NCBI RefSeq assembly: GCF_000143415.4
Contig: NW_003314389.1
Coordinates: 270,892-334,891, forward strand
Direction: 5' to 3'
DNA length: 64,000 nucleotides
Source: Selaginella moellendorffii
Lineage: Eukaryota; Plantae; Lycopodiophyta
How positions within the stretch are numbered: the first letter of the stretch is position 1; each line of letters opens with the position of its first letter. Shown here one piece after another: positions 1 through 64,000 of this stretch. The notes under the pieces are model-generated. The model was not told the origin of the DNA. It saw only the letters and a list, made by a program, of their open reading frames with translations, and did no database searches. The position numbers and the translations under genes are program-made.

Positions 1-412
1 AAGGACTTGATGGGGATTGAAGAAGCGATTTTGGGGAAGGGTGTTCCCCATATCTTTGAGCATTCTAAGGATGCTAAGGTGTAGTCTTGGGATGACCACT
101 CAGAGGGCCCAATGTATGAAAGACAAGACTATAGTATGGGTGGTTTTGGACTACCTATGAGACAAAGGTTAATAGACATAGCCATAGGACATAGTAATAG
201 ATTGATATATCAATGGTACTTTTGAGTGTCTATTGTGGATCGGACACATGGAGCACATGGACCAAGTGTAAAGGTTGAGTGGCATAAATGCCATTTATGG
301 GGCTAGTAAGTCCTCAAGTTGGAAATAAGACTTATGGAGGTTGTAAGTGAGACTCCTTCAAGTGGTCAATGGTTAAGTGACAAAAATGGAATGGAAAATT
401 TAATCACTTACA
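1..412 (+). mobile_element. Degenerate 3' part of a Gypsy LTR (LTR family B)
   Basis: Diverged homologue of 17280-17696, 32700-33116 and 43990-44406; ends ...AATCACTTACA like the other family-B LTRs. Confidence 0.75.
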
Positions 413-499
413 AAATTGTTATTACCATATGACTTGACTCAATACTTAATACTAGTTTATAGATGATAAGATATGATGAATTTTAATTTGGTATGATAC

Positions 500-2047
500 T
501 ACTTCAAGAGTGTTCTCCAGAACTTATTAGTGAATATCTTATCTTAATCTGAGATAATTTCTTTTGGCCTTCCCTAAATACAAACCATTTTTTCAAAGAA
601 TAATGTTGCCATACCTTCCACATCAATTTCCATTGTGTTGGGTATTAAATATATCATTTTTGAAAATTGATCTACCACCATAAATATAGCATCAAACCCC
701 TCACTTGAGAAGAGTTCCATAATAAAGTTCATTGTAGGACATTTCCATAGACAATCAAGCCCCCACTTGCATTAGTCATGGCCTTTACTTGCTGACATGT
801 TGAGCATATATTTATATAGTCCTATACATCCTATCTCAAAGTCATTTGTTTTTACTTCAAAATCTTTATTAAAGTCTAGTAAAACTAATATGAAAGCCTT
901 CTTCAACCTTCCTTTCAAGTGGATAAATGTTGTTTTGTATCCTGTTATCCATACTATCTTCCCTTTCCCATTTTACATTAAGGGGTGAGCAACTCTGAAT
1001 TTTATAGCCTTAGGAATGCCCTTAATGCATATATATTTGATGGTTACACCCATTTCTAGATTGTTTGTACTTTCTCAGAGTCCATTTTGAGCCTGTGCTT
1101 TACCCATTACATACCTAACAAATTTTACCTTTTGTTGAGGAAAGTGATATTTGCTCTCTTTAGTGTACAACTTGTGTTCTTTTAGTTTCTCAAACACTTT
1201 TGTCAAATGCTCCTCTAGGGTCTTGCTATAAATTAGGATATCATCAATATAGATGACTAAAAAATGATTTATATAGGGTATAAAGATAAAGTTCATAAGT
1301 GCTAATAATATTGCCGACACTTTATATAGCTTAAAGAGTATCACTATAGACTCAAAGCTTTCATACCTTATTTGACACGTTATCTTTTCAACATCTTCCT
1401 ATACTACCTTGATCTAGTACTATCATCATGACCTTAGGTCAATTTAAGAGAAGTATCTTAGTTTTCCTAACTTATCAAATAGATCCTCAATCCTTCATAA
1501 AGGGTACTTATTTGTTTTTGTATACTTGTTGAGCAACCAATAGTCTATGCACATACCTATAGACCCATCATTATTTTTCACAAATAACATTAAGCTTTAT
1601 ATGATGAATTGCTCAATGTAATATACCTTTTATCAACCAACTCCTTAAGTTAACATTTAAGTTCTTTGAGCTCTTTTTCATTCAAGTGATAAAGGGTATG
1701 AACCATTACTTTAGCACCCTCAACCAACATAATCTTATGTTCTATCAATCAAGCAGAGGTAATCCCACCAGCAAGTCATTTCAAAATTAGTCCAACATCT
1801 ATTGAATCATGAAAGGCACTTCTTTTGTTTCCATTTTTTATCGCTTCTCATAAAGAGTAAACATAAAAATGCCACTTTAATTCTTTTAGTGAATTGTCTT
1901 CTTGTGGATACTAGATTTAAGCAAAAGTGTTTGGACTTACTTTGCCTTATCTTTAGATCCTTGGTCTTCCAACTTAGATAATTCTCCAAGGGCATTTACT
2001 AGTACCACTAGGTTCTTACCTTTGCCATGCAAGGTATTGCCAAAAAA
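500..2047 (-). pseudogene. Decayed Ty3/Gypsy pol (protease linker, RT, RNase H and integrase fragments), interrupted by the DNA transposon at 2048
   Basis: ORF 1075-1344 contains the RT motif [13 protein letters not shown]; colinear with the intact copy at 33800-34930; many stops and deletions. Confidence 0.85.
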
Positions 2048-2069
2048 GCTCTATTTCATTAAAGTGGGA
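2048..2069 (+). repeat. Terminal inverted repeat GCTCTATTTCATTAAAGTGGGA (copy 1, cargo-gene end)
   Basis: Exact reverse complement of 11259-11280. Confidence 0.92.
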
Positions 2070-2487
2070 ATTGTCATTATCCCACTTGTAAAATAAGGTT
2101 TCCAAACCTTTATATAGTATATAAATATAACAAAATTCAACTGCATTGAGGCACATGCCATTTTATTTTAAACAAGGAAATGTCTACTCAATCACTTCTC
2201 CTCCCCCTGCCACTACTTCACCTCTCTCTTCTCCTTGTCATCGTCGTCCAATTTCTTTCCATCCTTTTAATATTGGCTCAGTTGCTCCAAGTCTAGGTGG
2301 AGCCCAAGTCCCCATTCAATCTTTACTTTCCCCTTATTAATAAAACAACTTCGTAGACTTCCAATAACATGCTGTAACACTTCTAGTATAATGCAAATCC
2401 TCTCAAAGAATTGTCTTTTAATATTAATACAATGGCATGGAACCCCATGCCATAATAAGTTACATTTTTAAATAAATACATGCTATC

Positions 2488-5400
2488 TCAGACTGTTATT
2501 TTTTGCCTCCAACGCCTATACAATAATCTTGGAATTTCATCTCTCCACACTATCAGGATTTAAACCCAATAGTAATGCCATCTCTTCTCTAATACGTCCA
2601 CACTCATGTTCAGTGGTCGAAGAACCCATCCGATTGAGCAGATTATGGAGATGCGGATAGTGCTTGGCTAGACAATATACATGCCATAAATGATGACTGG
2701 TGTTTGTCCGATCAAATGGCTTCTGATATACCGTTCCATCTGCCATTTGGTTGATTTTTGCAGCCACCTCCTGGACTGGCCAGTTCTCTATCACCATCGC
2801 TCCAAGCCGTTTTGCAAGGTCCCCCAGAACATACGGTTTCTTCTCCCTAGTTTCCATACTGCAAGAGATGGGGTGCATTGCATATGTGTGCGTGTTCGCT
2901 GCAGTTTTAATCGGCGAGTCATCGATGATGAGGATTTCACTTGACCTAGCAGTCCGGTTCATCACTACAGCCTCTGGCTTGACGAAGATGGGCTTGCTAC
3001 CCCTCACATGGACCATAGTCAAGCAATCCTCCTGCGTTAGGAGAAAGTCAAATGGTAATATTACTCGCGTCTGATCGTGCATCATCTGTAGCAACGTTAA
3101 TGCATTGTGGCGCATCATGGATGTCCAAATTCCCAATTGCAAATTGAACCCGGCCCTCTGTTTTAAGTGTCGCATGGTCATTATTAGATCCCACAGTTTC
3201 TCCTGTGTGATTAATGTGAATCTGTCTCTTTTGACCAACTTGCGACCGCAGGCTTTGGAGGGTGTAGTGACATTCGAGGACGAGCCACGCTCATGGGAGA
3301 AAAGGACACCGTTCAGATCAAAAACGATACAGTACCTTCGCCGTGACTCTGAAATGAAATGCGTCAGCATAAAAAATGGTACAAGTCAATTTTACCATCT
3401 ACAATATTAGCGAATGGTGCTCTCGATGGTCGTTGAGAGGGTTTTGGTCGAGGAAACGTGAAGGGCAGAAATACTCTCGGGGTCAATCGCATCCGATGGC
3501 GTGTGGGCACATGCCATTTCAGCTGTAGACTCTGGTACAACTGGCTCAACAGTGGCATGGGGTGGTTCCGATGGTGTGTGATCACATGCCATTTCAGCTG
3601 GTGCCTCCATTGGCAAAGTGGACATGACCGAATAGGCAGCAGGGTCGGTGTAGGGAGGTTCCAACGGCACGTAGTCAGACGATTGGGCACACGTTGAGTC
3701 CATTGGAAATGAGGATATGACCGGCTCGGCGGCTGGGGTGGCCTCATGTGGGTCCAATGGCGCCTGGTCACCGTCAGTTGGATACGTGGACAAGATTGAC
3801 TCAGTGGTATGGGCAGCATTAAGTGGAGCGTGGTCAGTTTGCTTGGCTTTGATATGGATAGTAGCCTCCACCAGCTCTGATGACTCTTGCAGGCAAGTAG
3901 AGTCCACTGGTGGATCCATATGCATGTCCAAATATCTCCCTTCGATTGAGATGGTATCCTCCCTACTGGCTACTAAAAACAAACTCATTAGCACATTGAA
4001 TCGACTATACTGTATTTACCATCAACTGCTATTGAGGAACTAGGACCGATATCACTTGGGCGCACTGTTGATTTTGAAGGATTGGACATACGTTTCGACC
4101 CTTGCTTGGCACTATCTTTCCTCGACACTAAAGGCTAGAGTTTGTATCTTAATTCTACTGATTAATCTCTACTTACCATTTGCTCTGCGACCTACATGGA
4201 CAATGCTAGAAATGGTAAAAGGCTAGGAATGGATGTACTATTATTTACCTGATGGTTTGTCTTGTATGACCTTCCTCCGCTGCTCTTTGGCCACCTCAGG
4301 CTGGCCATCGTCGTCATCATCGTCGTCGTTGTTATTGTGATCGTCACCATTGTGAGGACCATCCAAGTCCTCTTCGTCCTCCTCTTCTTCGTCCTCCTCT
4401 TCGTCCTTCTGCTCTTCCTGCTCATTATCTTTCTCTGGCTCCTCATCCCCTCCTGCATTTCTTCCATAGGCTGCTCAGGCTGGATGGCTTGTTCTTCCAG
4501 GACCATCTTGGGAAAATCATCTGGCCGAGTCTCCATCTCAAAATACAAGACATCCATAGCCTGTTTTAGTGCGTGACCTAGGACCGTATCCTCACCCGAC
4601 TGTCTTAACATGGTTTCTGCACGTTCTTGCACCCTTCGAAGACGACGAGATGAGAAAAACGTGGCCCTGACTTGAAAAGCATCCCTCATCCATTGTACCT
4701 CTCCATTGAGATTGTGGAAGGGGAGTCCGCCATAGGAATCTGAGTCAGGAGGTGGTGACTGACTACTTTCACTCAGCCCTTGATCTGCAATGAATGGCAT
4801 GAGCACACACGCCATAACCGCGAGGCATTACCTATCATCTTTTCGTTGCCCTTCTTCCTTTTTGAATCAAACGCCTCTGATCCCGACAACTGTCCAACGT
4901 GCTTTCGCTTTTTATGACCACTGTCAGTTTGAGCTTGGCTGGTGCTTGCCTGATTTGCCTTTGAAGAAGTGTCTCCTGCAAGGAATGGCATGAGACCACA
5001 CGCCATTGCAAATATAATTTGTACCTCCTTTTTTCCTATTGCTTGTCTGTTTGTCCTTCTTCGACGTGCCACCAGTGCGCTTTTCAGTCCTCGGTCTTGT
5101 TGAACGAAGCTGGGAAGTCACTCCAGTCCCACTCTGCTGCAGGACCAATAACAACGGCGAGTGTGATCATATAGTAGACTGAAGATTCCACCTCCGCAAG
5201 TCCCACCATTATGTCAATGATGGAGCTGACTTCGTCTGCATGAGTGATCTCCTCGTTTGTGAAGTCCATCACACAAAAGATGTTCTTGACCTGCTCATCT
5301 CTGCGGGAAACGATGCTCCTCCACCTTTGATCCTCATCCGAATTCACGTATACCTGGTAAGGTTCTCGATAGGCCTCTGCTGCGGGGTCGAGCTGTTTCT

Positions 5401-7020
5401 GAAGCCGGCGGTCGACATCCCTCTTAATGAAATTTGGATACTGATCCAACTTCTCAGCTTTACTTTTCGTGGCATCCCGCAGCAGATCGATGAACTTGGG
5501 GGCCCCCTTCACGTACTTGTCGACGTCTTCATTTGACAACTCCAGCTCTTCCATCATCTCTTGCATGGTGTCGATGCTCACCCTCTCCACGGCCACTTGC
5601 TCGAAGATCCAATCCTTCAATAGCACACGAGCTCTCAGAGTCGTGCACAAGTCCTCGTATGTCACAATATGGCCGGGAGTCATTTTGGTCTTGTTGAAGA
5701 CTACCTCACCACGTAGAAGAGCATTAGCCACTGTCAGAAGGTCGTCGTCGTCTAGAGACCACGAGAAACGCAAGGCGTTGAGCTTCAAATCATTGGGCTT
5801 CCGGCTGTCCTCCACACCCATTGAGTTTAGCAACTCCCCATCATGGTACCTCCTCAGCACATCTACCCATTTGTCAAAAACAACTTTTGTCGCGAGTAGA
5901 ATGTTATGGATGCTGAGTGTGTCATTGACCCCCGTTGTTTTCGAGAGAAGACTCGAGAATTGGAAATGGCGTGAGGCCACATGCTATGCCACATGCAACG
6001 AGGCTTACCTGCCAGGCGCTAGTTGCTAGTGCACATCCTTATCCTGGTTTTTGTGGCTTTTTCAGTTGAACCCAGAGCTTCCGTGTTCGTGCCAATGTCT
6101 CGTGCAGACCCAATTTGTAGCACGTTTCTTGCTTGACATTCTGCGCATGGGAGATGTATATGATAGATCGGAGGGGCGAGTTGCCTTTTATCAGGCGGAC
6201 AACTCTTGTCTTGAAGACTTTCTTCACCTCCTCGCCCACCATAATATCCACAACTATCTCTTGTATCGCCAAGCTAGAATGCTGCCGGGAGACAGCATAG
6301 AACCGGATGTTCTGATCGTCCAACACCTTCCTATTGATCAAGTCTAGAAACCTCGTCTCGCCCTTCATTGTTCAGTAGTAGGGGATCACGTCTGCGATAT
6401 CGAGTGTTACTGGACTTGCCAGCATCTTCTGCTTCAGTTTCTCCACCCACTCATCAGATACTAGCCTGTGGTTGTATTTGCTTTGGATGTCAATGTGGCT
6501 CACGTCGATTGTATATACTTTGTTGGAATAGTAACAAGTACTATTATCTGCGACGATTTTTGCTGCCTCTTCTTGCTCTTTCTCCTCTTTGCGGCTCTTC
6601 TTTTTGGTGGGTGTAGTGTTCGAACTCGAGGCAATGGCATCACCGAGTAGCTTTTTTTTTGGAGTAGGAGAGTCGGACGTTAGCTTGAGCTTGACCACCC
6701 TTTTCTGCTTCGGGGTAGTTTCCAGATCGCCCCTTCGCTTCGCGAACTGGAGTCACTCTCAACGGCTCAATGTTGGAATATAGTTTTTGAACATCACCAT
6801 AGGTGAGGTCCGTGGATTCCATGTGATCTTCATAGACCCGCAGCGTCTTTGAAATTGTGGGCCTCCTGGACAACCTCTCCCTAGCTCCCTCTAGGAATTC
6901 CTCATAGCCGTTGCCCCCCTTCGGGAAGGCGCTAGGATGTGCAAGGTGAATCTTGAAGGTGGACGCTGTTTCTACCACAAGTGCCAGTCCATATTCTTGC
7001 ATGGAACTACATGGAGTGTC
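2488..7020 (-). pseudogene. Cargo gene of copy 1 (ParB-like / MTase-like / acidic linker / NIF-HAD phosphatase-like); 5'-truncated, with deletions and frameshifts
   Basis: ORFs 2537-3370 (YCIVFDLNGVL..IWTSM..LIIDDSP), 3407-3994, 4192-4815, 5084-5980, 6039-6698 and 6640-7065 match exons of the gene at 54160-63556. Confidence 0.85.
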
Positions 7021-7726
7021 TGGAGTGGGAGCGCGATGCGAGCGCGAGTACGAAGCAAAATGCAAAACCTAACCTCACACACGCGAAATGTCACGACGGT
7101 TGGTAATCCCACAACGTCATCATTTCTCGGACTTGGGTGCCACCATTAATTTCTGGATCGCCGCGCGCATGCATGCACGTGAAATCCAAAAGAAATCCGC
7201 AACGTCATCATTCCTCGGACTGCATGCACGCGAAATCCAAAAGAAAGATCATGATTAGGATATCATTTAATACCCTCGCTATATTTATACCATGCATGAT
7301 TGGATATTCCAAAGCATCTTGTATTTCCAAAAATGCCAGATGTTCAGCTAAATAAAGAATGGTATACAATGTCCTTCTTGATGACCCTGCAAAGAAGCAT
7401 CTCGATTGGACACCACATGAGACCACACAAGCCTTACCATGTTTCAGGGGCATTTGCCATAGATCCGACCGTTATTTTGCTCCAAGATTTTACAGTTTGG
7501 TGTGCATTGATCTTTCTATCGACACTGCAAAGGGACATCACAATCAGATGCGGGATCACAAGAAACTAACTTCACTAACTCTGGTTTCACCAAGATCTAC
7601 GTAAGGAGTTATGAAATGAAAGGACCCTCTCTATTGAAATGTGTTTATGGTCCTAGGGGCATTGTGACATATCAAAGGATTTTGCATCAAGTTCTGTATT
7701 TGCATGTTTATCAAGCTACTGAATTG

Positions 7727-7753
7727 CTAAACCCTAAACCCTAAACCCTAAAC
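7727..7753 (+). repeat. Interstitial plant telomeric repeat (CCCTAAA)n / telo-box cluster inside the transposon
   Basis: ctaaaccctaaaccctaaaccctaaac, located between the divergent genes. Confidence 0.9.
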
Positions 7754-8549
7754 ATGTGGCAAATGCTGCATGAAGAAAGATGCCCTTTCTGGGCAAATGC
7801 TGTAAGAGGCAGATGCCGAGCAGATGTATCTCAAGCTAGCGAAGGGGACAAACGAAAGCTAGCTATAAACATGACGGGATGCAAATAGATTACTAGGCTG
7901 GTCCTGCGAAAATCAAAAACCATAATTGAAAACATTGAAAATGCAAAAAGAAAGGTTTATAATATTTTTGAATTTTAAGCAACCAAAGGAATGTAAGTAG
8001 GGCATGTGTTTGTAAGTTTAAAAATGCCTCAACCATTTAAATTCCCAAGTAAATAAAGCTGTTTCTATTTTTGGTACAGGTAAACTTTATAGCGTGTGGG
8101 CTCATGCAATTTTGAACCCAAAAATGCACCAAAAAATGCTCGACTAGCATTATTCTTTGCATGGCATATGGCCTTATATTGCCATAAATGGACGTACACA
8201 CACAACATAATTATTCCTTTACACGGCGAATAATCTTGGCGCGGATCGCTGACATGGCATGGCAAAGTTCGAATCACTGACATGGCATAGCTAGATCGAG
8301 GCAAGGACATGATGTGACAAAGTTCAACCTCCGACAGCAAAGTCTAGAAGCTACTCAGTTTGAAATTTGTCAGAGGAATCATAAGATCTGGTTTGTCAGA
8401 GGATTTGATGTGACGTTCAAGCGTGTGTTATTTTTGAATTTTCGAACTCATTCCTAGGTCTATCATTTTTGTGTGCCGTGTTCTTGGTTCCGCTGAGCGC
8501 AGTGAGCGCTGCTTGTATAAGCGGCGTTGTGAGCTGTGGTTTATGCGTC

Positions 8550-8690
8550 TACGAGCGGTTGTGGCATTGCGAGCGCCATTGCGAGCGGCAGTTTATGCGA
8601 GTGGCAGTTTGTGCGAGCGGCGCTATGAGCAGTTGCGGTGTTGCGAGCGGCGCTACGAGTAGTTGCGGTGTTGCGAGCGGCATTGTCTTT
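8550..8690 (+). repeat. CpG-rich ~30-bp tandem repeat (GCGAGCGGCGCTACGAGTAGTTGCGGTGTT) upstream of the transposase
   Basis: About 3 units visible; homologue at 51030-51160 on the opposite strand. Confidence 0.75.
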
Positions 8691-9047
8691 GGTGTGGCTA
8701 CCGCTTCCTCTTGATATTCGGCACTTGTGCTTCCTGGTATGTTCACCATGGAATGGCTTAGGACCACATTTAGAAATGGCATGAGGCCACATGCCATCTT
8801 GGGCCCTTGCAATTTCATGGCTAGCTTATTATCATGTATGTTTTTACTTGCCTGCAGCTGTGTGTATATCAAGATGGCATGAGGGCTCATGCCAATTTTG
8901 TGAATGCGAAATTTCACGTGGGTGTCAATAGCATGTTTGAATAATGGCATGTGGCCTCATGCTATTGAGGTTGTTTGGTATGTTATGATTTAGGCCATTC
9001 TCCAATCATTTTTTGTATGGTCTTAACTTCTTTTCTGCACTTTCAGA

Positions 9048-10640
9048 ATGGCCTTCGCAAGTGCAATGCATGTTCCCTCTGTGGATCTTAAGAACCGTGC
9101 TACATGGATTCAGGCAAAGGTGTTTCTAAACAACCCCGAGGGGGAGGTGGTAGCTAAGGGCTTAGCCACAGTTGTCGATCCAAGAGATGCGGTTGCTAAT
9201 CAAAAATTGGGCTGGGATGATATTGGAGTTGCGATTTTAGAGGTTGTTGACACAGAAGAAAACAGTCTGACTATTGGAAGCATTGTGCGGTGGAAATTGA
9301 GGCACTTAGTGTTTGAGAATGTGAAGGATTCATAATCAAACACCACTACAACTGATGACAGAACATCTCTTCATGATAAAAGAAAGTACACCTTCCTAAA
9401 GCGCAGCCAAAGGGATCTGAGCAACGAACCGAAAAGGTAGAAAATGGTGATGGAGGTTCGAATGGTCTCGACAGTGGCTTGTTGCAAGAGGAGGTGCTGT
9501 CAACATGCTGATTGGGATGCTATTGAAGAGGAGAGAGCAAGATACAAGACATTGTCCTGGAAGGCAGCTCGCAATTTTGTGTATGAGGTATTACGGTCAT
9601 CTGTTGATGCTTCAGAACATCAGGTGGGGGGCATGGTCTTCCAGAGGGGTTTGGTCTGCATGAAGGCATGGAGAATCATTTATGGAGTCCCTCGAACCAT
9701 ATTCTACAGAATCAAAACTGAGTTCGAGGAACAAAGGGTTCAACAGGCAGTCCATGGGAACGACGGTACTCACAAAAGCAGGGGTCATGTTGTATATGGA
9801 GAGGCAATCTTCAAGAGGTTTGTCGAGACATGTAGCGAGCAGCAACCACATAAAACCCGCCTCTTGGAAGATGGAACTCGAGACACCCAACGAGTTCTCC
9901 CCTCCATGTATACCAAGGGGGCCATATTGGAAGATGTGAATCGGGAACTCCAGAGTAATGGCTACAGGAAGCTGAGCCAATCTAGATTTAGTAGATTATG
10001 GAGCAACAGGTTCAGGGATGTGAGTATAGGAAAGTACTCCAGCTTTTCAAAGTGTGACGAGTGCACTGCTATCAAAATGGCTTTGTCGAAGAATTCTTGC
10101 ATCACTCAAGAGCGAGAGACGTTGGTTAGAAGGTGGCTCGACCACAACATCGAGCAGAGAAGCTGCAGGACTGCATATTATCATAACAGGATTCTCTCCA
10201 TGGAGAGACCTGACTCTTACCTCTGCATCATCCACGACAAAGTAGACCAGAAAAAGACGTGCTTACCTCGACTCAATCCTGCCCCCAAGGCAATCTCTTC
10301 ATCCATGCAGCTGCCTGTGTCTCTGTTTGGCATAATCGCTCATGGGCATGGTGCCCAGAACTATGGGAACTTCTTTGTACCTCTATGGGGTGGCGGGGGT
10401 GCAAACATGATGATTGCGTCCCTAGCAAAACACTTAAGGTCTCTGCAAAGTGCGCAGACTGAGCTGAACGGCCAACCCTTGCATAAGGCCCTTGTCGATC
10501 GAACCCCATACAGGGTTCAGCTGGAGGAGGAGCAAAGGCTTGCAGTATCGCGTGGGGCCCCATGCCATCCCAGTGAATATGTTGGCCGTCAGATTGTAGG
10601 GTTATCACGTGAGGCCTCATGCCATTACGACGAGGTTGGT
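9048..10640 (+). pseudogene. Transposase, N-terminal ~530 aa (Tnp1/EnSpm-like domain, Cys-rich region, first catalytic Asp); C-terminus deleted
   Basis: ORFs 9048-9335 and 9444-10784 are in one frame, broken by TAA 9333 and TAG 9438. Motifs CCKRRCCQH, VCMKAWRIIYGV, FSKCDEC and CIIHDKVDQKK. Overlaps the copy-2 transposase from CLPRLNP to YDEVG. Confidence 0.85.
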
Positions 10641-11258
10641 CCTCATGCCATTTACTTGATCACCAAATACCTTTTTCCCTTTGCACTAGTATATCTTAAT
10701 ACCGGTTTGAGAAATAGAATGGCATGTGCCCTCAGGCCTTTTACTAAATCACCTTTGAAAGAAATGCAAGCCTCTATGTCGTAAAAAAAAGGTACTAGAG
10801 AAATTCCTTAATAATATGAATGTTATTTAGTTTCATGAAAATACACTAAGGGTCAAATGAGTTAAATGACTTCTCCAGACTAGCAATGCCTCTTGCTACA
10901 CCTTCACAATTAGATTCGTTAGAAAAAGATAACATTGAATAATATCTAAATGTTCTCACCATTAAGTTATATGTCTGGCTAATAGGAATGACGTTCATCT
11001 TGGAAAGCTCACCACACGCTCAATGAACAAACAAATAGTGTGTGCGCGCATGCCATCGCTCTTCTTTAGCTTCAGATTCGGCTTGTTCACCTTGACAATG
11101 AGATTTATTATACAACCAAATGGACTCAATCTGGACACAAAGTCACCGCGCTAGTCACCATGCCCCAGATATGTCTAGCCCCTGGACAAAAAACATATAA
11201 TTTCACGTCATTTTCAAATACTTGAAAGTTTGTACCTAGTCCCATTTTATTGAATAAA

Positions 11259-11280
11259 TCCCACTTTAATGAAATAGAGC
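11259..11280 (-). repeat. Terminal inverted repeat (copy 1, transposase end)
   Basis: TCCCACTTTAATGAAATAGAGC. Confidence 0.92.
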
Positions 11281-11943
11281 ATAAAACCAATTAAACCAAT
11301 CCATTGTAAAGATCATATCAAATTTTGTTATATTTAAAATGGTGAAATCTCTATCCACTTTTTACGTCCCTACTTTAATTTGTGTTTGCTAAAGTACCTC
11401 ATCAATGCTTTAGCTACATTGAATAAATTCTATAGTCTTTAGTGCTCTTAATTGCTATACAATTAATCTAGTTTGTCAGAGTATGTTTACAACCAAGTTA
11501 CACTAATGTCGATAATGCTCTAATTTTGAGTTAAGGGTTAGATATACCTTAGTTTACACTTCAAGCCTTCTTTAGGTAAGGACATTCTTTCAAGAAATGA
11601 CTAATCTTGCTGCAATTGTAACAAATATTGTTCCTTATATTACTAGTGGACTTAGTCTTTTTGTTGATGGATTTGTCTTTTTTGGATTGACTTCCTGTTA
11701 TGAATATGACTTTAACTATCAAAAAATATTTGGCTAATCCTTATAGACACTCTTTATTTACTACTACAATGGTAAGAGATTAATACTGCCAATTCACTTT
11801 ATAGTCTCCACCTAAGTTGAGAAACTATTCATCACATAACCAGATGAGCATAAGAATAGAGTTCCTAAATGCTATTATCCAAGTACACTTAGCCTAGTTA
11901 GAGAAATTCATTTATTGACTTGCACTTGCTAATGTTGAAAACT
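11281..11943 (-). pseudogene. Continuation of the decayed Gypsy protease/gag split by transposon copy 1
   Basis: 11281-11620 aligns by eye to 34940-35420 (protease, zinc-knuckle region). Confidence 0.65.
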
Positions 11944-13552
11944 TGTAAGCCACAAATTTTTCCTTTTTAATTTGCCAGTTTACCTCATTTATCCGACCAC
12001 TACTACTTTGGCCTTAGTTAAGTTCCCTTGCCAAGGTTCCCACCTATTGTACTAGCTTCTACTTGGTTTTACGTGGTTTCAACTATTCACTATATGAGCA
12101 ATGAAGTGTTAACCATCCATTTATGGATTTTCAAATTCTCTCTCAATCCCCCTTCATGGGTTTGACTGGACTTAAGGTTCAGCTATATTCCCTGGAGGCA
12201 TAAGCAACCAAACACATTAAGCCTATAGCTTCTTAACATCCTTTGGTACAACAAGACTTGATTATGGGACCCTCAAAATCCCAAGCCTTGGGTGCATCTT
12301 TTGCTTCATGATCTTGGGGGGAAACACTGTGGCTTAACGACTCAATATAAGTATTTATAAACAACCAAAGAGAATAACTCAAGAGACGGTCTATAGGGAT
12401 TAAATATAGAGGGAAAGGGCCCATAAATAAGAGTGCACCCTCTTTTCCAATCAGTTAAGGGTTTTGGGATATTTGGGGTTAAGTGTCCTTGGGTTTGAGT
12501 AGTACTAGGATAAGTGACTTTTTTGGAAATCCAAATTCAGGAGCTTACATTTGGTATTAGAGAGGTCTTAGGTCCGACCCTGTTGATTAGCTTAGAGGAA
12601 TCATACCTCACATTGATTGACATTTGGCAGGTCTAGTTTGCTCTAGTTGGGCTCAACCCGAGGGGTAGGGTGTCAAGAGAGCGGGGCTCTCAAGAGAGTT
12701 GTAGTTTTTAGCTTATGTTCACGAGGGCGTGCACTTGTAGGGAAGCATGGTGGATTATAAGCAACCAAAGAGAACGATTCAAGAGATAGTCTATGGGAAT
12801 CAAATATAAAGGGAAAGAGCTCATAAACAAAAATGCACCCCTTTTTTCAATCAGTTAAAGAGTCTTAGGATACTTGGTGCTAAGTGTCCTTGGGTTTGAG
12901 TAGTACTGGGTTGGGTGACCTCTTGGGAAGTCCAAATTCAGGAGCTTTTAGTACCTCTACTCCCCCATTTTTGTCCCAAAGGGAAGGTCTAAGCCTCTAA
13001 AGAGTGAGGACCAATGAGTCATATGGTACTCAAGTAGGGCACCACTCCACTTGAGCCAGGAGCATTGCAATTGGTTTCCCTTTTGGGAGTGGGAGCTACT
13101 CTTGAGCACTTCCTTCTGTGGCTTCTCTAGCACCACCCAAATCCTGCTCACTCCCACCCAAGGCCTTCAACCCTCAGTCCCAACCTCAAGTTAGTTTAGA
13201 AGCACCACTAGAGAGTTCCTTCAAGACTAGTTCCTAGACCTCACTATCCCTATTATACATGTGGAACCCCCTGCAGCCCCTCCCACCCAAGAGACAATTG
13301 CTTTAGGATTTCATCCCACGATCTGTAGTAGTATTCGGACTCGGCCTTGGACTTGATCTCGAACTCAGACCTGATCTCCAATCTCGAACTTTGTCTCAAA
13401 CTCGGTCTTGAACTCAATCTTGAACTTGGTTTCAGAGTTGGTCTTGGACTCTCAATCTCAATCTCGGTCTCATTTGATGAACTCTTTATCGTTTTGATAT
13501 TGGTTTTAGGGATCCTTTAGCTTACAACACTTCAGGAAGTTGATTCCTTACA
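11944..13552 (-). mobile_element. Old Gypsy LTR (family A; 3' LTR of a minus-strand element) containing a TRIM insertion
   Basis: TGTAAGCCAC...TTCCTTACA termini; homologous to 36558-37701; PPT complement ACTCCACCACCC immediately follows 13552. Confidence 0.8.
12356..12950 (+). mobile_element. Cassandra-like TRIM with 5S rRNA-derived sequence in its LTRs
   Basis: Two ~194-bp direct repeats (12356-12549, 12756-12950). Met-type PBS TGGTATTAGAG at 12552-12562 and a ~200-bp non-coding core. Each LTR has a 5S-like internal-promoter segment (e.g. GAGTAGTACTGGGTTGGGTGACCTCTTGGGAAGTCC). Decayed 5-bp TSD GTATT/GTACC. Confidence 0.85.
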
Positions 13553-14523
13553 ACTCCACCACCCACACAAAAAGTTCAATGCCCAAACCAAATGTCTCTA
13601 TTTAATTCTATAATTTGTTCTTCAAGGGCATCCCCCATTTAGTGGTGTGCATAAGTTAGCCTCCTTGGCTAAGAGCCCATACTAATGAGATATAAGTCTC
13701 TCTATACCCCTCACCTCACCTCGCCCTTGTATAGGGTTGAGACCTCCATAGAATACATCTATGGATTCAACATCCCCTTAGGGAGTTAGGCATAACTCCC
13801 TACACTTGGTTGACTTAGTTAAACCTATGTTAATTAGCTTACCTTTGGTGCGCCTTTAGATCCCAACAAACAGATATTTTAATTGAACTTTGCATAAGTA
13901 TATAGAGTTCTATCTTGCAAAAATTCCTCAACTAGATCTTATGTGTTCTCTAGGTTCTCCTCCATTTCTTATATTGTTTTGCAGAGCAGAAATCCTTTCA
14001 CTTTACATAAAATTCCTTCAGCTCTCATCCTTGTCATTTGCTCTTGCATTTATTGAGGATGGCCTCAACCTCATATTCATCCTCCCCTTAAATAACCTTG
14101 GGTAAAGGTCTTACTTGGTTTTTGCAAAGTGGGTATTCAAAATATAGATTAAGTAAGTTTATGTGGGGTTGTGACAAAAAGTGTTTTGTTACCACATTAT
14201 CCATGTATACCTTGAAGTATATCCCAAGTAGTGTGGCCACTCTTTGAGCATCTTGACCACTAAAAACAATTTCTTTTCATAGAAAGGCCACTTTTGCTGA
14301 GCTTTGTCCAACCTTTTCGAAAAGAATGCCACTGGGTGGTTATCTTGCTTCAAAATTGCATTTAACGCCAAGTTTGAAGTGTCTATTTCTACCACAAAGT
14401 CTTTATCAAAGTCTTGTAATGTGAATACAAAAGTCTTCCTCAATTTTTTTTTGAGTTGGATAACCTCACATTCCACTATCCATACTATCTTCTCCTTTCC
14501 CGTTTTGTTTGTTAAAGGTAAAG
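13553..14523 (-). pseudogene. Decayed family-A 3' region: PPT, 3' UTR, chromodomain relic and RNase H fragment
   Basis: ORF 14189-14614 has [26 protein letters not shown] (RNase H); 13553-14160 is homologous to 23406-24090. Confidence 0.7.
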
Positions 14524-15439
14524 TGTAAGCCACAAATTTTTCCTTTCCAATTTGCCAGCTTACCTCGTCTATCCGACCAACACTACTTTGGCTTTTGCTA
14601 AGTTCCCACGCCAAGGTTCCCGCCTATTGTACCAGCTACTACTTGGTCCTACTTGGTTTCAGCTACTCACTGCACGAGCAACGGAGCGTTAGCCATCTAT
14701 CCACAGATTCCGAAATCTCTCCCAATCCCCTTCCTTGGGTTAGACTGGACTTAAGGTTCGGCTACACTCCCTGCAGGCACAAGCAGCCAAGCACACCAAG
14801 CCTCCAGGTTCCTAACACCCCTTGGTATAACAAGACTTGATCATGGGACCCTCTAAATCCCAAACCTTGGGTGCAACACTTGCTTTGGGACGCCGGGGCG
14901 AAACATTGTGGCCTAACGGCTCGGTATGGGTACCTTTACCCCCCCACTTCCATCCCGAAGGGAAGGCCCAAACCCCTAGGAAGGGCGATGACCAATGAGC
15001 CACAAGGTACTCAAATGGGGCACCACTCCACATGAGCCGGGAGCACTGCAGTTGGTTTCTCTTTCGGGAGTGGGAGCTGCTCTTGAGCACTTCCTTGGGT
15101 GGCCCCTCTGGCACCACCCGAGTCCATGCTCACTCCCACCCAAGGACCCTTGGCCCTAGTCTCAACCTCAAGTCAGTTTGGAAGCACCACTGGAGAGTTC
15201 TTTCAAGACTGGTTCCTAGACCTCACTATCCTTACTATACTTTTGGAACCCCCTACAGCCCCCCCCTGGGAGACGCACGCTTTGGGCTTTCACCCCTTGA
15301 CCCGTATTAGTACTCGGACTCGGTCTTGGACTCGATCTTGAACCCGACTTCGGACTCAGTCTCAGACTCGATCTCGGACTTTGGACTCTGTCTCGAACTC
15401 TGTCTCGAACTCGGTCTCAGAGTCGGTCTTGGACTCGAT
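14524..15439 (-). mobile_element. Family-A LTR, split by a family-B insertion (resumes at 23303-23405)
   Basis: Starts TGTAAGCCAC. The sequence resumes after 23302, and ACTCGAT is duplicated at 15433-15439 and 23303-23309. Confidence 0.8.
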
Positions 15440-15685
15440 TGTAAGAGACTAAATTTTCCATTCTACTTTAGTCACTTAACCACACCTCCGACCACTTGGA
15501 GGAGTCTCATTCACAACCTCCATAAGTCCAATTCAGGACTTGGGGCTTGCTAGCCCCGAGAATGGCATCCATGCCACTCAACATTTGCACTTGGTCCAAG
15601 TGCTCCACGTGTCCGATCCCATGACCGACACTTAAAGGTACCACCGACATGGCAGTTTGTCACGCTAAGGCCATGCCCAATCACC

Positions 15686-16081
15686 NNNNNNNNNNNNNNN
15701 NNNNNNNNNNNNNNNNNNNNNNNNNNNNNNNNNNNNNNNNNNNNNNNNNNNNNNNNNNNNNNNNNNNNNNNNNNNNNNNNNNNNNNNNNNNNNNNNNNNN
15801 NNNNNNNNNNNNNNNNNNNNNNNNNNNNNNNNNNNNNNNNNNNNNNNNNNNNNNNNNNNNNNNNNNNNNNNNNNNNNNNNNNNNNNNNNNNNNNNNNNNN
15901 NNNNNNNNNNNNNNNNNNNNNNNNNNNNNNNNNNNNNNNNNNNNNNNNNNNNNNNNNNNNNNNNNNNNNNNNNNNNNNNNNNNNNNNNNNNNNNNNNNNN
16001 NNNNNNNNNNNNNNNNNNNNNNNNNNNNNNNNNNNNNNNNNNNNNNNNNNNNNNNNNNNNNNNNNNNNNNNNNNNNNNNNN
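15686..16081. other. Assembly gap (N run)
   Basis: Uninterrupted run of N. Confidence 1.
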
Positions 16082-16129
16082 GAGGCTCCAAAAAGGGACC
16101 CAAAAGGACCAACACATGACACGTGGAAG

Positions 16130-16695
16130 TGTCCGAGATGGACTCGAGTTGGAGTCCGAAGTGGAGTCCGAGATGGACCCGAGTTGGAGTCCGAATTGGA
16201 GTCCGAGATGGACCTGGAGTTGGAGTCCGAAGTGGAGTCCGAGATGGACCCGAGTTGGAATCCGAAGTGGAGTCCGAGATGGACTCGAGTTGGAATCCGA
16301 AGTGGAGTCCGAGATGGACTCGAGTTGGAGTCCAAAGTGGAGTCCGAGATGGACCCGAGTTGGAGTCCGAAGTGGAGTCCGAGATGGACCCGAGATGGAG
16401 TCCGAGATGGAGTCCGAGATGGAGTCCGAGATGGAGTCCGAGGTGGACCCGAGATGGAGTCCGAGATGGAGTCCGAGATGGACCCGAGATGGAGTCCGAG
16501 ATGGACCCGAGATGGAGTCCGAGATGGACCCGAGATGGACCCGAGATGGAGTCCGAGATGGAGTCCGAGATGAAGTCCGAGATGGAGTCCGAAGTCGAGA
16601 CCGAGACCGGGACCGAGATCGGGACCGAGACCGAGACCGAGGCCGAGGCCGAGACCGAGCCCGAGCCCGAGTCCGAGTCCGAGTCCGAGTCCAGA
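16130..16695 (+). repeat. LTR-internal tandem arrays (GGAGTCCGAGAT)n, (CCGAGA)n and (CCGAGT)n
   Basis: Direct reading; the same arrays recur at 18280-18640, 20220-20505, 22665-23070, 31810-32120 and 43060-43405. Confidence 0.9.
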
Positions 16696-19600
16696 GCCTA
16701 AGAGGGTGAAAGCCCAAAGCGTTCGTCTCCCAGACCCTGGGGGGTTTGGTGAGCTCCAAAAGTATAGTAGGGGGAGGACTGCAGTGGAGCCAGTTTGGCC
16801 AGGAAAGGCCATTTTGGCCCAGGAAGGCCGGACCCAGTGTTGGGTGATGAGCTGCCCACTGGGAAGTCCAAGACTAGAGTGAACACAGACCGACAAGCGG
16901 GGTAGCTTGGTGAAGTGTTCAAGAGCTGGCTCTAGTTCCCCCGGGAGATCGACTGGCCGATGCTCCCAGTCCAAGTGTGGGTGGCACTACCTACTTGGAT
17001 ACCTGATGTGGCTCAACGGAACCCGCTCTAAGCCCATGGCTAGAGCACCCAAGGGCAGAAGGCGAGGAGAGTACCCAGGTGGCTCGCGTAAGGCCACGGT
17101 GTTCTGAAATGTTGTCCCAAAGGCCCAGACTGTGGAAAGGAAGAGGAGCAGTCCTCTGGGGTAGTGACCAAGGACACAGTCGTGTGGTGAGGAAGTCCCA
17201 AAGGACCGTGGGACTTAGTGGTCGGGCCTGTGGGTCTCGATCAAGTGGCAGTGTTGGCAAACACGGCCAGGGGCAGAAAGGGACTTAGTGGGGACTGATA
17301 GAGGGATATTGGGGAAGGCTATTCCCCTTGTTGGTGGGCATCCTAAGGATGCTAAGGAGTGGATCTGAGATGACCACTCACGGATGGTTTGCCTAGTCTT
17401 GGAGAGCCAAGACGGTGATGCAAGTGGTATTGGACTACCAGTGTGGCAAAGGTGATTGGGCATGGCCTTAGCGTAACGGGCTGCTATGTCGGTGGTACCT
17501 TTGAGTGTCGGTCATGGGATCGGACACGTGGAGCACTTGGACCAAGTGCAAATGTTGAGTGGCATGGATGCCATTCTCGGGGCTAGCAAGTCCCAAGTCC
17601 TGGATTGGACTTATGGAGGTTGTGAATGAGACTCCTCCAAGTGGTCAGAGGTGTGGTTAAGTGACTAAAGTAAAATGGAAAATTTAGTTGCTTACAGATC
17701 GAGGCCCACAGGCCCGACCACTAAGTCCCACGGTCCTCTGGGACTTCCTCACCATACGACTGTGTCCTTGGTTACAACCCCAGAGGACTGCTCCTCTTCC
17801 TTTCCACCGTCTGTGCCTTTGGGGACAACATTTCGGAACACCGTGGTCTTACGCGAGCCACCTGGGTACTCTCCCCACCTTCCGCCCTTGGGTGCTCTAG
17901 CCATGGGCTTAGAGTGAGGTTCCATTGAGCCACGCCTGGTATCCAAGTAGGTAGTGCCACCCACACTTGGACTGGGAGCATCGGCCAGTCGATCTCCTGG
18001 GGGAACTAGAGCCGGCTCTTGAACACTTCACCAAGCTACCCCGCATGTCGATCCATGTTCACTCTAGTCTTGGACTTCCCAGTGGTCAGCTCATCACCCA
18101 ACACTGGGTCTGGCCTTCTTGGGCCAAACTGGCCTTTCCTGGTCAAACTGGCTCCACTGGGCTCCAACCCCCACACTCTCCCTACTATACTTTTGGAACC
18201 CCTCGCAGCCCCCCCCCCCCCCCCCCCCTTGGGGGACGATCGCTTTGGGCTTTCACCCAACTGCCTGTATTAGTATTCGGACTTGGACTCAGACTCGGAC
18301 TCGGACTCGGACTCGGTCTCGGTCCCGGATTTGGACTCGGACTCGGTCTCAGTCTTGGTCCCGGTCTCGGACTCCATCTCGGGTCCATCTCGGACTCCAT
18401 CTCGGGTCCATCTCGGACTCCATCTCGGATCCATCTCAAACTCCATCTCGGTCTCCACTTCGGGTCCATCTCGGATCCATCTCGAACTCCATATCGGACT
18501 CCATCTCAGACTCCACTTCAGGTCCATCTCGGATCCATCTCGGACTCCATCTCGGACTCCATATCGGACTTTATCTCGGACTCCACTTTGGGTCCATCTC
18601 GGACTCCAACTCGGGTCTACCTCGGAGTCCATCTCGGACACTTCCATGTGTCATTTGTTGGTCCTTTTTGGGTCCCTTTTTGGAGCCTTGCTTATTGCTC
18701 GCTTCGTGCTCGTTCCTTGAGCACTTTGTTGGGAGTTCCACTCCCACTCTCGACCTTCCAAGTTAGAGCTTTTAGTCCAAACGTGTACACTCATTTGGCT
18801 TTCGCTTCGGCCACTACCACATGGCACCCTTTCCGGCTCCACTTTGGGGCCTAGGGATTTTGTGTCTCACAACTCCACCACCCATAGACGAAGTTCGATG
18901 TCCTCATCAATGGTAAACCATTTTATTAAGTAACACCCGCATGTGTTACCATTTCCATCCTTGGCACCTAGCCAATATTTATCAATGGTTTGACATTGAA
19001 GGCTCACCATGCCTTCTTCATATTCGTCAATGGTTTGACATTGAAGGCTCACCATGCCTTCTGCATATTTGTCAATGGTTTGACACTAAAGGCTCACCAT
19101 GCCTTGCCCATCCTTTAAGGAGGGTAGTCTCTCCAACTTAGAGACTGGTTGGACCACATGTAGTGGTTCTCTCCTTTTATTGGTTTAGTTCTTGCTAAAC
19201 CTCTTAGAGACCCTTCTCTAAGTCAATCCCACTACTCCTTCTCGAGTAGTCTCAATTTCCATCTATTGAATGTTTGCACCTTGGAACTTTTACTCTTTGA
19301 CTTCTGGAAGTCAATTTTCTAGGTGTCTCCAACACCTTGCATTGCACCTATTGTGCAACTCCACTCCCCATCCTAGGAAGTTCCTTACTTGAGGGCACCA
19401 TCATCCTCTCTTTTATTTCGTGCCACCTTGGGCACTAAGTTCCATTTATCATACTTTGTGCTAGGGTTGTTTATGGCCTTATCATTTGGCTACCTTACCG
19501 CTCCCTCCCTTGGAGCTTCCACTTTCGCCAAATCGGAGCAATTCGGAATCCATCCTTGGAAACACACTTCCTTTCCCGCAATTTGTTAGCGTCCAACACA

Positions 19601-22600
19601 TTAGTGTTCCTCGCCTAACTTTGTCACTTGGATTCCTTCCAAGGGATTCCACGGCCCTCTTTTGGCCACTCATCTTTTGCTCCTATTCGTTGATTGTTGC
19701 ACCAAGCAACACCGAATTTTTACCTCCCTCCTTGAGGTATTCTTTTGATTCCATAGCAAAAGCTCTGCTTTGCCAAGACTAGGGTGTTCACCCCTAGTAA
19801 GTCTCTTTAGCATCTTCTGTTGTGGGCTCTGTCCACGGCCCAACTTTGTGACCCTCCCATGGGTCTCTTTAGAGACTACTTTCCTTGGACACACTATGCC
19901 ATCGCAATGACATAGCTCATTTCCCCAAGGTGCTTTTCCCACTTGGTCACTTTGACCAAGCCACACTATCATCAATAGTTCAAATCAACACTTTGAACTA
20001 AGAACCTTATTCCTTAGCCCAAACAAGGACCTTGTCGTTATTTAGCCACAAGATCACCTAGTGATCTCACCTCGGCACCTTAACAGGTTTGCCAATAGGT
20101 ACTAAGTCTTCCAGACCTTTAACTTGTTAACTACGACCCTGGGGGCATCCCCCACACTTGACGGTGCACCCAAGCCAGCCCTTCCGGCCAAGGGTCCATA
20201 GCCACTGAGACTGGGTGTCCCGGACTCCACTTCGGATTCCAACTCGGGTCCATCTCGGACTCCACTTCGGACTCCAACTCGGGTCCATCTCGGACTCCAC
20301 TTCGGACTCCAACTCGAGTCCATCTCGGACTCCACTTCGGATTCCAACTCGAGTCCATCTCGGACTCCACTTCGGATTCCAACTCAGGTCCATCTCGGAC
20401 TCCACTTCGGACTCCAACTCGGGTCCATCTCGGACTCCACTTCGGACTCCAACTCGGGTCCATCTCGGACTCCACTTCGGACTCCAACTCGAGTCCATCT
20501 CGGACACTTCCACGTGTCATGTGTTGGTCCTTTTGGGTCCCTTTTTGGAGCCTCGCTTTTTGCTCGCTTCGTGCTCGTTCCTCGAGCACTTCTTTGGGAG
20601 TTCCACTCCCGCTCTTGACTTTTCAAGTCGGAGCTTTTGGTCCAAACGTGTTACGCTCGTTTGGCTCTCGCTTCAGCCACTACCACGTGGCACCCTTTCC
20701 GGCTCCACTTTGGGGCCTAGGGATTTTGTGTCTCACAACTCCACCACCCATAGACGAAGTTCGATGTCCTCATCGAACGGTAAACCCTTTCATAAAGTAA
20801 CACCCACACGTGTTACCATTTCTATCCTTGGCACTTAGCCAATCTTTGTCTATGGTTTGACATCAAAGGCTCACCATGCCTTGTCCATCCTTTAAGGAGC
20901 GTAGTCTCTCCAACTTAGAGACTGATTGGACCACATGTAATGGTTCTCTCCTTTTATTGGTTTAGTTCTCGCTAAACCTCTTAGAGACCCTTCTCTAAGT
21001 CAATCCCACTACTCCTTCTCGAGTAGTCTCAATTTCCATCGATATAACCTTTGCACTTTGGAACTTTGAATTTTGACTTCTTGGAGTCACTTTCCTAGGT
21101 GTCTCCGACACCTTGCCTTGCACCTTTTGTGCAACTCCACTTCCCATCCTAGGAAGTTCTCTACTCGAGAGCACCATCATCCTCTCTTCTATTTCGTGCC
21201 AAAGTTCCAGTTATCATACTTTGTGCTAGGGCTGTTCATGGCCCTATCATTTGGCTACCTTACCGCTCCCTCCCTTGGAGCTTCCACTTTCGCCAAATCG
21301 GAGCATTTCGGAATCCCTCCTCGGAAACACACTTCCTTTCCCGCAACTTGTTAGCGTCCAACACATTAGTGTTCCTCGCCTAACTTCGTCACTTGGATTC
21401 CTTCCAAGGGATTCTACGGCCCTATCTTGGCCACTCATCTTTTGCTCCTATCCGTTGATTGTTGCACCAAGCAACATCGAATCTCTACCTCCCTCCTTGA
21501 GGTATTGTTTCGGTTCCATAGCAAAGACTCTTCTTTGCCAAGTCCGGAGGATGTTCACCCCTAGTACGTCTCTTTAGCATCTTCTGCTATGGGCTCTATC
21601 CACGGCCCAACTTCGTGACCCTCCCATGGGTCTTTTATAGAGACTACTTTCCTCGGACTCACTATGCCATCGCACGGACATAGTTTATTTCCCTTAGGTG
21701 CTCTTCCCACTTGGTTATCACGACCAAGCCACACCACCTTAAACAGTTCAATTTCAACATTTTGAACCAGGAACTTCATTCCTCAGCCAACCAAGGACCT
21801 TGTCCTTATCTGGCCATAAGATCACCTAGTGATCTCACCTTCGCACCTTAACAGAGTTGCCAAGAGGTACTTGGTTTTCTAGACCTCCAAGTTGTTGACT
21901 ATAACCCCGGGGGCATCCCCCACACTTGGCGGTGCATCCAAGCTAGCCCTTACGGCCAAGGGTTCATAGCAACTGAGATTAGGTGTCCCCATCTCACTCA
22001 CCGTGTCCTTGGTGCCACTGGCACCAAAGTGTTCAAGTTAGATATGCTGAGCCACTCCATGCCACTCAACATTTGCACTTGGTCCAAGTGCTCCACGTGT
22101 TTGATCCCATGACCGACACTCAAAGGTACCACCGACATGGCAGCTTGTCATGCTAAGGCCATGCCCAATCACCTTTGCCACACTGGTAGTCTAATACCAC
22201 ATGCATCCCAGTCTTGGCTCTCCAAGACTAGGCAAACCATCTGTGAGTGGTCATCTCAGATCCACTCCTTAGCATCCTTAGGATGCTCACCGACAAAAGG
22301 AATAGCCTTCCCCAATAACCCTCTATCAGTCCCCACTAAGTCCCTTTCTGCCCCTCGCCGTGTTTGCAAACACTGCCACTGGATCGAGGCCCACAGGCCC
22401 GACCACTAAGTCCCACAGTCCTCTGGGACTTCCTCACCATACGACTGTGTCCTTGGTCACAACCCCAAAGGACTGCTCCTCTTCCTTTCCACAGTCTGGG
22501 CCTTTGGGGACAACATTTCGGAACACCGTGGCCTTACGCGAGCCACCTGGGTACTCTCCCCGCCTGCCGCCCTTGGGTGCCCTACTATACTTTTGGAACC

Positions 22601-23405
22601 CCCCGCAGCCCCCCCGGGGGACGATCGCTTTGGGCTTTCACCGAACTGCCTGTATTAGTATTCGGACTCGGACTCAGACTCGGACTCGGACTCGGTCTCG
22701 GTCCCAGATTTGGACTTGGACTCGGTCTCGGTCTCGGTCTCGGTCGCGGTCGCGGTTCCATCTCGGACTCCATCTCGGACTCCATCTCGGGTCCATCTCG
22801 GACTCCATCTTGGGTCCATCTCGGACTCCATCTCGGTCCATCTCGGACTTCATCTCGGTCTCCACTTCGGGTCCATCTTGGATCCATCTCGGACTCCATA
22901 TTGGACTCCATCTCGGACTCCACTTCAGGTCCATCTCGGATCCATCTCGGACTCCATCTCGGACTCCATATCGGACTCTATCTCGGACTCCACTTCGGGT
23001 CCATCTCAGACTCCACTTCGGGTCCATCTCAGACTCCAACTCGGGTCTGCCTCGGACTCCATCTCGGACACTTCCACATGTCATGTGTTGGTCCTTTTTG
23101 GGTCCTTTTTTGGAGCCTTGCTTATTGCTCGCTTCATGCTCGTTCCTTGAGCACTTTGTTGGGAGTTCCACTCCCGCTCTCGACCTTCCAAGTCAGAGCT
23201 TTTAGTCCAAATGTGTTACGCTTGTTTGGCTTTCGCTTCGGCCACTACCACGTGGCACCCTTTCCGGCTCCACTTTTGGGCCTAGGGATTTTGTGTCTCA
23301 CAACTCGATCTTCGACTCGGTCCCATCTGATGAACTCTTTGTCATTTTGGTCATGCTTTCAGGGATCCTTTAGCCTACGACACCTCGGGGAGTTGGTTCC
23401 TTACA

Positions 23406-25150
23406 ACTCCACCACCCATAGAAGAAGTTCTATGCCCACATCGAATGTCTCTTTTTTATCTTACGACTTGTTGACTATGTCTCCGGGGGCATCCCCCCAC
23501 TTTGCGGTATGCCTAAGTTAGCCTCCCCGGCCAAAAGACCATGACAATAGAATATAGGTGTCCCTATACCCCTCACCCCACCACGCCCTAGTATGGGGTT
23601 GGGACTTGAACCCAGCCTTACTTTACTAGGGGGTTGGGACTCGAACCCAACCTCCATAGAATACGTCTATGGATTCGACATCCTCGTGGGGAGTCGGGCG
23701 TAGTTCTCTACACCTGGTCGACCTAGCTAACCCATGCTAATTAGCTTACCTTCGGCGCGCCTTTGTGTCCCAACATATGCCATTGCTCAACTTCACAAAT
23801 TGATACTTTAATTGAACTTTGCATAAGTACATAGAGTTCTGCCTTGCAGAAATTCCTCCACTTGATCTCGGGCGTTTGCTAGGTTCTACTCTGGTTCCTA
23901 TGTTGCTTCGTAGTGTGGAAATCCTTTCCACTTCACATGGAACTCTCTCACCTCGCGTCTTTGTCGCTTGCTCTTTCATGCATTGAGGATGGCCTCGACT
24001 TTGTATTCCTCTTCCCCTTGGATAACCTCAGGTAAAGGTCTTACTTGGTCCTTGCGAAGGGGATCCTCAAAGTACGGCTGGAGTAAGTTCACATGGAACA
24101 CTAGGTGCATCTTCCCCATCTCTCGAGGAAGTCGAAGACGGTAAGCCACTTTACCGATTTGTGCCTCAATCTCGTAAGGCCTCGCAAACCTGCTTAAGGA
24201 ACTCAAGATCAATTCATTTATAGGAATACATGCATTTTTACCTTTGGGTCAACTTCCGGCTGATCCCACTTGGTAACCTGAGGTTCTTGGTGTTTAGCCA
24301 CACCTTCTCCCTAGCTTGGAACTCTACGTCCCGGCGCTTTTGGTTCGCGTACTTGGTTTGCCTTTGTTGAGCCCGTTCCAAGGAATCCTTCACTAGATTC
24401 CAAACGTTGAGTCTTTCTGCCATGAATGCCTCCATTGTGGGTAACTCTCCATGATACTCGGCCACGCCGAGTTCCACAGGACCTTCAATAGCTCGCCCAT
24501 TGATGACTTCCCATGGACTCACCCCGATACTCGACTGTGGTGAGTTGTTATAACACATTTCCACAAGTCCCAAATGACTTACCCAATCGGTCTGGCCTCC
24601 CGAGACATAGCATTGCAAATAATTCTCCAGCTGCCTACTCACCCTTTCCATTTGTCTGTTTGTCAAGAAGTGTTAGTGCCATCAAACTTGACTTAATACC
24701 CAATACTTGTGTGTGGATGATAGGCTGTGTTGAATTTCAACTTGGTGCGATACTGTTCTAGGAGAGTTCTCCAGAACCTATTGGTGAAGATCTTATCTCG
24801 ATCTGAGATAATCTCTTCCGGCCTTCCCCGCACTCGAACCATTTGTTCGAAGAATAGCTTCGCCACACCTTTCGCATCCACTTTCGTTGTGGTGGGTATG
24901 AAATGTGCCATTTTCGAAAATTGGTCCACCACCACGAATATCGCATCGAACCCCTTGCTTGGGGGGAGTCCCATGATGAAGTCCATCATAAAACATTTTC
25001 ATGGACGATCTGGAATTGGGATGCTTTGTAACAAGCCGCCACTCACCTTAGTCACGGCTTTGACCTGCTGACATATTGGACATGTTTTTATATAGTCTTG
25101 GACATCCTTAGCCATATCTGGCTAGTGATACTTCCTCTTGAATAAGCCCA
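23406..25150 (-). pseudogene. Chromovirus integrase + chromodomain + 3' UTR/PPT (family A), with two introns
   Basis: MDFIMGLP..VVVDQFSKMAHF..ISDRD..TAYHP, GPY/F-like module and EEEYKVEAIL chromodomain; PPT adjacent to the LTR at 23405. Confidence 0.88.
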
Positions 25151-25237
25151 TCGTCTTGATTAGTTGGACAGCACCATTCGGTAAGAACGTTGTATGCATG
25201 TTCAGTTACTGATAGAGGCATGCATGCAGCTAGCGGG

Positions 25238-28200
25238 ATGGTGAAGAGGAACCGTGCTAATGATGCTGAAACCTCTAGATGGGCGAATCGAGAGGAGGAA
25301 ACTCCTGCTAGAGATGCTGCGGAAGAGGCTAAGGCAGAGTCAGAAGAGGAAGAGCCAGATGCTGTAGCGTTGCAACGTACAGCTCAGGAAGTGGAGATTG
25401 AGAATTTGCGAAGGGAAGTTCGCAAATTGAAGAAAGAGAACAAGAAGGGGAAGAAATAAGTTGAGGCAGCTAAACTAGCTAAACCTAAGCAACCGGACTC
25501 CTCTTCAAGTTCTGAGGATGATGAAGTTCTGCAGCCACCCCCGGTTGCATGAGTTTCAAAGTTCAAGCCTCCAAAACCACCCAATTTTAGAGGCATGTGG
25601 GACTATCAAGTTTTGGAAGACTGGGTCTATGATAGCGGCAGACGTAGATGATCGTACGAAAGTTGCGTGTGCGCAATCCTTTCTTACCAATCATGCCAAA
25701 ACTTGGTGGCACTAGGTGTGTGCTGAAAAAGGGCAAACTAGAAGTTGGACCAAGATGCGGTCTCGTATCCATAAGGAATACTTGCCGGATGATCTTGGTT
25801 TGACACTTTGTGCGGAGCTAGGACGGTTAAAGCAACGAGGGGACCTTATGCATTACGTTAATGCGTTTTCTCAGAAGTGCATTATGATTGCAAATATGAG
25901 TGACGAAGATGCTCGGAGTTATTTTTTGGAGGGTTTAAGTTCATTTTCTCGCAATGAGATTTTGAAGTTTAAGCCGAAGACATACCTGGAGTGTAAGGAG
26001 GCAGCGCAGCAAGTTGCCTTTAGTCACTCAATCATGGAACAATATTAGCAGTCGCATGCTGGTAACTCGGATAAGAATAGAAATTCTGGGAATAAGCAAG
26101 GTGATTGGAAACAAAGGGTGGAAAGTAGGTACCGCCCTAGGGGCTCACAAGCTACGATTAACAAAGGTGGTGGTGGTTGGAGACCACCAGCAGCTTCTTC
26201 TGGTCCTAGGCCCTTTGTTCCTCCTCCTGGTGGGTACAAGTAGTAGCAACCTGCAAAACCTGCTCCTAGCGGAATGGGTAGTGTGGGTCATTGCTTCCAT
26301 TGTGGAGAGTCGGGACATAGGTCCTTGGAATGTCCCAACAAGCATAAAACAAGGTCTCGGGTTAATGTCATGAGGGATGATGGTGGTGGTGAAGCTGAAG
26401 GGGTTGACGAGTTGGTCAATATGGACTATGAGGAAGAAGAGGTGAGTAACTTTCGTTGCTTTCCTCAAGCTTTTCTTGTAGTTAATGCAAACACTGATCC
26501 GTTGATGTATCTGATAGGCTTTGTCCGAGGACACCAAATCCGAGTGATGATTGACACGGGAGCTACGCACAGCTTGATATCCGAAGACTTAGTTAAGTTG
26601 TTAGGATTGAATGTTGAGCAAATGTCGCCTATACACTTCCGGTTTGCGGAAGGTGGGCAAGTAGCCAGAAAGTTTGTGAGTGATGTTCCAATAAAGATAT
26701 CCAAGTGGAAAGAAAGAGTGGACTTGGTAGTGTTGATGATACCAGATTTTCAGATGGTGTTTGGTATGGATTTCTTCAACAAGTATATAAAAGGGATTTA
26801 TGGTGCTGGACAAAGTCATATCACATTGAAGTCAGAAGGTCATCCTAATGTATCCTTTCATTTGCAAAAGCGTTCCTCAAAGGATTGGGATGCAAAGTTC
26901 CTGACTGCGAGGGCCGCTCAAAAAGCAGCTAAGAGGGGATGTTAGACCTTTTGGGTTCAAGTGATGGAAGCTGAGGGTGTTGGTGACTCAGTTCGAATCG
27001 GTGACAGGGTTGATCCTGTACCAAAGAGGATATTGGAGTTGTTGGCGAGGAATCAGGATATCTTCCCGAAGGATTTGCTGCCAGAGCTACCTCCTAGCCG
27101 TGAGGTTGATTATCAGATTGAGATTATTCCGGGTTCTAAACCACCTACGAAAGCTCCATATCCGTTGAACATAAAAAAAATGGCTGAACTCAAGAAGCAA
27201 CTTACGGAGCTTCTTGACAAAGGTCATATCTGACCAAGCAAGTCACCTTATTGAGCGCCAGTCCTTTTTGTTATGAAAAAGGATGGAACCATGAGGATGT
27301 GTATTGACTATCGGGCACTCAACTAGATCACGGTTAAAAACAGTTATCCTTTGCCATGCATTGATGACTTGTTTCACTAGCTCTTAAAGGCTAAGTATTT
27401 TATGTGACTTGATTTGCGGTCCGGGTATCATCAGATATGGGTGGCAAATCAGGATGTGGAGAAGACAGCCTTTAAGACTTGGTACGGATCTTATGAGTTC
27501 CTTGTCATGCCATTCCGGTTATGCAATGCTCCAGCAACGTTCAGCACTATGATGGATAGAATATTCGGAGATTATTTGGATGCATTTGTAGTCCTATATA
27601 TTGACAATGTTCTAGTCTTTAGTGAAATGTTCGAGGATCATTTGAAACAGTTGGAGCTGGTGTTTCAGAAGTTGCGTGAACACAAACTGTATGCTAAGGA
27701 AAGTAAATGTGCTTTTGGTCAATTAAGCGTAAACTTTCTCGGACATGTAGTTGGTGGTGGCATGATTGAGGTCAATCCAAAGAAGGTGGAAGCGGTAAAG
27801 TCTTGGGAAGTCCCGACCACTGTATCAGATGTTCGTTCCTTTCTCGGTTTTGTGGGATACTATTGCAAGTTTGTCCGCAATTTTGCAAGAATTGCTCTTC
27901 CGTTGACTGAGTTGACGAAGAGTAGTATTCCGTTTCATTAGACACCAGCTTGTCAGCGTGCTTTTGTACGGTTGAAGGAGATCTTGACTATGGTTCCTAT
28001 TCTCAGGATCCCAGATCTTGATAAACCCTTTGAAGTGCATTGTGATGCATCTGGCTATGCTATCGGTGCCGTGTTGTAGCAAGATTGTGACAAAGCAGTT
28101 GGTGTTACTCTAAGGCAACATGGTTGTCCCGTTGCATCCTATTCCAAGAAATTGGATGAAACTCAAAGAAGATGGCCAACACATGAGAAAGAGATGTTTG

Positions 28201-29278
28201 CTATAGTGTCAGCCCTGGAACACTAGAGACACTATTTGGGTGGACATACCAAGGTTTATACAGATAATAACACACTAAGCTACTTTGCCATGCAGCCTAA
28301 GCTTACGCCGAAGCAGGCTCGTTGGCAAGAGAAGCTTGCTAGATATGATATTGAAATCATATATAAACCTGGTAAAGACAATATTGTCCCAGATGCATTG
28401 AGTCGCCAGGCTTAGTTCCGGGCAATATCAGCAGTTAGTTCGGACTGGTTAGAAGATGTTCGGGCTTCATATGGAAGTGATCCATTGGCGAAGGCAATCT
28501 TATGCCGTGCGGGGTTGTTGAAGCAAAGCCATGGTAGCGAAGCAGTAAAAGTTACTAGTCGCACTAATGCAAAGCTTCACTTCTCAGTTCGGGATGGGCT
28601 TATATTCTATAAGCAAGAAAGATTGTATCTTCCCTCTAAGGATCTGCAACAGTTATTTCTGCGAGAACATCATGATGTTCCAGTAGCGGGATATGGTGGG
28701 AAGCAAAAGATTCTGGCTTCATTGAAAAAGGGATTTTTCTAGTCTGGTATGGAAGGTGATGTAGCGGATTATATCCGTTCCTGCCCTATATGCTAGCAAT
28801 GTAAGCGCAGAACTGAGAAGCAAGCTGGAAAGTTGCAGTGCATTCCAGCATCGGCATGGCCATTTCAAAGTGTGACACTTGATTTCGTCACTTGTTTGCC
28901 GAAGTCTAAGGGTTATGATACTTTGATGGTAGTTGTGGATTGGTTATCAAAGATTGCACACTTCATTCCAACTGTGGGAACAGTAAATGTGAAACAAGTA
29001 GCAAAGCTCTTTTTCCATGAAGTAGTGCGAGTTCATGGTCTTCTTGAAGAAATGATCTCAGATAGAGATTTGAGGTTTACGGGGAAGTTTTGGGGGACCC
29101 TGTTCTAGTTTTTTGGTGCTAAGTTGAAGTTTAGTACAGCTTATCATCCTCAAACTGATGGGCAGACTGAACGCGTGAATGCTCAAGTTGAGGATTATCT
29201 GTAGTACTATGTCGCGGCAGACCAACGCAACTGGGTTGAGCATTTGGATACAGCAGAAATCTATTATAACAACACATG
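25238..29278 (+). pseudogene. Second Ty3/Gypsy family gag-pol (gag, zinc knuckle, protease, RT, RNase H, integrase); many stops, truncated
   Basis: CFHCGESGHRSLEC knuckle, MIDTGAT protease, VLYIDNVL RT, HCDASGYAIG RNase H, LDFVTCLP integrase; the HPQTDGQT motif at ~29145 is uninterrupted. Confidence 0.9.
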
Positions 29279-29289
29279 TCACTCCCCCC

Positions 29290-31250
29290 TAAGAGCAAGC
29301 ATAAAAATGCTTCCTTGGTTCCTTTAGTGAGTGTCCTCTTGTAGACACCAGGTTCAAATAGGAGTCTTTGCCTTGCATTGCCCTACCTTTAAATTATGGG
29401 ATTCCACCCTAGATTATTCTCCTTACCACTAAGTTTCTACCTTATCCATGCAAGGTTACCACAAATTGATTGAACCAATCCATCCCGAAGATCATGTCAA
29501 ATCCCACCATATCTAATACGGTAAAGTCTATGTCCATTAAGCATGTCCTTACTTTGACTTTAATGTGTCAAAGTACCTCATCGATGCTTTAGCCACATTG
29601 AACAAACTCTATAAACCTTGGTTCATCCAACCGCTACACTGTTAATCTAGCTTGCTAGAATATATCTGCATCCACAAAATTATTTGAAGCATCTATGTCA
29701 ATAAAGGTCTTAACAAAGCTTCCTTAGAGCTTCTGTTAGAAGGCTAGTAGATGTCCTGAATAACTCTTTACCAAAGTTGCTTGTATAATGAGTAATTTTG
29801 AATTAGGGACTAGATCACGTACCTAAGTTTGAACTTCACTTGACTTAATGGCTATATTGATTTCTACCTTCTTCAAATAGGGACATTCTTTCAAGAAGTA
29901 TCCCCATTCTACACAATTGAAACATATGTTGTTTCTTGCACTCTTCATTTTTTTATTAGAGGGTTTGTCCCTTTTTACCTAAATCCCACTTGCTCTTTGG
30001 CCACCAGATCTATCTTTCAAAAACCCTAAGGACTCATTCCTAGAAAAACTCCTAAAATTCCTTTTATCATATGTCCCTCTTGGTTAGACTCCTTTGTTGA
30101 ACATGGATATTAATTTTGTTGTGTTTGCCTTTCACAAGTTACCATTAAAATGCACTATAATAGCTTCATCCAAAGCTTCCGTATAGTTAATTGGGTTCTA
30201 ACGCATCACCTCGCCCTAAGCCCAGGTTTATAAGCTTCATATGAAGGCATGGAACCTGTTTATATTGTCTATATTCGTGATAAAGATCCTCTTGGCTATA
30301 AACACATTCACATACTCTCGAATGGTTCTAGTGTGCTTCAGTCTACTCAATTCGTCCCTTAAATAGAGAGTAATATTCAGAGGCACATAAGTTACATGGA
30401 TCTTCACTTTCATCACTTTCTAAGTGGCCACTAGTCCTTCGTTGGCCTCTGTTGTTCTCCACCAAGACTTAGTGTTATTTGCTAAGTATGGTTTTGCATA
30501 TGGGATATTTTTCGAGCTTGGTAATCACAACACTCGAAAGTAGTCCTCCATATTGTAAAACCACTCCTCTACCAACTTATAGTCATTCACTCCCTTGAAG
30601 ACTGATGAGGGCTTTGGTTTGTACTTAAGAATTTCTTGAGGGATTGATTCCACTTCAATTTATTCGACTTTATTCAGTTTTTCCTCAGTCCCTGCCAGAG
30701 GATCCATGCCTTCTACACTACCAACATTATTGTCTTTTGCTTTTTCTTTCGCTTCTTGTCACACTTTAACTTGCGAATAAGGGTCTCCAATAGGGCATTG
30801 GTCTGTGTTAATTGTCCTTCTAGAGCATTTAATTGAGCCTTGGATGACCAAACCTCATCACCAAACTCTTGTTTGCAGGTATCCTCATTTGCATCCTCAT
30901 CATGCAAAGATTCCTCATTCATAGCTTTTTGTTTGATTGGAGGATGTATCTCTGCAGGATGTTCCATCTTTGCCTTGGTTCACTTATGCTTTACTTTAGC
31001 CATCTTTTAGTAATCTACCTCTATCCTTCACTAGAATTGACGAAAAAACTCCAATACCAAATTGTAAACTATAAATCTTTCCTTTCCAATTTGCCAGCTT
31101 ATCTCGTCTATTCAACCACCATTGCATTAGCTTTTGTTAAGTTCCCTTGGTAAGGTTCTTGTCTATTGTATTAGCTCCTATTTAGTTTTACTTGGTTTCA
31201 GTTACTCACTACATGAGCAACAAAGTGTTAGCCATCCATCCACGGATTCT
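29290..31250 (-). pseudogene. Decayed family-A gag/protease with PBS relic and 5' LTR fragment (31063-31250)
   Basis: Colinear with 34760-36750; CTCCAATACCA (PBS complement) lies directly before TGTAAA at 31063. Confidence 0.8.
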
Positions 31251-31615
31251 AGTGCACATGGTTTCACCCTTTATCCTATGATGATTTACCATAAGATAAC
31301 CACGAAGTAGAACCTAAACCTTCTATATGCCATATGCTATATACCACTTGCTATATGCCACGTGTCCAAGGACAATGGAGTCAATAAGTTTCATGACATT
31401 AAGCCACTAAATGAAGGAATAGAGCCAAACTCCTAACCATGGAGCTAAGGAGCAGAAAAATTGGAGCATAGAGCAACTCCTAAATGTATAGCCCAAGGAG
31501 GAAAGGGACAAGAGCATAGAGCAGTCCTACAGCATCCAACATCCTAATGCTAGAACTAGGACACAAAATAGAGCCAAATCGAATCTAGTACTATTTCAGC
31601 ATATTGATGGCCGGT

Positions 31616-33116
31616 TGTGAGACACAAAATCCATAGGCCCCAAAGTGGAGCTAGAAAGGGTGCCACGTGGTAGTGGCCGAAGCAAAAGCCAAACGAGTGT
31701 AACACGTTTGGACTAAAAGCTCTGACTTGGAGGGTCGAGAGCGGGAGTGGAACTCCCAACAAAGTGCTCAAGGAGCGAGCACGAGACAACCAATAAGCAA
31801 GGCTCCAAAATGGGACCCGAGATGGACCCGAGATGGACCAAGACGGAGTCCGAGATGGAGTCCGAGATAGACCCGAGATGGAGTCCGAGATGGAGTCTAA
31901 GATGGACCGAGATGGAGTCCAAGGTGGAGTCTGAGATGGAGTCCGAGAAGGACCCGAGATGGAGTCCGAGGTCGAGACCGAGACCGGGACCGAGACCGAG
32001 GCCGGGACCAAGACTGAGACCGAGACCGGGACCGAGACCGAGACCGAGGCCGAGACCGAGACCGAGGCCGAGACCGAGCCCGAGTCTGAGTCCGAGTCTG
32101 AGTCCAAGTTCGAGTCTGAGAGGGTGAAAGCCCAAAGCGTTGGTCTCCCAGACCCTGGGGGGTTTGGTGAGCTCCAAAAGTATAGTAACGGGGAGGACTG
32201 CAATGGAGCCAGTTTGGCTAGGAAAGGCCAGTTTGGCCCAGGAAGGCTAGACCTAGTGTTGGGTGATGAACTGACCACTGGGAAGTCCAAGACTAGAGTG
32301 AATACGGACCAACAAGCAGGGTAGCTTGGTGAAGTGTTCAAGAGCCGGCTCTAGTTCCCCGGGGAGATCGACTGACCGATGCTCCCAGTCCAAGTGTGGG
32401 TGGCACTACCTACTTGGATACCAGGCGTGGCTCAACGGAACCTCGCTCTAAGCCCATGGCTAGAGCACCCAAAGGCGGAAGGCGGGGAGAGTACCCGAGT
32501 GGCTCGTGTAAGGCCACAGTGTTCTGAAGTGTTGTCCCAAAGTCCCAGACTGTGGAAAGGAAAAGAAGCAATCCTTTGGTGTGGTGGCCAAGGATACAGT
32601 CATGTGGTGAGGAAGTCCTAGAGGACCATAGGACTTAGTGGTCAAGCCTGTGGGCCTTGATCCAATGGCAGTGTTGGCAAACTCGTCCAAGGGCAAAAAG
32701 GGACTTAGTGGGGACAAACAGAGGGATATTGGGGAAGGCTGTTCCCCTTGTCGGTGGGCATCCTAAGGATGCTAAGGAGTGGATCTGGGATGACCACTCA
32801 CGGATGGTTGGCCCAGTCTTGGAGAGACAAGACTGTGTTACAAGTGGTATTGGATTACCAGTGCGGCAAAGTTGAATGGGCATAGCCTTAGCGTAATAGG
32901 CTGCTATGTCGGTGGTACCTTTGAGTGTCGGTCATGAGATCGGACACGTGGAGCACTTGGACCAGGTGCAAGGGTGGAGTGGCATGGATGCCATTCTTGG
33001 GGCTAGCAAGTCCAAAGTCCTGAATTGGACTTATGGAGGTTGTGAATGAGACTCCTCCAAGTGGTCGGAGGTGTGGTTAAGTGACTAAAGTAGAATGGAA
33101 GATTTAGTCACTTACA
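31616..33116 (+). mobile_element. Complete family-B LTR (1.5 kb)
   Basis: TGTGAGAC...GTCACTTACA termini; the left flank CCGGT (31611-31615) matches 44407-44411. Confidence 0.85.
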
Positions 33117-36100
33117 CTCTTCTAAGGCTACCTTCCTTAGTTCCCCTTCTAGAACATACACCCTCGTTTGCTTGTAATAGATGAGTCCATTGTGTTCCGC
33201 ATAGCCCGTTTTCTCTTCTGTTGGCAGCTCACCTCTCTGGTGAGCTTCCCGTGCCTCTAGATTCCTCAGCAACACTTCTTGTGCTAGACCATCGTTCTTA
33301 TATGCTGTCCGCACATCATCCCAGAAGGTTGCTATTGCGCTGGATATCGCCAACCTCAAGCTCGCTTTTCGACTTAGCGCATCCGCCACGATGTTGCTCT
33401 TCCTAGGCTTGTATAGAATCTCGCAATCAAACTCGACCAAGGCATTGGCCCACCGACCTTGTTTCCCTCTCAGGTCGGGCTATGACAAGAAGTGTTTTGT
33501 TACCACATTGTCCATATAAACCTTGAAGTGTCTCCCAAGGTAGTGTCGCCACTCCTTAAGCGCCTTGACCACCACAAACAATTCTTTCTCGTGGGCAGGC
33601 CACTTCCTTTGAGTCTTGTCCAACTTCTTCGAGAAGAACGCTACTGGATGGTTGTCTTGCTTCAAAACTGCGCCCAACGCGAAGTCCGAAGCATCCGTTT
33701 CTACCTCAAAGTCCTTACCAAAGTCTGGTAATGCCAATACAGGACACCTTCCTCAACTTCCCTTTGAGGTGGACAAATGCCACCTCGCATTCCGTTGTCC
33801 ATACCATCTTCCCTTTTCCCGTTTGGTCCGTTAAGGGCAGGGCTACTCTCGAATAGTGTCTGATATACTTTCGATAGTAGTTGCATAGCCCCAAGAACGC
33901 CCTCAACTCATGTACATTCGATGGTTGCTCCCATTCCTGGATCACTTGGACCTTCTCCGGGTCCACCTTGAGCCCGTCCTGGCCCACCATATGCCCGAGA
34001 AACTTTACCTCTTGTTGAGCAAAGTCACATTTGCTCTCTTTAGCATATAGTTTGTGTTCCCTTAGTTTCTCAAACACCTTCGCCAAGTGTTCGGCATGCT
34101 CCTCTAGCGTCTTGCTATAGATCAGGATGTCGTCGATATAGATGACCACGAAGTGATCCAGATAGGGTACAAAGATATGGTTCATCAGCGCCAAAAACAT
34201 TGCCGGTGCATTGCATAGCCCAAAGGGCATCACCAGAAACTCAAATCTCCCATACCTCGTTCGACAGGTTGTCTTCTCGACATCCTCCTCGGCTACCGTG
34301 ATCTGGTAGTATCCTGAGCTTAGGTCAATCCTCGAGAAGTATTTTGCCTTTCCCAACCTATCGAACAGGTCCTCAATCCTGGGCAAAGGGTACTTGTTCT
34401 TCTTTATATACTTGTTGAGCAACCGGTAGTCTATGCACATGCGCATAGATCCATCTTTCTTTTTCACAAATAACACCGGCACCCCATACGGCGATTTGCT
34501 GAACCTAACATACCCTTTGTCCACCAACTCCTCTAGTTGGCACTTGAGCTCCTCAAGTTCTTTCTTGTTCAAATGATAGGGGGGACGAACCACCGCCTCA
34601 GCACCCTCGACCAGCTCAATCTTATGTTCTATCAGTCGTGCGGGGGGCAACCCCGCTGGTAACTCCTCCGGCATGGTATCCTGGAATTGGTCCAACACCC
34701 ATTGGATCACTAAAGGTACTTCTTGCGTTCCTGTCTTTTTGTCACTCTTCACCGAGAGTAAGAACAAAAATGCTGCCTTAGTTCCTTTAGTGAGTTGTCC
34801 TCTCGTGGACACCAGGTTTAAGCAGGATTCTTTGGCCTTGCTTTGCCCTACCTTTAGATCCTGGGCCTCCACACTAGATCTTCTTCCTTGGGTATTCGCC
34901 AGTACCACAAGGTTTCTACCTTGTCCATGCAGGGCTACCACGAACCGATTGAACCAGTCCATTCCGAAGATCACGTCAAATCCCGCCATGTCCAACACAG
35001 TGAAATCCATGTCCACTTTCCATGTCTGTACTTCGACTCTCGCTTGTCGAAGTACCTCATCGGTGCTTTGGCTACCTTGAACAAACTCTATAGTCCTTGG
35101 TTCGCCTAGCCGCTGCATCGTTAGTCCGGCTTGCCGGACTATGTCTGCAGCCACAAAATTATCTGAAGCACCCGTGTCAATAAGGATCTTAACAAAGCTA
35201 CCTCCGAGCTTTCCTCGGAGGGCTAGTAGATGTTGCGAACGACTCTCTACCAAAGTTGCTCGTGTGATGAGTAACTTTGAGTTAGGGACTGGATCACATA
35301 CCTCAGTTTGGAATTCACCCGATTTGATGGCCATATTGGCTCTGGCCTTCTTCGGGTAGGGACATTCCCTTGAAAAGTGTCCCGCTTCACTGCAGTTGTA
35401 GCATACATTGTTTCCCACGCTGCTATATGACTTGACCTTCTTATCCATGGGTTTGTCTCTTTTCGCTTGACTCCCCCACGTAATCTGCTGGCCACCAGAT
35501 TTGCCTTTCCGGAACCCCGAGGACTCATTCTTAGAGAAACTCTTCTTGAATTTCCCTCTACTAAACGTTCCCCTTGGTTTGGCCCCTTTGCTAATCGTGG
35601 ATCCCAACCCCGTCGTGTTCCCCTTTCGCAGGTTATCGTTGAAATGCACCTTGATGGCCGCATCCAACGCTTTCTTGTAGCTGGTCGGGTTCCACCGCAT
35701 CACTTCACTGCGAGCCCAAGTTTGCAAACCTGATATGAAGGCATGAAACGCATCCATATCCCCCATGTCCGTGACAAGTATTCTCTTTGCCATAAACCCA
35801 TTCACATACTCCTGAATGGTTCCGGTCTGCTTCAGCCTACTCAGCTCGTCCCTTAGATGCAGAGTAGCATTCAGAGGAACGTAAGTTGCACGGATCCTCA
35901 CCTTCATCATTTCCCAAGTGGCCACCGGTCCTTCGTTGGCCTCTGTCGTTCTCCACCAAGACTTGGCATTATCTGCCAAGTATGGTTTTGCACATGGGAC
36001 CTTCTCCGAGCTCGATAACCGCAACGCTTGGAAGTAGTCCTCCATATCATAAAACCAATCCTCCACCACCTTATAGTCATTCACTCCCTTGAAGACCGGT

Positions 36101-36417
36101 GGGGGCTTTGGTTTGTACTTGGGAACTGCCTGAGGGACTGATTCCACTTCGGTCTGTTCGACCTTGTCTGGTTTTGCCTCAGTCCCTACCGAAGGGTCCA
36201 CACCTTTTGCGCTACCAGCATCCGCAGTGTTTTGCTTTTTCTTCCACTTCTCGTCATACTTTAGCTGGCATACGAGAGTCTCTAGCAGGGCATTGGTCTG
36301 TGCAAATTTTCCTTCTAGAATGTCCAATCGAGCCTTGGACGACTGAACCTCGCCACCAGACTCCTGTTTGGAAGTTTCCTCACTGGAGTCCTCCTCATGC
36401 AAGGATTCCTCATCCAT
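33117..36417 (-). CDS. Family-A chromovirus Gag-Pol (900-aa ORF 33715-36417: gag, CCHC, protease, RT; frameshifted RNase H; integrase truncated by the LTR at 33116)
   Basis: [40 protein letters not shown] and NIVADALSR motifs. Confidence 0.93.
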
Positions 36418-36541
36418 AGCCTCTTGTTCGACCGGAGGCTCTAGCTCTGGCGGAGGTTTTGTCTCTGCCTAGGTTCGCTTACACCCTGCCTTTGCCATCT
36501 CCCAACAATCCGCCTCTATCCTTCACTAGAACTGAGGAAAA

Positions 36542-36554
36542 GGCTCCGATACCA
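36542..36554 (-). promoter_or_regulatory. Primer-binding site (tRNA-iMet type, TGGTATCGGAGCC)
   Basis: Lies 3 nt inside the 5' LTR end (..CTTACA at 36558 on the minus strand). Confidence 0.88.
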
Positions 36555-36557
36555 AAT

Positions 36558-37701
36558 TGTAAGCCACAAATTTTTCCTTTTCAATTTGCCAGCTTACCTC
36601 GTCTATCCAGCCAACTCTGCCTTGGCTTGTGCTAAGTTCCCTCGCCAAGGTTCTCGCCTATGGTACCAGCTCCTACTTGGTTCTATTTGGTTTCAGCTAC
36701 TCACTGCACGAGCAACGGAGTGTTAGCCATCCATCTACGAATTCCCAAATCTCTCCCAATCCCCCTCCCCGGGTTAGACTGGACTTAAGGTTCAGCTACA
36801 CTCCCTGCAGGCACAAACAGCCAAGCACACCAAGCCTCCAGATTCCTAACACCCCTTGGTATCACAAGACTTGATCATGGGACCCTCTAAATCCCAAGCC
36901 TTGGGTGCAGCACTTTCTTCGGGACGTCGGGGCAAAACACCATGGCCTAACGGCCCGGTATGGGTACCTCTACCCCCCCACTTCCATCCCAAAGCGAAGG
37001 CCCAAGCCCCTAGGAAGGGCGAAGACCAATGAGCCACAAGGTACTCAAGTGGGGCACCACTCCACATGAGCCGGGAGCACCGCAGTTGGTTTCCCTTTCG
37101 GGAGTGGGAGCTGCTCTTGAGCACTTCCCTGAGTGGCCCCTTCGGCACCACCCAAGCCCATGCTCACTCCCACCCAAGGCCCCTCGGCCCCAGTCTCAAC
37201 CTCAAGTCAGTTTGGAAGCACCACTAGAGAGTTCCTTCAAGACTGGTTCCTGGACCTCACTATCCCTACTATACTTTTGGAACCCCTTGCAGCCCTCCCC
37301 CCTGGGAGACGCACGCTTTGGGCTTTCACCCCTTGAGCTGTATTAGTATTTGGACTTACTCTCAGAATCGATCTCGGACTCGATCTCGGACCCAACTTCA
37401 AACTCGGTCTCGAACTCGATTTTGGACTTGACCTCGGACCCGATCTTGGACTCGACTTCGGACTCGACCTCGGACTCGATCTCGGAACCGCTTTGGATCT
37501 CGGACTCTGTCTCAAACTCGGTCTCAAACTCGGTCTCCGATTCGGCCTCAGCTCGATCCTAGACTCTATCTCAAACTCGGTCTCTGAGTCGGTCTTGGAC
37601 TTGATCTTCGACTCGGTCCCATCCGATGAACTCTTTGTCATTTCGGTCATGCTTTCGGGGATCCTTTAGCCTACGACATCTCGGGGAGTCGATTACTTAC
37701 A
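36558..37701 (-). mobile_element. Family-A 5' LTR (1.14 kb)
   Basis: TG...CA termini with TGTAAG/CTTACA; adjacent PBS. Confidence 0.88.
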
Positions 37702-40295
37702 TTTCCTCGGACTTACTATGCCATAACCGTGGCATAGCTCATTTCCCATAGGTGCTCTTCCCACTTGGTCACCTTGACCCAAGCCACACCATTATCAGTA
37801 GTTCAAATCAACACTTTGAACTAGTAAATATATCCCTTAGCCCAAACAAAGACCTTGTCCTTATTTAGCCACAAGATCACCTAGTGATCTCATCTTGACC
37901 CCTTAATAGGTCTACCAATAGTGACTAGGTCTTCCAGACCCTTGTAAGTTGTTGACTATGACCCTGGGGGCATCCCCCACATGCGCCCAAGCCAGCCCTT
38001 CTAGCCAAGGATCCATAGCAATTGAGACTGAGTGTCCCCATCTCATTCACCACGTCCTTGGTGCCCTTTGCACCAAAGTGTTCAAGTTAGATATGCCGAG
38101 CTTTCACTCTAAACAATCTAGCCGTGCATCACGACTCCGGGGCATCCCCCGCTTGGCGGTGTGCCCAAGCCAATCTCCTCATTGAGAGTCCATGACCACC
38201 GAAATATGAGTGTCCTCATATTCCAAACTATCACCATGCCCTAGTGATTTGGGACTTGAACCCAAGCACTAGAGGGTCGGGACTCGAACCCAACCTCTAT
38301 ATATGCATCTACGGAAGGCATCATCTAAGATGCTTGGCGTGACTCCCCACGCTGGTGCACCAACTTATAGTTAAAACGCACTATAGATCACAGCTTAGGA
38401 ACCTAGTTCCCCCGCACTACCAAGTCCTCTCACTTGACAAGCCCGTGATCATGCATGGACTCCTCTATGCTCGACCTCATGGGCCACCCTTTTTGAAGTT
38501 ATCACCTTCAACTAGGGCATTTGTTCCCCCGACTTGCCAATCTCGCTTGGCAAGTCCTCTGACCACCGTAACATGGTTCTTGCATAAGCGTGAAAGTCCT
38601 TGACCATTAACTTTCGTTCAAAGCCCTCTCTTTGAACACTCGGGAACTACTTCCTTAACCTTGATAGCCTTGCCTCATGGCAAGCTTCAAAACCACGCTT
38701 CTGCTGTGCCACTCTAGTTTCGCGCGTTCCATGAACCATTTACACTTGGCCTTTCTAAGTACTAAGCTACCTAGAATTGTCTTTTGGGAACCTTGAAGGA
38801 ACTCTGTCCCTTAGCTTGCTAAGGCCTCCCTTTTCGCAAGCTTTCTAGTTGCCATATAGTCTAACATGGACAACTCCATATTTTAGACTCTCCATGGCAT
38901 CACAGTTGCTAGCAACAACACCCTCGAGCCCCCACGTGATTCTCCACTCCCAGTTGGCATAACCAGCCTTGGTCATGCCCTTCGATTCCTATGGTTCGGT
39001 TCTATCCCCTTACTACTTGCTTTTTGGCTTCACACCTTTCCTTCGGTTATTCGCCTCCAAACTAGGAGGATAGCTTTGCACTTTCTACCATGCCTTAGCA
39101 AGTATTCTTGGGGATGAACCTACCCGACAGCCTAGGGAGTGGTTCCTCAATCCAGGTATGCTCACCTTATAATCCCACACACCGAGATTAACGTTGTTGC
39201 TTATGGGCCCTTACATGCCCATCACTAGCCTTGCCAAAATTCCATTTTTGGCTTTGTCCAATTCGGGAGATAGTCTTCTCCTGTCTCTGCAACCTTGGAC
39301 ATTTGGATAGCACCTTCTATCCATCATTCGCGAAGGACTTAGTCCCTTGGGCCTTATCTATTGCCCTCGCGACATCAAACACCACCTCCTGGTGTTCTAG
39401 AGTGTTCGGGTGTCCCAATGACAGCTTCTTTGACAATGAGTATTTCCTTTCATGACATTGACTTACTATATTGCAACATAAGCAACTTATCCCCCGTAAG
39501 GGTATATCCCACTTCCTTATGCCATTAAGAAGGCTTGGGTAGCTACCTTCTACCCGTTTAACCAATTATTTTGCACCTCTTGCTTAGTTGCCTCATAGTT
39601 GTCAAGTCCTACAACTCATTACTAGTGCTTCCACACCTCCATCATTATCTGGGTCACCACACTCCAACCGCATGCCTTCCAGCTTAGGCCATGCCATTCC
39701 CGCTTCTGTTGGGATTCCCTTAGCAAGGGGTTTTTATGAACCCACCATCATATCCTCAAGGTATCACACCTTGGCACATTTGGTGTCTCCACACCATCGG
39801 CTCCACGAGCCTACCTCTATGACACTTTTTACTTGTGTCTAGATCTTTGCTAAGGCCAAATATGGTTATTCCTCATGCTAACTATCTGTTAACACCGCAC
39901 CATAGTGTTTACACCCAACTCTGGGCCAAAGTTGCTTTCTTCTGGGAACATCTTTCCCACAACTTTAGTATGGCACATTCTGCCATCAATGAGATACCTA
40001 CTGTTATCATACTTGGATCTTATGATCCTTCCCATACCTCATGGGGCACCATACACCTCAGTCCAAATGTTTCAACCAATCCCTTAGGATTATTCCTTGA
40101 CTCTTATTTGAGTCATCTAACTTTTTGGGCTTTATCATCCGATGACTCGTGAGGTCCTACCTTTGAGGTGCTAGCTCATTGGAATACAACTTCTTGTATT
40201 TAGGTTCTACTCACAAGGACCATCTTTGCAAGTGTTACTCCAACAGTTGATTTGTTCTCTTGGGGCAACCTTTTGTACTTTTGCACTTTTGCACT
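37702..40295 (-). mobile_element. Family-B-related internal (non-coding or decayed) retroelement region
   Basis: 37702-38100 is homologous to 19880-20220 and 21648-22050; no intact ORF. Confidence 0.55.
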
Positions 40296-41500
40296 TTCAT
40301 AGCATCCCAATTCCAGATCGTCTGTGGAAGTGTCTTACGATGGACTTCATCATGGGACTTCCCCCAAGCGAGGGGTTTGATGTGATATTCGTGGTGGTGG
40401 ACCGATTCTCGAAAATGGCACATTTCATACCCACCACAACGGAGGTGGATGCGGAAGGTGTGGCGAAGCTGTTCTTTGAATAAATGGTTCGAGTGCGGGG
40501 AAGACCGGAAGATATCATCTCAGATCGAGATAAGATCTTCACCAGTAGGTTCTGGAGGACTCTCCTGGAACAGTATCGCACCAAGTTTAAATTCAGCACA
40601 GCCTATCACCCACAGACAGGTATGGGGTATTAAGTCATGTTTGTTGGCACTAACACTTCTTGACAGACGGACAAACAAAAAGGGTGAATAGGCAGCTGGA
40701 GGATTATTTGCGATGCTATGTCTCGGGAGACCAGACCGATTGGGTAAGTCATTTGAGACTCGCGGAAATGTGCTATAACAACTCACCACACTCGAGTATC
40801 GGGTTGAGTCCATGGGAAGTCATCAATGGGCGAGCTATTGAAGGTCCTGTGGAACTCGGCGTAGCCGAGTATCATGGAGAGTTACCTGCAGTGGAGGCAT
40901 TCACGGCGGAAAGACTCAGCATTTGGAATCTAGTGAGGGATTCCTTGGAACAGGCTCAACAAAGGCAAACCAAATATGCGAACCAGAAGCGTCGGGATGT
41001 AGAGTTCCAAGCTGGGGAGAAGGTGTGGCTGAACACCAAGAACCTCAAGCTACCAAGTGGGATCAGCCGAAATTTGACCCAAATGTAAAAATGCATGTAT
41101 TCCTGTAAATGAATTGATCTTGAGTTTTGTAAGCAAGTTCGTGGGGCCTTACGAGATTGAGGCACGAATCGGTAAAGTGGCTTACCGACTCTAACTTCCT
41201 CGAGAGATGGGGAAGATGCACCCAGTGTTCCACGTGAATTTACTCAAGTCGTACTTTGAGGATCCGCTTCGCAAGGACCAAGTGAGACCTTTACCTGAGG
41301 TTATCCAAGGGGAAGAGGAATACGAAGTCAAGGCCATCCTCAATGCGCGCAAGAGCAAGTGACAAGGACGCGAGGTGAGAGAGTTCCATGTGAAGTGGAA
41401 AGGATTTCCACACTGCGAAGCAACATGGGAACCGGAGGAGAACCTAGCGAATGCGCGAGATCTAGTGGAGGAATTTTTGCAAGGCAGAACTCTATGTACT
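40296..41500 (+). pseudogene. Family-A integrase + chromodomain with introns at 40620-40666 and 41085-41136
   Basis: [35 protein letters not shown] and EEYEVKAIL..HVKWKGFPHCEATWEPEENL. Confidence 0.9.
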
Positions 41501-41909
41501 TATGCAAAGTTCAATTAAAAATATCAATTTGCGAAGTTGAGCAAGAGGCATATGTTGGGACCCAAAGGCATGCCAAAGGTAAGCTAATTAGCACGGGTTA
41601 GCTAGGTCGACCAGGCATAGGGCACTACGCCTGACTCCCCACGGGGATGTCGAATCCGTAGATGTATTCTACGGAGGTTGGGTTCAAGTCCCAACCCCCT
41701 AGTAAAGCAAGGCTGGGTTCAAGTCCCGACCCTATACTAGGGCGTGGTGAGGTGAGGAGTATAGGGACACCTATACTACGTTGTCATGAGCTCTTGGCCG
41801 GGGAGGCTAACTTAGGCACACCGCTAAGTGGGGGGATGCCCCCAGAGACATGGTCAACAAGTCGTAGGATAAAAAAAGACGTTCGATATGGGCATCGAAC
41901 TTCTTCTAT

Positions 41910-41920
41910 GGGTGGTGGAG
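41910..41920 (+). promoter_or_regulatory. Polypurine tract GGGTGGTGGAG
   Basis: Immediately precedes the LTR start TGTAAGG at 41922. Confidence 0.75.
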
Positions 41921-41921
41921 T

Positions 41922-43055
41922 TGTAAGGAACCGACTCCCCGAGATGTTGTAGGCTAAAGGATCCTCGAAAGCATGACCGAAATGACAAAGAGTTCATCGG
42001 ATGGGACCGAGTCAAAGATCGAGTCCAAGACCGACTCAGAGACCGAGTTCGAGATAGAGTCCAAGATCGAGCCGAGGCCGAATCAGAGACCGAGTTCAAG
42101 ACCGAGTTCGAGACCGAGTTCGAGACAGAGTCCGAGATCCAAATCGGGTCCGAGACCGAGTCCGAGGTGGAGTCCGAAGTCGAGTCTGAGATCGAGTCCG
42201 AAATCGAGTCCGAGACCGAGTCCGAAGTCGGGTCCGAGATCGAGTCCGAGATCAATTCTGAGAGTAAGTCCAAATACTAATACAGCTCAAGGGGTGAAAG
42301 CCCAAAGCGTGCGTCTCCCAGGGGGGAGGGCTGCAAGGGGTTCCAAAAGTATAGTAGGGATAGTGAGGTCCAGGAACCAGTCTTGAAGGAACTCTCCAGT
42401 GGTGCTTCCAAACTGACTTGAGGTTGAGATTGGGGCCGAGGGGCCTTGGGTGGGAGTTAGCATGGGCTTGGGTGGTGCCTGAGGGGCCACTCAGGGAAGT
42501 GCTCAAGAGCAGCTCCCACTCCCGAAAGGGAAACCGACTGCGGTGCTCCCGGCTCATGTGGAGTGGTGCCCCACTTGAGTACCTTGTGTCTCATTGGTCC
42601 TCGCCCTTCCTAGGGGCTTGGGCCTTCCCTTCGGGATGGAAGTGGGGGGGTAGAGGTACCCATACCGGGCCGTTAGGCCACGGGGTTTCGCCCCGACGTC
42701 CCGAAGCAAGTGCTGCACCCAAGGCTTAGGATTTAGAGGGTCCCATGATCAAGTCTTGTGGTACCAAGGGGTGTTAGGAATCTGGAGGCTTGGTGTGCTT
42801 GGCTGCTTGTGCCTGCAGGGAGTGTAGCCGAACCTTAAGTCCAGTCTAACCCGGGGAGGGGGATTGGGAGAGATTTGGGAATCCGTAGATGGATAGCTAA
42901 CACTCCGTTGCTCGTGCAGTGAATAGCTGAAACCAAGTAGGACCAAGTAGGAGCTGGTACCATAGGCAAGAACCTTGGTGAGGGAACTTAGCACAAGCCA
43001 AGGCAGAGTTGCCCGGATAGATGAGGTAAGCTGGCAAATTGGAAAGGAAAAATTT
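41922..43055 (+). mobile_element. Family-A 3' LTR (last ~10 bp missing)
   Basis: Reverse complement of 36570-37701. Confidence 0.85.
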
Positions 43056-44406
43056 GAGGACCTAAGATGGACCCGAGATGGAGTCCGAGATGGACCGAGA
43101 TGTAGTCCGAGATGGAGTCCGAGATGGACCGAGATGTAGTCCGAGATGGAGTCCAAGATGGACCCAAGATGGAGTCGGAGATGGACCCGAGATTGAGTCC
43201 GAGATGGAGTCCGAGATGGACCTGAGATGGAGTCCAAGATGGAGTCTAAGATGGACCGAGATGGAGTCTGAGGTGGAGTCCGAGATGGAGTCCGAGGTCG
43301 AGACCGAGACCGGGACTGAGACCGAGACCAAGGCCGAGACCGAGCCCGAGTCCGAGTCCGAGTCCGAGTCCGAGTCCGAGTCCGAGTTCGAGTTCGAGTT
43401 TGAGTCTGAGAGGGTGAAAGCCCAAAGCGTTCATCTCCCAGACCCTGGGGGGGTTTGGTGAGCTCCAAAAGTATAGTAAGGGGGAGGACTGCAGTGGAGC
43501 TAGTTTGGCCAGGAAAGGCCTGTTTGGCCCAGGAAGGCTAGACCCTGTGTCGGGTGATGAACTGACCACTAGGAATTCTAAGACTTGAGTGAATATAAAC
43601 CGACAAGCGGGGTAGCTTGGTGAAGTGTTCAAGAGCCGGCTCTAGTTCCCCCGGGAGATCAACTGACCGATGCTCCCAGTCCAAGTGTGGGTGGCACTAC
43701 CTACTTGGATACCAGGCGTGGCTCAACGGAACCTCGCTCTAAGCCCATGGCTAGAGCACCCAAAGGCAGAAGGCGGGGAGAGTACCCAAGTGGCTTGCAT
43801 AAGGCCACGGTGTTCCGAAGTGTTGTCCCAAAGTCCCAGACTATGGAAAGGAAAAGGAGCAGTCCTTTGGTGTGGTGGCCAAGGATATAGTCACGTGGTG
43901 AGGAAGTCCCAGAGGACTATGGGACTTAGTGGTCAGGCCTGTGGGCCTCGATCCAGTGGCAGTGTTGGCAAACTCGGCCAAGGACAAAAAGGGACTTAGT
44001 TGGGACAGATAGAGGGATATTGGGGAAGGCTCTTCCCCTTGTCGGTGGGCATCCTAAGGATGCTAAGGAGTGGATCTGGGATGACCACTCACGGATGGTT
44101 GGCCCAGTCTTGGAGAGACAAAACTGTGTTGCAAGTGATATTGGACTACCAGTGCGGCAAAGGTGATTGGGCATGGCTTAGCGTAATAGGCTGCTATATC
44201 GGTGGTACTTTTGAGTGTCGATCATGGGATCGGACACGTGGAGCACTTGGACCAGGTGCAAGGGTGGAGTGGCATGGATGCTATTCTTGGGGCTAGCAAG
44301 TCCCAAGTCCTGAATTGGACTTATGGAGGTTGTGAATGAGACTCCTCCAAGTGGTCGGAGGTGAGGTTAAGTGACTAAAGTAGTATGGAAAATTTAGTCA
44401 CTTACA
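43056..44406 (+). mobile_element. Family-B LTR, 5'-truncated
   Basis: Homologous to 31810-33116; ends GTCACTTACA followed by CCGGT. Confidence 0.85.
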
Positions 44407-45149
44407 CCGGTGGGTACTCCACCAACTATCATGGTGTGGAACTTAGGCTTAGACTCAAGCCGGATGTAACAAAGACAAACATGCAAGTGAAAGCTAGATT
44501 ATGCCTCAAGTTAGTCGGCCATACCTAACCTACCCACTATCCCTATTATACATTTGGAACCCCCCACAGGCCCCCCGTTGAGGAATGCACACTTTGGGCT
44601 TTCACCCTTAGCCACCCTTAGTACTAGGAGTTAGTTTTTGGGATAAGTTTGAAACTTACTAAATATAGAATGACCCTAGATTACGAATTTGGATGTGGTA
44701 CCAACAGCATTATGTTCAAGATAATCTCTACATTCTATAATTATCCTAAATTAACAAATCTAGACCCTTTCCATAAATAGCAATTCAGACCAAATAGTAC
44801 TAACACAAAGGGTATGATAGCGGGGGTGTTTGGCAAATATGGTAAGCTATCATTTCGAAAATATTAAGGGACCAATCTCAATACCACAAGGGTTTTTGTC
44901 AAGCTAGTGCAAGACAGAGCAAAAGAGAACTAACAAGCCAGGCCAAGTATGCTTGGCTAAATAAACACTTAGGAATTCTTTTCTTATACTCGTCTCGCCA
45001 AGTACAAATGCCCAAGTCAAGTTTACTAACACTTGAACAAAAGGGATTGATAAAGGGTTTAGCAATACTAACCTTTTACTGTTATGGCAGGAAAAAAAGA
45101 ATATTCAAAAAGACTAGCTAGCAAGTAACTTTTGATACCCAAAGTTACA

Positions 45150-48100
45150 TTCTTGACACTCTCCCCCCTTTGGAAGATTGACATCCTCATTAATGCATAC
45201 TCTACTCTAGACCACTAGCAATGAAACAACTCTAGAAAAATTTCCCGATGTTCACCCTTTGTGAGAAATGCACCAACGTAAATGAGTTAGGATAACCTCT
45301 TCATCTAACGCAAATGCACTACAACTTATACAACTTCCGACTATCGCCGACAAGGAAATGACCAATGGAGTTAGCCACTCTTGCTACTCTGAGTGTCACT
45401 TATCTTACAAAAGTGTGATACACCTCTATTTGCAAAGACATAGAGAGAAAAGCTAGAGACTACAACCCTTTTGACCAAAGAAACCAAATCCGTCGGTAAG
45501 GTTTAGATAGATTACTATAAATAAGCAGTTAGAGTTGTTTACAAGATCATATCCTTTTAAATGGAATAAGTAACATCAAGAGAGAGGTAGATGATGTGAC
45601 CAGTCAATAGTAGCTACCTCATTACTAGAGATTTTACCATGCACATGAAGTGCCAAAGCCAATCTACTTATACTGGCCCAAATCCAAAGATCAAGAGATG
45701 AAAAATATCAAAGTCATTGATAATGATATCTTAGAGACTTAAGTATTAGTGAATAAATTTTAGATTGAAACAGAAAAGTATTCCAAGTAAATTATTATCT
45801 AATATATTAATATTAGAGTACAAGAATCACCAAGATCACTATAGTTAGAAAATATAGGATTCACTATCTAAAAAAATTTAATAACTAGTGTATTATCAAG
45901 AAAGCTCAACAATAAAATTTAACTATCAAGATTTCAAATAGCACGCTAAGCAATTTACATAAGATAACTCAAAGAACACAAAGTATTATTAATAGATAAG
46001 GAAAATGCTTGCGAATGTATCACCAGAAGGAAATAACATCCTAATCTATTAGAACTAACTCAAGTAACAATCAACAAAATAGAATGAATGTGGCAAGATC
46101 AACAAACATTCATTCATGTTAAATATCATATTAGCCAATCTATATAGATCCTGGTCAACAATATGAAGGAACTCAAAATGCTTAAGTAAGCGTTAGCAAC
46201 ATTTTACCGATGTCTCAATCTCAAGAGACCAATCCAGAGCAAACCACATAGAACATGTGATTGCAAAAAGCCAAAAGCTATTAAAGAGAACAACTAACTA
46301 TTATGAAAGATCATCAATCATCCTATCAATAGATAGATGCACAATCATTGTTGAATAAAGAATCCACCATCTAAAAGAATGGCAAATCATTTTATATTAA
46401 CAATAATCAAACAAAACCTTTTGACAAGGATAACCAACTATCCTAGATTATAGTTAATTATCACCAATAATTGCTAGATGCAGAAACTAACTTCAACAAT
46501 GAAACTAATGAGCCAAAATGCCTTCCCCAACAATTTCTAATAAATGGATCAATGAGCATAAAAAATCTCAAGAAACCAAAAGTTTGAAGAAGCCTATAGC
46601 TATATCTTGCATAACAATAATCATGAGTCTTGTATAATTAATTTTAATGCTAAAGAAGAAATCATTGTAAAATCCACAATATACTTCTCAACACATCCAT
46701 AAGCTAAACTTTATAGTGCAAAGCTAATGAAAAACATGTTTACATCAATTCAAAAGCCAAGCACAATGAAGCTATGCTCAACAACTGATCACTAAATGAT
46801 CCTTTATGAATCCATCTATAGTAAGATGTAACTTACTTTATAACAAGCACAAAAAGAATCATCAATGATTAATATATTTGAACTCAAATGCAATAAATAT
46901 TCAAACATTTCAATATTAATCATTAACTCTTCCTTTTGCAAAGATAGTATAGTTTATGACTAAATCACTTTTCAAGGAAAGGCCAAAATTCAACCCCAAG
47001 TAAACAATCTTGTCTAGAAAATAGTTAACTCAACTTGCTACTCAATTCATTTGAAAGTCAATATAATTGCCAATTAGCAAAATGTATGAATGCTAATAAA
47101 AGAAAGCTTTAGCCCAAATATTAATACTATTTGCATTGAGACTAATGAAACTCAATATTAATCTTATAGAGAGACATCTCATTTCACTTGAATCTTATGT
47201 AATTTAATACTATGGACTAAATGCAACCATATGATATTGACAGAGGTATAGTTAATATGCCAGCATCGGAAAACCATGCAAGTCTAATGACACAATCTTC
47301 CGCAAAACCATTTAGTAAAGCAAGTTTATCATTATTAAATCATTATCGAGCAAAGCAAGTGTCAACAATCCTTGACAAAGTCTACAGATAATCACTATTC
47401 GCAAAGCAACCAACAATCACTCTTCAACTTGCCTTTATAAGACCCAAACACTAAACTCACATCATTGAGTTATATACTTGTTCAATATGAACATAATACC
47501 CCATGTATAAGAACATGGACAAGCATAGACTAAATGAATACTTGAATCTAATCAAATTGTAATAAGCTCACAAACACGTTTAGCCAATAGCTTTGAGCAT
47601 GCCTTGAAGAGGCTAGCTATACATAATCAACACTTAAGTCGAAACTAAAGTGAAAACCATGAATGGACTCATATTGGTACACAACCTCTTCATATACAAA
47701 GCTATAATATGGGTACTGACATCTCAACCTCAAATAACTAAAATGGATATCATTATACTCAGCCAAAGTGCAAGGCTACCAAAACTAAGTCAAGATCAGT
47801 GATTGCTCACTACTCTCATAGAGTATAATAAAATGCAAGATGCAACCTGCCAGTAAACATAGTCTTACAAAAAAAAAGGCATAAGGGTCACCTTTTTAAA
47901 AAAGCGTAATAGCAACTTTTTTACACCAACTCAAGATTCTATTCAACTCAATTGCCTTAGCCTCAAAAGTCAGTATCCTTTTTGGGCCACATTATACAAA
48001 CTGCATACTAAAGTTTAAGCCAACCAAAGTCAACTCCTACCCCTTCACCAGTTTGTAATGGTTTTTAAAAATGGAATGGTTTTTGAGCAAAATGATCAAC

Positions 48101-48300
48101 AAATCAGCCATTAAAAGAGCATAAAAAAATTTGTGAAAAATTTCAATCTTAGAGAAAAAATAACTCTTAGTTTAGGAATATAAATTTTCAAGACTCAATC
48201 AACTTCCTCCTACTAATAATTTTACATAGGTTCACATTAATATAAATTCTTATAACCCAATATCATGCTTAAGCATCAAACCTTTTGGCCATATTTCAAC
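45150..48300 (-). pseudogene. AT-rich, highly decayed retroelement relic, possibly Ty1/copia pol
   Basis: On the minus strand AAAGGGGGAGAG-TGTCAAG resembles a copia PPT/LTR junction (~45155-45172), and an xFLTKG-like RNase H end is visible near 45260; no ORF survives. Confidence 0.3.
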
Positions 48301-48379
48301 ATCCAATATCGACATCCATAAAAGTACAAATGAATGCTCAAGACTTGATCACGAAGACCATATCTTCAGATATCCATAT

Positions 48380-48447
48380 TGTAAGCCATAAATTTTTCTT
48401 TTCCAATTTGCTAGCTTATCTCATCTATCTGACTAGTACTGCTTTAA
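48380..48447. mobile_element. End of a family-A LTR into which transposon copy 2 is inserted
   Basis: TGTAAGCCATAAATTTTTCTTTTCCAATTTGC matches 36558 onwards. Confidence 0.8.
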
Positions 48448-49061
48448 GCTCTATTTCGTTAAAGTGGGATTTATTCAGTAAAATGGGACTAGGTACAAAT
48501 TTTCAAGTATTTGAAAATGACGTGAAATTATATGTTTTTTGTCCAGGGGCTAGACATATCTGGGGCATGGTGACTAGCGCGGTGACTTTGTGTCCAGACT
48601 GAGTCCATCTGGTTGTATAAAAAATCTCATTGTCAAGGTGAACAAGCCGAATCTGAAGTTAAAGAAGAGAGATGGCATGCGCGCACACATTATTTGTTTG
48701 TTCATTGAGCGTGTGGTGAGCTTTCCAAGATGAACGTCATTCCTATTAGCCAGACATATAACTTAATGGTGAGAACATTTAGATATTATTCAATGTTATC
48801 TTTTTCTAACGAATCTAATTGTGAAGGTGTAGCAAGAGGCATTGCTAGTCTGGAGAAGTCATTTAACTCATTTGACCCTTAGTGTATTTTCATGAAACTA
48901 AATAACATTCATATTATTAAGGAATTTCTCTAGTACCTTTTTTTTACGACATAGAGGCTTGCATTTCTTTAAAAGGTGATTTAGTAAAAGGCCTGAGGGC
49001 ACATGCCATTCTATTTCTCAGACCGGTATTAAGATATACTAGTGCAAAGGGCCACATGCCA

Positions 49062-50750
49062 TCACGCCTCCTCTGATTCAGATTCGGATTGTTCACCTTG
49101 AAATAAAATACATTAGAAACTTAGTAAAGGAATATTAATGAATCTCACCTTGAACCCGGGTTATGAATGCTCTTGCTGCATCTCTTGCATGGTCTGGCAA
49201 GGTGATGGTGGCACTCTGCTTCCGCATCCAACCATGCACAACATTATCCACCGATATGCTCATGCTGGGATCCCTTGGATTCAGCACCCATCTCTTTTCT
49301 AGGCAATCCTTCGTATATCCGGAACTTGGCTTGAACCACTCCACAGTTACATTGAAGGAGTTAGTTTCCGCGTCCTCCTCTGCATTAGTGATGCAGCGCC
49401 CCACCCATATCATTTGTTTTTTATTACTGGGTCTGACAAGCACGACCATTCCTTTGCAGACCTGTACTGGATTGAATGCTGAATCCGGCTTCTTGTTCCT
49501 CGGCCCACAATAGTGATCCTCAACATCGTTATCTGTCACTGCATTTCCAGAGGACATTGTTCCGCTACTATCTGGTGCTCTGGGTTCTGGCCAAAAGGAC
49601 TCTTCCAATTCTTCATATACAACCGGCCCATTTTGGATAGCAGATATAATCTTCTCCCAGTATTCGAGCAAAGGCTTGCACCTCTTAAAATAGGATTCTC
49701 CACCAAACACCAACCCCCTCTTCCAGAAGGCAATATGCTGTCTAATCCCGGCCACTATACTTTCCTGGTCTTTGAGTCCATCCGGGTGCATCGGCCGTGG
49801 GGAACCCTGAGGAATCATAGGTTCCCCAATTATGGGATCTCTCTTGAAGAGTTCAATGCCATCCACTGGCAGCCACACTGTGTCCCATTCTCTCATCTTG
49901 TACCTCATCACTAGAGCACCGTCACGCATGCTGAAATGAAACTGAAGAGGCTTGGAGTGGCCAATCAGCGTTTCGGATCCGTCCCTGATGTAGCCTCTTA
50001 CAAACCCCTTAAAGTCTGGAACCTATGTCACAAGTGCAGCTTCAACAGTGCCTTTGATGCAATTTTGGAATTCATCGTAGAGTTGTGGGAGGGTGAGGAC
50101 ATTGGATCGCCGGAGGGACTCTGCCAGGTGACTGAACATGGCATCGACGTCTTCATGAGTGTGCCCAACCATGAGAAAGCCAAGTGTAACCGTTTCAAAT
50201 ATGCCTTTGGCAACAAGCATCGCCAAGTATGCGAAGACGTACATGTTTTTGTTCTCACTGCCAGCATTGTCTGTTTGGAGCAGAAGATGGGGTGGAAGGC
50301 CACATCGGCCGCAAGAACTTCCTTGAGATTCTGCTTCGTTTGGATGAGGCTGTGCATTCACCGGGCGACCAACCTCGTCGTAATGGCATGAGGCCTCACG
50401 TGATAACCCTACAATCTGACGGCCAACATATTCACTGGGATGGCATGGGGCCCCACGCGATACTGCAAGCCTTTGCTCCTCCTCCAGCTGAACCCTGTAT
50501 GGGGTTCGATCGACAAGGGCCTTATGCAAGGGTTGGCCGTTCAGCTCAGTCTGCGCACTTTGCAGAGACCTTAAGTGTTTTGCTAGGGACGCAATCATCA
50601 TGTTTGCACCCCCGCCACCCCATAGAGGTACAAAGAAGTTCCCATAGTTCTGGGCACCATGCCCATGAGCGATTATGCCAAATAGAGACACAGGCAGCTG
50701 CATGGATGAAGAGATTGCCTTGGGGGCAGGATTGAGTCGAGGTAAGCACG
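49062..50750 (-). pseudogene. Transposase, C-terminal part (catalytic core + C-terminal beta-barrel-like domain); N-terminus deleted
   Basis: LLLQTDNAGSENKN and FLMVGHTHEDVDAMFS motifs. ORFs 50023-50829 and 49135-49929 are in frame across one TAG. A short last intron gives ..RVQ/GEQSESESEEA*. Confidence 0.87.
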
Positions 50751-50822
50751 TCACCCATACAAAAATATATACAGTTGCAGCAAGGCAAAAGGAATATGGC
50801 AATAGGCTAGCAGGGGCCAAAG

Positions 50823-50844
50823 ATGGCATGAGGCCTCATGCCAT
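50823..50844. promoter_or_regulatory. Representative perfect copy of the element-wide palindrome ATGGCATGAGGCCTCATGCCAT (putative protein-binding site)
   Basis: Perfect dyad, extending to 28 bp (50820-50847); dozens of variants across both transposon copies. Function is inferred. Confidence 0.6.
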
Positions 50845-51478
50845 CTTGATATACACACAGCTGCAGGCAACTAAAAACATACATGACAATACGCTAGCCA
50901 TGAAATTGCAAGGGCCCAAGATGGCATGTGGCCTCATGCCATTTCTAAATGTGGTCCTAAACCATTCCATGGTGAACATACCAGGAAGCACAAGTGCCGA
51001 ATATCAAGAGGAAGCGGTAGCCACACCAAAGACAGTGCCGCTCGCAACACCGCAACTACTCGTAGCGCCGCTCGCAACACCGCAACTGCTCGTAGCGCCG
51101 CTCGCACAAACTGCCACTCGCATAAACTGCCGCTCGCAATGGCGCTCGCAATGCCGCAACCGCTTATAGACGCATAAACCACAGCTCACAACGCCGCTTA
51201 CACAAGCAGCGCTCACTGCGGTCAGCGGAACCAAGAACACGGCGCACAAAAATGATAGACCTAGGAATGAGTTCGAGAATTCAAAAATAACACACGCTTG
51301 AACGTCACATCAAATCCTCTGACAAACCAGATCTTATGATTCCTCTGACAAATTTCAAACTGAGTAGCTTCTAGACTTTGCTGTCGGAGGTTGAACTTTG
51401 TCACATCATGTCCTTGCCTCGATCCAGCTGTGCCATGTCAGTGATTCGAACTTTGCCATGCCATGTCAGCGATCCGCG

Positions 51479-53336
51479 CCAAGATTATTCGCCGTGTAAA
51501 GGAATAATTATGCTGTGTGTGTACGTCCATTTATGGCAATATAAGGCCACATGCCATTCAAAGAATAATGCTAGTCGAGCATCTTTTGGTGCATTTTTGG
51601 GTTCAAAATTGTATGAGCCCACATGCTATAAAGTTTACCTGTACCAAAAATAGAAACAGCTTTATTTACTTGGGAATTTAAGTGGTTAAGGCATTTTTAA
51701 ACTTACAAACACATGCCCTACTTACATTCATTTGGTTGCTTAAAATTCAAAAATATTATAAACCTTTCTTTTTGCATTTTCAATGTTTTCAATTATGGTT
51801 TTTGATTTTCGTAAGACCAGCCTAGTAATCTATTTGCATCCCGTCATGTTTATAGCTAGCTTTCGTTTGTCCCCTTCGCTAGCCTGAGATACATCTGCTC
51901 GGCATCTGCCTCTTACAGCATTTGCCCAGAAAGGGCATCTTTCTTCACGCAGCATTTGCCACATGTTTAGGGTTAGGGTTTAGGGTTTAGGGTTTAGCAA
52001 TTCAGTAGCTTGATAAACATGCAAATACAGAACTTGATGCAAAATCCTTGGATATGTCACAATGCCCCTAGGACCATAAACACATTTCAATAGAGAGGGT
52101 CCTTTCATTTCATAACTCCTTATGTAGATCTTGGTGAAACCAGAGTTATTGAAGTTGGTTTCTTGTGATCCCGCATCTGATTGTGATGTCCCTTTGCAGT
52201 GTCGATGGAAAGGTCAATGCACACCAAACTGTAGAATCTTAGAGCAAAATAACGGTCGGATCTATGGCAAATGCCTCTGAAAAATTGTAAGGCTCGTGTG
52301 GTCTCATGTGGTGTCCGATCGAGATGCTTCTTTGCAGGATCATCAAGAAAGACATTGTATACCATTCTGTAAAATCTAGTTGCGATCTAACGGTTGGATC
52401 TCCAGGAAACTCAAAACAATCTCGCGCGTGTTAGAATATTCTAGGAATATACTCCTATGTGCTCCAAGATTATTCGCCGTGTAAAGGAATAATTATGCTG
52501 TGTCATTTATGGCAATATAAGGCCACACGCCATTCAAAGAATAATGCTAGTCGAGCATTTTTTGGTGCATTTTTGGGTTCAAAATTGCATGAGCCCACAC
52601 GCTATAAAGTTTACCTATACCAAAAATAGAAACAGCTTTATTTACTTGGGAATTTAAGTGGTTGAGGCATTTTTAAACTTACAAACACATGCCCTACTTA
52701 CATTCCTTTGGTTGCTTACATTCCTTTGGTTGCTAGCTTTCGTTTGTCCCCTTCACTAGCCTGAGATACATTTGCTCGGCATCTGCCTCTTACAGCATTT
52801 GCCCAGAAAGGGCATCTTTCTTCACGCAGCATTTGCCACATGTTTAGGGTTTAGGGTTTAGGGTTTAGCAATTCAGTAGCTTGATAAACATGCAAATACA
52901 GAACTTGATGCAAAATCCTTGGATATGTCACAATCCCCCTAGGACCATAAACACATTTCAATAGAGAGGGTCCTTTCATTTCATAACTCCTTACGTAGAT
53001 CTTGGTGAAACCAGAGTTAGTGAAGTTGGTTTCTTGTGATCCCGCATCTGATTGTGATGTCCCTTTGCAGTGTCGATGGAAAGGTCAATGCACACCACAC
53101 TGTAGAATCTTGGAGCAAAATAACGGTCGGATCTATGGCAAATGCCCTTGAAACATTGTAAGGCTCGTGTGGTCTCATGTGGTGTCCGATCGAGATGCTT
53201 CTTTGCAGGGTCATCAAGAAGGACATTGTATACCATTCTGTAAAATCTAGTTGCGATCTAACGGTTGGATCTCCAGGAAACTCAAAACAATCTCGCGCGT
53301 GTTAGAATATTCTAGGAATATACTCCTATGTGCTCC
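51479..53336 (+). repeat. Direct tandem duplication of the intergenic/promoter region (51479-52465 repeated at 52464-53336)
   Basis: The second unit restarts at CCAAGATTATTCGCCG; both units contain the telomeric cluster. Confidence 0.85.
51965..51997 (+). repeat. Interstitial (TTTAGGG)n cluster
   Basis: gtttagggttagggtttagggtttagggtttag; a second cluster at 52842-52868. Confidence 0.9.
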
Positions 53337-53764
53337 TGAAAATGGCATGCGGCCCCACGCCATTCAAGAGATAACGCCAGATGACGCCGAGCATTTTTTG
53401 GTGCATTTTTTGGGATCAAAATTGCATGAGCCCACATGCTTGAACGTCACATCAAATCCTCTGACAATTTATTTAGCTGAACATCTGGCATTTTTGGAAA
53501 TACAAGATGCTTTGGAATATCCAATCATGCATGGTATAAATATAGCGAGGGTATTAAATGATATCCCAATCATGATATTTCTTTTGGATTTCGCGTGCAT
53601 GCAGTCCGAGGAATGATGACGTTGCAGATTTCTTTTGGATTTCACGCATGCGCGCGCCGATCCAGAAATTAATGGTGGCGCCCAAGTCCGAGAAATGATG
53701 ACGTGGCGGGATTACCAACCGTCGTGACATTTCGCGCGTGTGAGGTTAGGTTTTGCATTTTGCT

Positions 53765-53985
53765 TCGTACTCGCGCTCGCACACTCGCGCTCGCATCGCG
53801 CTCCCACTCGCGCTCGCATCGCGCTCCCACTCGCGCTCGCATCGCGCTCCCACTCGCGCTCGCATCGCGCTCCCACTCGCGCTCCCACTTCTCTACAGGT
53901 TTCTCGTGTGCATCGGCGTCCACTCGCGCTTGCATCACACTCGCGCTCGCATCGCGCTCGTGTGCATCGGCGTCCACTTCAAGAC
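53765..53985 (+). repeat. CpG-rich 23-bp tandem repeat (CACTCGCGCTCGCATCGCGCTCC)n upstream of the cargo gene
   Basis: About 5 near-perfect units plus variants. Confidence 0.88.
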
Positions 53986-54159
53986 ACACCCAGTTTGTAA
54001 CTTCGCCGCCAACTCCGCCGCCCACTCCGCCACCCACACGCAGCCCACTTGGCGTCCCGGGAGATTTCAGCGCCAGAGTAGCCTTGCTGCTACGATCCGC
54101 TGCACACACAGTGCACATTCGCCAGCGAGTCCGGTTGTCACGCCTCCATTCGGCTTCAA

Positions 54160-57100
54160 ATGGTAAGTCTTTTAGGCCAAGTAGAAAATGGCATGAGGCC
54201 ACATGCCATTCAGTAGCAACATTGGCATGCACCGATTGGGCTCTCGAGTGCAGTCCGGTTACAGATGGCGTGTAGCCTCACGCCATCTTAGGATGCAGCC
54301 TCAAGACATCTGATGCAGTGGTGAATGGCGTGTGGCCTCACGTTATTTCCAGCTACTAGCTTTTCATCTGTCAGCTCTAATTGTTGTGCATTTCTGAACA
54401 GGCGAGGAATTGCATTCTTCTTCCAGCCACTGTCAATGTGGATGCAGAGAAGGGGGAGGAGCTCACCAGTTAGACTTTCGAGATGGAAGGCGAGGATCTG
54501 AGGCTGTACAACACAGATGGTGGGAGAAAAGAATGCATGGGGATCCTCATCCAAGTGACAGACACTCCATGCAGTTCCATGCAAGAATATGGACTGGCAC
54601 TTGTGGTAGAGACAGCATCTGCCTTCAAGATCCACCTTGCACATCCTAGCGGCTTCCCGGAGGGGGGCAGCGGCTATGAGGAATTCCTAGAGGGAGTTAG
54701 GGAGAGGTTGTCCAGGAGGCCCACAATTTCAAAGACGCTACGGGTCTATGAAGATCACATGGAATCCACGGACCTCACCTACGGCGATGTTCAAAAACTA
54801 TATTCCAACATTGAGCCGTTGAGAGTGACTCCAGTTCGCGAAGCAAAGGGGAAGGGGGTCGATCTGGAAACTACCTCGAAGCAGAAAAGGGTGGTCAAGC
54901 TCAAGCCGACGTCCGACTCTCCTGCTCCAAAAAAGAAGTTACTCAGTGATGCCATTGCCTCGGGTTCGAACACTACACCCACCAAAAAGAAGAGCCGCAA
55001 AGAGCAGAAAGAGCAAGAAGAGGCAGCAAAAATCGTCGCAGATAATAGTACTTGTTACTATTCCAACAATGTATATACAATCGACGTGAGCCGTATCGAC
55101 ATCCAAAGCAAATACAACCACAGGCTAGTATCTGATGAGTGGGTGGAGAAACTGAAGCAGAAGATGCTGGCAAGTCCAGTAACACCCGACATCGCAGACG
55201 TGATCCCCTACTACCGAACAATGAAGGGCGAGACGAGGTTTCCAAACTTGATCAATAGGAAGGTGTTGGATGATCAGAACATCCGGTTCTATGCCGTCTC
55301 CGGGCAGCATTCTAGCTTGGCGATGCAAGAGATAGTTGTGGATATTATGGTGGGCGAGGAGGTGAAGAAAGTCTTCAAGACAAGAGTTGTCCGCCTGATA
55401 AAAGGCAACTCGCCCCTCCGATCTATCATATACATCTCCCACGCGCAGAATGTCAAGCAAGAAACGTGCTACAAATCGGGTCTGCACGAGACATTGGCAC
55501 GAACACGGAAGCTCTGGGTTCAACTGAAGAAGCCACAAAAACCAGGACAAGGACGTGCACTAGCAACTAGCGCCTGGCAGGTAAGCCTCGTTGCATGTGG
55601 CATAGCATGTGGCCTCACGCCATTTCCATTGCAGGAATTCTCGAGTCTTCTCTCGAAAACACTGGGGGTCAATGACACACTCAGCATCCATAACATACTA
55701 CTCGCGACAAAAGTTGTTTTTGACAAATGGGTAGATGTGCTGAGGAGGTACCATGACGGGGAGTTGCCAAACTCAATGGGTGTGGAGGACGGCCGGAAGC
55801 CCAATGATTTGAAGCTCAACGCCTTGCGTTTCTCGCGGTCTCTAAACGACGACGACCTTCTGACAGTGGCTAATGCTCTTCTACGTGGTGAGGTTGTCTT
55901 CAACAAGACCAAAATGACTCCCGGCCATATTGTGACATACGAGGACTTGTGCACGACTCTGAGAGCTCGTGCGCTATTGAAGGATTGGATCTTCGAGCAA
56001 GTGGCCGTGGAGAGGGTGAGCATCGACACCACGCAAGAGATGATGGAAGCGCTGGAGTTGTCAAATGAAGACATCGACGAGTACGTGAAGGGGGCCCCCA
56101 AGTTCATCGATCTGCTGCGGGATGCCACGAAAAGTAAAGCTAAGAAGTTGGATCAGTATCCAAATTTCATTAAGATTGATGTCGACCGCCGGCTTCAGAA
56201 ACAGCTCGACCCCGCAGCAGAGGCCTATCGAGAACCTTACCGGGTATACTTGAATTCGGATGAGGATCAAAGGTGGAGGAGCATCGTTTCCCGCGGAGAT
56301 GAGCAGGTCAAGAACATCTTTTGTGTGATGGACTTCACAAACGAGGAGATCACTCATGCAGACGAAGTCAGCTCCATCATTGACTTAATGGTGGGACTTG
56401 CGGAGGTGGAATCTTCAGTCCACTATATGATCTACGACTCCGAATCCTATCACAAGTTCTGGAAGGCCTTGAACGAGGTGAAGGCTCGGTTGAAAGGCAA
56501 AGAGATGCGGGAGATCCATGGGATAATGGCTAAGAAGAAAATACCGACGAATGTCCGCATCTTCACACTCGCCCTTGTTATTGGTCCTGCAGCAGAGTGG
56601 GACTGGAGTGACTTCCCAGCTTCATTCGACAAGGCCGATCGAATTGATCTGAGGGAGGTCAATTTACCCGTGCCTGAGGAACTGAAGACGGCTATGGAGC
56701 TTTCGAATCCAGAGAAAGCTCCAGGTGCAGCATGGGAAATGCTCAACTGGGTCTTCAACGCAATAGCGGGTGGGTCACCTGCTTCCGACTCCAAGGGCAA
56801 ATGCGTTGTCGAGTACAACTGCGGCGGACTATTCTTTCGAGCCGCACTACTCAAGGGTGTCCCGTGTGTTGCGGTGACAAACTCCATTGAAGAGGTGACT
56901 TCAATGGAGCATATAATTACAGTTGCCAAAGAAAAATAGTATCTTCTCTGCGAACCTAGTGAGTACGCACTTTAAGTTTAAATGTTATCTCACAAGCTCT
57001 GTATGCAGGAGTGTGGCCACCCCCAGATGCTGAAACGGCGTTAACAGCTACTGTTGAAGATACCCATGTTGGGCCGAGCTCACAACTTGCACAAGGTAAG

Positions 57101-60100
57101 GTCACGTGAGGCCTCACGCCATTTTGATTATAGATCGTTGTGAATATTCAGACACGAGGACTGAAAAGCGCACTGGTGGCGCATCGAAGAAGGACAAACA
57201 GACAAGCAATAGGAAAAAAGGAGGTACAAATTATATTTGCAATGGCGTGTGGTCTCATGCCATTCCTTGCAGGAGACACTTCTTCAAAGGCAAAACAAGC
57301 AAGCACCAGCCAAGTACAACGGACGAGAGGTACCAATCATTTTTGTTATACGTGAATTCTCATGCCATTGCTTCTTGCAGCTCAAATTCCAAAGAGACTA
57401 AGGCAAGCAGCGCAGACCTCACGACAAGAACCTGAAGGTTTGATGGCGTGTGGCCCCACTCAATTAACTAATGTTCTTGCAGATCGCGTCGAGGAAATCG
57501 AACGGAACAACGTGCCTCCAGTGGAGGAGGGGGAGGCCTCGAAGAGTGATAAGGAGAGTTCCGAAACAGGTACGATCATGACATATGGCCCTATGCACTT
57601 ATCTAAGTTTGTATTTCAGGGGAACGAGTTGAACCAATGGAAAACTTTATGAAAGGTAACTAAAAAATATTATGGGATGTTGCATGTGTTGATGCAATAA
57701 TATACAGTTCAAGTGCCAAGGAGATGTCGTGAACCTTGAATTAGGCTACCTACAAAACAACTTTCAGACGCTGTAGACAAAGAGATGGACAACCGACCAG
57801 GGCAGAGGAGGAAGGGTAAAAGCATTTGTATGCTTATCGCGTATGTCCTCATGCTATTTCTGTAGAACGGGTGCATAAAAAACGAAAGCGAAAGGGAATT
57901 GAGGAGCAGGCACCTGAGGATGCCGAAGGCACGACAGAGCCTCCAAGGACGGGAAGTAAAGCGTCATGGTTATTGCGTGGGTCCTCATGCCATTTCTTGC
58001 AGATCAAGCTCAAACTGACAGTGGTCATAAAAAGCGAAAGCACGTTGGACAGTCGTCGGGATCAGAGGCGTTTGATTCGAAAAGGAAGAAGGGCAATGAA
58101 AAGATGATAGGTAATGCCTCACGGTTATGGCGTGTGTGCTCATGCCATTCATTGCAGATCAAGGGCTGAGTGAAAGCAGCCAGTCACCACCTCCTGACTC
58201 AGATTCCTATGGTGGACTCCCCTTCCCCAATCTCAATGGAGAGGTACAATGGATGAGGGATGCTTTTCAAGTCAGGGCCACGTTTTTCTCATCTCGTCGT
58301 CTTCGAAGGGTGCAAGAACGTGCAGAAACCATGTTAAGACAGTCGGGTGAGGATACGGTCCTAGGTCACGCACTAAAACAGGCTATGGATGTCTTGTATT
58401 TTGAGATGGAGATTGGGCCAGATGATTTTCCCAAGATGGTCCTGGAAGAACAAGCCATCCAGCCTGAGCAGCCTATGGAAGAAATGTAGGAGGGGGATGA
58501 GGAGCCAGAGAAAGATAATGAGCAGGAAGAGCAGAAGGACGAAGAGGAGGACAAAGAAGAGGAGGACGAAGAAGAGGAAGATGAAGAAGAGGAGGACGAA
58601 GAGGACTTGGATGGTCCTCACAATGGTGACGATCACAATAACGACGATGACGATGATGACGACGATGGCCAGCCTGAGGTGGCCAAAGAGCAGCGGAGGA
58701 AGGTCATACAAGACAAACCATCAGGTAAATAATAGTACATCCATTCCTAACCTTTTACCATTTCTAACATTGTCCATGTAGGTCGCAGAGCAAATGGTAA
58801 GTAGAGATTATTCAGTTGAATTAAGATACAAACTCTAGCCTTTAGTGTCGAGGAAGGATAGTGCCAAGCAAGGGTCGAAACGTATGTCCAATCCTTCAGA
58901 ATCAGCAGTGCGCCCAAGTGATATTGGTCCTAGTTCCTCAATAGCAGTTGATGGTAAATACAGTATAGTCGATTCAATGTGCTAATGAGTTTGTTTTTAG
59001 TAGCACGGGAGGATACCATCTCAATCGAAGGGAGATATTTGGACATGCATATGGATCCGCCAGTGGACTCTACTTGCCTGTAAGAGTCATCAGAACTGGT
59101 GGAGGCTACTATCCATATCAACGCCAAGCAAGCTGACCACGCTCCACTTGATGCTGCCCATACCACTGAGTCAATCTTGTCCACGTATCCAACTGACGGT
59201 GACCAGGCGCCATTGGACCCGCATGAGGCCGCCCCAGCCGTCGAGCCGGTCGTATCCTCATTTCCAACGGACTCAACGTGTGCCCAATCGTCTGACTATG
59301 CGCCGTTGGAACCTCCCTACACCGCCCTTGCTGCCTGTTCGGTCATGTCCACTTTGCCAACGGAGGCACCAACTGAAATGGCGTGTGATCACACGCCATC
59401 AGAACCACCCCATGCCACTATTGAGCCAGTTGTACCAGAGTCTACAGCTGAAATGGCATGTGCCCACACGCCATCGGATGCGATTGACCCCAACCTTTAC
59501 AGCTCCACTAGCACCATCTTCAGCACCACCATCGACAATGGGGAGTTGCTAAACTCAATGGGTGTGGAGGACGGCCGGAAGCCCAATGATTTGAAGCTCA
59601 ACGCCTTGCGTTTCTCGCGGTCTCTAGACGACGACGACCTTCTGACAGTGGCTAATGCTCTTCTACGTGGTGAGGTAGTCTTCAACAAGACCAAAATGAC
59701 TCCCGGCCATATTATGACATACGAGGACTTGTGCACGACTCTGAGAGCTCGTGCACTATTGAAGGATTGGATCTTCGAGCAAGTGGCCGTGGAGAGGGTG
59801 AGGATCGACACCACGCAAGAGATGATGGAAGAGCTGGAGTTGTCAAATGAAGACATCGACGTACGTGAAGTACGTGAAGGGGGCCCCCAAGTTCATCGAT
59901 CTACTGCGGGATGCCACGAAAAGTAAAGCTGAGAAGTTGGATCAGTATCCAAATTTCATTAAGAGGGATGTCGACCGCCGGCTTCAGAAACAGCTCAACC
60001 CCGCAGCAGAGGCCTATCGAGAACCTTACCGGGTATACTTGAATTCGGATGAGGATCAAAGGTGGAGGAGCATCGTTTCCCGCGGAGATGAGCAGGTCAA

Positions 60101-63100
60101 GAACATCTTTTGTGTGATGGACTTCACAAACGAGGAGATCACTCATGCAGACGAAGTCAGCTCCATCATTGACTTAATGGTGGGACTTGTAGAGGTGGAA
60201 TCTTCAGTCCACTATATGATCTATGACTCCGAATCCTATCACAAGTTCTGGAAGGCCTTGAACGAGGTGAAGGCTCGGTTGAAAGGCAAGGAGATGCGGG
60301 AGATCCATGGGATAATGGCTAAGAAGAAGATACCGACGAATGTCCGCATCTTCACACTCGCCCTTGTTATTGGTCCTGCAGCAGAGTGGGACTGGAGTGA
60401 CTTCCCAGCTTCGTTCGACAAGGCCAATCGAATTGATCTGAGGGAGGTCAATTTACCCGTGCCTGAGGAACTGAAGACGGCTATGGAGCTTTCGAATCCA
60501 AAGAAAGCTCCAGGTGCAGCATGGGAAATGCTCAGCTGGGTCTTCAACGCAATAGCGGGTGGGTCACCTGCTTCCGACTCCAAGGGCAAATGCGTTGTCG
60601 AGTACAACTGCGGCGGACTATTCTTTCGAGCCGCACTACTCAAGGGTGTCCCGTGTGTTGCGGTGACAAACTCCATTGAAGAGATGACTTCAATGGAGCA
60701 TATAATTACAGTTGCCAAAGAAAAACAGTATCTTCTCTGCGAACTTGGTGAGTACACACTTTAAGTTTAAATGTTATCTCACAAGCTCTGTATGCAGGAG
60801 CGTGGCCACCCCCAGATGCTGAAACGGCGTTAACAGCTACTGTTGAAGATACCCATGTTGGGCCGAGCTCACAACCTGCACAAGGTAAGGTCACGTGAGG
60901 CCTCACGCCATTTTGATTATAGATCGTTGTGAATATTCAGACACGAGGACTGAAAAGTGCACTGGTGGCGCATCGAAGAAGGACAAACAGAAAAGCAATA
61001 GGAAAAAAGGAGGTACAAATTATATTTGCAATGGCGTGTGGTCTCATGCCATTCCTTGCAGGAGAAACTTCTTCAAAGGCAAAACAGGCAAGCACCAGCC
61101 AAGCTCAAACTGACAGTGGTCATAAAAAGCGAAAGCACGTTGGACAGTCGTCGAGATCAGAGGCGTTTGATTCGAAAAGGAAGAAGGGCAACGAAAAGAT
61201 GATAGGTAATGCCTCGCGGTTATGGCGTGTGTGCTCATGCCATTCATTGCAGATCAAGGGCTGAGTGAAAGCAAGCAGTCACCACCTCATGACTCAGATT
61301 CCTATGGCAGACTCCCCTTCCCCAATCTCAATGGAGAGGTACAATGGATGAGGGAAGCTTTTCAAGTCAGGGCCACGTTTTTCTCATCTCGTCGTCTTCG
61401 AAGGGTGCAAGAACGTGCAGAAACCATGTTAAGACAGTCGGGTGAGGATACGGTCCTAGGTCACGCACTAAAACAGGCTATGGATGTCTTGTATTTTGAG
61501 ATGGAGACTCGGCCAGATGATTTTCCCAAGATGGTCCTGGAAGAACAAGCCATCCAGCCTGAGCAGCCTATGGAAGAAATGCAGGAGGGGGATGAGGAGC
61601 CAGAGAAAGATAATGAGCAAGAAGAGCAGAAGGACGAAGAGGAGGACAAAGAAGAGGAGGACGAAGAGGACTTGGATGGTCCTCACAATGGTGACGATCA
61701 CAATAACGACGACGACGATGATGACAACGATGGCCAGCCTGAGGTGGCCAAAGAGCAGCGGAGGAAGGTCATACAAGACAAACCATCAGGTAAATAATAA
61801 TACATCCATTCCTAACCTTTTACCATTTCTAACATTGTCCATGTAGGTCGCAGAGCAAATGGTAAGTAGAGATTATTCAGTTGAATTTACAAACTCTAGC
61901 CTTTAGTGTCGAGGAAGGATAGTGCCAAGCAAGGGTCGAAACGTATGTCCAATCCTTCAGAATCAGCAGTGCGCCCAAGTGATATCGGTCCTAGTTCCTC
62001 AATAGCAGTTGATGGTAAATACAGTATAGTCGATTCAATGTGCTAATGAGTTTGTTTTTAGTAGCACGGGAGGATACCATCTCAATCGAAGGGAGATATT
62101 TGGACATGCATATGGATCCGCCAGTGGACTCTACTTGGCTGCAAGAGTCATCAGAGCTGGTGGAGGCTACTATCCATATCAACGCCAAACAAGCTGACCA
62201 CACTCCACTTGATGCTGCCTATACCACTGAGTCAATCTTGTCCACGTATCCAACTGACAGTGACCAGGTGCCATTGGACCCACATGAGGCCGCCCCAGCC
62301 GCCGAGCCGGTCGTATCCTCATTTCCAACGGACTCAATGTGTGCCCAATCGTCTGACTACGCGCCGTTGGAACCTCCCTACACCGCCCCTACTGCCTGTT
62401 CGGTCATGTCCACTTTGCCAACGGAGGCACCAGCTGAAATGGCGTGTGATCACACGCCATCGGAACCACCCCATGCCACTGTTGAGCCAGTTGTACCAGA
62501 GTCTACAGCTGAAATGGCATGTGCCCACACGCCATCGGATGCGATTGACCCCACATTGCAGAGGAGAGTATTTCCGCCCTTCACGTTTCCTCGACCAAAA
62601 CCCTCTCAACGACCATCGGGAGCAACATTCGCTAATATTGTAGATGGTAAAATTGACTTGTACCATTTTTTATGCTGACGCATTTCATTTCAGAGTCACG
62701 GTGAAGGTACTGTATCGTTTTTGATCTAAACGGTGTCCTTTTCTCCCATGAGCGTGGCTCGTCCTCGAATGTCATTGCACCCTCCAAAGCCTGCGGTCGC
62801 AAGTTGGTCAAAAGAGACAGATTCACATTAATCACACGGGAGAAACTGCGGGATCTAATAATGACCATGCGACACTTAAAACAGAGGGCCGGGTTCAATT
62901 TGCAATTGGGAGTTTGGACATCCATGATGCGCCACAATGCATTAACGTTGCTACAGATGATGCACGATCAGACGCGAGTAATATTACCATTTGACTTTCT
63001 CCTAACGCAGGAGGATTGCTTGACTATGGTCCATGTGAGGGGTAGCAAGCCCATCTTCGTCAAGCCAGAGGCTGTAGTGATGAACCGGACTGCTAGCTCA

Positions 63101-63556
63101 AGTGAAATCCTCATCATCGATGACTCGCCGATTAAAACTGCAGCGAACACGCACACATATGCAGTGCACCCCATCTCTTGCAGTATGGAAACTAGGGAGA
63201 AGAAACCGTATGTTCTGGGGGACCTTGCAAAACGGCTTGGAGCGATGGTGATAGAGAACCGGCCAGTCCAGGAGGTGGCTGCAGAAATCAACCAAATGGC
63301 AGATGGAACGGTATATCAGAAGCCATTTGATCGGACAGACACCAGTCATCATTTATGGCATGTATATTGTCTAGCCAAGCACTATCCGCATCTCCATAAT
63401 CTGCTCAACCGGATGGGTTCTTCGACCACTGAACATGAGCGTGGACGTATTAGAGAAGAGATGGCATTACTATTGGGTTTAAATCCTGATAGTGTGGAGA
63501 GTGATGAAATTCCAAGATTATTGTATAGGCGTTGGAGGCAAAAAATAACAGTCTGA
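54160..63556 (+). CDS. Multi-exon transposon cargo gene: ParB/Srx-like + degenerate N4/N6 DNA-MTase-like + low-complexity linker + NIF/FCP1-like HAD domain (this copy has point stops and an internal duplication)
   Basis: ATG 54160, intron 54163-54401, 818-aa ORF with in-frame intron 55581-55634, then 14 phase-1 GT-AG introns keeping frame up to the DLNGVL/WTS/IIDDSP domain ending at TGA 63554-63556. Confidence 0.8.
59538..62552 (+). repeat. Internal tandem duplication of cargo-gene segment 55756-59490 (second unit lacks ~690 bp)
   Basis: Sequence restarts at GGGGAGTTGCTAAACTCAATG; ORFs 59847-60764 and 61222-61797 duplicate earlier ones. Confidence 0.9.
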
Positions 63557-64000
63557 GATGGCATGTATTTATTTAAAAATGTAACTTATTATGGCATGGT
63601 GTTCCATGCAATTGTATTAATATTAAAAGACAATTCTTTGAGAGGATTTGCATTATACTAGAAGTGTTACAGCATGTTATTGGAAGTCTACGAAGTTGTT
63701 TTATTAATAATGGGAAAGTAAAGATTGAATGGGGACTTGGGCTCCACCTAGACTCGGAGCAACTGAGCCAATATTAAAAGGATGGAAGGAAATTGGACGA
63801 CGATGACAAAGAGAAGAGAGAGGTGAAGCAGTGGCAGGGGGAGGAGAAGTGATTGAGTAGACATTTCCTTGTTTAAAATAAAATGGCATGTGCCTCAATG
63901 CAGTTGAATTTTGTTATATTTATATACTATATAAAGGTTTGGAAACCTTATTTTACAAGTGGGATAATGACAATTCCCACTTTAACGAAATAGAGCTTCT

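Follow-up and report, generated by a model that had tools for sequence, protein, structure and literature searches.

The element copies and their genes

The window analysed here, a stretch of 64,000 nucleotides from Selaginella moellendorffii, contains two copies of a DNA transposon bounded by terminal inverted repeats (TIRs), which lie in inverted orientation and are 94.6-99.7% identical (Table 1). The 22-bp TIR was found at all four ends of the two copies, and the ends read GCTCT. When the flanks were checked for a 4-bp target-site duplication, copy 1 showed AAAA and ATAA within an A-run, and the empty-site comparison is ambiguous; both of its flanks match adjoining parts of 33692-35153. Copy 2 is flanked by TTAA and TTCT, and the window stops 4 bases further on. 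Internal duplications have rearranged copy 2 (55758-57314 to 59540-61103, 58005-59492 to 61100-62553 and 51855-52603 to 52732-53440), and both copies are broken and dead. Transitions in the copies affect 10.5% of CG, 7.0% of CHG and 1.9% of CHH positions, a methylation-type decay indicating that these copies were not lastingly protected. The CpG observed/expected ratios of the element (0.67 and 0.74) are not separable from those of younger Gypsy stretches (0.51-0.67).

Table 1. Positions of the element copies, their genes and the palindromes within the window
Feature	Position	Strand	Remarks
Element copy 1	2048-11280		inverted relative to copy 2; inserted in decayed Gypsy gag-pol region
TIR, copy 1	2048-2069	+	22 bp
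TIR, copy 1	11259-11280	-	22 bp
Element copy 2, TIR DNA transposon	48447-63996		ends from sequence, both present; internally rearranged, decayed
TIR, copy 2, transposase-side end	48447-48468	+	22 bp, GCTCTATTTCRTTAAAGTGGGA
TIR, copy 2, other end	63975-63996	-	22 bp
Transposase gene, 5' part, copy 1	9048-10641	+	intron-free; 3' part missing; two in-frame stops
Transposase gene, 3' part (DUF7869), copy 2	49135-50751	-	PF25273 E 1.8e-37, homologues; 5' part missing; one in-frame stop
Telomere-type (GTTTAGG)n run between divergent genes	51965-51997	-	again at 52842-52868; copy 1, 7729-7750
Accessory gene, copy 1	2537-7022	-	carries deletions
Accessory gene, copy 2a	54483-59491	+	14 predicted introns of 45-57 nt; four premature stops
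Accessory gene, internal duplicate, copy 2b	59540-63556	+	runs through intron 15 (62647-62693) into last exon
Predicted ParB/Srx-fold domain	55050-55472	+	model residues 8-148; structure matches
Helical region after ParB domain, candidate DNA-binding part	55635-56220	+	pLDDT mostly 60-90; Foldseek Noc/ParB alignments of about 280 columns
Methylase-like region without catalytic motifs (lead only)	56241-56939	+	ESM Atlas 0.80-0.81 to N6_N4_Mtase clusters
NIF (HAD/FCP1-like) phosphatase-domain exon	62705-63556	+	PF03031 E 3.8e-6; spliced in frame in model
Palindromes near transposase-side end	48672-49062		48672, 48988, 49041; copy 1: 11035, 10719
Two palindromes in transposase coding DNA, least conserved insertion	50383-50461		copy 1: 10547, 10604
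Palindromes in transposase leader and between divergent genes	50823-53442		50823, 50921, 51608, 52584, 53342, 53421
Copy 1 equivalents of the leader/intergenic palindromes	8089, 8776, 8874, 8944
Three palindromes in accessory-gene 5' leader	54188-54346		54188, 54265, 54325
Nine palindromes in predicted introns	55602-58148		55602, 57101, 57242, 57347, 57443, 57578 (weak), 57836, 57972, 58127
Two palindromes in accessory coding DNA	59378-59474		75-bp duplication encoding EMACDHTPS / EMACAHTPS
Repeats of the 75-bp-unit palindromes	62439, 62514, 3496, 3571
Two weaker palindromes near other end	63591-63904		63591, 63883; copy 1: 2432, 2140

The transposase gene and an accessory gene stand head-to-head. 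The former encodes a DUF7869 protein, which we take to be Sola-like; its copy 1 part is 95% identical over 531 aa to P0006, the tblastn query, and a full-text literature search for DUF7869 found no paper. The accessory gene is predicted to hold 15 introns in total. The spliced model of copy 2a has four stops in 1435 codons, introns 2-14 are all in phase 1, and the position of intron 1 is common to relatives of less than 30% identity. Eight RNA runs over 48400-59540 gave no joint at any predicted intron; the region was covered by 3-13 reads in the three runs of raw reads and by 1-11 contigs in the rest. One RNA contig is unspliced across the three leader palindromes (54168-54560), which were therefore not counted as intronic.

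The N-terminal domain of the accessory protein is predicted to adopt a ParB/Srx fold. The model matched PadC (Z 9.5, rmsd 3.2, 100 residues aligned), KorB (Z 8.6) and pNOB8 ParB (Z 8.6), as against Z 5.3 or less for unrelated structures, and the top eight Foldseek rows were Noc or ParB (E 5e-3 to 4e-2). These structural matches include Noc and ParB bound to their own palindromes. For the region beyond, the comparison of Spo0J 35-306 with the accessory model gave Z 4.5, and long Foldseek alignments appeared only at E 5e-3 or weaker; with clear Z matches limited to the N-terminal domain, this region is a candidate DNA-binding part. The GxxR motif is the nucleotide-binding motif of ParB CTPase clamps and contains the CTP-binding arginine. 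Throughout the family the box SGQHS stands in its place, its S being nearly invariant among 14 relatives, so that the clamp-sliding model may not hold. The methylase-like part of the predicted model is of low confidence, contains no DPPY-like or FxGxG catalytic motif, and had no match in Pfam, PADLOC or PDB profile searches. A HMMER search with the accessory protein returned 20 matches, from which P0026, P0037 and P0039 were left out as chance. Word-indexed homologue searches with the protein and with its alignment found nothing, neither a ParB nor a methylase emerged when PDB sequences were searched by profile, and single-sequence structure prediction reached a pLDDT of 31.

A palindrome confined to the element

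The pattern ATGGCRTG-N6-CAYGCCAT (22 bp) occurs 18 times exactly in the window (mean of 100 shuffles, 0.00) and 36 times with up to two mismatches (shuffles: mean 0.07, largest 1). A profile made from these 36 matches, applied with a cut-off of at least 8 bits, found 45 sites, all within the element (copy 1, 15; copy 2, 30); the roughly 39 kb outside both copies had no hit, even at 6 bits. The profile is circular for the count inside the element and not for the zero outside. The confinement to the element claimed in a preliminary description is thus confirmed. All 13 positions that it listed for copy 1 and 29 of the 30 for copy 2 lie within 3 bases of profile sites, the exception, 57347, being a half-decayed site outside the profile set. 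The positions are real; their number was inflated by duplicates, which stem from copy 1 being a sister of copy 2 and from the internal duplications of copy 2. A hand-made non-redundant set holds about 26 distinct sites (27 rows, from which 53421 was removed as a probable duplicate, with the weak 57578 and 49041 kept).

The geometry of the site is fixed. With at most one mismatch per arm, a spacer of 6 gave 11 matches in copy 1 and 18 in copy 2, and spacers of 0-5 and 7-15 gave none in either copy. The constant length attributed earlier to the 6-bp centre was borne out, whereas its free variation was not (consensus ATGGCRTGDGGCCHCAYGCCAT), positions 10 and 13 (G/C) carrying 1.57 bits, equal to arm positions. 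Between the arms there is no covariation (R/Y counts 8, 3, 9, 5; Fisher p=1.0); at positions 9 and 14 the test gave p=0.58, and the commonest pair was T-T. G.U was not preferred over A.C on the transcribed strand (11 versus 8, p=0.65), and changes on one side only numbered 46, whereas just 3 were compensated. A centre that is not free and arms that do not covary argue for a double-stranded DNA site rather than an RNA hairpin. Of the two readings proposed at the outset, the single spacer, the conserved centre and the lack of arm covariation support the dimeric DNA-binding site, and the covariation test speaks against the hairpin.

The sites run through the whole element, with a largest distance between neighbours of 1499 bp across 48672-59453 (copy 2a), and their densest cluster lies in the accessory introns, 4-8 kb from either end. 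Density per kb is 12 in introns, 3.2 in other non-coding DNA and 0.49 in coding DNA, and 22 of 26 sites are non-coding (37% expected, p=1e-6). The palindromes found in coding DNA are restricted to variable segments of the protein: at the two in the transposase gene, identity to six full-length relatives falls to 0.05 and 0.00, as against 0.27-0.57 (residues 381-480). Of the 15 predicted introns, nine carry a palindrome, which in six of the nine lies 8-12 nt upstream of the acceptor; the remaining six introns are similar but lack the site. Along their length, intron 10 aligns with intron 11 and intron 4 with intron 5, and so do the leader units and the 75-bp coding units. The flanks, earlier called unrelated, are for the most part unalignable, but several sites lie within locally duplicated units. 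Likewise, the statement that tandem slippage is not involved holds in that conservation is higher in the site than in the sequence flanking it, but not in that sites were multiplied by local duplication. Between the two copies, palindrome positions are no better conserved than other DNA (8/252 versus 200/7508, p=0.55).

Palindromes in related elements and their candidate binders

The related set consisted of 81 loci in metagenome contigs, of which 68 are at least 2.5 kb. An over-represented dyad was found at 13 of these 68 loci and in none of 68 resampled controls. Eight loci were followed up, among them L066, which met only a less strict threshold; they carry long palindromes, 4-31 copies per locus, and the sequence is particular to each locus. 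The motif of the window occurred at none of the 81. L001 and L003 have unrelated palindromes within one metagenome assembly, and the sites of the sister families L026 and L029 differ by one base per half; in all four, the palindromes cluster upstream of the transposase gene, with no accessory gene visible on the contig. Among the 81 loci, most of which lie on contigs too short to show both, a ParB-like gene and palindromes occur together at one, L081, where the gene lies head-to-head with the transposase gene and accompanies 31 palindromes; its ParB-like match is weak (hmm E 0.004, HH probability 62%). The L081 arrays are located toward both ends, an arrangement that fits a transposase binder equally well. 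L066 has palindromes and no detectable ParB match. Dyad matches were also obtained in L020 and L069, L070 and L071 are tandem arrays, and a compact 2.8-kb single-gene element (L015/L016, one family) shows no dyads beyond those within its TIRs. Searches for loci gave no match to the ParB alignment in either viral or metagenome contigs, and no match to the transposase or the motif in viral contigs.

We consider, with a probability of roughly 0.6, that the palindromes are parS- or operator-like sites for the element's own ParB-like protein, which would work like VANC of VANDAL elements or plasmid KorB. The interpretation given previously is thereby supported in part; the ParB-fold gene as the likely binder and the intron location are newly added. 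The support consists of the confinement of the sites, their fixed geometry, their spacing of less than 1.5 kb along copy 2a, the lack of covariation, the avoidance of conserved coding DNA, the predicted ParB/Srx fold of the accessory protein and the family-specific palindromes of relatives. The accessory protein would bind the palindrome as a dimer, one subunit per half-site, and would load there as ParB does at parS or KorB at its operators; the loaded protein could then coat the whole element and, acting in trans, reach every copy of the family. The apparent catalytic degeneracy of its methylase- and phosphatase-like parts suggests a role as a binding scaffold. The function that we prefer is a VANC-like anti-silencing, in which the scaffold would keep both divergent genes expressible against host methylation; alternatively, it may tune the transcription of both genes. 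The palindromes probably multiplied when small phase-1 exon-plus-intron units, and likewise leader units, were duplicated, a route that adds sites and leaves the protein intact.

The main rival to a ParB-like binder is the transposase, which might bind the palindromes for self-activation or end pairing, as with dispersed subterminal repeats. We regard this as doubtful, though a genuine competitor: sites are present at either end, within about 100-600 bp of it, and the transposase leader holds three, the four loci without a visible accessory gene have theirs upstream of the transposase gene, and a 2026 preprint reports a Mutator transposase that activates cognate copies sequence-specifically. 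However, the densest cluster is far from both ends in the introns of the other gene, the palindrome does not resemble the TIR, and arrays of this kind are absent from the compact family, whose transposase is related. A dimeric host factor, recruited by the element to drive or shield its genes, appears improbable. Sites do cluster in both 5' leaders, beside the telomere-type boxes, and the half-site presumably resembles YY1- and TCP-type motifs; yet the 39 kb of adjoining DNA is free of the palindrome, and the unrelated palindromes of related elements, even of L001 and L003, do not allow a fixed host factor.

Less probable still, and about equally so, are an RNA hairpin and neutral relics. A hairpin controlling the splicing of the 45-57 nt introns would suit the intronic sites near acceptors, and two of eight site-bearing introns fold better than shuffles (z below -2), but the other six do not, 17 of 26 sites lie outside introns, similar introns lack the site, and the arms show neither covariation nor a G.U bias around a centre whose unpaired bases are conserved. 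The sites could instead be what is left of a very small mobile element that creates introns, or side products of duplication nearby, as some clearly arose with duplicated units (introns 10/11 and 4/5, leader and 75-bp coding units) and no excess conservation is seen between the copies. Against this, the flanks inspected by eye have no shared target duplications, the site persists, coding DNA included, where most flanks are unalignable, and unrelated families carry palindromes of their own independently. Since distant relatives share the position of intron 1, the palindrome did not create that intron; this and the 17 non-intronic sites led us to reject an introner or MITE relic. CACTA elements have CACTA ends and motifs confined to those ends; CACTA-type subterminal repeats were rejected for the GCTCT ends and the sites throughout the element.

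Relation to known systems and significance

The closest published design is that of Sola1-1_Ec32 from Ectocarpus, a large TIR element whose accessory gene, opposite the transposase gene, encodes a ParB-like and an N4/N6 methyltransferase domain; the proposal there is that the product binds the element from which it comes and modifies it; its 4-bp target-site duplication is biased to end in A (PMC12477816). The window element is likewise TIR-bounded, with a ParB-like gene on the strand opposite the transposase gene. It differs in its 22-bp TIR with GCTCT ends (282 bp and AACCG in Sola1-1_Ec32), its land-plant host, a methylase-like part without catalytic motifs, a fused NIF domain and a defined candidate site; the main text of PMC12477816 contains no 'palindrom' and names no target site. 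In Bostrychia, the Plavaka element with PAG3 combines a ParB-like accessory gene with inverted repeats as proposed binding sites (bioRxiv 10.1101/2025.02.11.637652). It has an EnSpm-type transposase, a 2OG oxygenase effector and tandem repeat arrays beside PAG3, whereas the sites of the window element are dispersed through introns, leaders and coding DNA. The gene design and the pairing of ParB with inverted repeats are in print already, as proposals for algae.

VANC of Arabidopsis VANDAL elements has family-specific motifs that are concentrated in introns as well as in intergenic and terminal non-coding DNA and that tandem duplication has multiplied; its binding and the demethylation have been demonstrated by experiment (PMC5735166). 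The motif of the window element is similarly family-specific, rich in non-coding DNA and spread by tandem duplication. However, the VANC motifs are non-palindromic, of 8-9 bp, in a Mutator-type host element, and the window element, with its DUF7869 transposase and ParB-fold accessory protein, gives no sign of VANC kinship. The bacterial ParB-parS, Noc-NBS and KorB-OB systems use 16-bp palindromic loading sites and a CTP clamp (PMC8367383), and KorB can act on a promoter as far as 1.5 kb away from its operator (PMC11790492), a reach close to the largest site gap along copy 2a. The predicted ParB/Srx fold and short palindromic sites are shared with these systems; the 22-bp length and the altered GxxR are not, and no ParA or KorA partner was seen in the window element. 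The sections available of PMC4738411, PMC9033089, PMC5751038 and PMC4455052 hold no description of the 22-bp palindrome, and our literature searches found no paper joining ParB, methylase, Selaginella and transposon, and none joining DUF3723 and ParB.

The window element provides, in a land plant, a candidate pair of protein and site that is precisely defined, and the site comes in 26 natural variants. The sites of L026 and L029, one base per half apart, make the switching of specificity directly testable, as are binding and the effect on methylation. More tentatively, land-plant Sola-like transposons may possess a bacterial-type ParB/parS system of their own, which would be a second form of anti-silencing with an independent origin, in which a self-encoded clamp would load on intron-hidden, family-specific palindromes, spread over the whole element and shield it from host methylation without methylase activity of its own, protein and site co-diverging by family. 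If the ParB-like reading is true, sequence-specific anti-silencing would have a second route, and a DNA-clamp fold known from bacteria would be put to use in a eukaryote, through which an element could recognise and control its own family.

Confinement and distribution of the palindrome

The 22-bp palindrome ATGGCRTG-N6-CAYGCCAT is a real feature confined to the TIR DNA transposon, which is present as two copies in opposite orientation. The window contains 18 exact and 36 near matches, and shuffled sequences gave essentially none. The 45 profile matches lie in copy 1 (15) and copy 2 (30), and none was found in the about 39 kb of Gypsy DNA flanking and between the copies, bearing out the preliminary description, which had placed the palindrome in the element only. 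Because copy 1 is a sister of copy 2 and copy 2 carries internal duplications, the distinct palindromes number 26 after duplicates between and within copies are removed, in a set assembled by hand with one row left out as a duplicate and weak sites retained.

Palindrome density is highest in introns, at 12 per kb, and falls to 3.2 in other non-coding DNA and 0.49 in coding sequence (p=1e-6); 9 of 15 predicted introns contain a palindrome. The two coding sites of the transposase fall in an insertion where identity to six relatives is 0-5%, and the two of the accessory gene lie in a 75-bp duplication inside a low-complexity linker. Between 48672 and 59453, the longest site-to-site gap is 1499 bp. 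Introns 10 and 11 form a duplicate pair, as do introns 4 and 5 and two leader units, and a 690-bp in-frame block (57315-58004), holding four recorded palindromes and a weak one, is present in the accessory gene of copy 2 and missing in its internal duplicate and in copy 1. Palindromes are thus gained and lost as modules.

All four element ends carry a 22-bp TIR beginning GCTCT. The copies have decayed in the manner of methylated DNA (CG 10.5%, CHG 7.0%, CHH 1.9%), with palindrome positions no better kept between the two dead copies than other DNA (8/252 vs 200/7508). The surrounding sequences (1-2047 and 11281-48446) are nested Gypsy retrotransposons that differ in age, with CpG o/e from 0.09 to 0.67. 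Copy 1 is inserted in a gag-pol region, and LTR-like sequence adjoins the left end of copy 2.

Features of the element and palindromes of loci related by transposase
Feature	Coordinates	Description
Copy 1	2048-11280	inverted vs copy 2, 94.6-99.7% identical (self-comparison)
Copy 2	48447-63996	internal duplications (self-comparison)
47-nt inverted repeat	48633-48679 / 49055-49101	81% complementary; both arms touch a palindrome
AAACCCT telomere-type runs	51965-51997, 52842-52868, 7729-7750	upstream of transposase
AAACCCT telomere-type run	L029:3830-3870	upstream of its transposase
L001		9 sites around GCCATATGGC
L003		5 sites, GGCTCAAAC-N4-GTTTGAGCC
L026		12 sites, TACGAACG-NN-CGTTCGTA
L029		11 sites, TACGGACG-CG-CGTCCGTA; one within transposase
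L043	L043:17-9819	9.8-kb element, 514-bp TIRs; no palindrome array at threshold used
L063		5 sites
L066	L066:1255-11374	multi-gene cassette upstream of DUF7869-type transposase; 5 sites (looser cut), at 3093-3715
L077		4 sites
L081	L081:4357-14370	Sola-like element, apparently spliced genes, ParB-like gene; 31 sites in two arrays

Nature of the site

Spacer 6 was the only one found when each arm was allowed one mismatch (11 and 18 matches, none at spacers 0-5 and 7-15), in agreement with the constant length described initially. The arms are conserved, as had been noted, but the six-base centre, described as variable, is not free: G10/C13 carry 1.57 bits, similar to arm positions, and the half-site consensus reads ATGGCRTG-D-G-g. 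The R/Y pair is independent (8 AT, 3 AC, 9 GT, 5 GC; p=1.0), T-T is the commonest pair at positions 9/14, and on the transcribed strand G.U shows no excess over A.C (11 vs 8). Changes across sites comprise 46 one-sided, 8 two-sided and 3 compensated, and two of eight site-bearing introns folded better than shuffles. The single spacer, conserved G10/C13, independent R/Y pair and few compensated changes form the signature of a double-stranded DNA site, from which we infer a palindrome read as such by a two-fold symmetric protein. The covariation check proposed in the preliminary description thereby came out on the DNA side of its two options, and the RNA hairpin is not supported, as the arms do not covary.

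Genes of the element and the accessory protein

The DUF7869 transposase gene lacks introns and is split across the two copies through deletions. The accessory gene is divergent from it. Once 14 predicted GT-AG introns of 45-57 nt are spliced out, 54483-59491 holds 4 stops in 1435 codons, compared with 26-37 stops in each unspliced frame over 56940-59000. Intron 1 is backed independently by a Selaginella RefSeq model reading WQ-EF across that point, where four other relatives terminate in WKV. RNA reads gave no support for splicing of the predicted accessory-gene introns. A predicted 15th intron connects the gene to a NIF phosphatase exon, whose motif reads DLN in place of DxD. Predicted introns 2-14 are phase 1 throughout and, with the 15th, make 14 consecutive phase-1 introns (56959-59000 and 62647-62693); since all flanking introns are phase 1, small exons are symmetric and can be gained or lost in frame. 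A small number of stranded RNA reads (first mate on minus) cover the accessory-gene leader at 53980-54723 but differ from the copy here, a hint that another copy is transcribed at a low level. A short leader stretch (54074-54102) is common to an abundant transcript: in run X11 a piece of a contig, 31 bases long, falls there with a depth of 3200, and X10 reads have a loose end in it.

The best relative of the accessory protein, from Selaginella moellendorffii, is 29% identical; taken together with the tiny introns, it points to a probable lycophyte host. A structure model built on a 22-row alignment is confident across most of residues 10-390. Its residues 8-148 match ParB/Srx folds (PadC Z 9.5, KorB 8.6, pNOB8 ParB 8.6; unrelated rows 5.3 or less), and Noc and ParB fill the first eight rows of the Foldseek ranking (E 5e-3 to 4e-2). 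The GxxR box of ParB proteins reads SGQHS family-wide. The region after the ParB domain gives a weak methylase lead, with DPPY-like and FxGxG motifs absent; in the Atlas, residues 190-560 lie close to DUF3723 clusters (0.96-0.97).

Related loci and a possible role

From a transposase alignment search, the best 80 of 217 metagenome loci and one genome contig were taken. At corrected p<1e-4, an over-represented dyad occurs in 13 of 68 loci of at least 2.5 kb and in 0 of 68 resampled controls; sites of followed-up loci were counted with self-seeded profiles. Each clade has motifs of its own, and the palindrome of the window is in none of the 81 loci. The sister elements L026 and L029 (transposase segments 67-87% identical) have palindromes one base apart per half-site, GAACG vs GGACG, and this difference would be a natural specificity switch. 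In compact L015/L016 (2.8 kb, one gene, 133-bp TIRs), dyads are confined to the TIRs, and 78-87% identical relatives have no palindrome array; both observations are weak, coming from a single family. A frame in L066 (7589-8590) resembles a cytosine methylase by eye, with no Pfam match. Among the loci taken, only L081 has a ParB-like gene head-to-head on the same contig, which is titled a Nitrospirales MAG and is probably eukaryotic host DNA binned into it.

The divergent ParB-like gene recalls Sola1-1_Ec32 of Ectocarpus, whose opposite-strand gene joins ParB to an N4/N6 methylase; according to the proposal in PMC12477816, its product binds the element that encodes it and modifies it. The same binding proposal was made for red-algal Plavaka elements, in which inverted-repeat arrays adjoin a ParB gene (bioRxiv 10.1101/2025.02.11.637652). 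VANC proteins bind motifs that are specific to a family and lie in its introns and non-coding DNA (PMC5735166), and KorB, a clamp of the ParB family, regulates promoters as far as 1.5 kb away from its operator (PMC11790492). A literature search returned no description of such a site in any land-plant element. That the palindromes serve the transposase is the main rival reading and less likely. We favour, at a probability of roughly 0.6, the palindromes as candidate private docking sites for the element's own ParB-like protein.

What the first reader, a model, noticed from the sequence alone, without database searches (positions are those of the whole stretch)
56959..59003. Run of tiny, all phase-1 introns with symmetric micro-exons; many introns house the palindrome
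Thirteen consecutive introns of 45-57 nt separate exons of 87, 72, 57, 57, 87, 36, 108, 90, 108, 567, 15 and 108 nt, all multiples of 3. Eight of them (57096, 57224, 57330, 57438, 57570, 57816, 57956, 58111) contain the 22-mer or a decayed version, often just before the acceptor. Introns may serve to embed binding sites in a coding region, perhaps by exon+intron unit amplification or motif-driven intron gain. The hairpin near the branch point could also make splicing regulatable.
Basis: partly seen in the sequence, partly recalled or inferred. Interest (0 to 1): 0.75.

Follow-up and report, generated by a model that had tools for sequence, protein, structure and literature searches.

The report
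Transposon introns hiding palindromic binding sites
A plant jumping gene carries a predicted run of tiny same-phase introns, eight of thirteen holding the element's own 22-base mirror-image DNA word, which is likely a landing site for a protein the element encodes and in six introns is predicted to double as the splicing branch point.

Summary
The 13 GT-AG introns (45-57 nt) are at the stated places and are all phase 1. Frame-blind splice scoring recovers 12 exactly; 8 of 13 hold the palindrome. No RNA junction read was obtained, so splicing is predicted. They lie in the low-complexity linker of a ~1,780-aa accessory gene (ParB-fold, degenerate methylase-like, NIF domains) of a decayed TIR transposon with a DUF7869 transposase. 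The palindrome is element-wide, not intron-making: it also sits in two phase-0 introns (one at a position shared with relatives) and in exons. Two metagenomic relatives share three intron positions but fill them with different palindromes. Two intron pairs arose by unit duplication. Most copies lack five of the exons through an in-frame deletion. In six introns the palindrome's right arm supplies the only or best branch-point-like word at -15 to -19. Best reading: a VANC-like self-recognition array parked in introns, probably read by the ParB-fold protein (untested). The design is described in algae, and this scan found it before in other genomes. The branch-point overlap is the new part.

The parts
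48448..63996 (.). TIR DNA transposon, copy B (decayed; carries internal duplications)
   Evidence: 22-bp terminal inverted repeats at 48448-48469 and 63975-63996; contigs of run X4 diverge from the window at 48448; about 96-98% identical to copy A
2048..11280 (.). Second copy (A) of the element, inverted; holds the transposase N-terminal part (about 9049-10640, +) that copy B lacks, and carries the in-frame deletion
49138..50835 (-). DUF7869 DDE-type transposase, C-terminal two thirds (broken); two palindromes (50383, 50440) lie in its open frame
   Evidence: Pfam PF25273 E 1.8e-37; alignment with relatives
54160..56958 (+). Accessory gene, 5' part: ATG 54160, intron 54163-54401, exon 54402-55580 (ParB/Srx fold), intron 55581-55634, exon 55635-56958 (helical region and degenerate N4/N6-methylase-like region)
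54163..54401 (+). Phase-0 intron with three palindromes (54188, 54265, 54325)
   Evidence: one contig of run X3 starts at 54401 with 27 unrelated letters before it
55581..55634 (+). Phase-0, 54-nt intron with a palindrome (55602) 11 nt before the acceptor; position shared with relatives
   Evidence: RefSeq model P0042 reads WQ|EF as the spliced window frame does; six other relatives break off at this point, five of them with a V right after the break
56959..59003 (+). The finding: 13 predicted phase-1 introns of 45-57 nt and 12 symmetric exons encoding a 463-codon E/D/S/R/K/Q-rich linker
57224..57437 (+). Duplicated intron+exon pair (introns 57224 and 57330, each followed by a 57-nt exon)
   Evidence: 11 of 15 identical bases 5' of the motif when left-anchored; exon DNA itself not significantly alike
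57956..58165 (+). Duplicated intron pair 57956/58111 (both 47 nt, exons both start ATCAAG)
   Evidence: 11 of 14 identical bases 5' of the motif, 6 of 8 at the exon start
57311..58004 (+). 694-bp segment (6 introns, 5 whole exons, 399 coding nt) missing in frame from most copies; 4-bp microhomology at the joint
   Evidence: joint 57310->58005 at depth 86.5 against 3.4 inside the segment, run X4; same joint in copy A and in the internal duplicate
57242..58148 (+). Acceptor-adjacent palindromes (57242, 57347, 57836, 57972, 58127; also 55602) whose right arm reads CTCAY with the A at -15 to -19
59378..59474 (+). Two palindromes inside a coding exon, 75 nt apart (59378, 59453)
59540..62553 (+). 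Tandem duplicate of about 55758-59492, of the deleted type, which interrupts the gene
62647..63556 (+). 14th phase-1 intron (62647-62693, 47 nt, no motif) and last exon encoding a NIF/HAD-like domain fused to the same predicted protein
   Evidence: Pfam PF03031 E 3.8e-06

Best explanation
The predicted tiny phase-1 introns lie in the linker of a transposon's accessory gene and likely serve as parking places for the element's own 22-base palindrome, which is likely bound as DNA by the element's ParB-fold protein so that the element recognises and protects itself. Shown by sequence: the palindrome (ATGGCRTG-W-GG/CC-W-CAYGCCAT) is confined to the element and is spread over its ends, introns and a few exons. 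Inferred: sites settle in introns that already exist, because there they cost no coding change, and in six short introns the right arm is predicted to have taken over the branch point, which would tie the site to splicing. Inferred: because the linker is low-complexity and its exons are symmetric, exon+intron units can be duplicated or dropped without a frameshift, which changes the number of sites (two duplications and one in-frame deletion are seen). Inferred by analogy with VANDAL/VANC and with ParB/parS: a ParB-fold dimer would load at the palindromes and coat the element against host silencing. Its methylase-like region is likely catalytically dead.
For: Motif 24 hits in 11.1 kb of the element, 0 in 37 kb outside; 11 of 13 hits in the gene are intronic. 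Over 27 sites (54 arms) the CpG position reads CA 31, CG 19, TG 1, with both arms constrained alike; neutral CpG decay would give CA and TG about equally. The same test with those positions left free in detection gave CA 24: TG 3. The N-terminal domain models at high confidence and matches ParB/Srx folds: PadC Z 9.5 (rmsd 3.0, 98 aligned), KorB Z 8.9, Pnob8-like ParB Z 8.6 over 209 residues; Foldseek lists Noc and ParB at E 0.014-0.1. 8 of 58 DUF7869 loci of >=2.5 kb carry their own recurring palindrome (7 families; null maximum 1-2; both window controls negative). L016 has 0 of 20 motifs in its conserved coding mask. L016 and L044 share three intron positions and hold different palindromes in them. 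Duplicated units; in-frame deletion. 13 of 15 short introns have a YTNAY word with A at -14 to -19 (shuffle rate 0.10-0.30 each). In the six acceptor-adjacent introns the arm supplies it, 0 of 6 have another YTRAN word against 10 of 10 other introns, and 6 of 6 have the T that makes CTCAY against 7 of 21 other sites (p 0.006; 0.026 with duplicates collapsed). VANC21 binds motifs in introns, and VANC genes vary by exon/intron tandem repeats (PMC5735166, section 9 read whole, other passages).
Against: No RNA junction is shown. One contig of run X1 (RNA only by guess) crosses the 58157 acceptor unspliced. This copy has 5 stops and an interrupting duplication. Most copies have lost 5 of the 8 motif-bearing introns, so those sites are dispensable for copies that spread, perhaps in trans. 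Exon similarity among units is slight. The -14 to -19 window was chosen after seeing the data, and the branch-point words are recalled consensus, not mapped lariats. Foldseek gave no match at E<=0.001.
Confidence: 0.55

Rival explanations
1. The palindromes are DNA sites for the transposase (or another element protein), used to assemble or bridge a long element; the ParB-fold protein is not the reader. Intron housing and unit duplication are as in the best explanation.
For: Family-specific palindromes occur beside DUF7869 transposases in loci where no ParB-fold gene was detected. Sites cluster near both ends (48672-49041, 63591, 63883).
Against: Those loci are 2.5-12 kb pieces and may lack the accessory gene. 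ParB-fold accessory genes accompany inverted repeats in red-algal Plavaka elements of another superfamily (10.1101/2025.02.11.637652, section 8 read). The palindrome is not part of the TIR.
Confidence: 0.2
2. The palindrome acts mainly in RNA: its hairpin hides the branch point, so that splicing of the accessory gene is switched by folding or by the gene's own product.
For: The predicted branch A is paired in the minimum-energy fold of 57224, 57330, 57816, 57956 and 58111; 57224 and 58111 fold at z -2.5 and -2.0. By my reading of the list, sense-strand R/Y variants give G-U in 7 sites and A-C in 2.
Against: 7 of the 9 motif-bearing short introns fold no better than shuffles (z -1.6 to +1.1). 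Left arms of the acceptor-adjacent sites carry 8 mismatches against 1 in right arms. Many sites lie between genes, near the ends or in exons, far from any acceptor. In L016 and L044 most intronic sites lie 35-266 nt from the acceptor.
Confidence: 0.1
3. The introns were made by the motif: a small motif-bearing unit inserted repeatedly at G|N sites and was spliced out (introner-like gain).
For: 8 of 13 hold the motif, and all share phase and size.
Against: Only two pairs are alike beyond the motif. The motif sits at 8-29 nt from the acceptor. It is also in phase-0 introns, one at a position shared with Selaginella and other relatives. Orthologous introns in L016 and L044 hold different motifs.
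Confidence: 0.07
4. The predicted introns are not used, or the whole array is a neutral relic of a dead element; the motif spread only by local duplication.
For: Five stops, broken transposases in both copies, and most copies lack the core of the run. One possibly-RNA contig keeps intron 58111.
Against: Frame-blind scoring recovers the parse. 14 introns in one phase has a chance of about 6e-7 if phases are equally likely. Three of the five stops are sense codons in the duplicate copy and one in other runs' contigs; the fifth lies in the segment that only this copy has. The motif shows position-specific constraint.
Confidence: 0.08

Closest known systems
VANDAL21/VANC21 anti-silencing system of Arabidopsis (PMC5735166; section 9 whole, passages of sections 7, 8, 10, 11; figures and supplements not seen)
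   Same: An element-specific motif concentrated in introns, intergenic and terminal DNA. Motif numbers change by tandem gain and loss. The accessory gene has a variable region whose exon/intron layout is tied to tandem repeats.
   Different: VANC21's motif is a 9-bp non-palindromic word in same-orientation arrays, the element is Mutator-type and the protein has DUF1985/DUF287. Here the motif is a 22-bp palindrome at most once per short intron, the transposase is DUF7869 and the protein has a ParB fold. Binding and demethylation are shown for VANC and untested here.
Sola1-1_Ec32 of Ectocarpus (PMC12477816; passages only)
   Same: A giant TIR transposon with a ParB-like plus N4/N6-methylase accessory gene on the strand opposite the transposase, proposed to bind and modify its own element.
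   Different: The word 'palindrom' does not occur in its main text (supplements not seen). Here the methylase-like region lacks the DPPY-type motif (recalled) in all 11 aligned rows, and the protein adds a phase-1 micro-exon linker and a NIF domain.
PAG3 of red-algal Plavaka transposons (bioRxiv 10.1101/2025.02.11.637652; section 8 whole, other passages; supplements closed)
   Same: A ParB-like accessory protein with inverted repeats of the element proposed as its binding sites.
   Different: There the repeats are tandem arrays beside the gene, the effector is a 2OG oxygenase and the transposase is EnSpm/Plavaka. Here the sites are dispersed, largely one per intron.
Bacterial ParB/Noc/KorB with parS-type palindromes (structures; mechanism recalled)
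   Same: ParB/Srx fold followed by a helical region; dispersed palindromes with symmetric constraint.
   Different: The nucleotide-site motif reads SGQHS; CTP use, clamp loading and sliding are untested; there is no ParA partner.
Introner elements (recalled, not read)
   Same: Many short introns of similar length in one gene.
   Different: These introns are not near-identical copies, and the motif also occupies an old intron position.

Membership tests
TIR DDE transposon (Sola-like; label recalled) | Terminal inverted repeats | tested here: met
   22-bp TIR at both ends of both copies; X4 contigs diverge at 48448
TIR DDE transposon (Sola-like; label recalled) | D..D..E catalytic-type motifs in the transposase | tested here: met
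   QxDN..ENKN and invariant FLMVGHTHEDxD in 13 aligned sequences; the first D (HDKVDQ) read in copy A; DUF7869
TIR DDE transposon (Sola-like; label recalled) | Target-site duplication of the superfamily's length | tested here: inconclusive
   No clear duplication flanks either copy; only 4 bases lie beyond copy B's right end
TIR DDE transposon (Sola-like; label recalled) | Placement in Sola1/2/3 by reference profile | not testable with these tools
   No such profile is held; the defining paper is not held; 'DUF7869' is in 0 papers of the library
ParB + N4/N6-methylase accessory protein (Sola1-1_Ec32 type) | ParB-like domain | tested here: met
   Z 9.5/8.9/8.6 to PadC, KorB and Pnob8-like ParB; Pfam gives no ParB hit
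ParB + N4/N6-methylase accessory protein (Sola1-1_Ec32 type) | N4/N6 DNA methylase domain with catalytic motifs | tested here: inconclusive
   Atlas score 0.90 to PF01555 clusters, 146-153 shared features; motif-I-like VVEYNCGG present, DPPY-type motif absent in 11 of 11 rows; model pLDDT 46; no solved methylase found by profile
ParB + N4/N6-methylase accessory protein (Sola1-1_Ec32 type) | Gene on the strand opposite the transposase inside one element | tested here: met
   Transposase on -, accessory gene on +, between the TIRs
ParB + N4/N6-methylase accessory protein (Sola1-1_Ec32 type) | Binds or modifies its own element | not testable with these tools
   Needs binding and methylation assays; only proposed in the papers read
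VANDAL/VANC | Mutator-type transposase and VANC domains DUF1985/DUF287 | tested here: not met
   Pfam scans gave DUF7869 and NIF, and no Mutator or VANC domain; the linker exons were not scanned
VANDAL/VANC | Element-specific motif enriched in introns and other non-coding DNA | tested here: met
VANDAL/VANC | Gain and loss of motif-bearing repeat units between copies | tested here: met
   Two duplicated units; in-frame loss of six introns in most copies
VANDAL/VANC | [quoted passage not shown] | not testable with these tools
   No methylome; CpG o/e of element parts 0.50-0.88 against 0.62-0.67 for two retrotransposon ORFs is not decisive
Introner elements | Family of near-identical introns along their whole length | tested here: not met
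   Of 15 pairs among the six acceptor-adjacent introns, 2 are alike outside the motif

The most novel reading that the evidence does not exclude
A transposon hard-wires its self-recognition sites into its own gene by making one arm of a protein-binding DNA palindrome the branch point of tiny introns. A site then cannot be lost without losing splicing, symmetric exon+intron units let the site count expand and contract, and the ParB-fold product could feed back on its own splicing. Family-specific palindromes turning over inside fixed introns would be a general design of DUF7869 transposons, from plants to unnamed eukaryotes in metagenomes.
Probability: 0.25. Interest if true: 0.75.

Novelty: new variant of a known kind. 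Interest (0 to 1): 0.45.

Why it matters
[quoted passage not shown] ParB-fold accessory genes have been proposed to do so but were not tested in the papers I read. This element gives a defined 22-bp candidate site, a candidate reader, and natural long and short variants. The overlap of the site with the predicted branch point, and different palindromes in the same introns of related elements, make it testable how a transposon accumulates recognition sites without breaking its genes. The small size of the introns is probably ordinary for the host.

Tried and rejected
No whole genome is held, so the comparison with host introns could not be made. No RNA holder was listed. Three raw RNA runs (about 12% of each read) laid 7, 3 and 10 reads, none over 56442-58465, and gave no joints; four contig runs gave no splice joint (X4, of unrecorded kind, was laid as a fifth contig run for the DNA picture). 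Contigs entering introns 55581, 58725, 58797 and 58954 do so by fewer than 31 letters and are not counted. Word-index protein searches with the accessory ORF and with alignment A1 found nothing; the full HMMER scan found 15 proteins, of which P0028 and P0033 looked spurious and were left out of the alignments. A metagenome scan with the ParB-fold alignment found 103 pattern matches and no relative. The palindrome has 0 exact matches in viral contigs. The methylase-like region gave a poor model (pLDDT 46) and was not fold-searched; the wide fold search of the long model gave nothing above Z 5.9 for it. The transposase profile matched no solved structure. NCBIfam gave nothing useful. No target-site duplication could be fixed. 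Paper searches that found nothing on point; one search returned only the two algal papers as relevant by title. Supplements of the papers were not read and may describe repeats in those elements. Rejected: motif tied to phase 1 (it is also in phase-0 introns and exons); the 694-bp segment as a separate insertion (its ends fall inside exons, its introns keep frame and carry the element's motif; a 4-bp duplication cannot be wholly excluded).
Full report
Setting. The window is mostly repeats. Two inverted copies of one element (2048-11280 and 48448-63996) flank a block of Ty3/gypsy retrotransposon pieces. Both copies end in the same 22-bp inverted repeat. The element has a DUF7869 transposase, broken in both copies, and on the other strand a long accessory gene. 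Relatives of that gene that carry a name come from Selaginella moellendorffii, Calypogeia and Riccia at 18-30% identity, so the host is a land plant. Earlier notes on this genome say Selaginella; I did not test that.

Check of the observation. All 13 introns and 12 exon lengths are as stated. A scorer that ignores frame recovered 12 exactly and the 13th with an acceptor 3 nt away, against 0-2 calls in four controls. With the start at 54160 the first two introns are phase 0 and the 13 are phase 1. A 14th phase-1 intron at 62647-62693 joins a NIF-like exon to the same frame, for about 1,780 codons in all (my sum of exon lengths). Splicing is predicted, not shown: no junction read was obtained, and one contig of a run that is RNA only by guess keeps intron 58111. 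Intron size is probably ordinary. One paper says S. moellendorffii introns are about 35% shorter than Arabidopsis ones (PMC3442193, passage); I have no host distribution.

The gene. Residues encoded by 55059-56936 model with good confidence in the first 380 positions. The N-terminal domain matches ParB/Srx folds (PadC Z 9.5, KorB 8.9, Pnob8-like ParB 8.6 with 209 aligned), and Foldseek's weaker list includes Noc and ParB. The next region resembles N4/N6 methylases by language-model features (0.90) but lacks a DPPY-type motif (recalled) in all 11 aligned rows, and its model is poor. The micro-exons encode a 463-codon linker rich in E, D, S, R, K and Q. This copy has five stops and an interrupting duplication.

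Did the motif make the introns? The evidence says no. The motif is in the phase-0 introns 54163 (three sites) and 55581, and in exons (59378, 59453, and twice in the transposase frame). The 55581 junction matches a RefSeq model of a Selaginella relative (WQ|EF), and six other relatives break off there. Among the best 80 of 322 DUF7869 relatives in metagenomes, 8 of the 58 loci of 2.5 kb or more have a recurring palindrome of their own. L016 has 0 of 20 sites in its conserved coding part. L016 and L044 splice to aligned, stop-free transposases through three introns at the same positions and phases, with one palindrome family in all three introns of L016 and a different one in two of L044's. Sites therefore turn over inside introns that persist. 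None of these loci showed a ParB-fold homolog, which leaves open which protein reads the sites.

Why all phase 1? Two pairs are alike outside the motif: 57956/58111 (both 47 nt, 11 of 14 bases, same exon start) and 57224/57330 (11 of 15 bases, both followed by 57-nt exons); the other 13 pairs among the six compared are not. Exon DNA is mostly unrelated (2 of 55 pairs at p<=0.01), so duplication is shown for part of the run and inferred for the rest. The reverse process is seen too. In run X4 the element lies at about 85-100-fold depth, but 57311-58004 at 3.4, with a joint 57310->58005 at 86.5; copy A and the internal duplicate have that joint. It removes six introns and 399 coding bases, in frame (my count; a 1-in-3 event by chance). 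The full run is thus a minority form. This expansion and contraction parallels VANC genes, whose exon/intron layouts are tied to tandem repeats and whose target motifs lie in introns (PMC5735166).

Is the motif a protein site? At the CpG of each arm the 27 sites read CA 31, CG 19, TG 1, and detection with those positions free gave CA 24: TG 3. Plain methylation decay would give both alike, so C5/G18 is constrained while R6/Y17 is free, in both arms. That fits a dimer reading double-stranded DNA. Binding is untested.

Branch point. 13 of 15 short introns of the gene have a YTNAY word with its A at -14 to -19 (shuffle rates 0.10-0.30). In six introns the palindrome ends 8-12 nt before the acceptor and its right arm is that word. 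These six have no other YTRAN word (0 of 6 against 10 of 10 other introns), and all have the T that makes CTCAY (6 of 6 against 7 of 21 other sites; p 0.026 with duplicates collapsed). Their right arms carry 1 mismatch against 8 in left arms, while 18 other sites carry 18 and 14. The window was chosen after seeing the data and the consensus is recalled. The pattern suggests dual use of the arm. It does not suggest a selected hairpin: only 57224 and 58111 fold clearly better than shuffles. In L016 and L044 most sites are far from acceptors, so the overlap is particular to this family.

Comparison and novelty. ParB-like plus methylase accessory genes opposite a transposase are described for Ectocarpus Sola1-1_Ec32 (PMC12477816), and ParB-like PAG3 with inverted repeats for red-algal Plavaka. 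Earlier notes of this scan report the same design, including about one palindrome per intron, in fungal, plant, protist and mussel elements; I did not check those. The element is not a VANDAL by its domains but likely works like one.

Verdict. A real feature, pending RNA proof, and a new variant of a known kind: interest 0.45. The general design is described, the copy is dead and tiny introns are probably normal for the host. The predicted branch-point overlap and the motif turnover in fixed introns are the parts worth testing.

Noticed in passing
L016 3115-4486 and L044 1940-3300: Two DUF7869 transposases from unnamed eukaryotes share three intron positions but carry different 19-bp palindromes with the same outer TCA...TGA; L016 has 20 copies, none in conserved coding DNA.
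   Followed up: yes
L060 51-351; L018 1083-3351; L001 641-1584; L002 632-926; L027 2590-3210: Further family-specific palindromes beside DUF7869 transposases, including a 47-bp-spaced array in L060 and near-perfect palindromes of about 30 bp in L018.
   Followed up: partly
window 62647-63556: A NIF/HAD-like domain, with DLNG in place of the usual DxDxT (recalled), is predicted to be fused to the ParB-fold protein through a 14th phase-1 intron.
   Followed up: partly
window 59493-62553: Copy B is chimeric: a full-length-type segment is followed, after about 46 bases of filler, by a duplicate of the deleted type.
   Followed up: partly
window 51979, 52843 and 7732: Short plant telomere-type repeats (TTTAGGG) lie inside the element between its two genes, in both copies.
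   Followed up: no
window 54050-54601: A few raw RNA reads (depth about 1-2, all first mates on the minus strand) from sister copies cover the 5' end and first intron of the accessory gene; one X3 contig begins at the 54401 acceptor with 27 unrelated letters before it.
   Followed up: partly
window 9049-10640 and 49138-50835: The two copies have complementary deletions of the transposase gene: copy A keeps the N-terminal part, copy B the C-terminal part.
   Followed up: partly
window 11900-44400: Nested Ty3/gypsy retrotransposon pieces with long arrays of 11-12, 23 and 35-bp tandem repeats, in both orientations.
   Followed up: no
L027 3303-8089: A DUF7869 transposase locus with several upstream ORFs, one of which (7085-8089) reads like a cytosine methyltransferase by eye; not scanned.
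   Followed up: no
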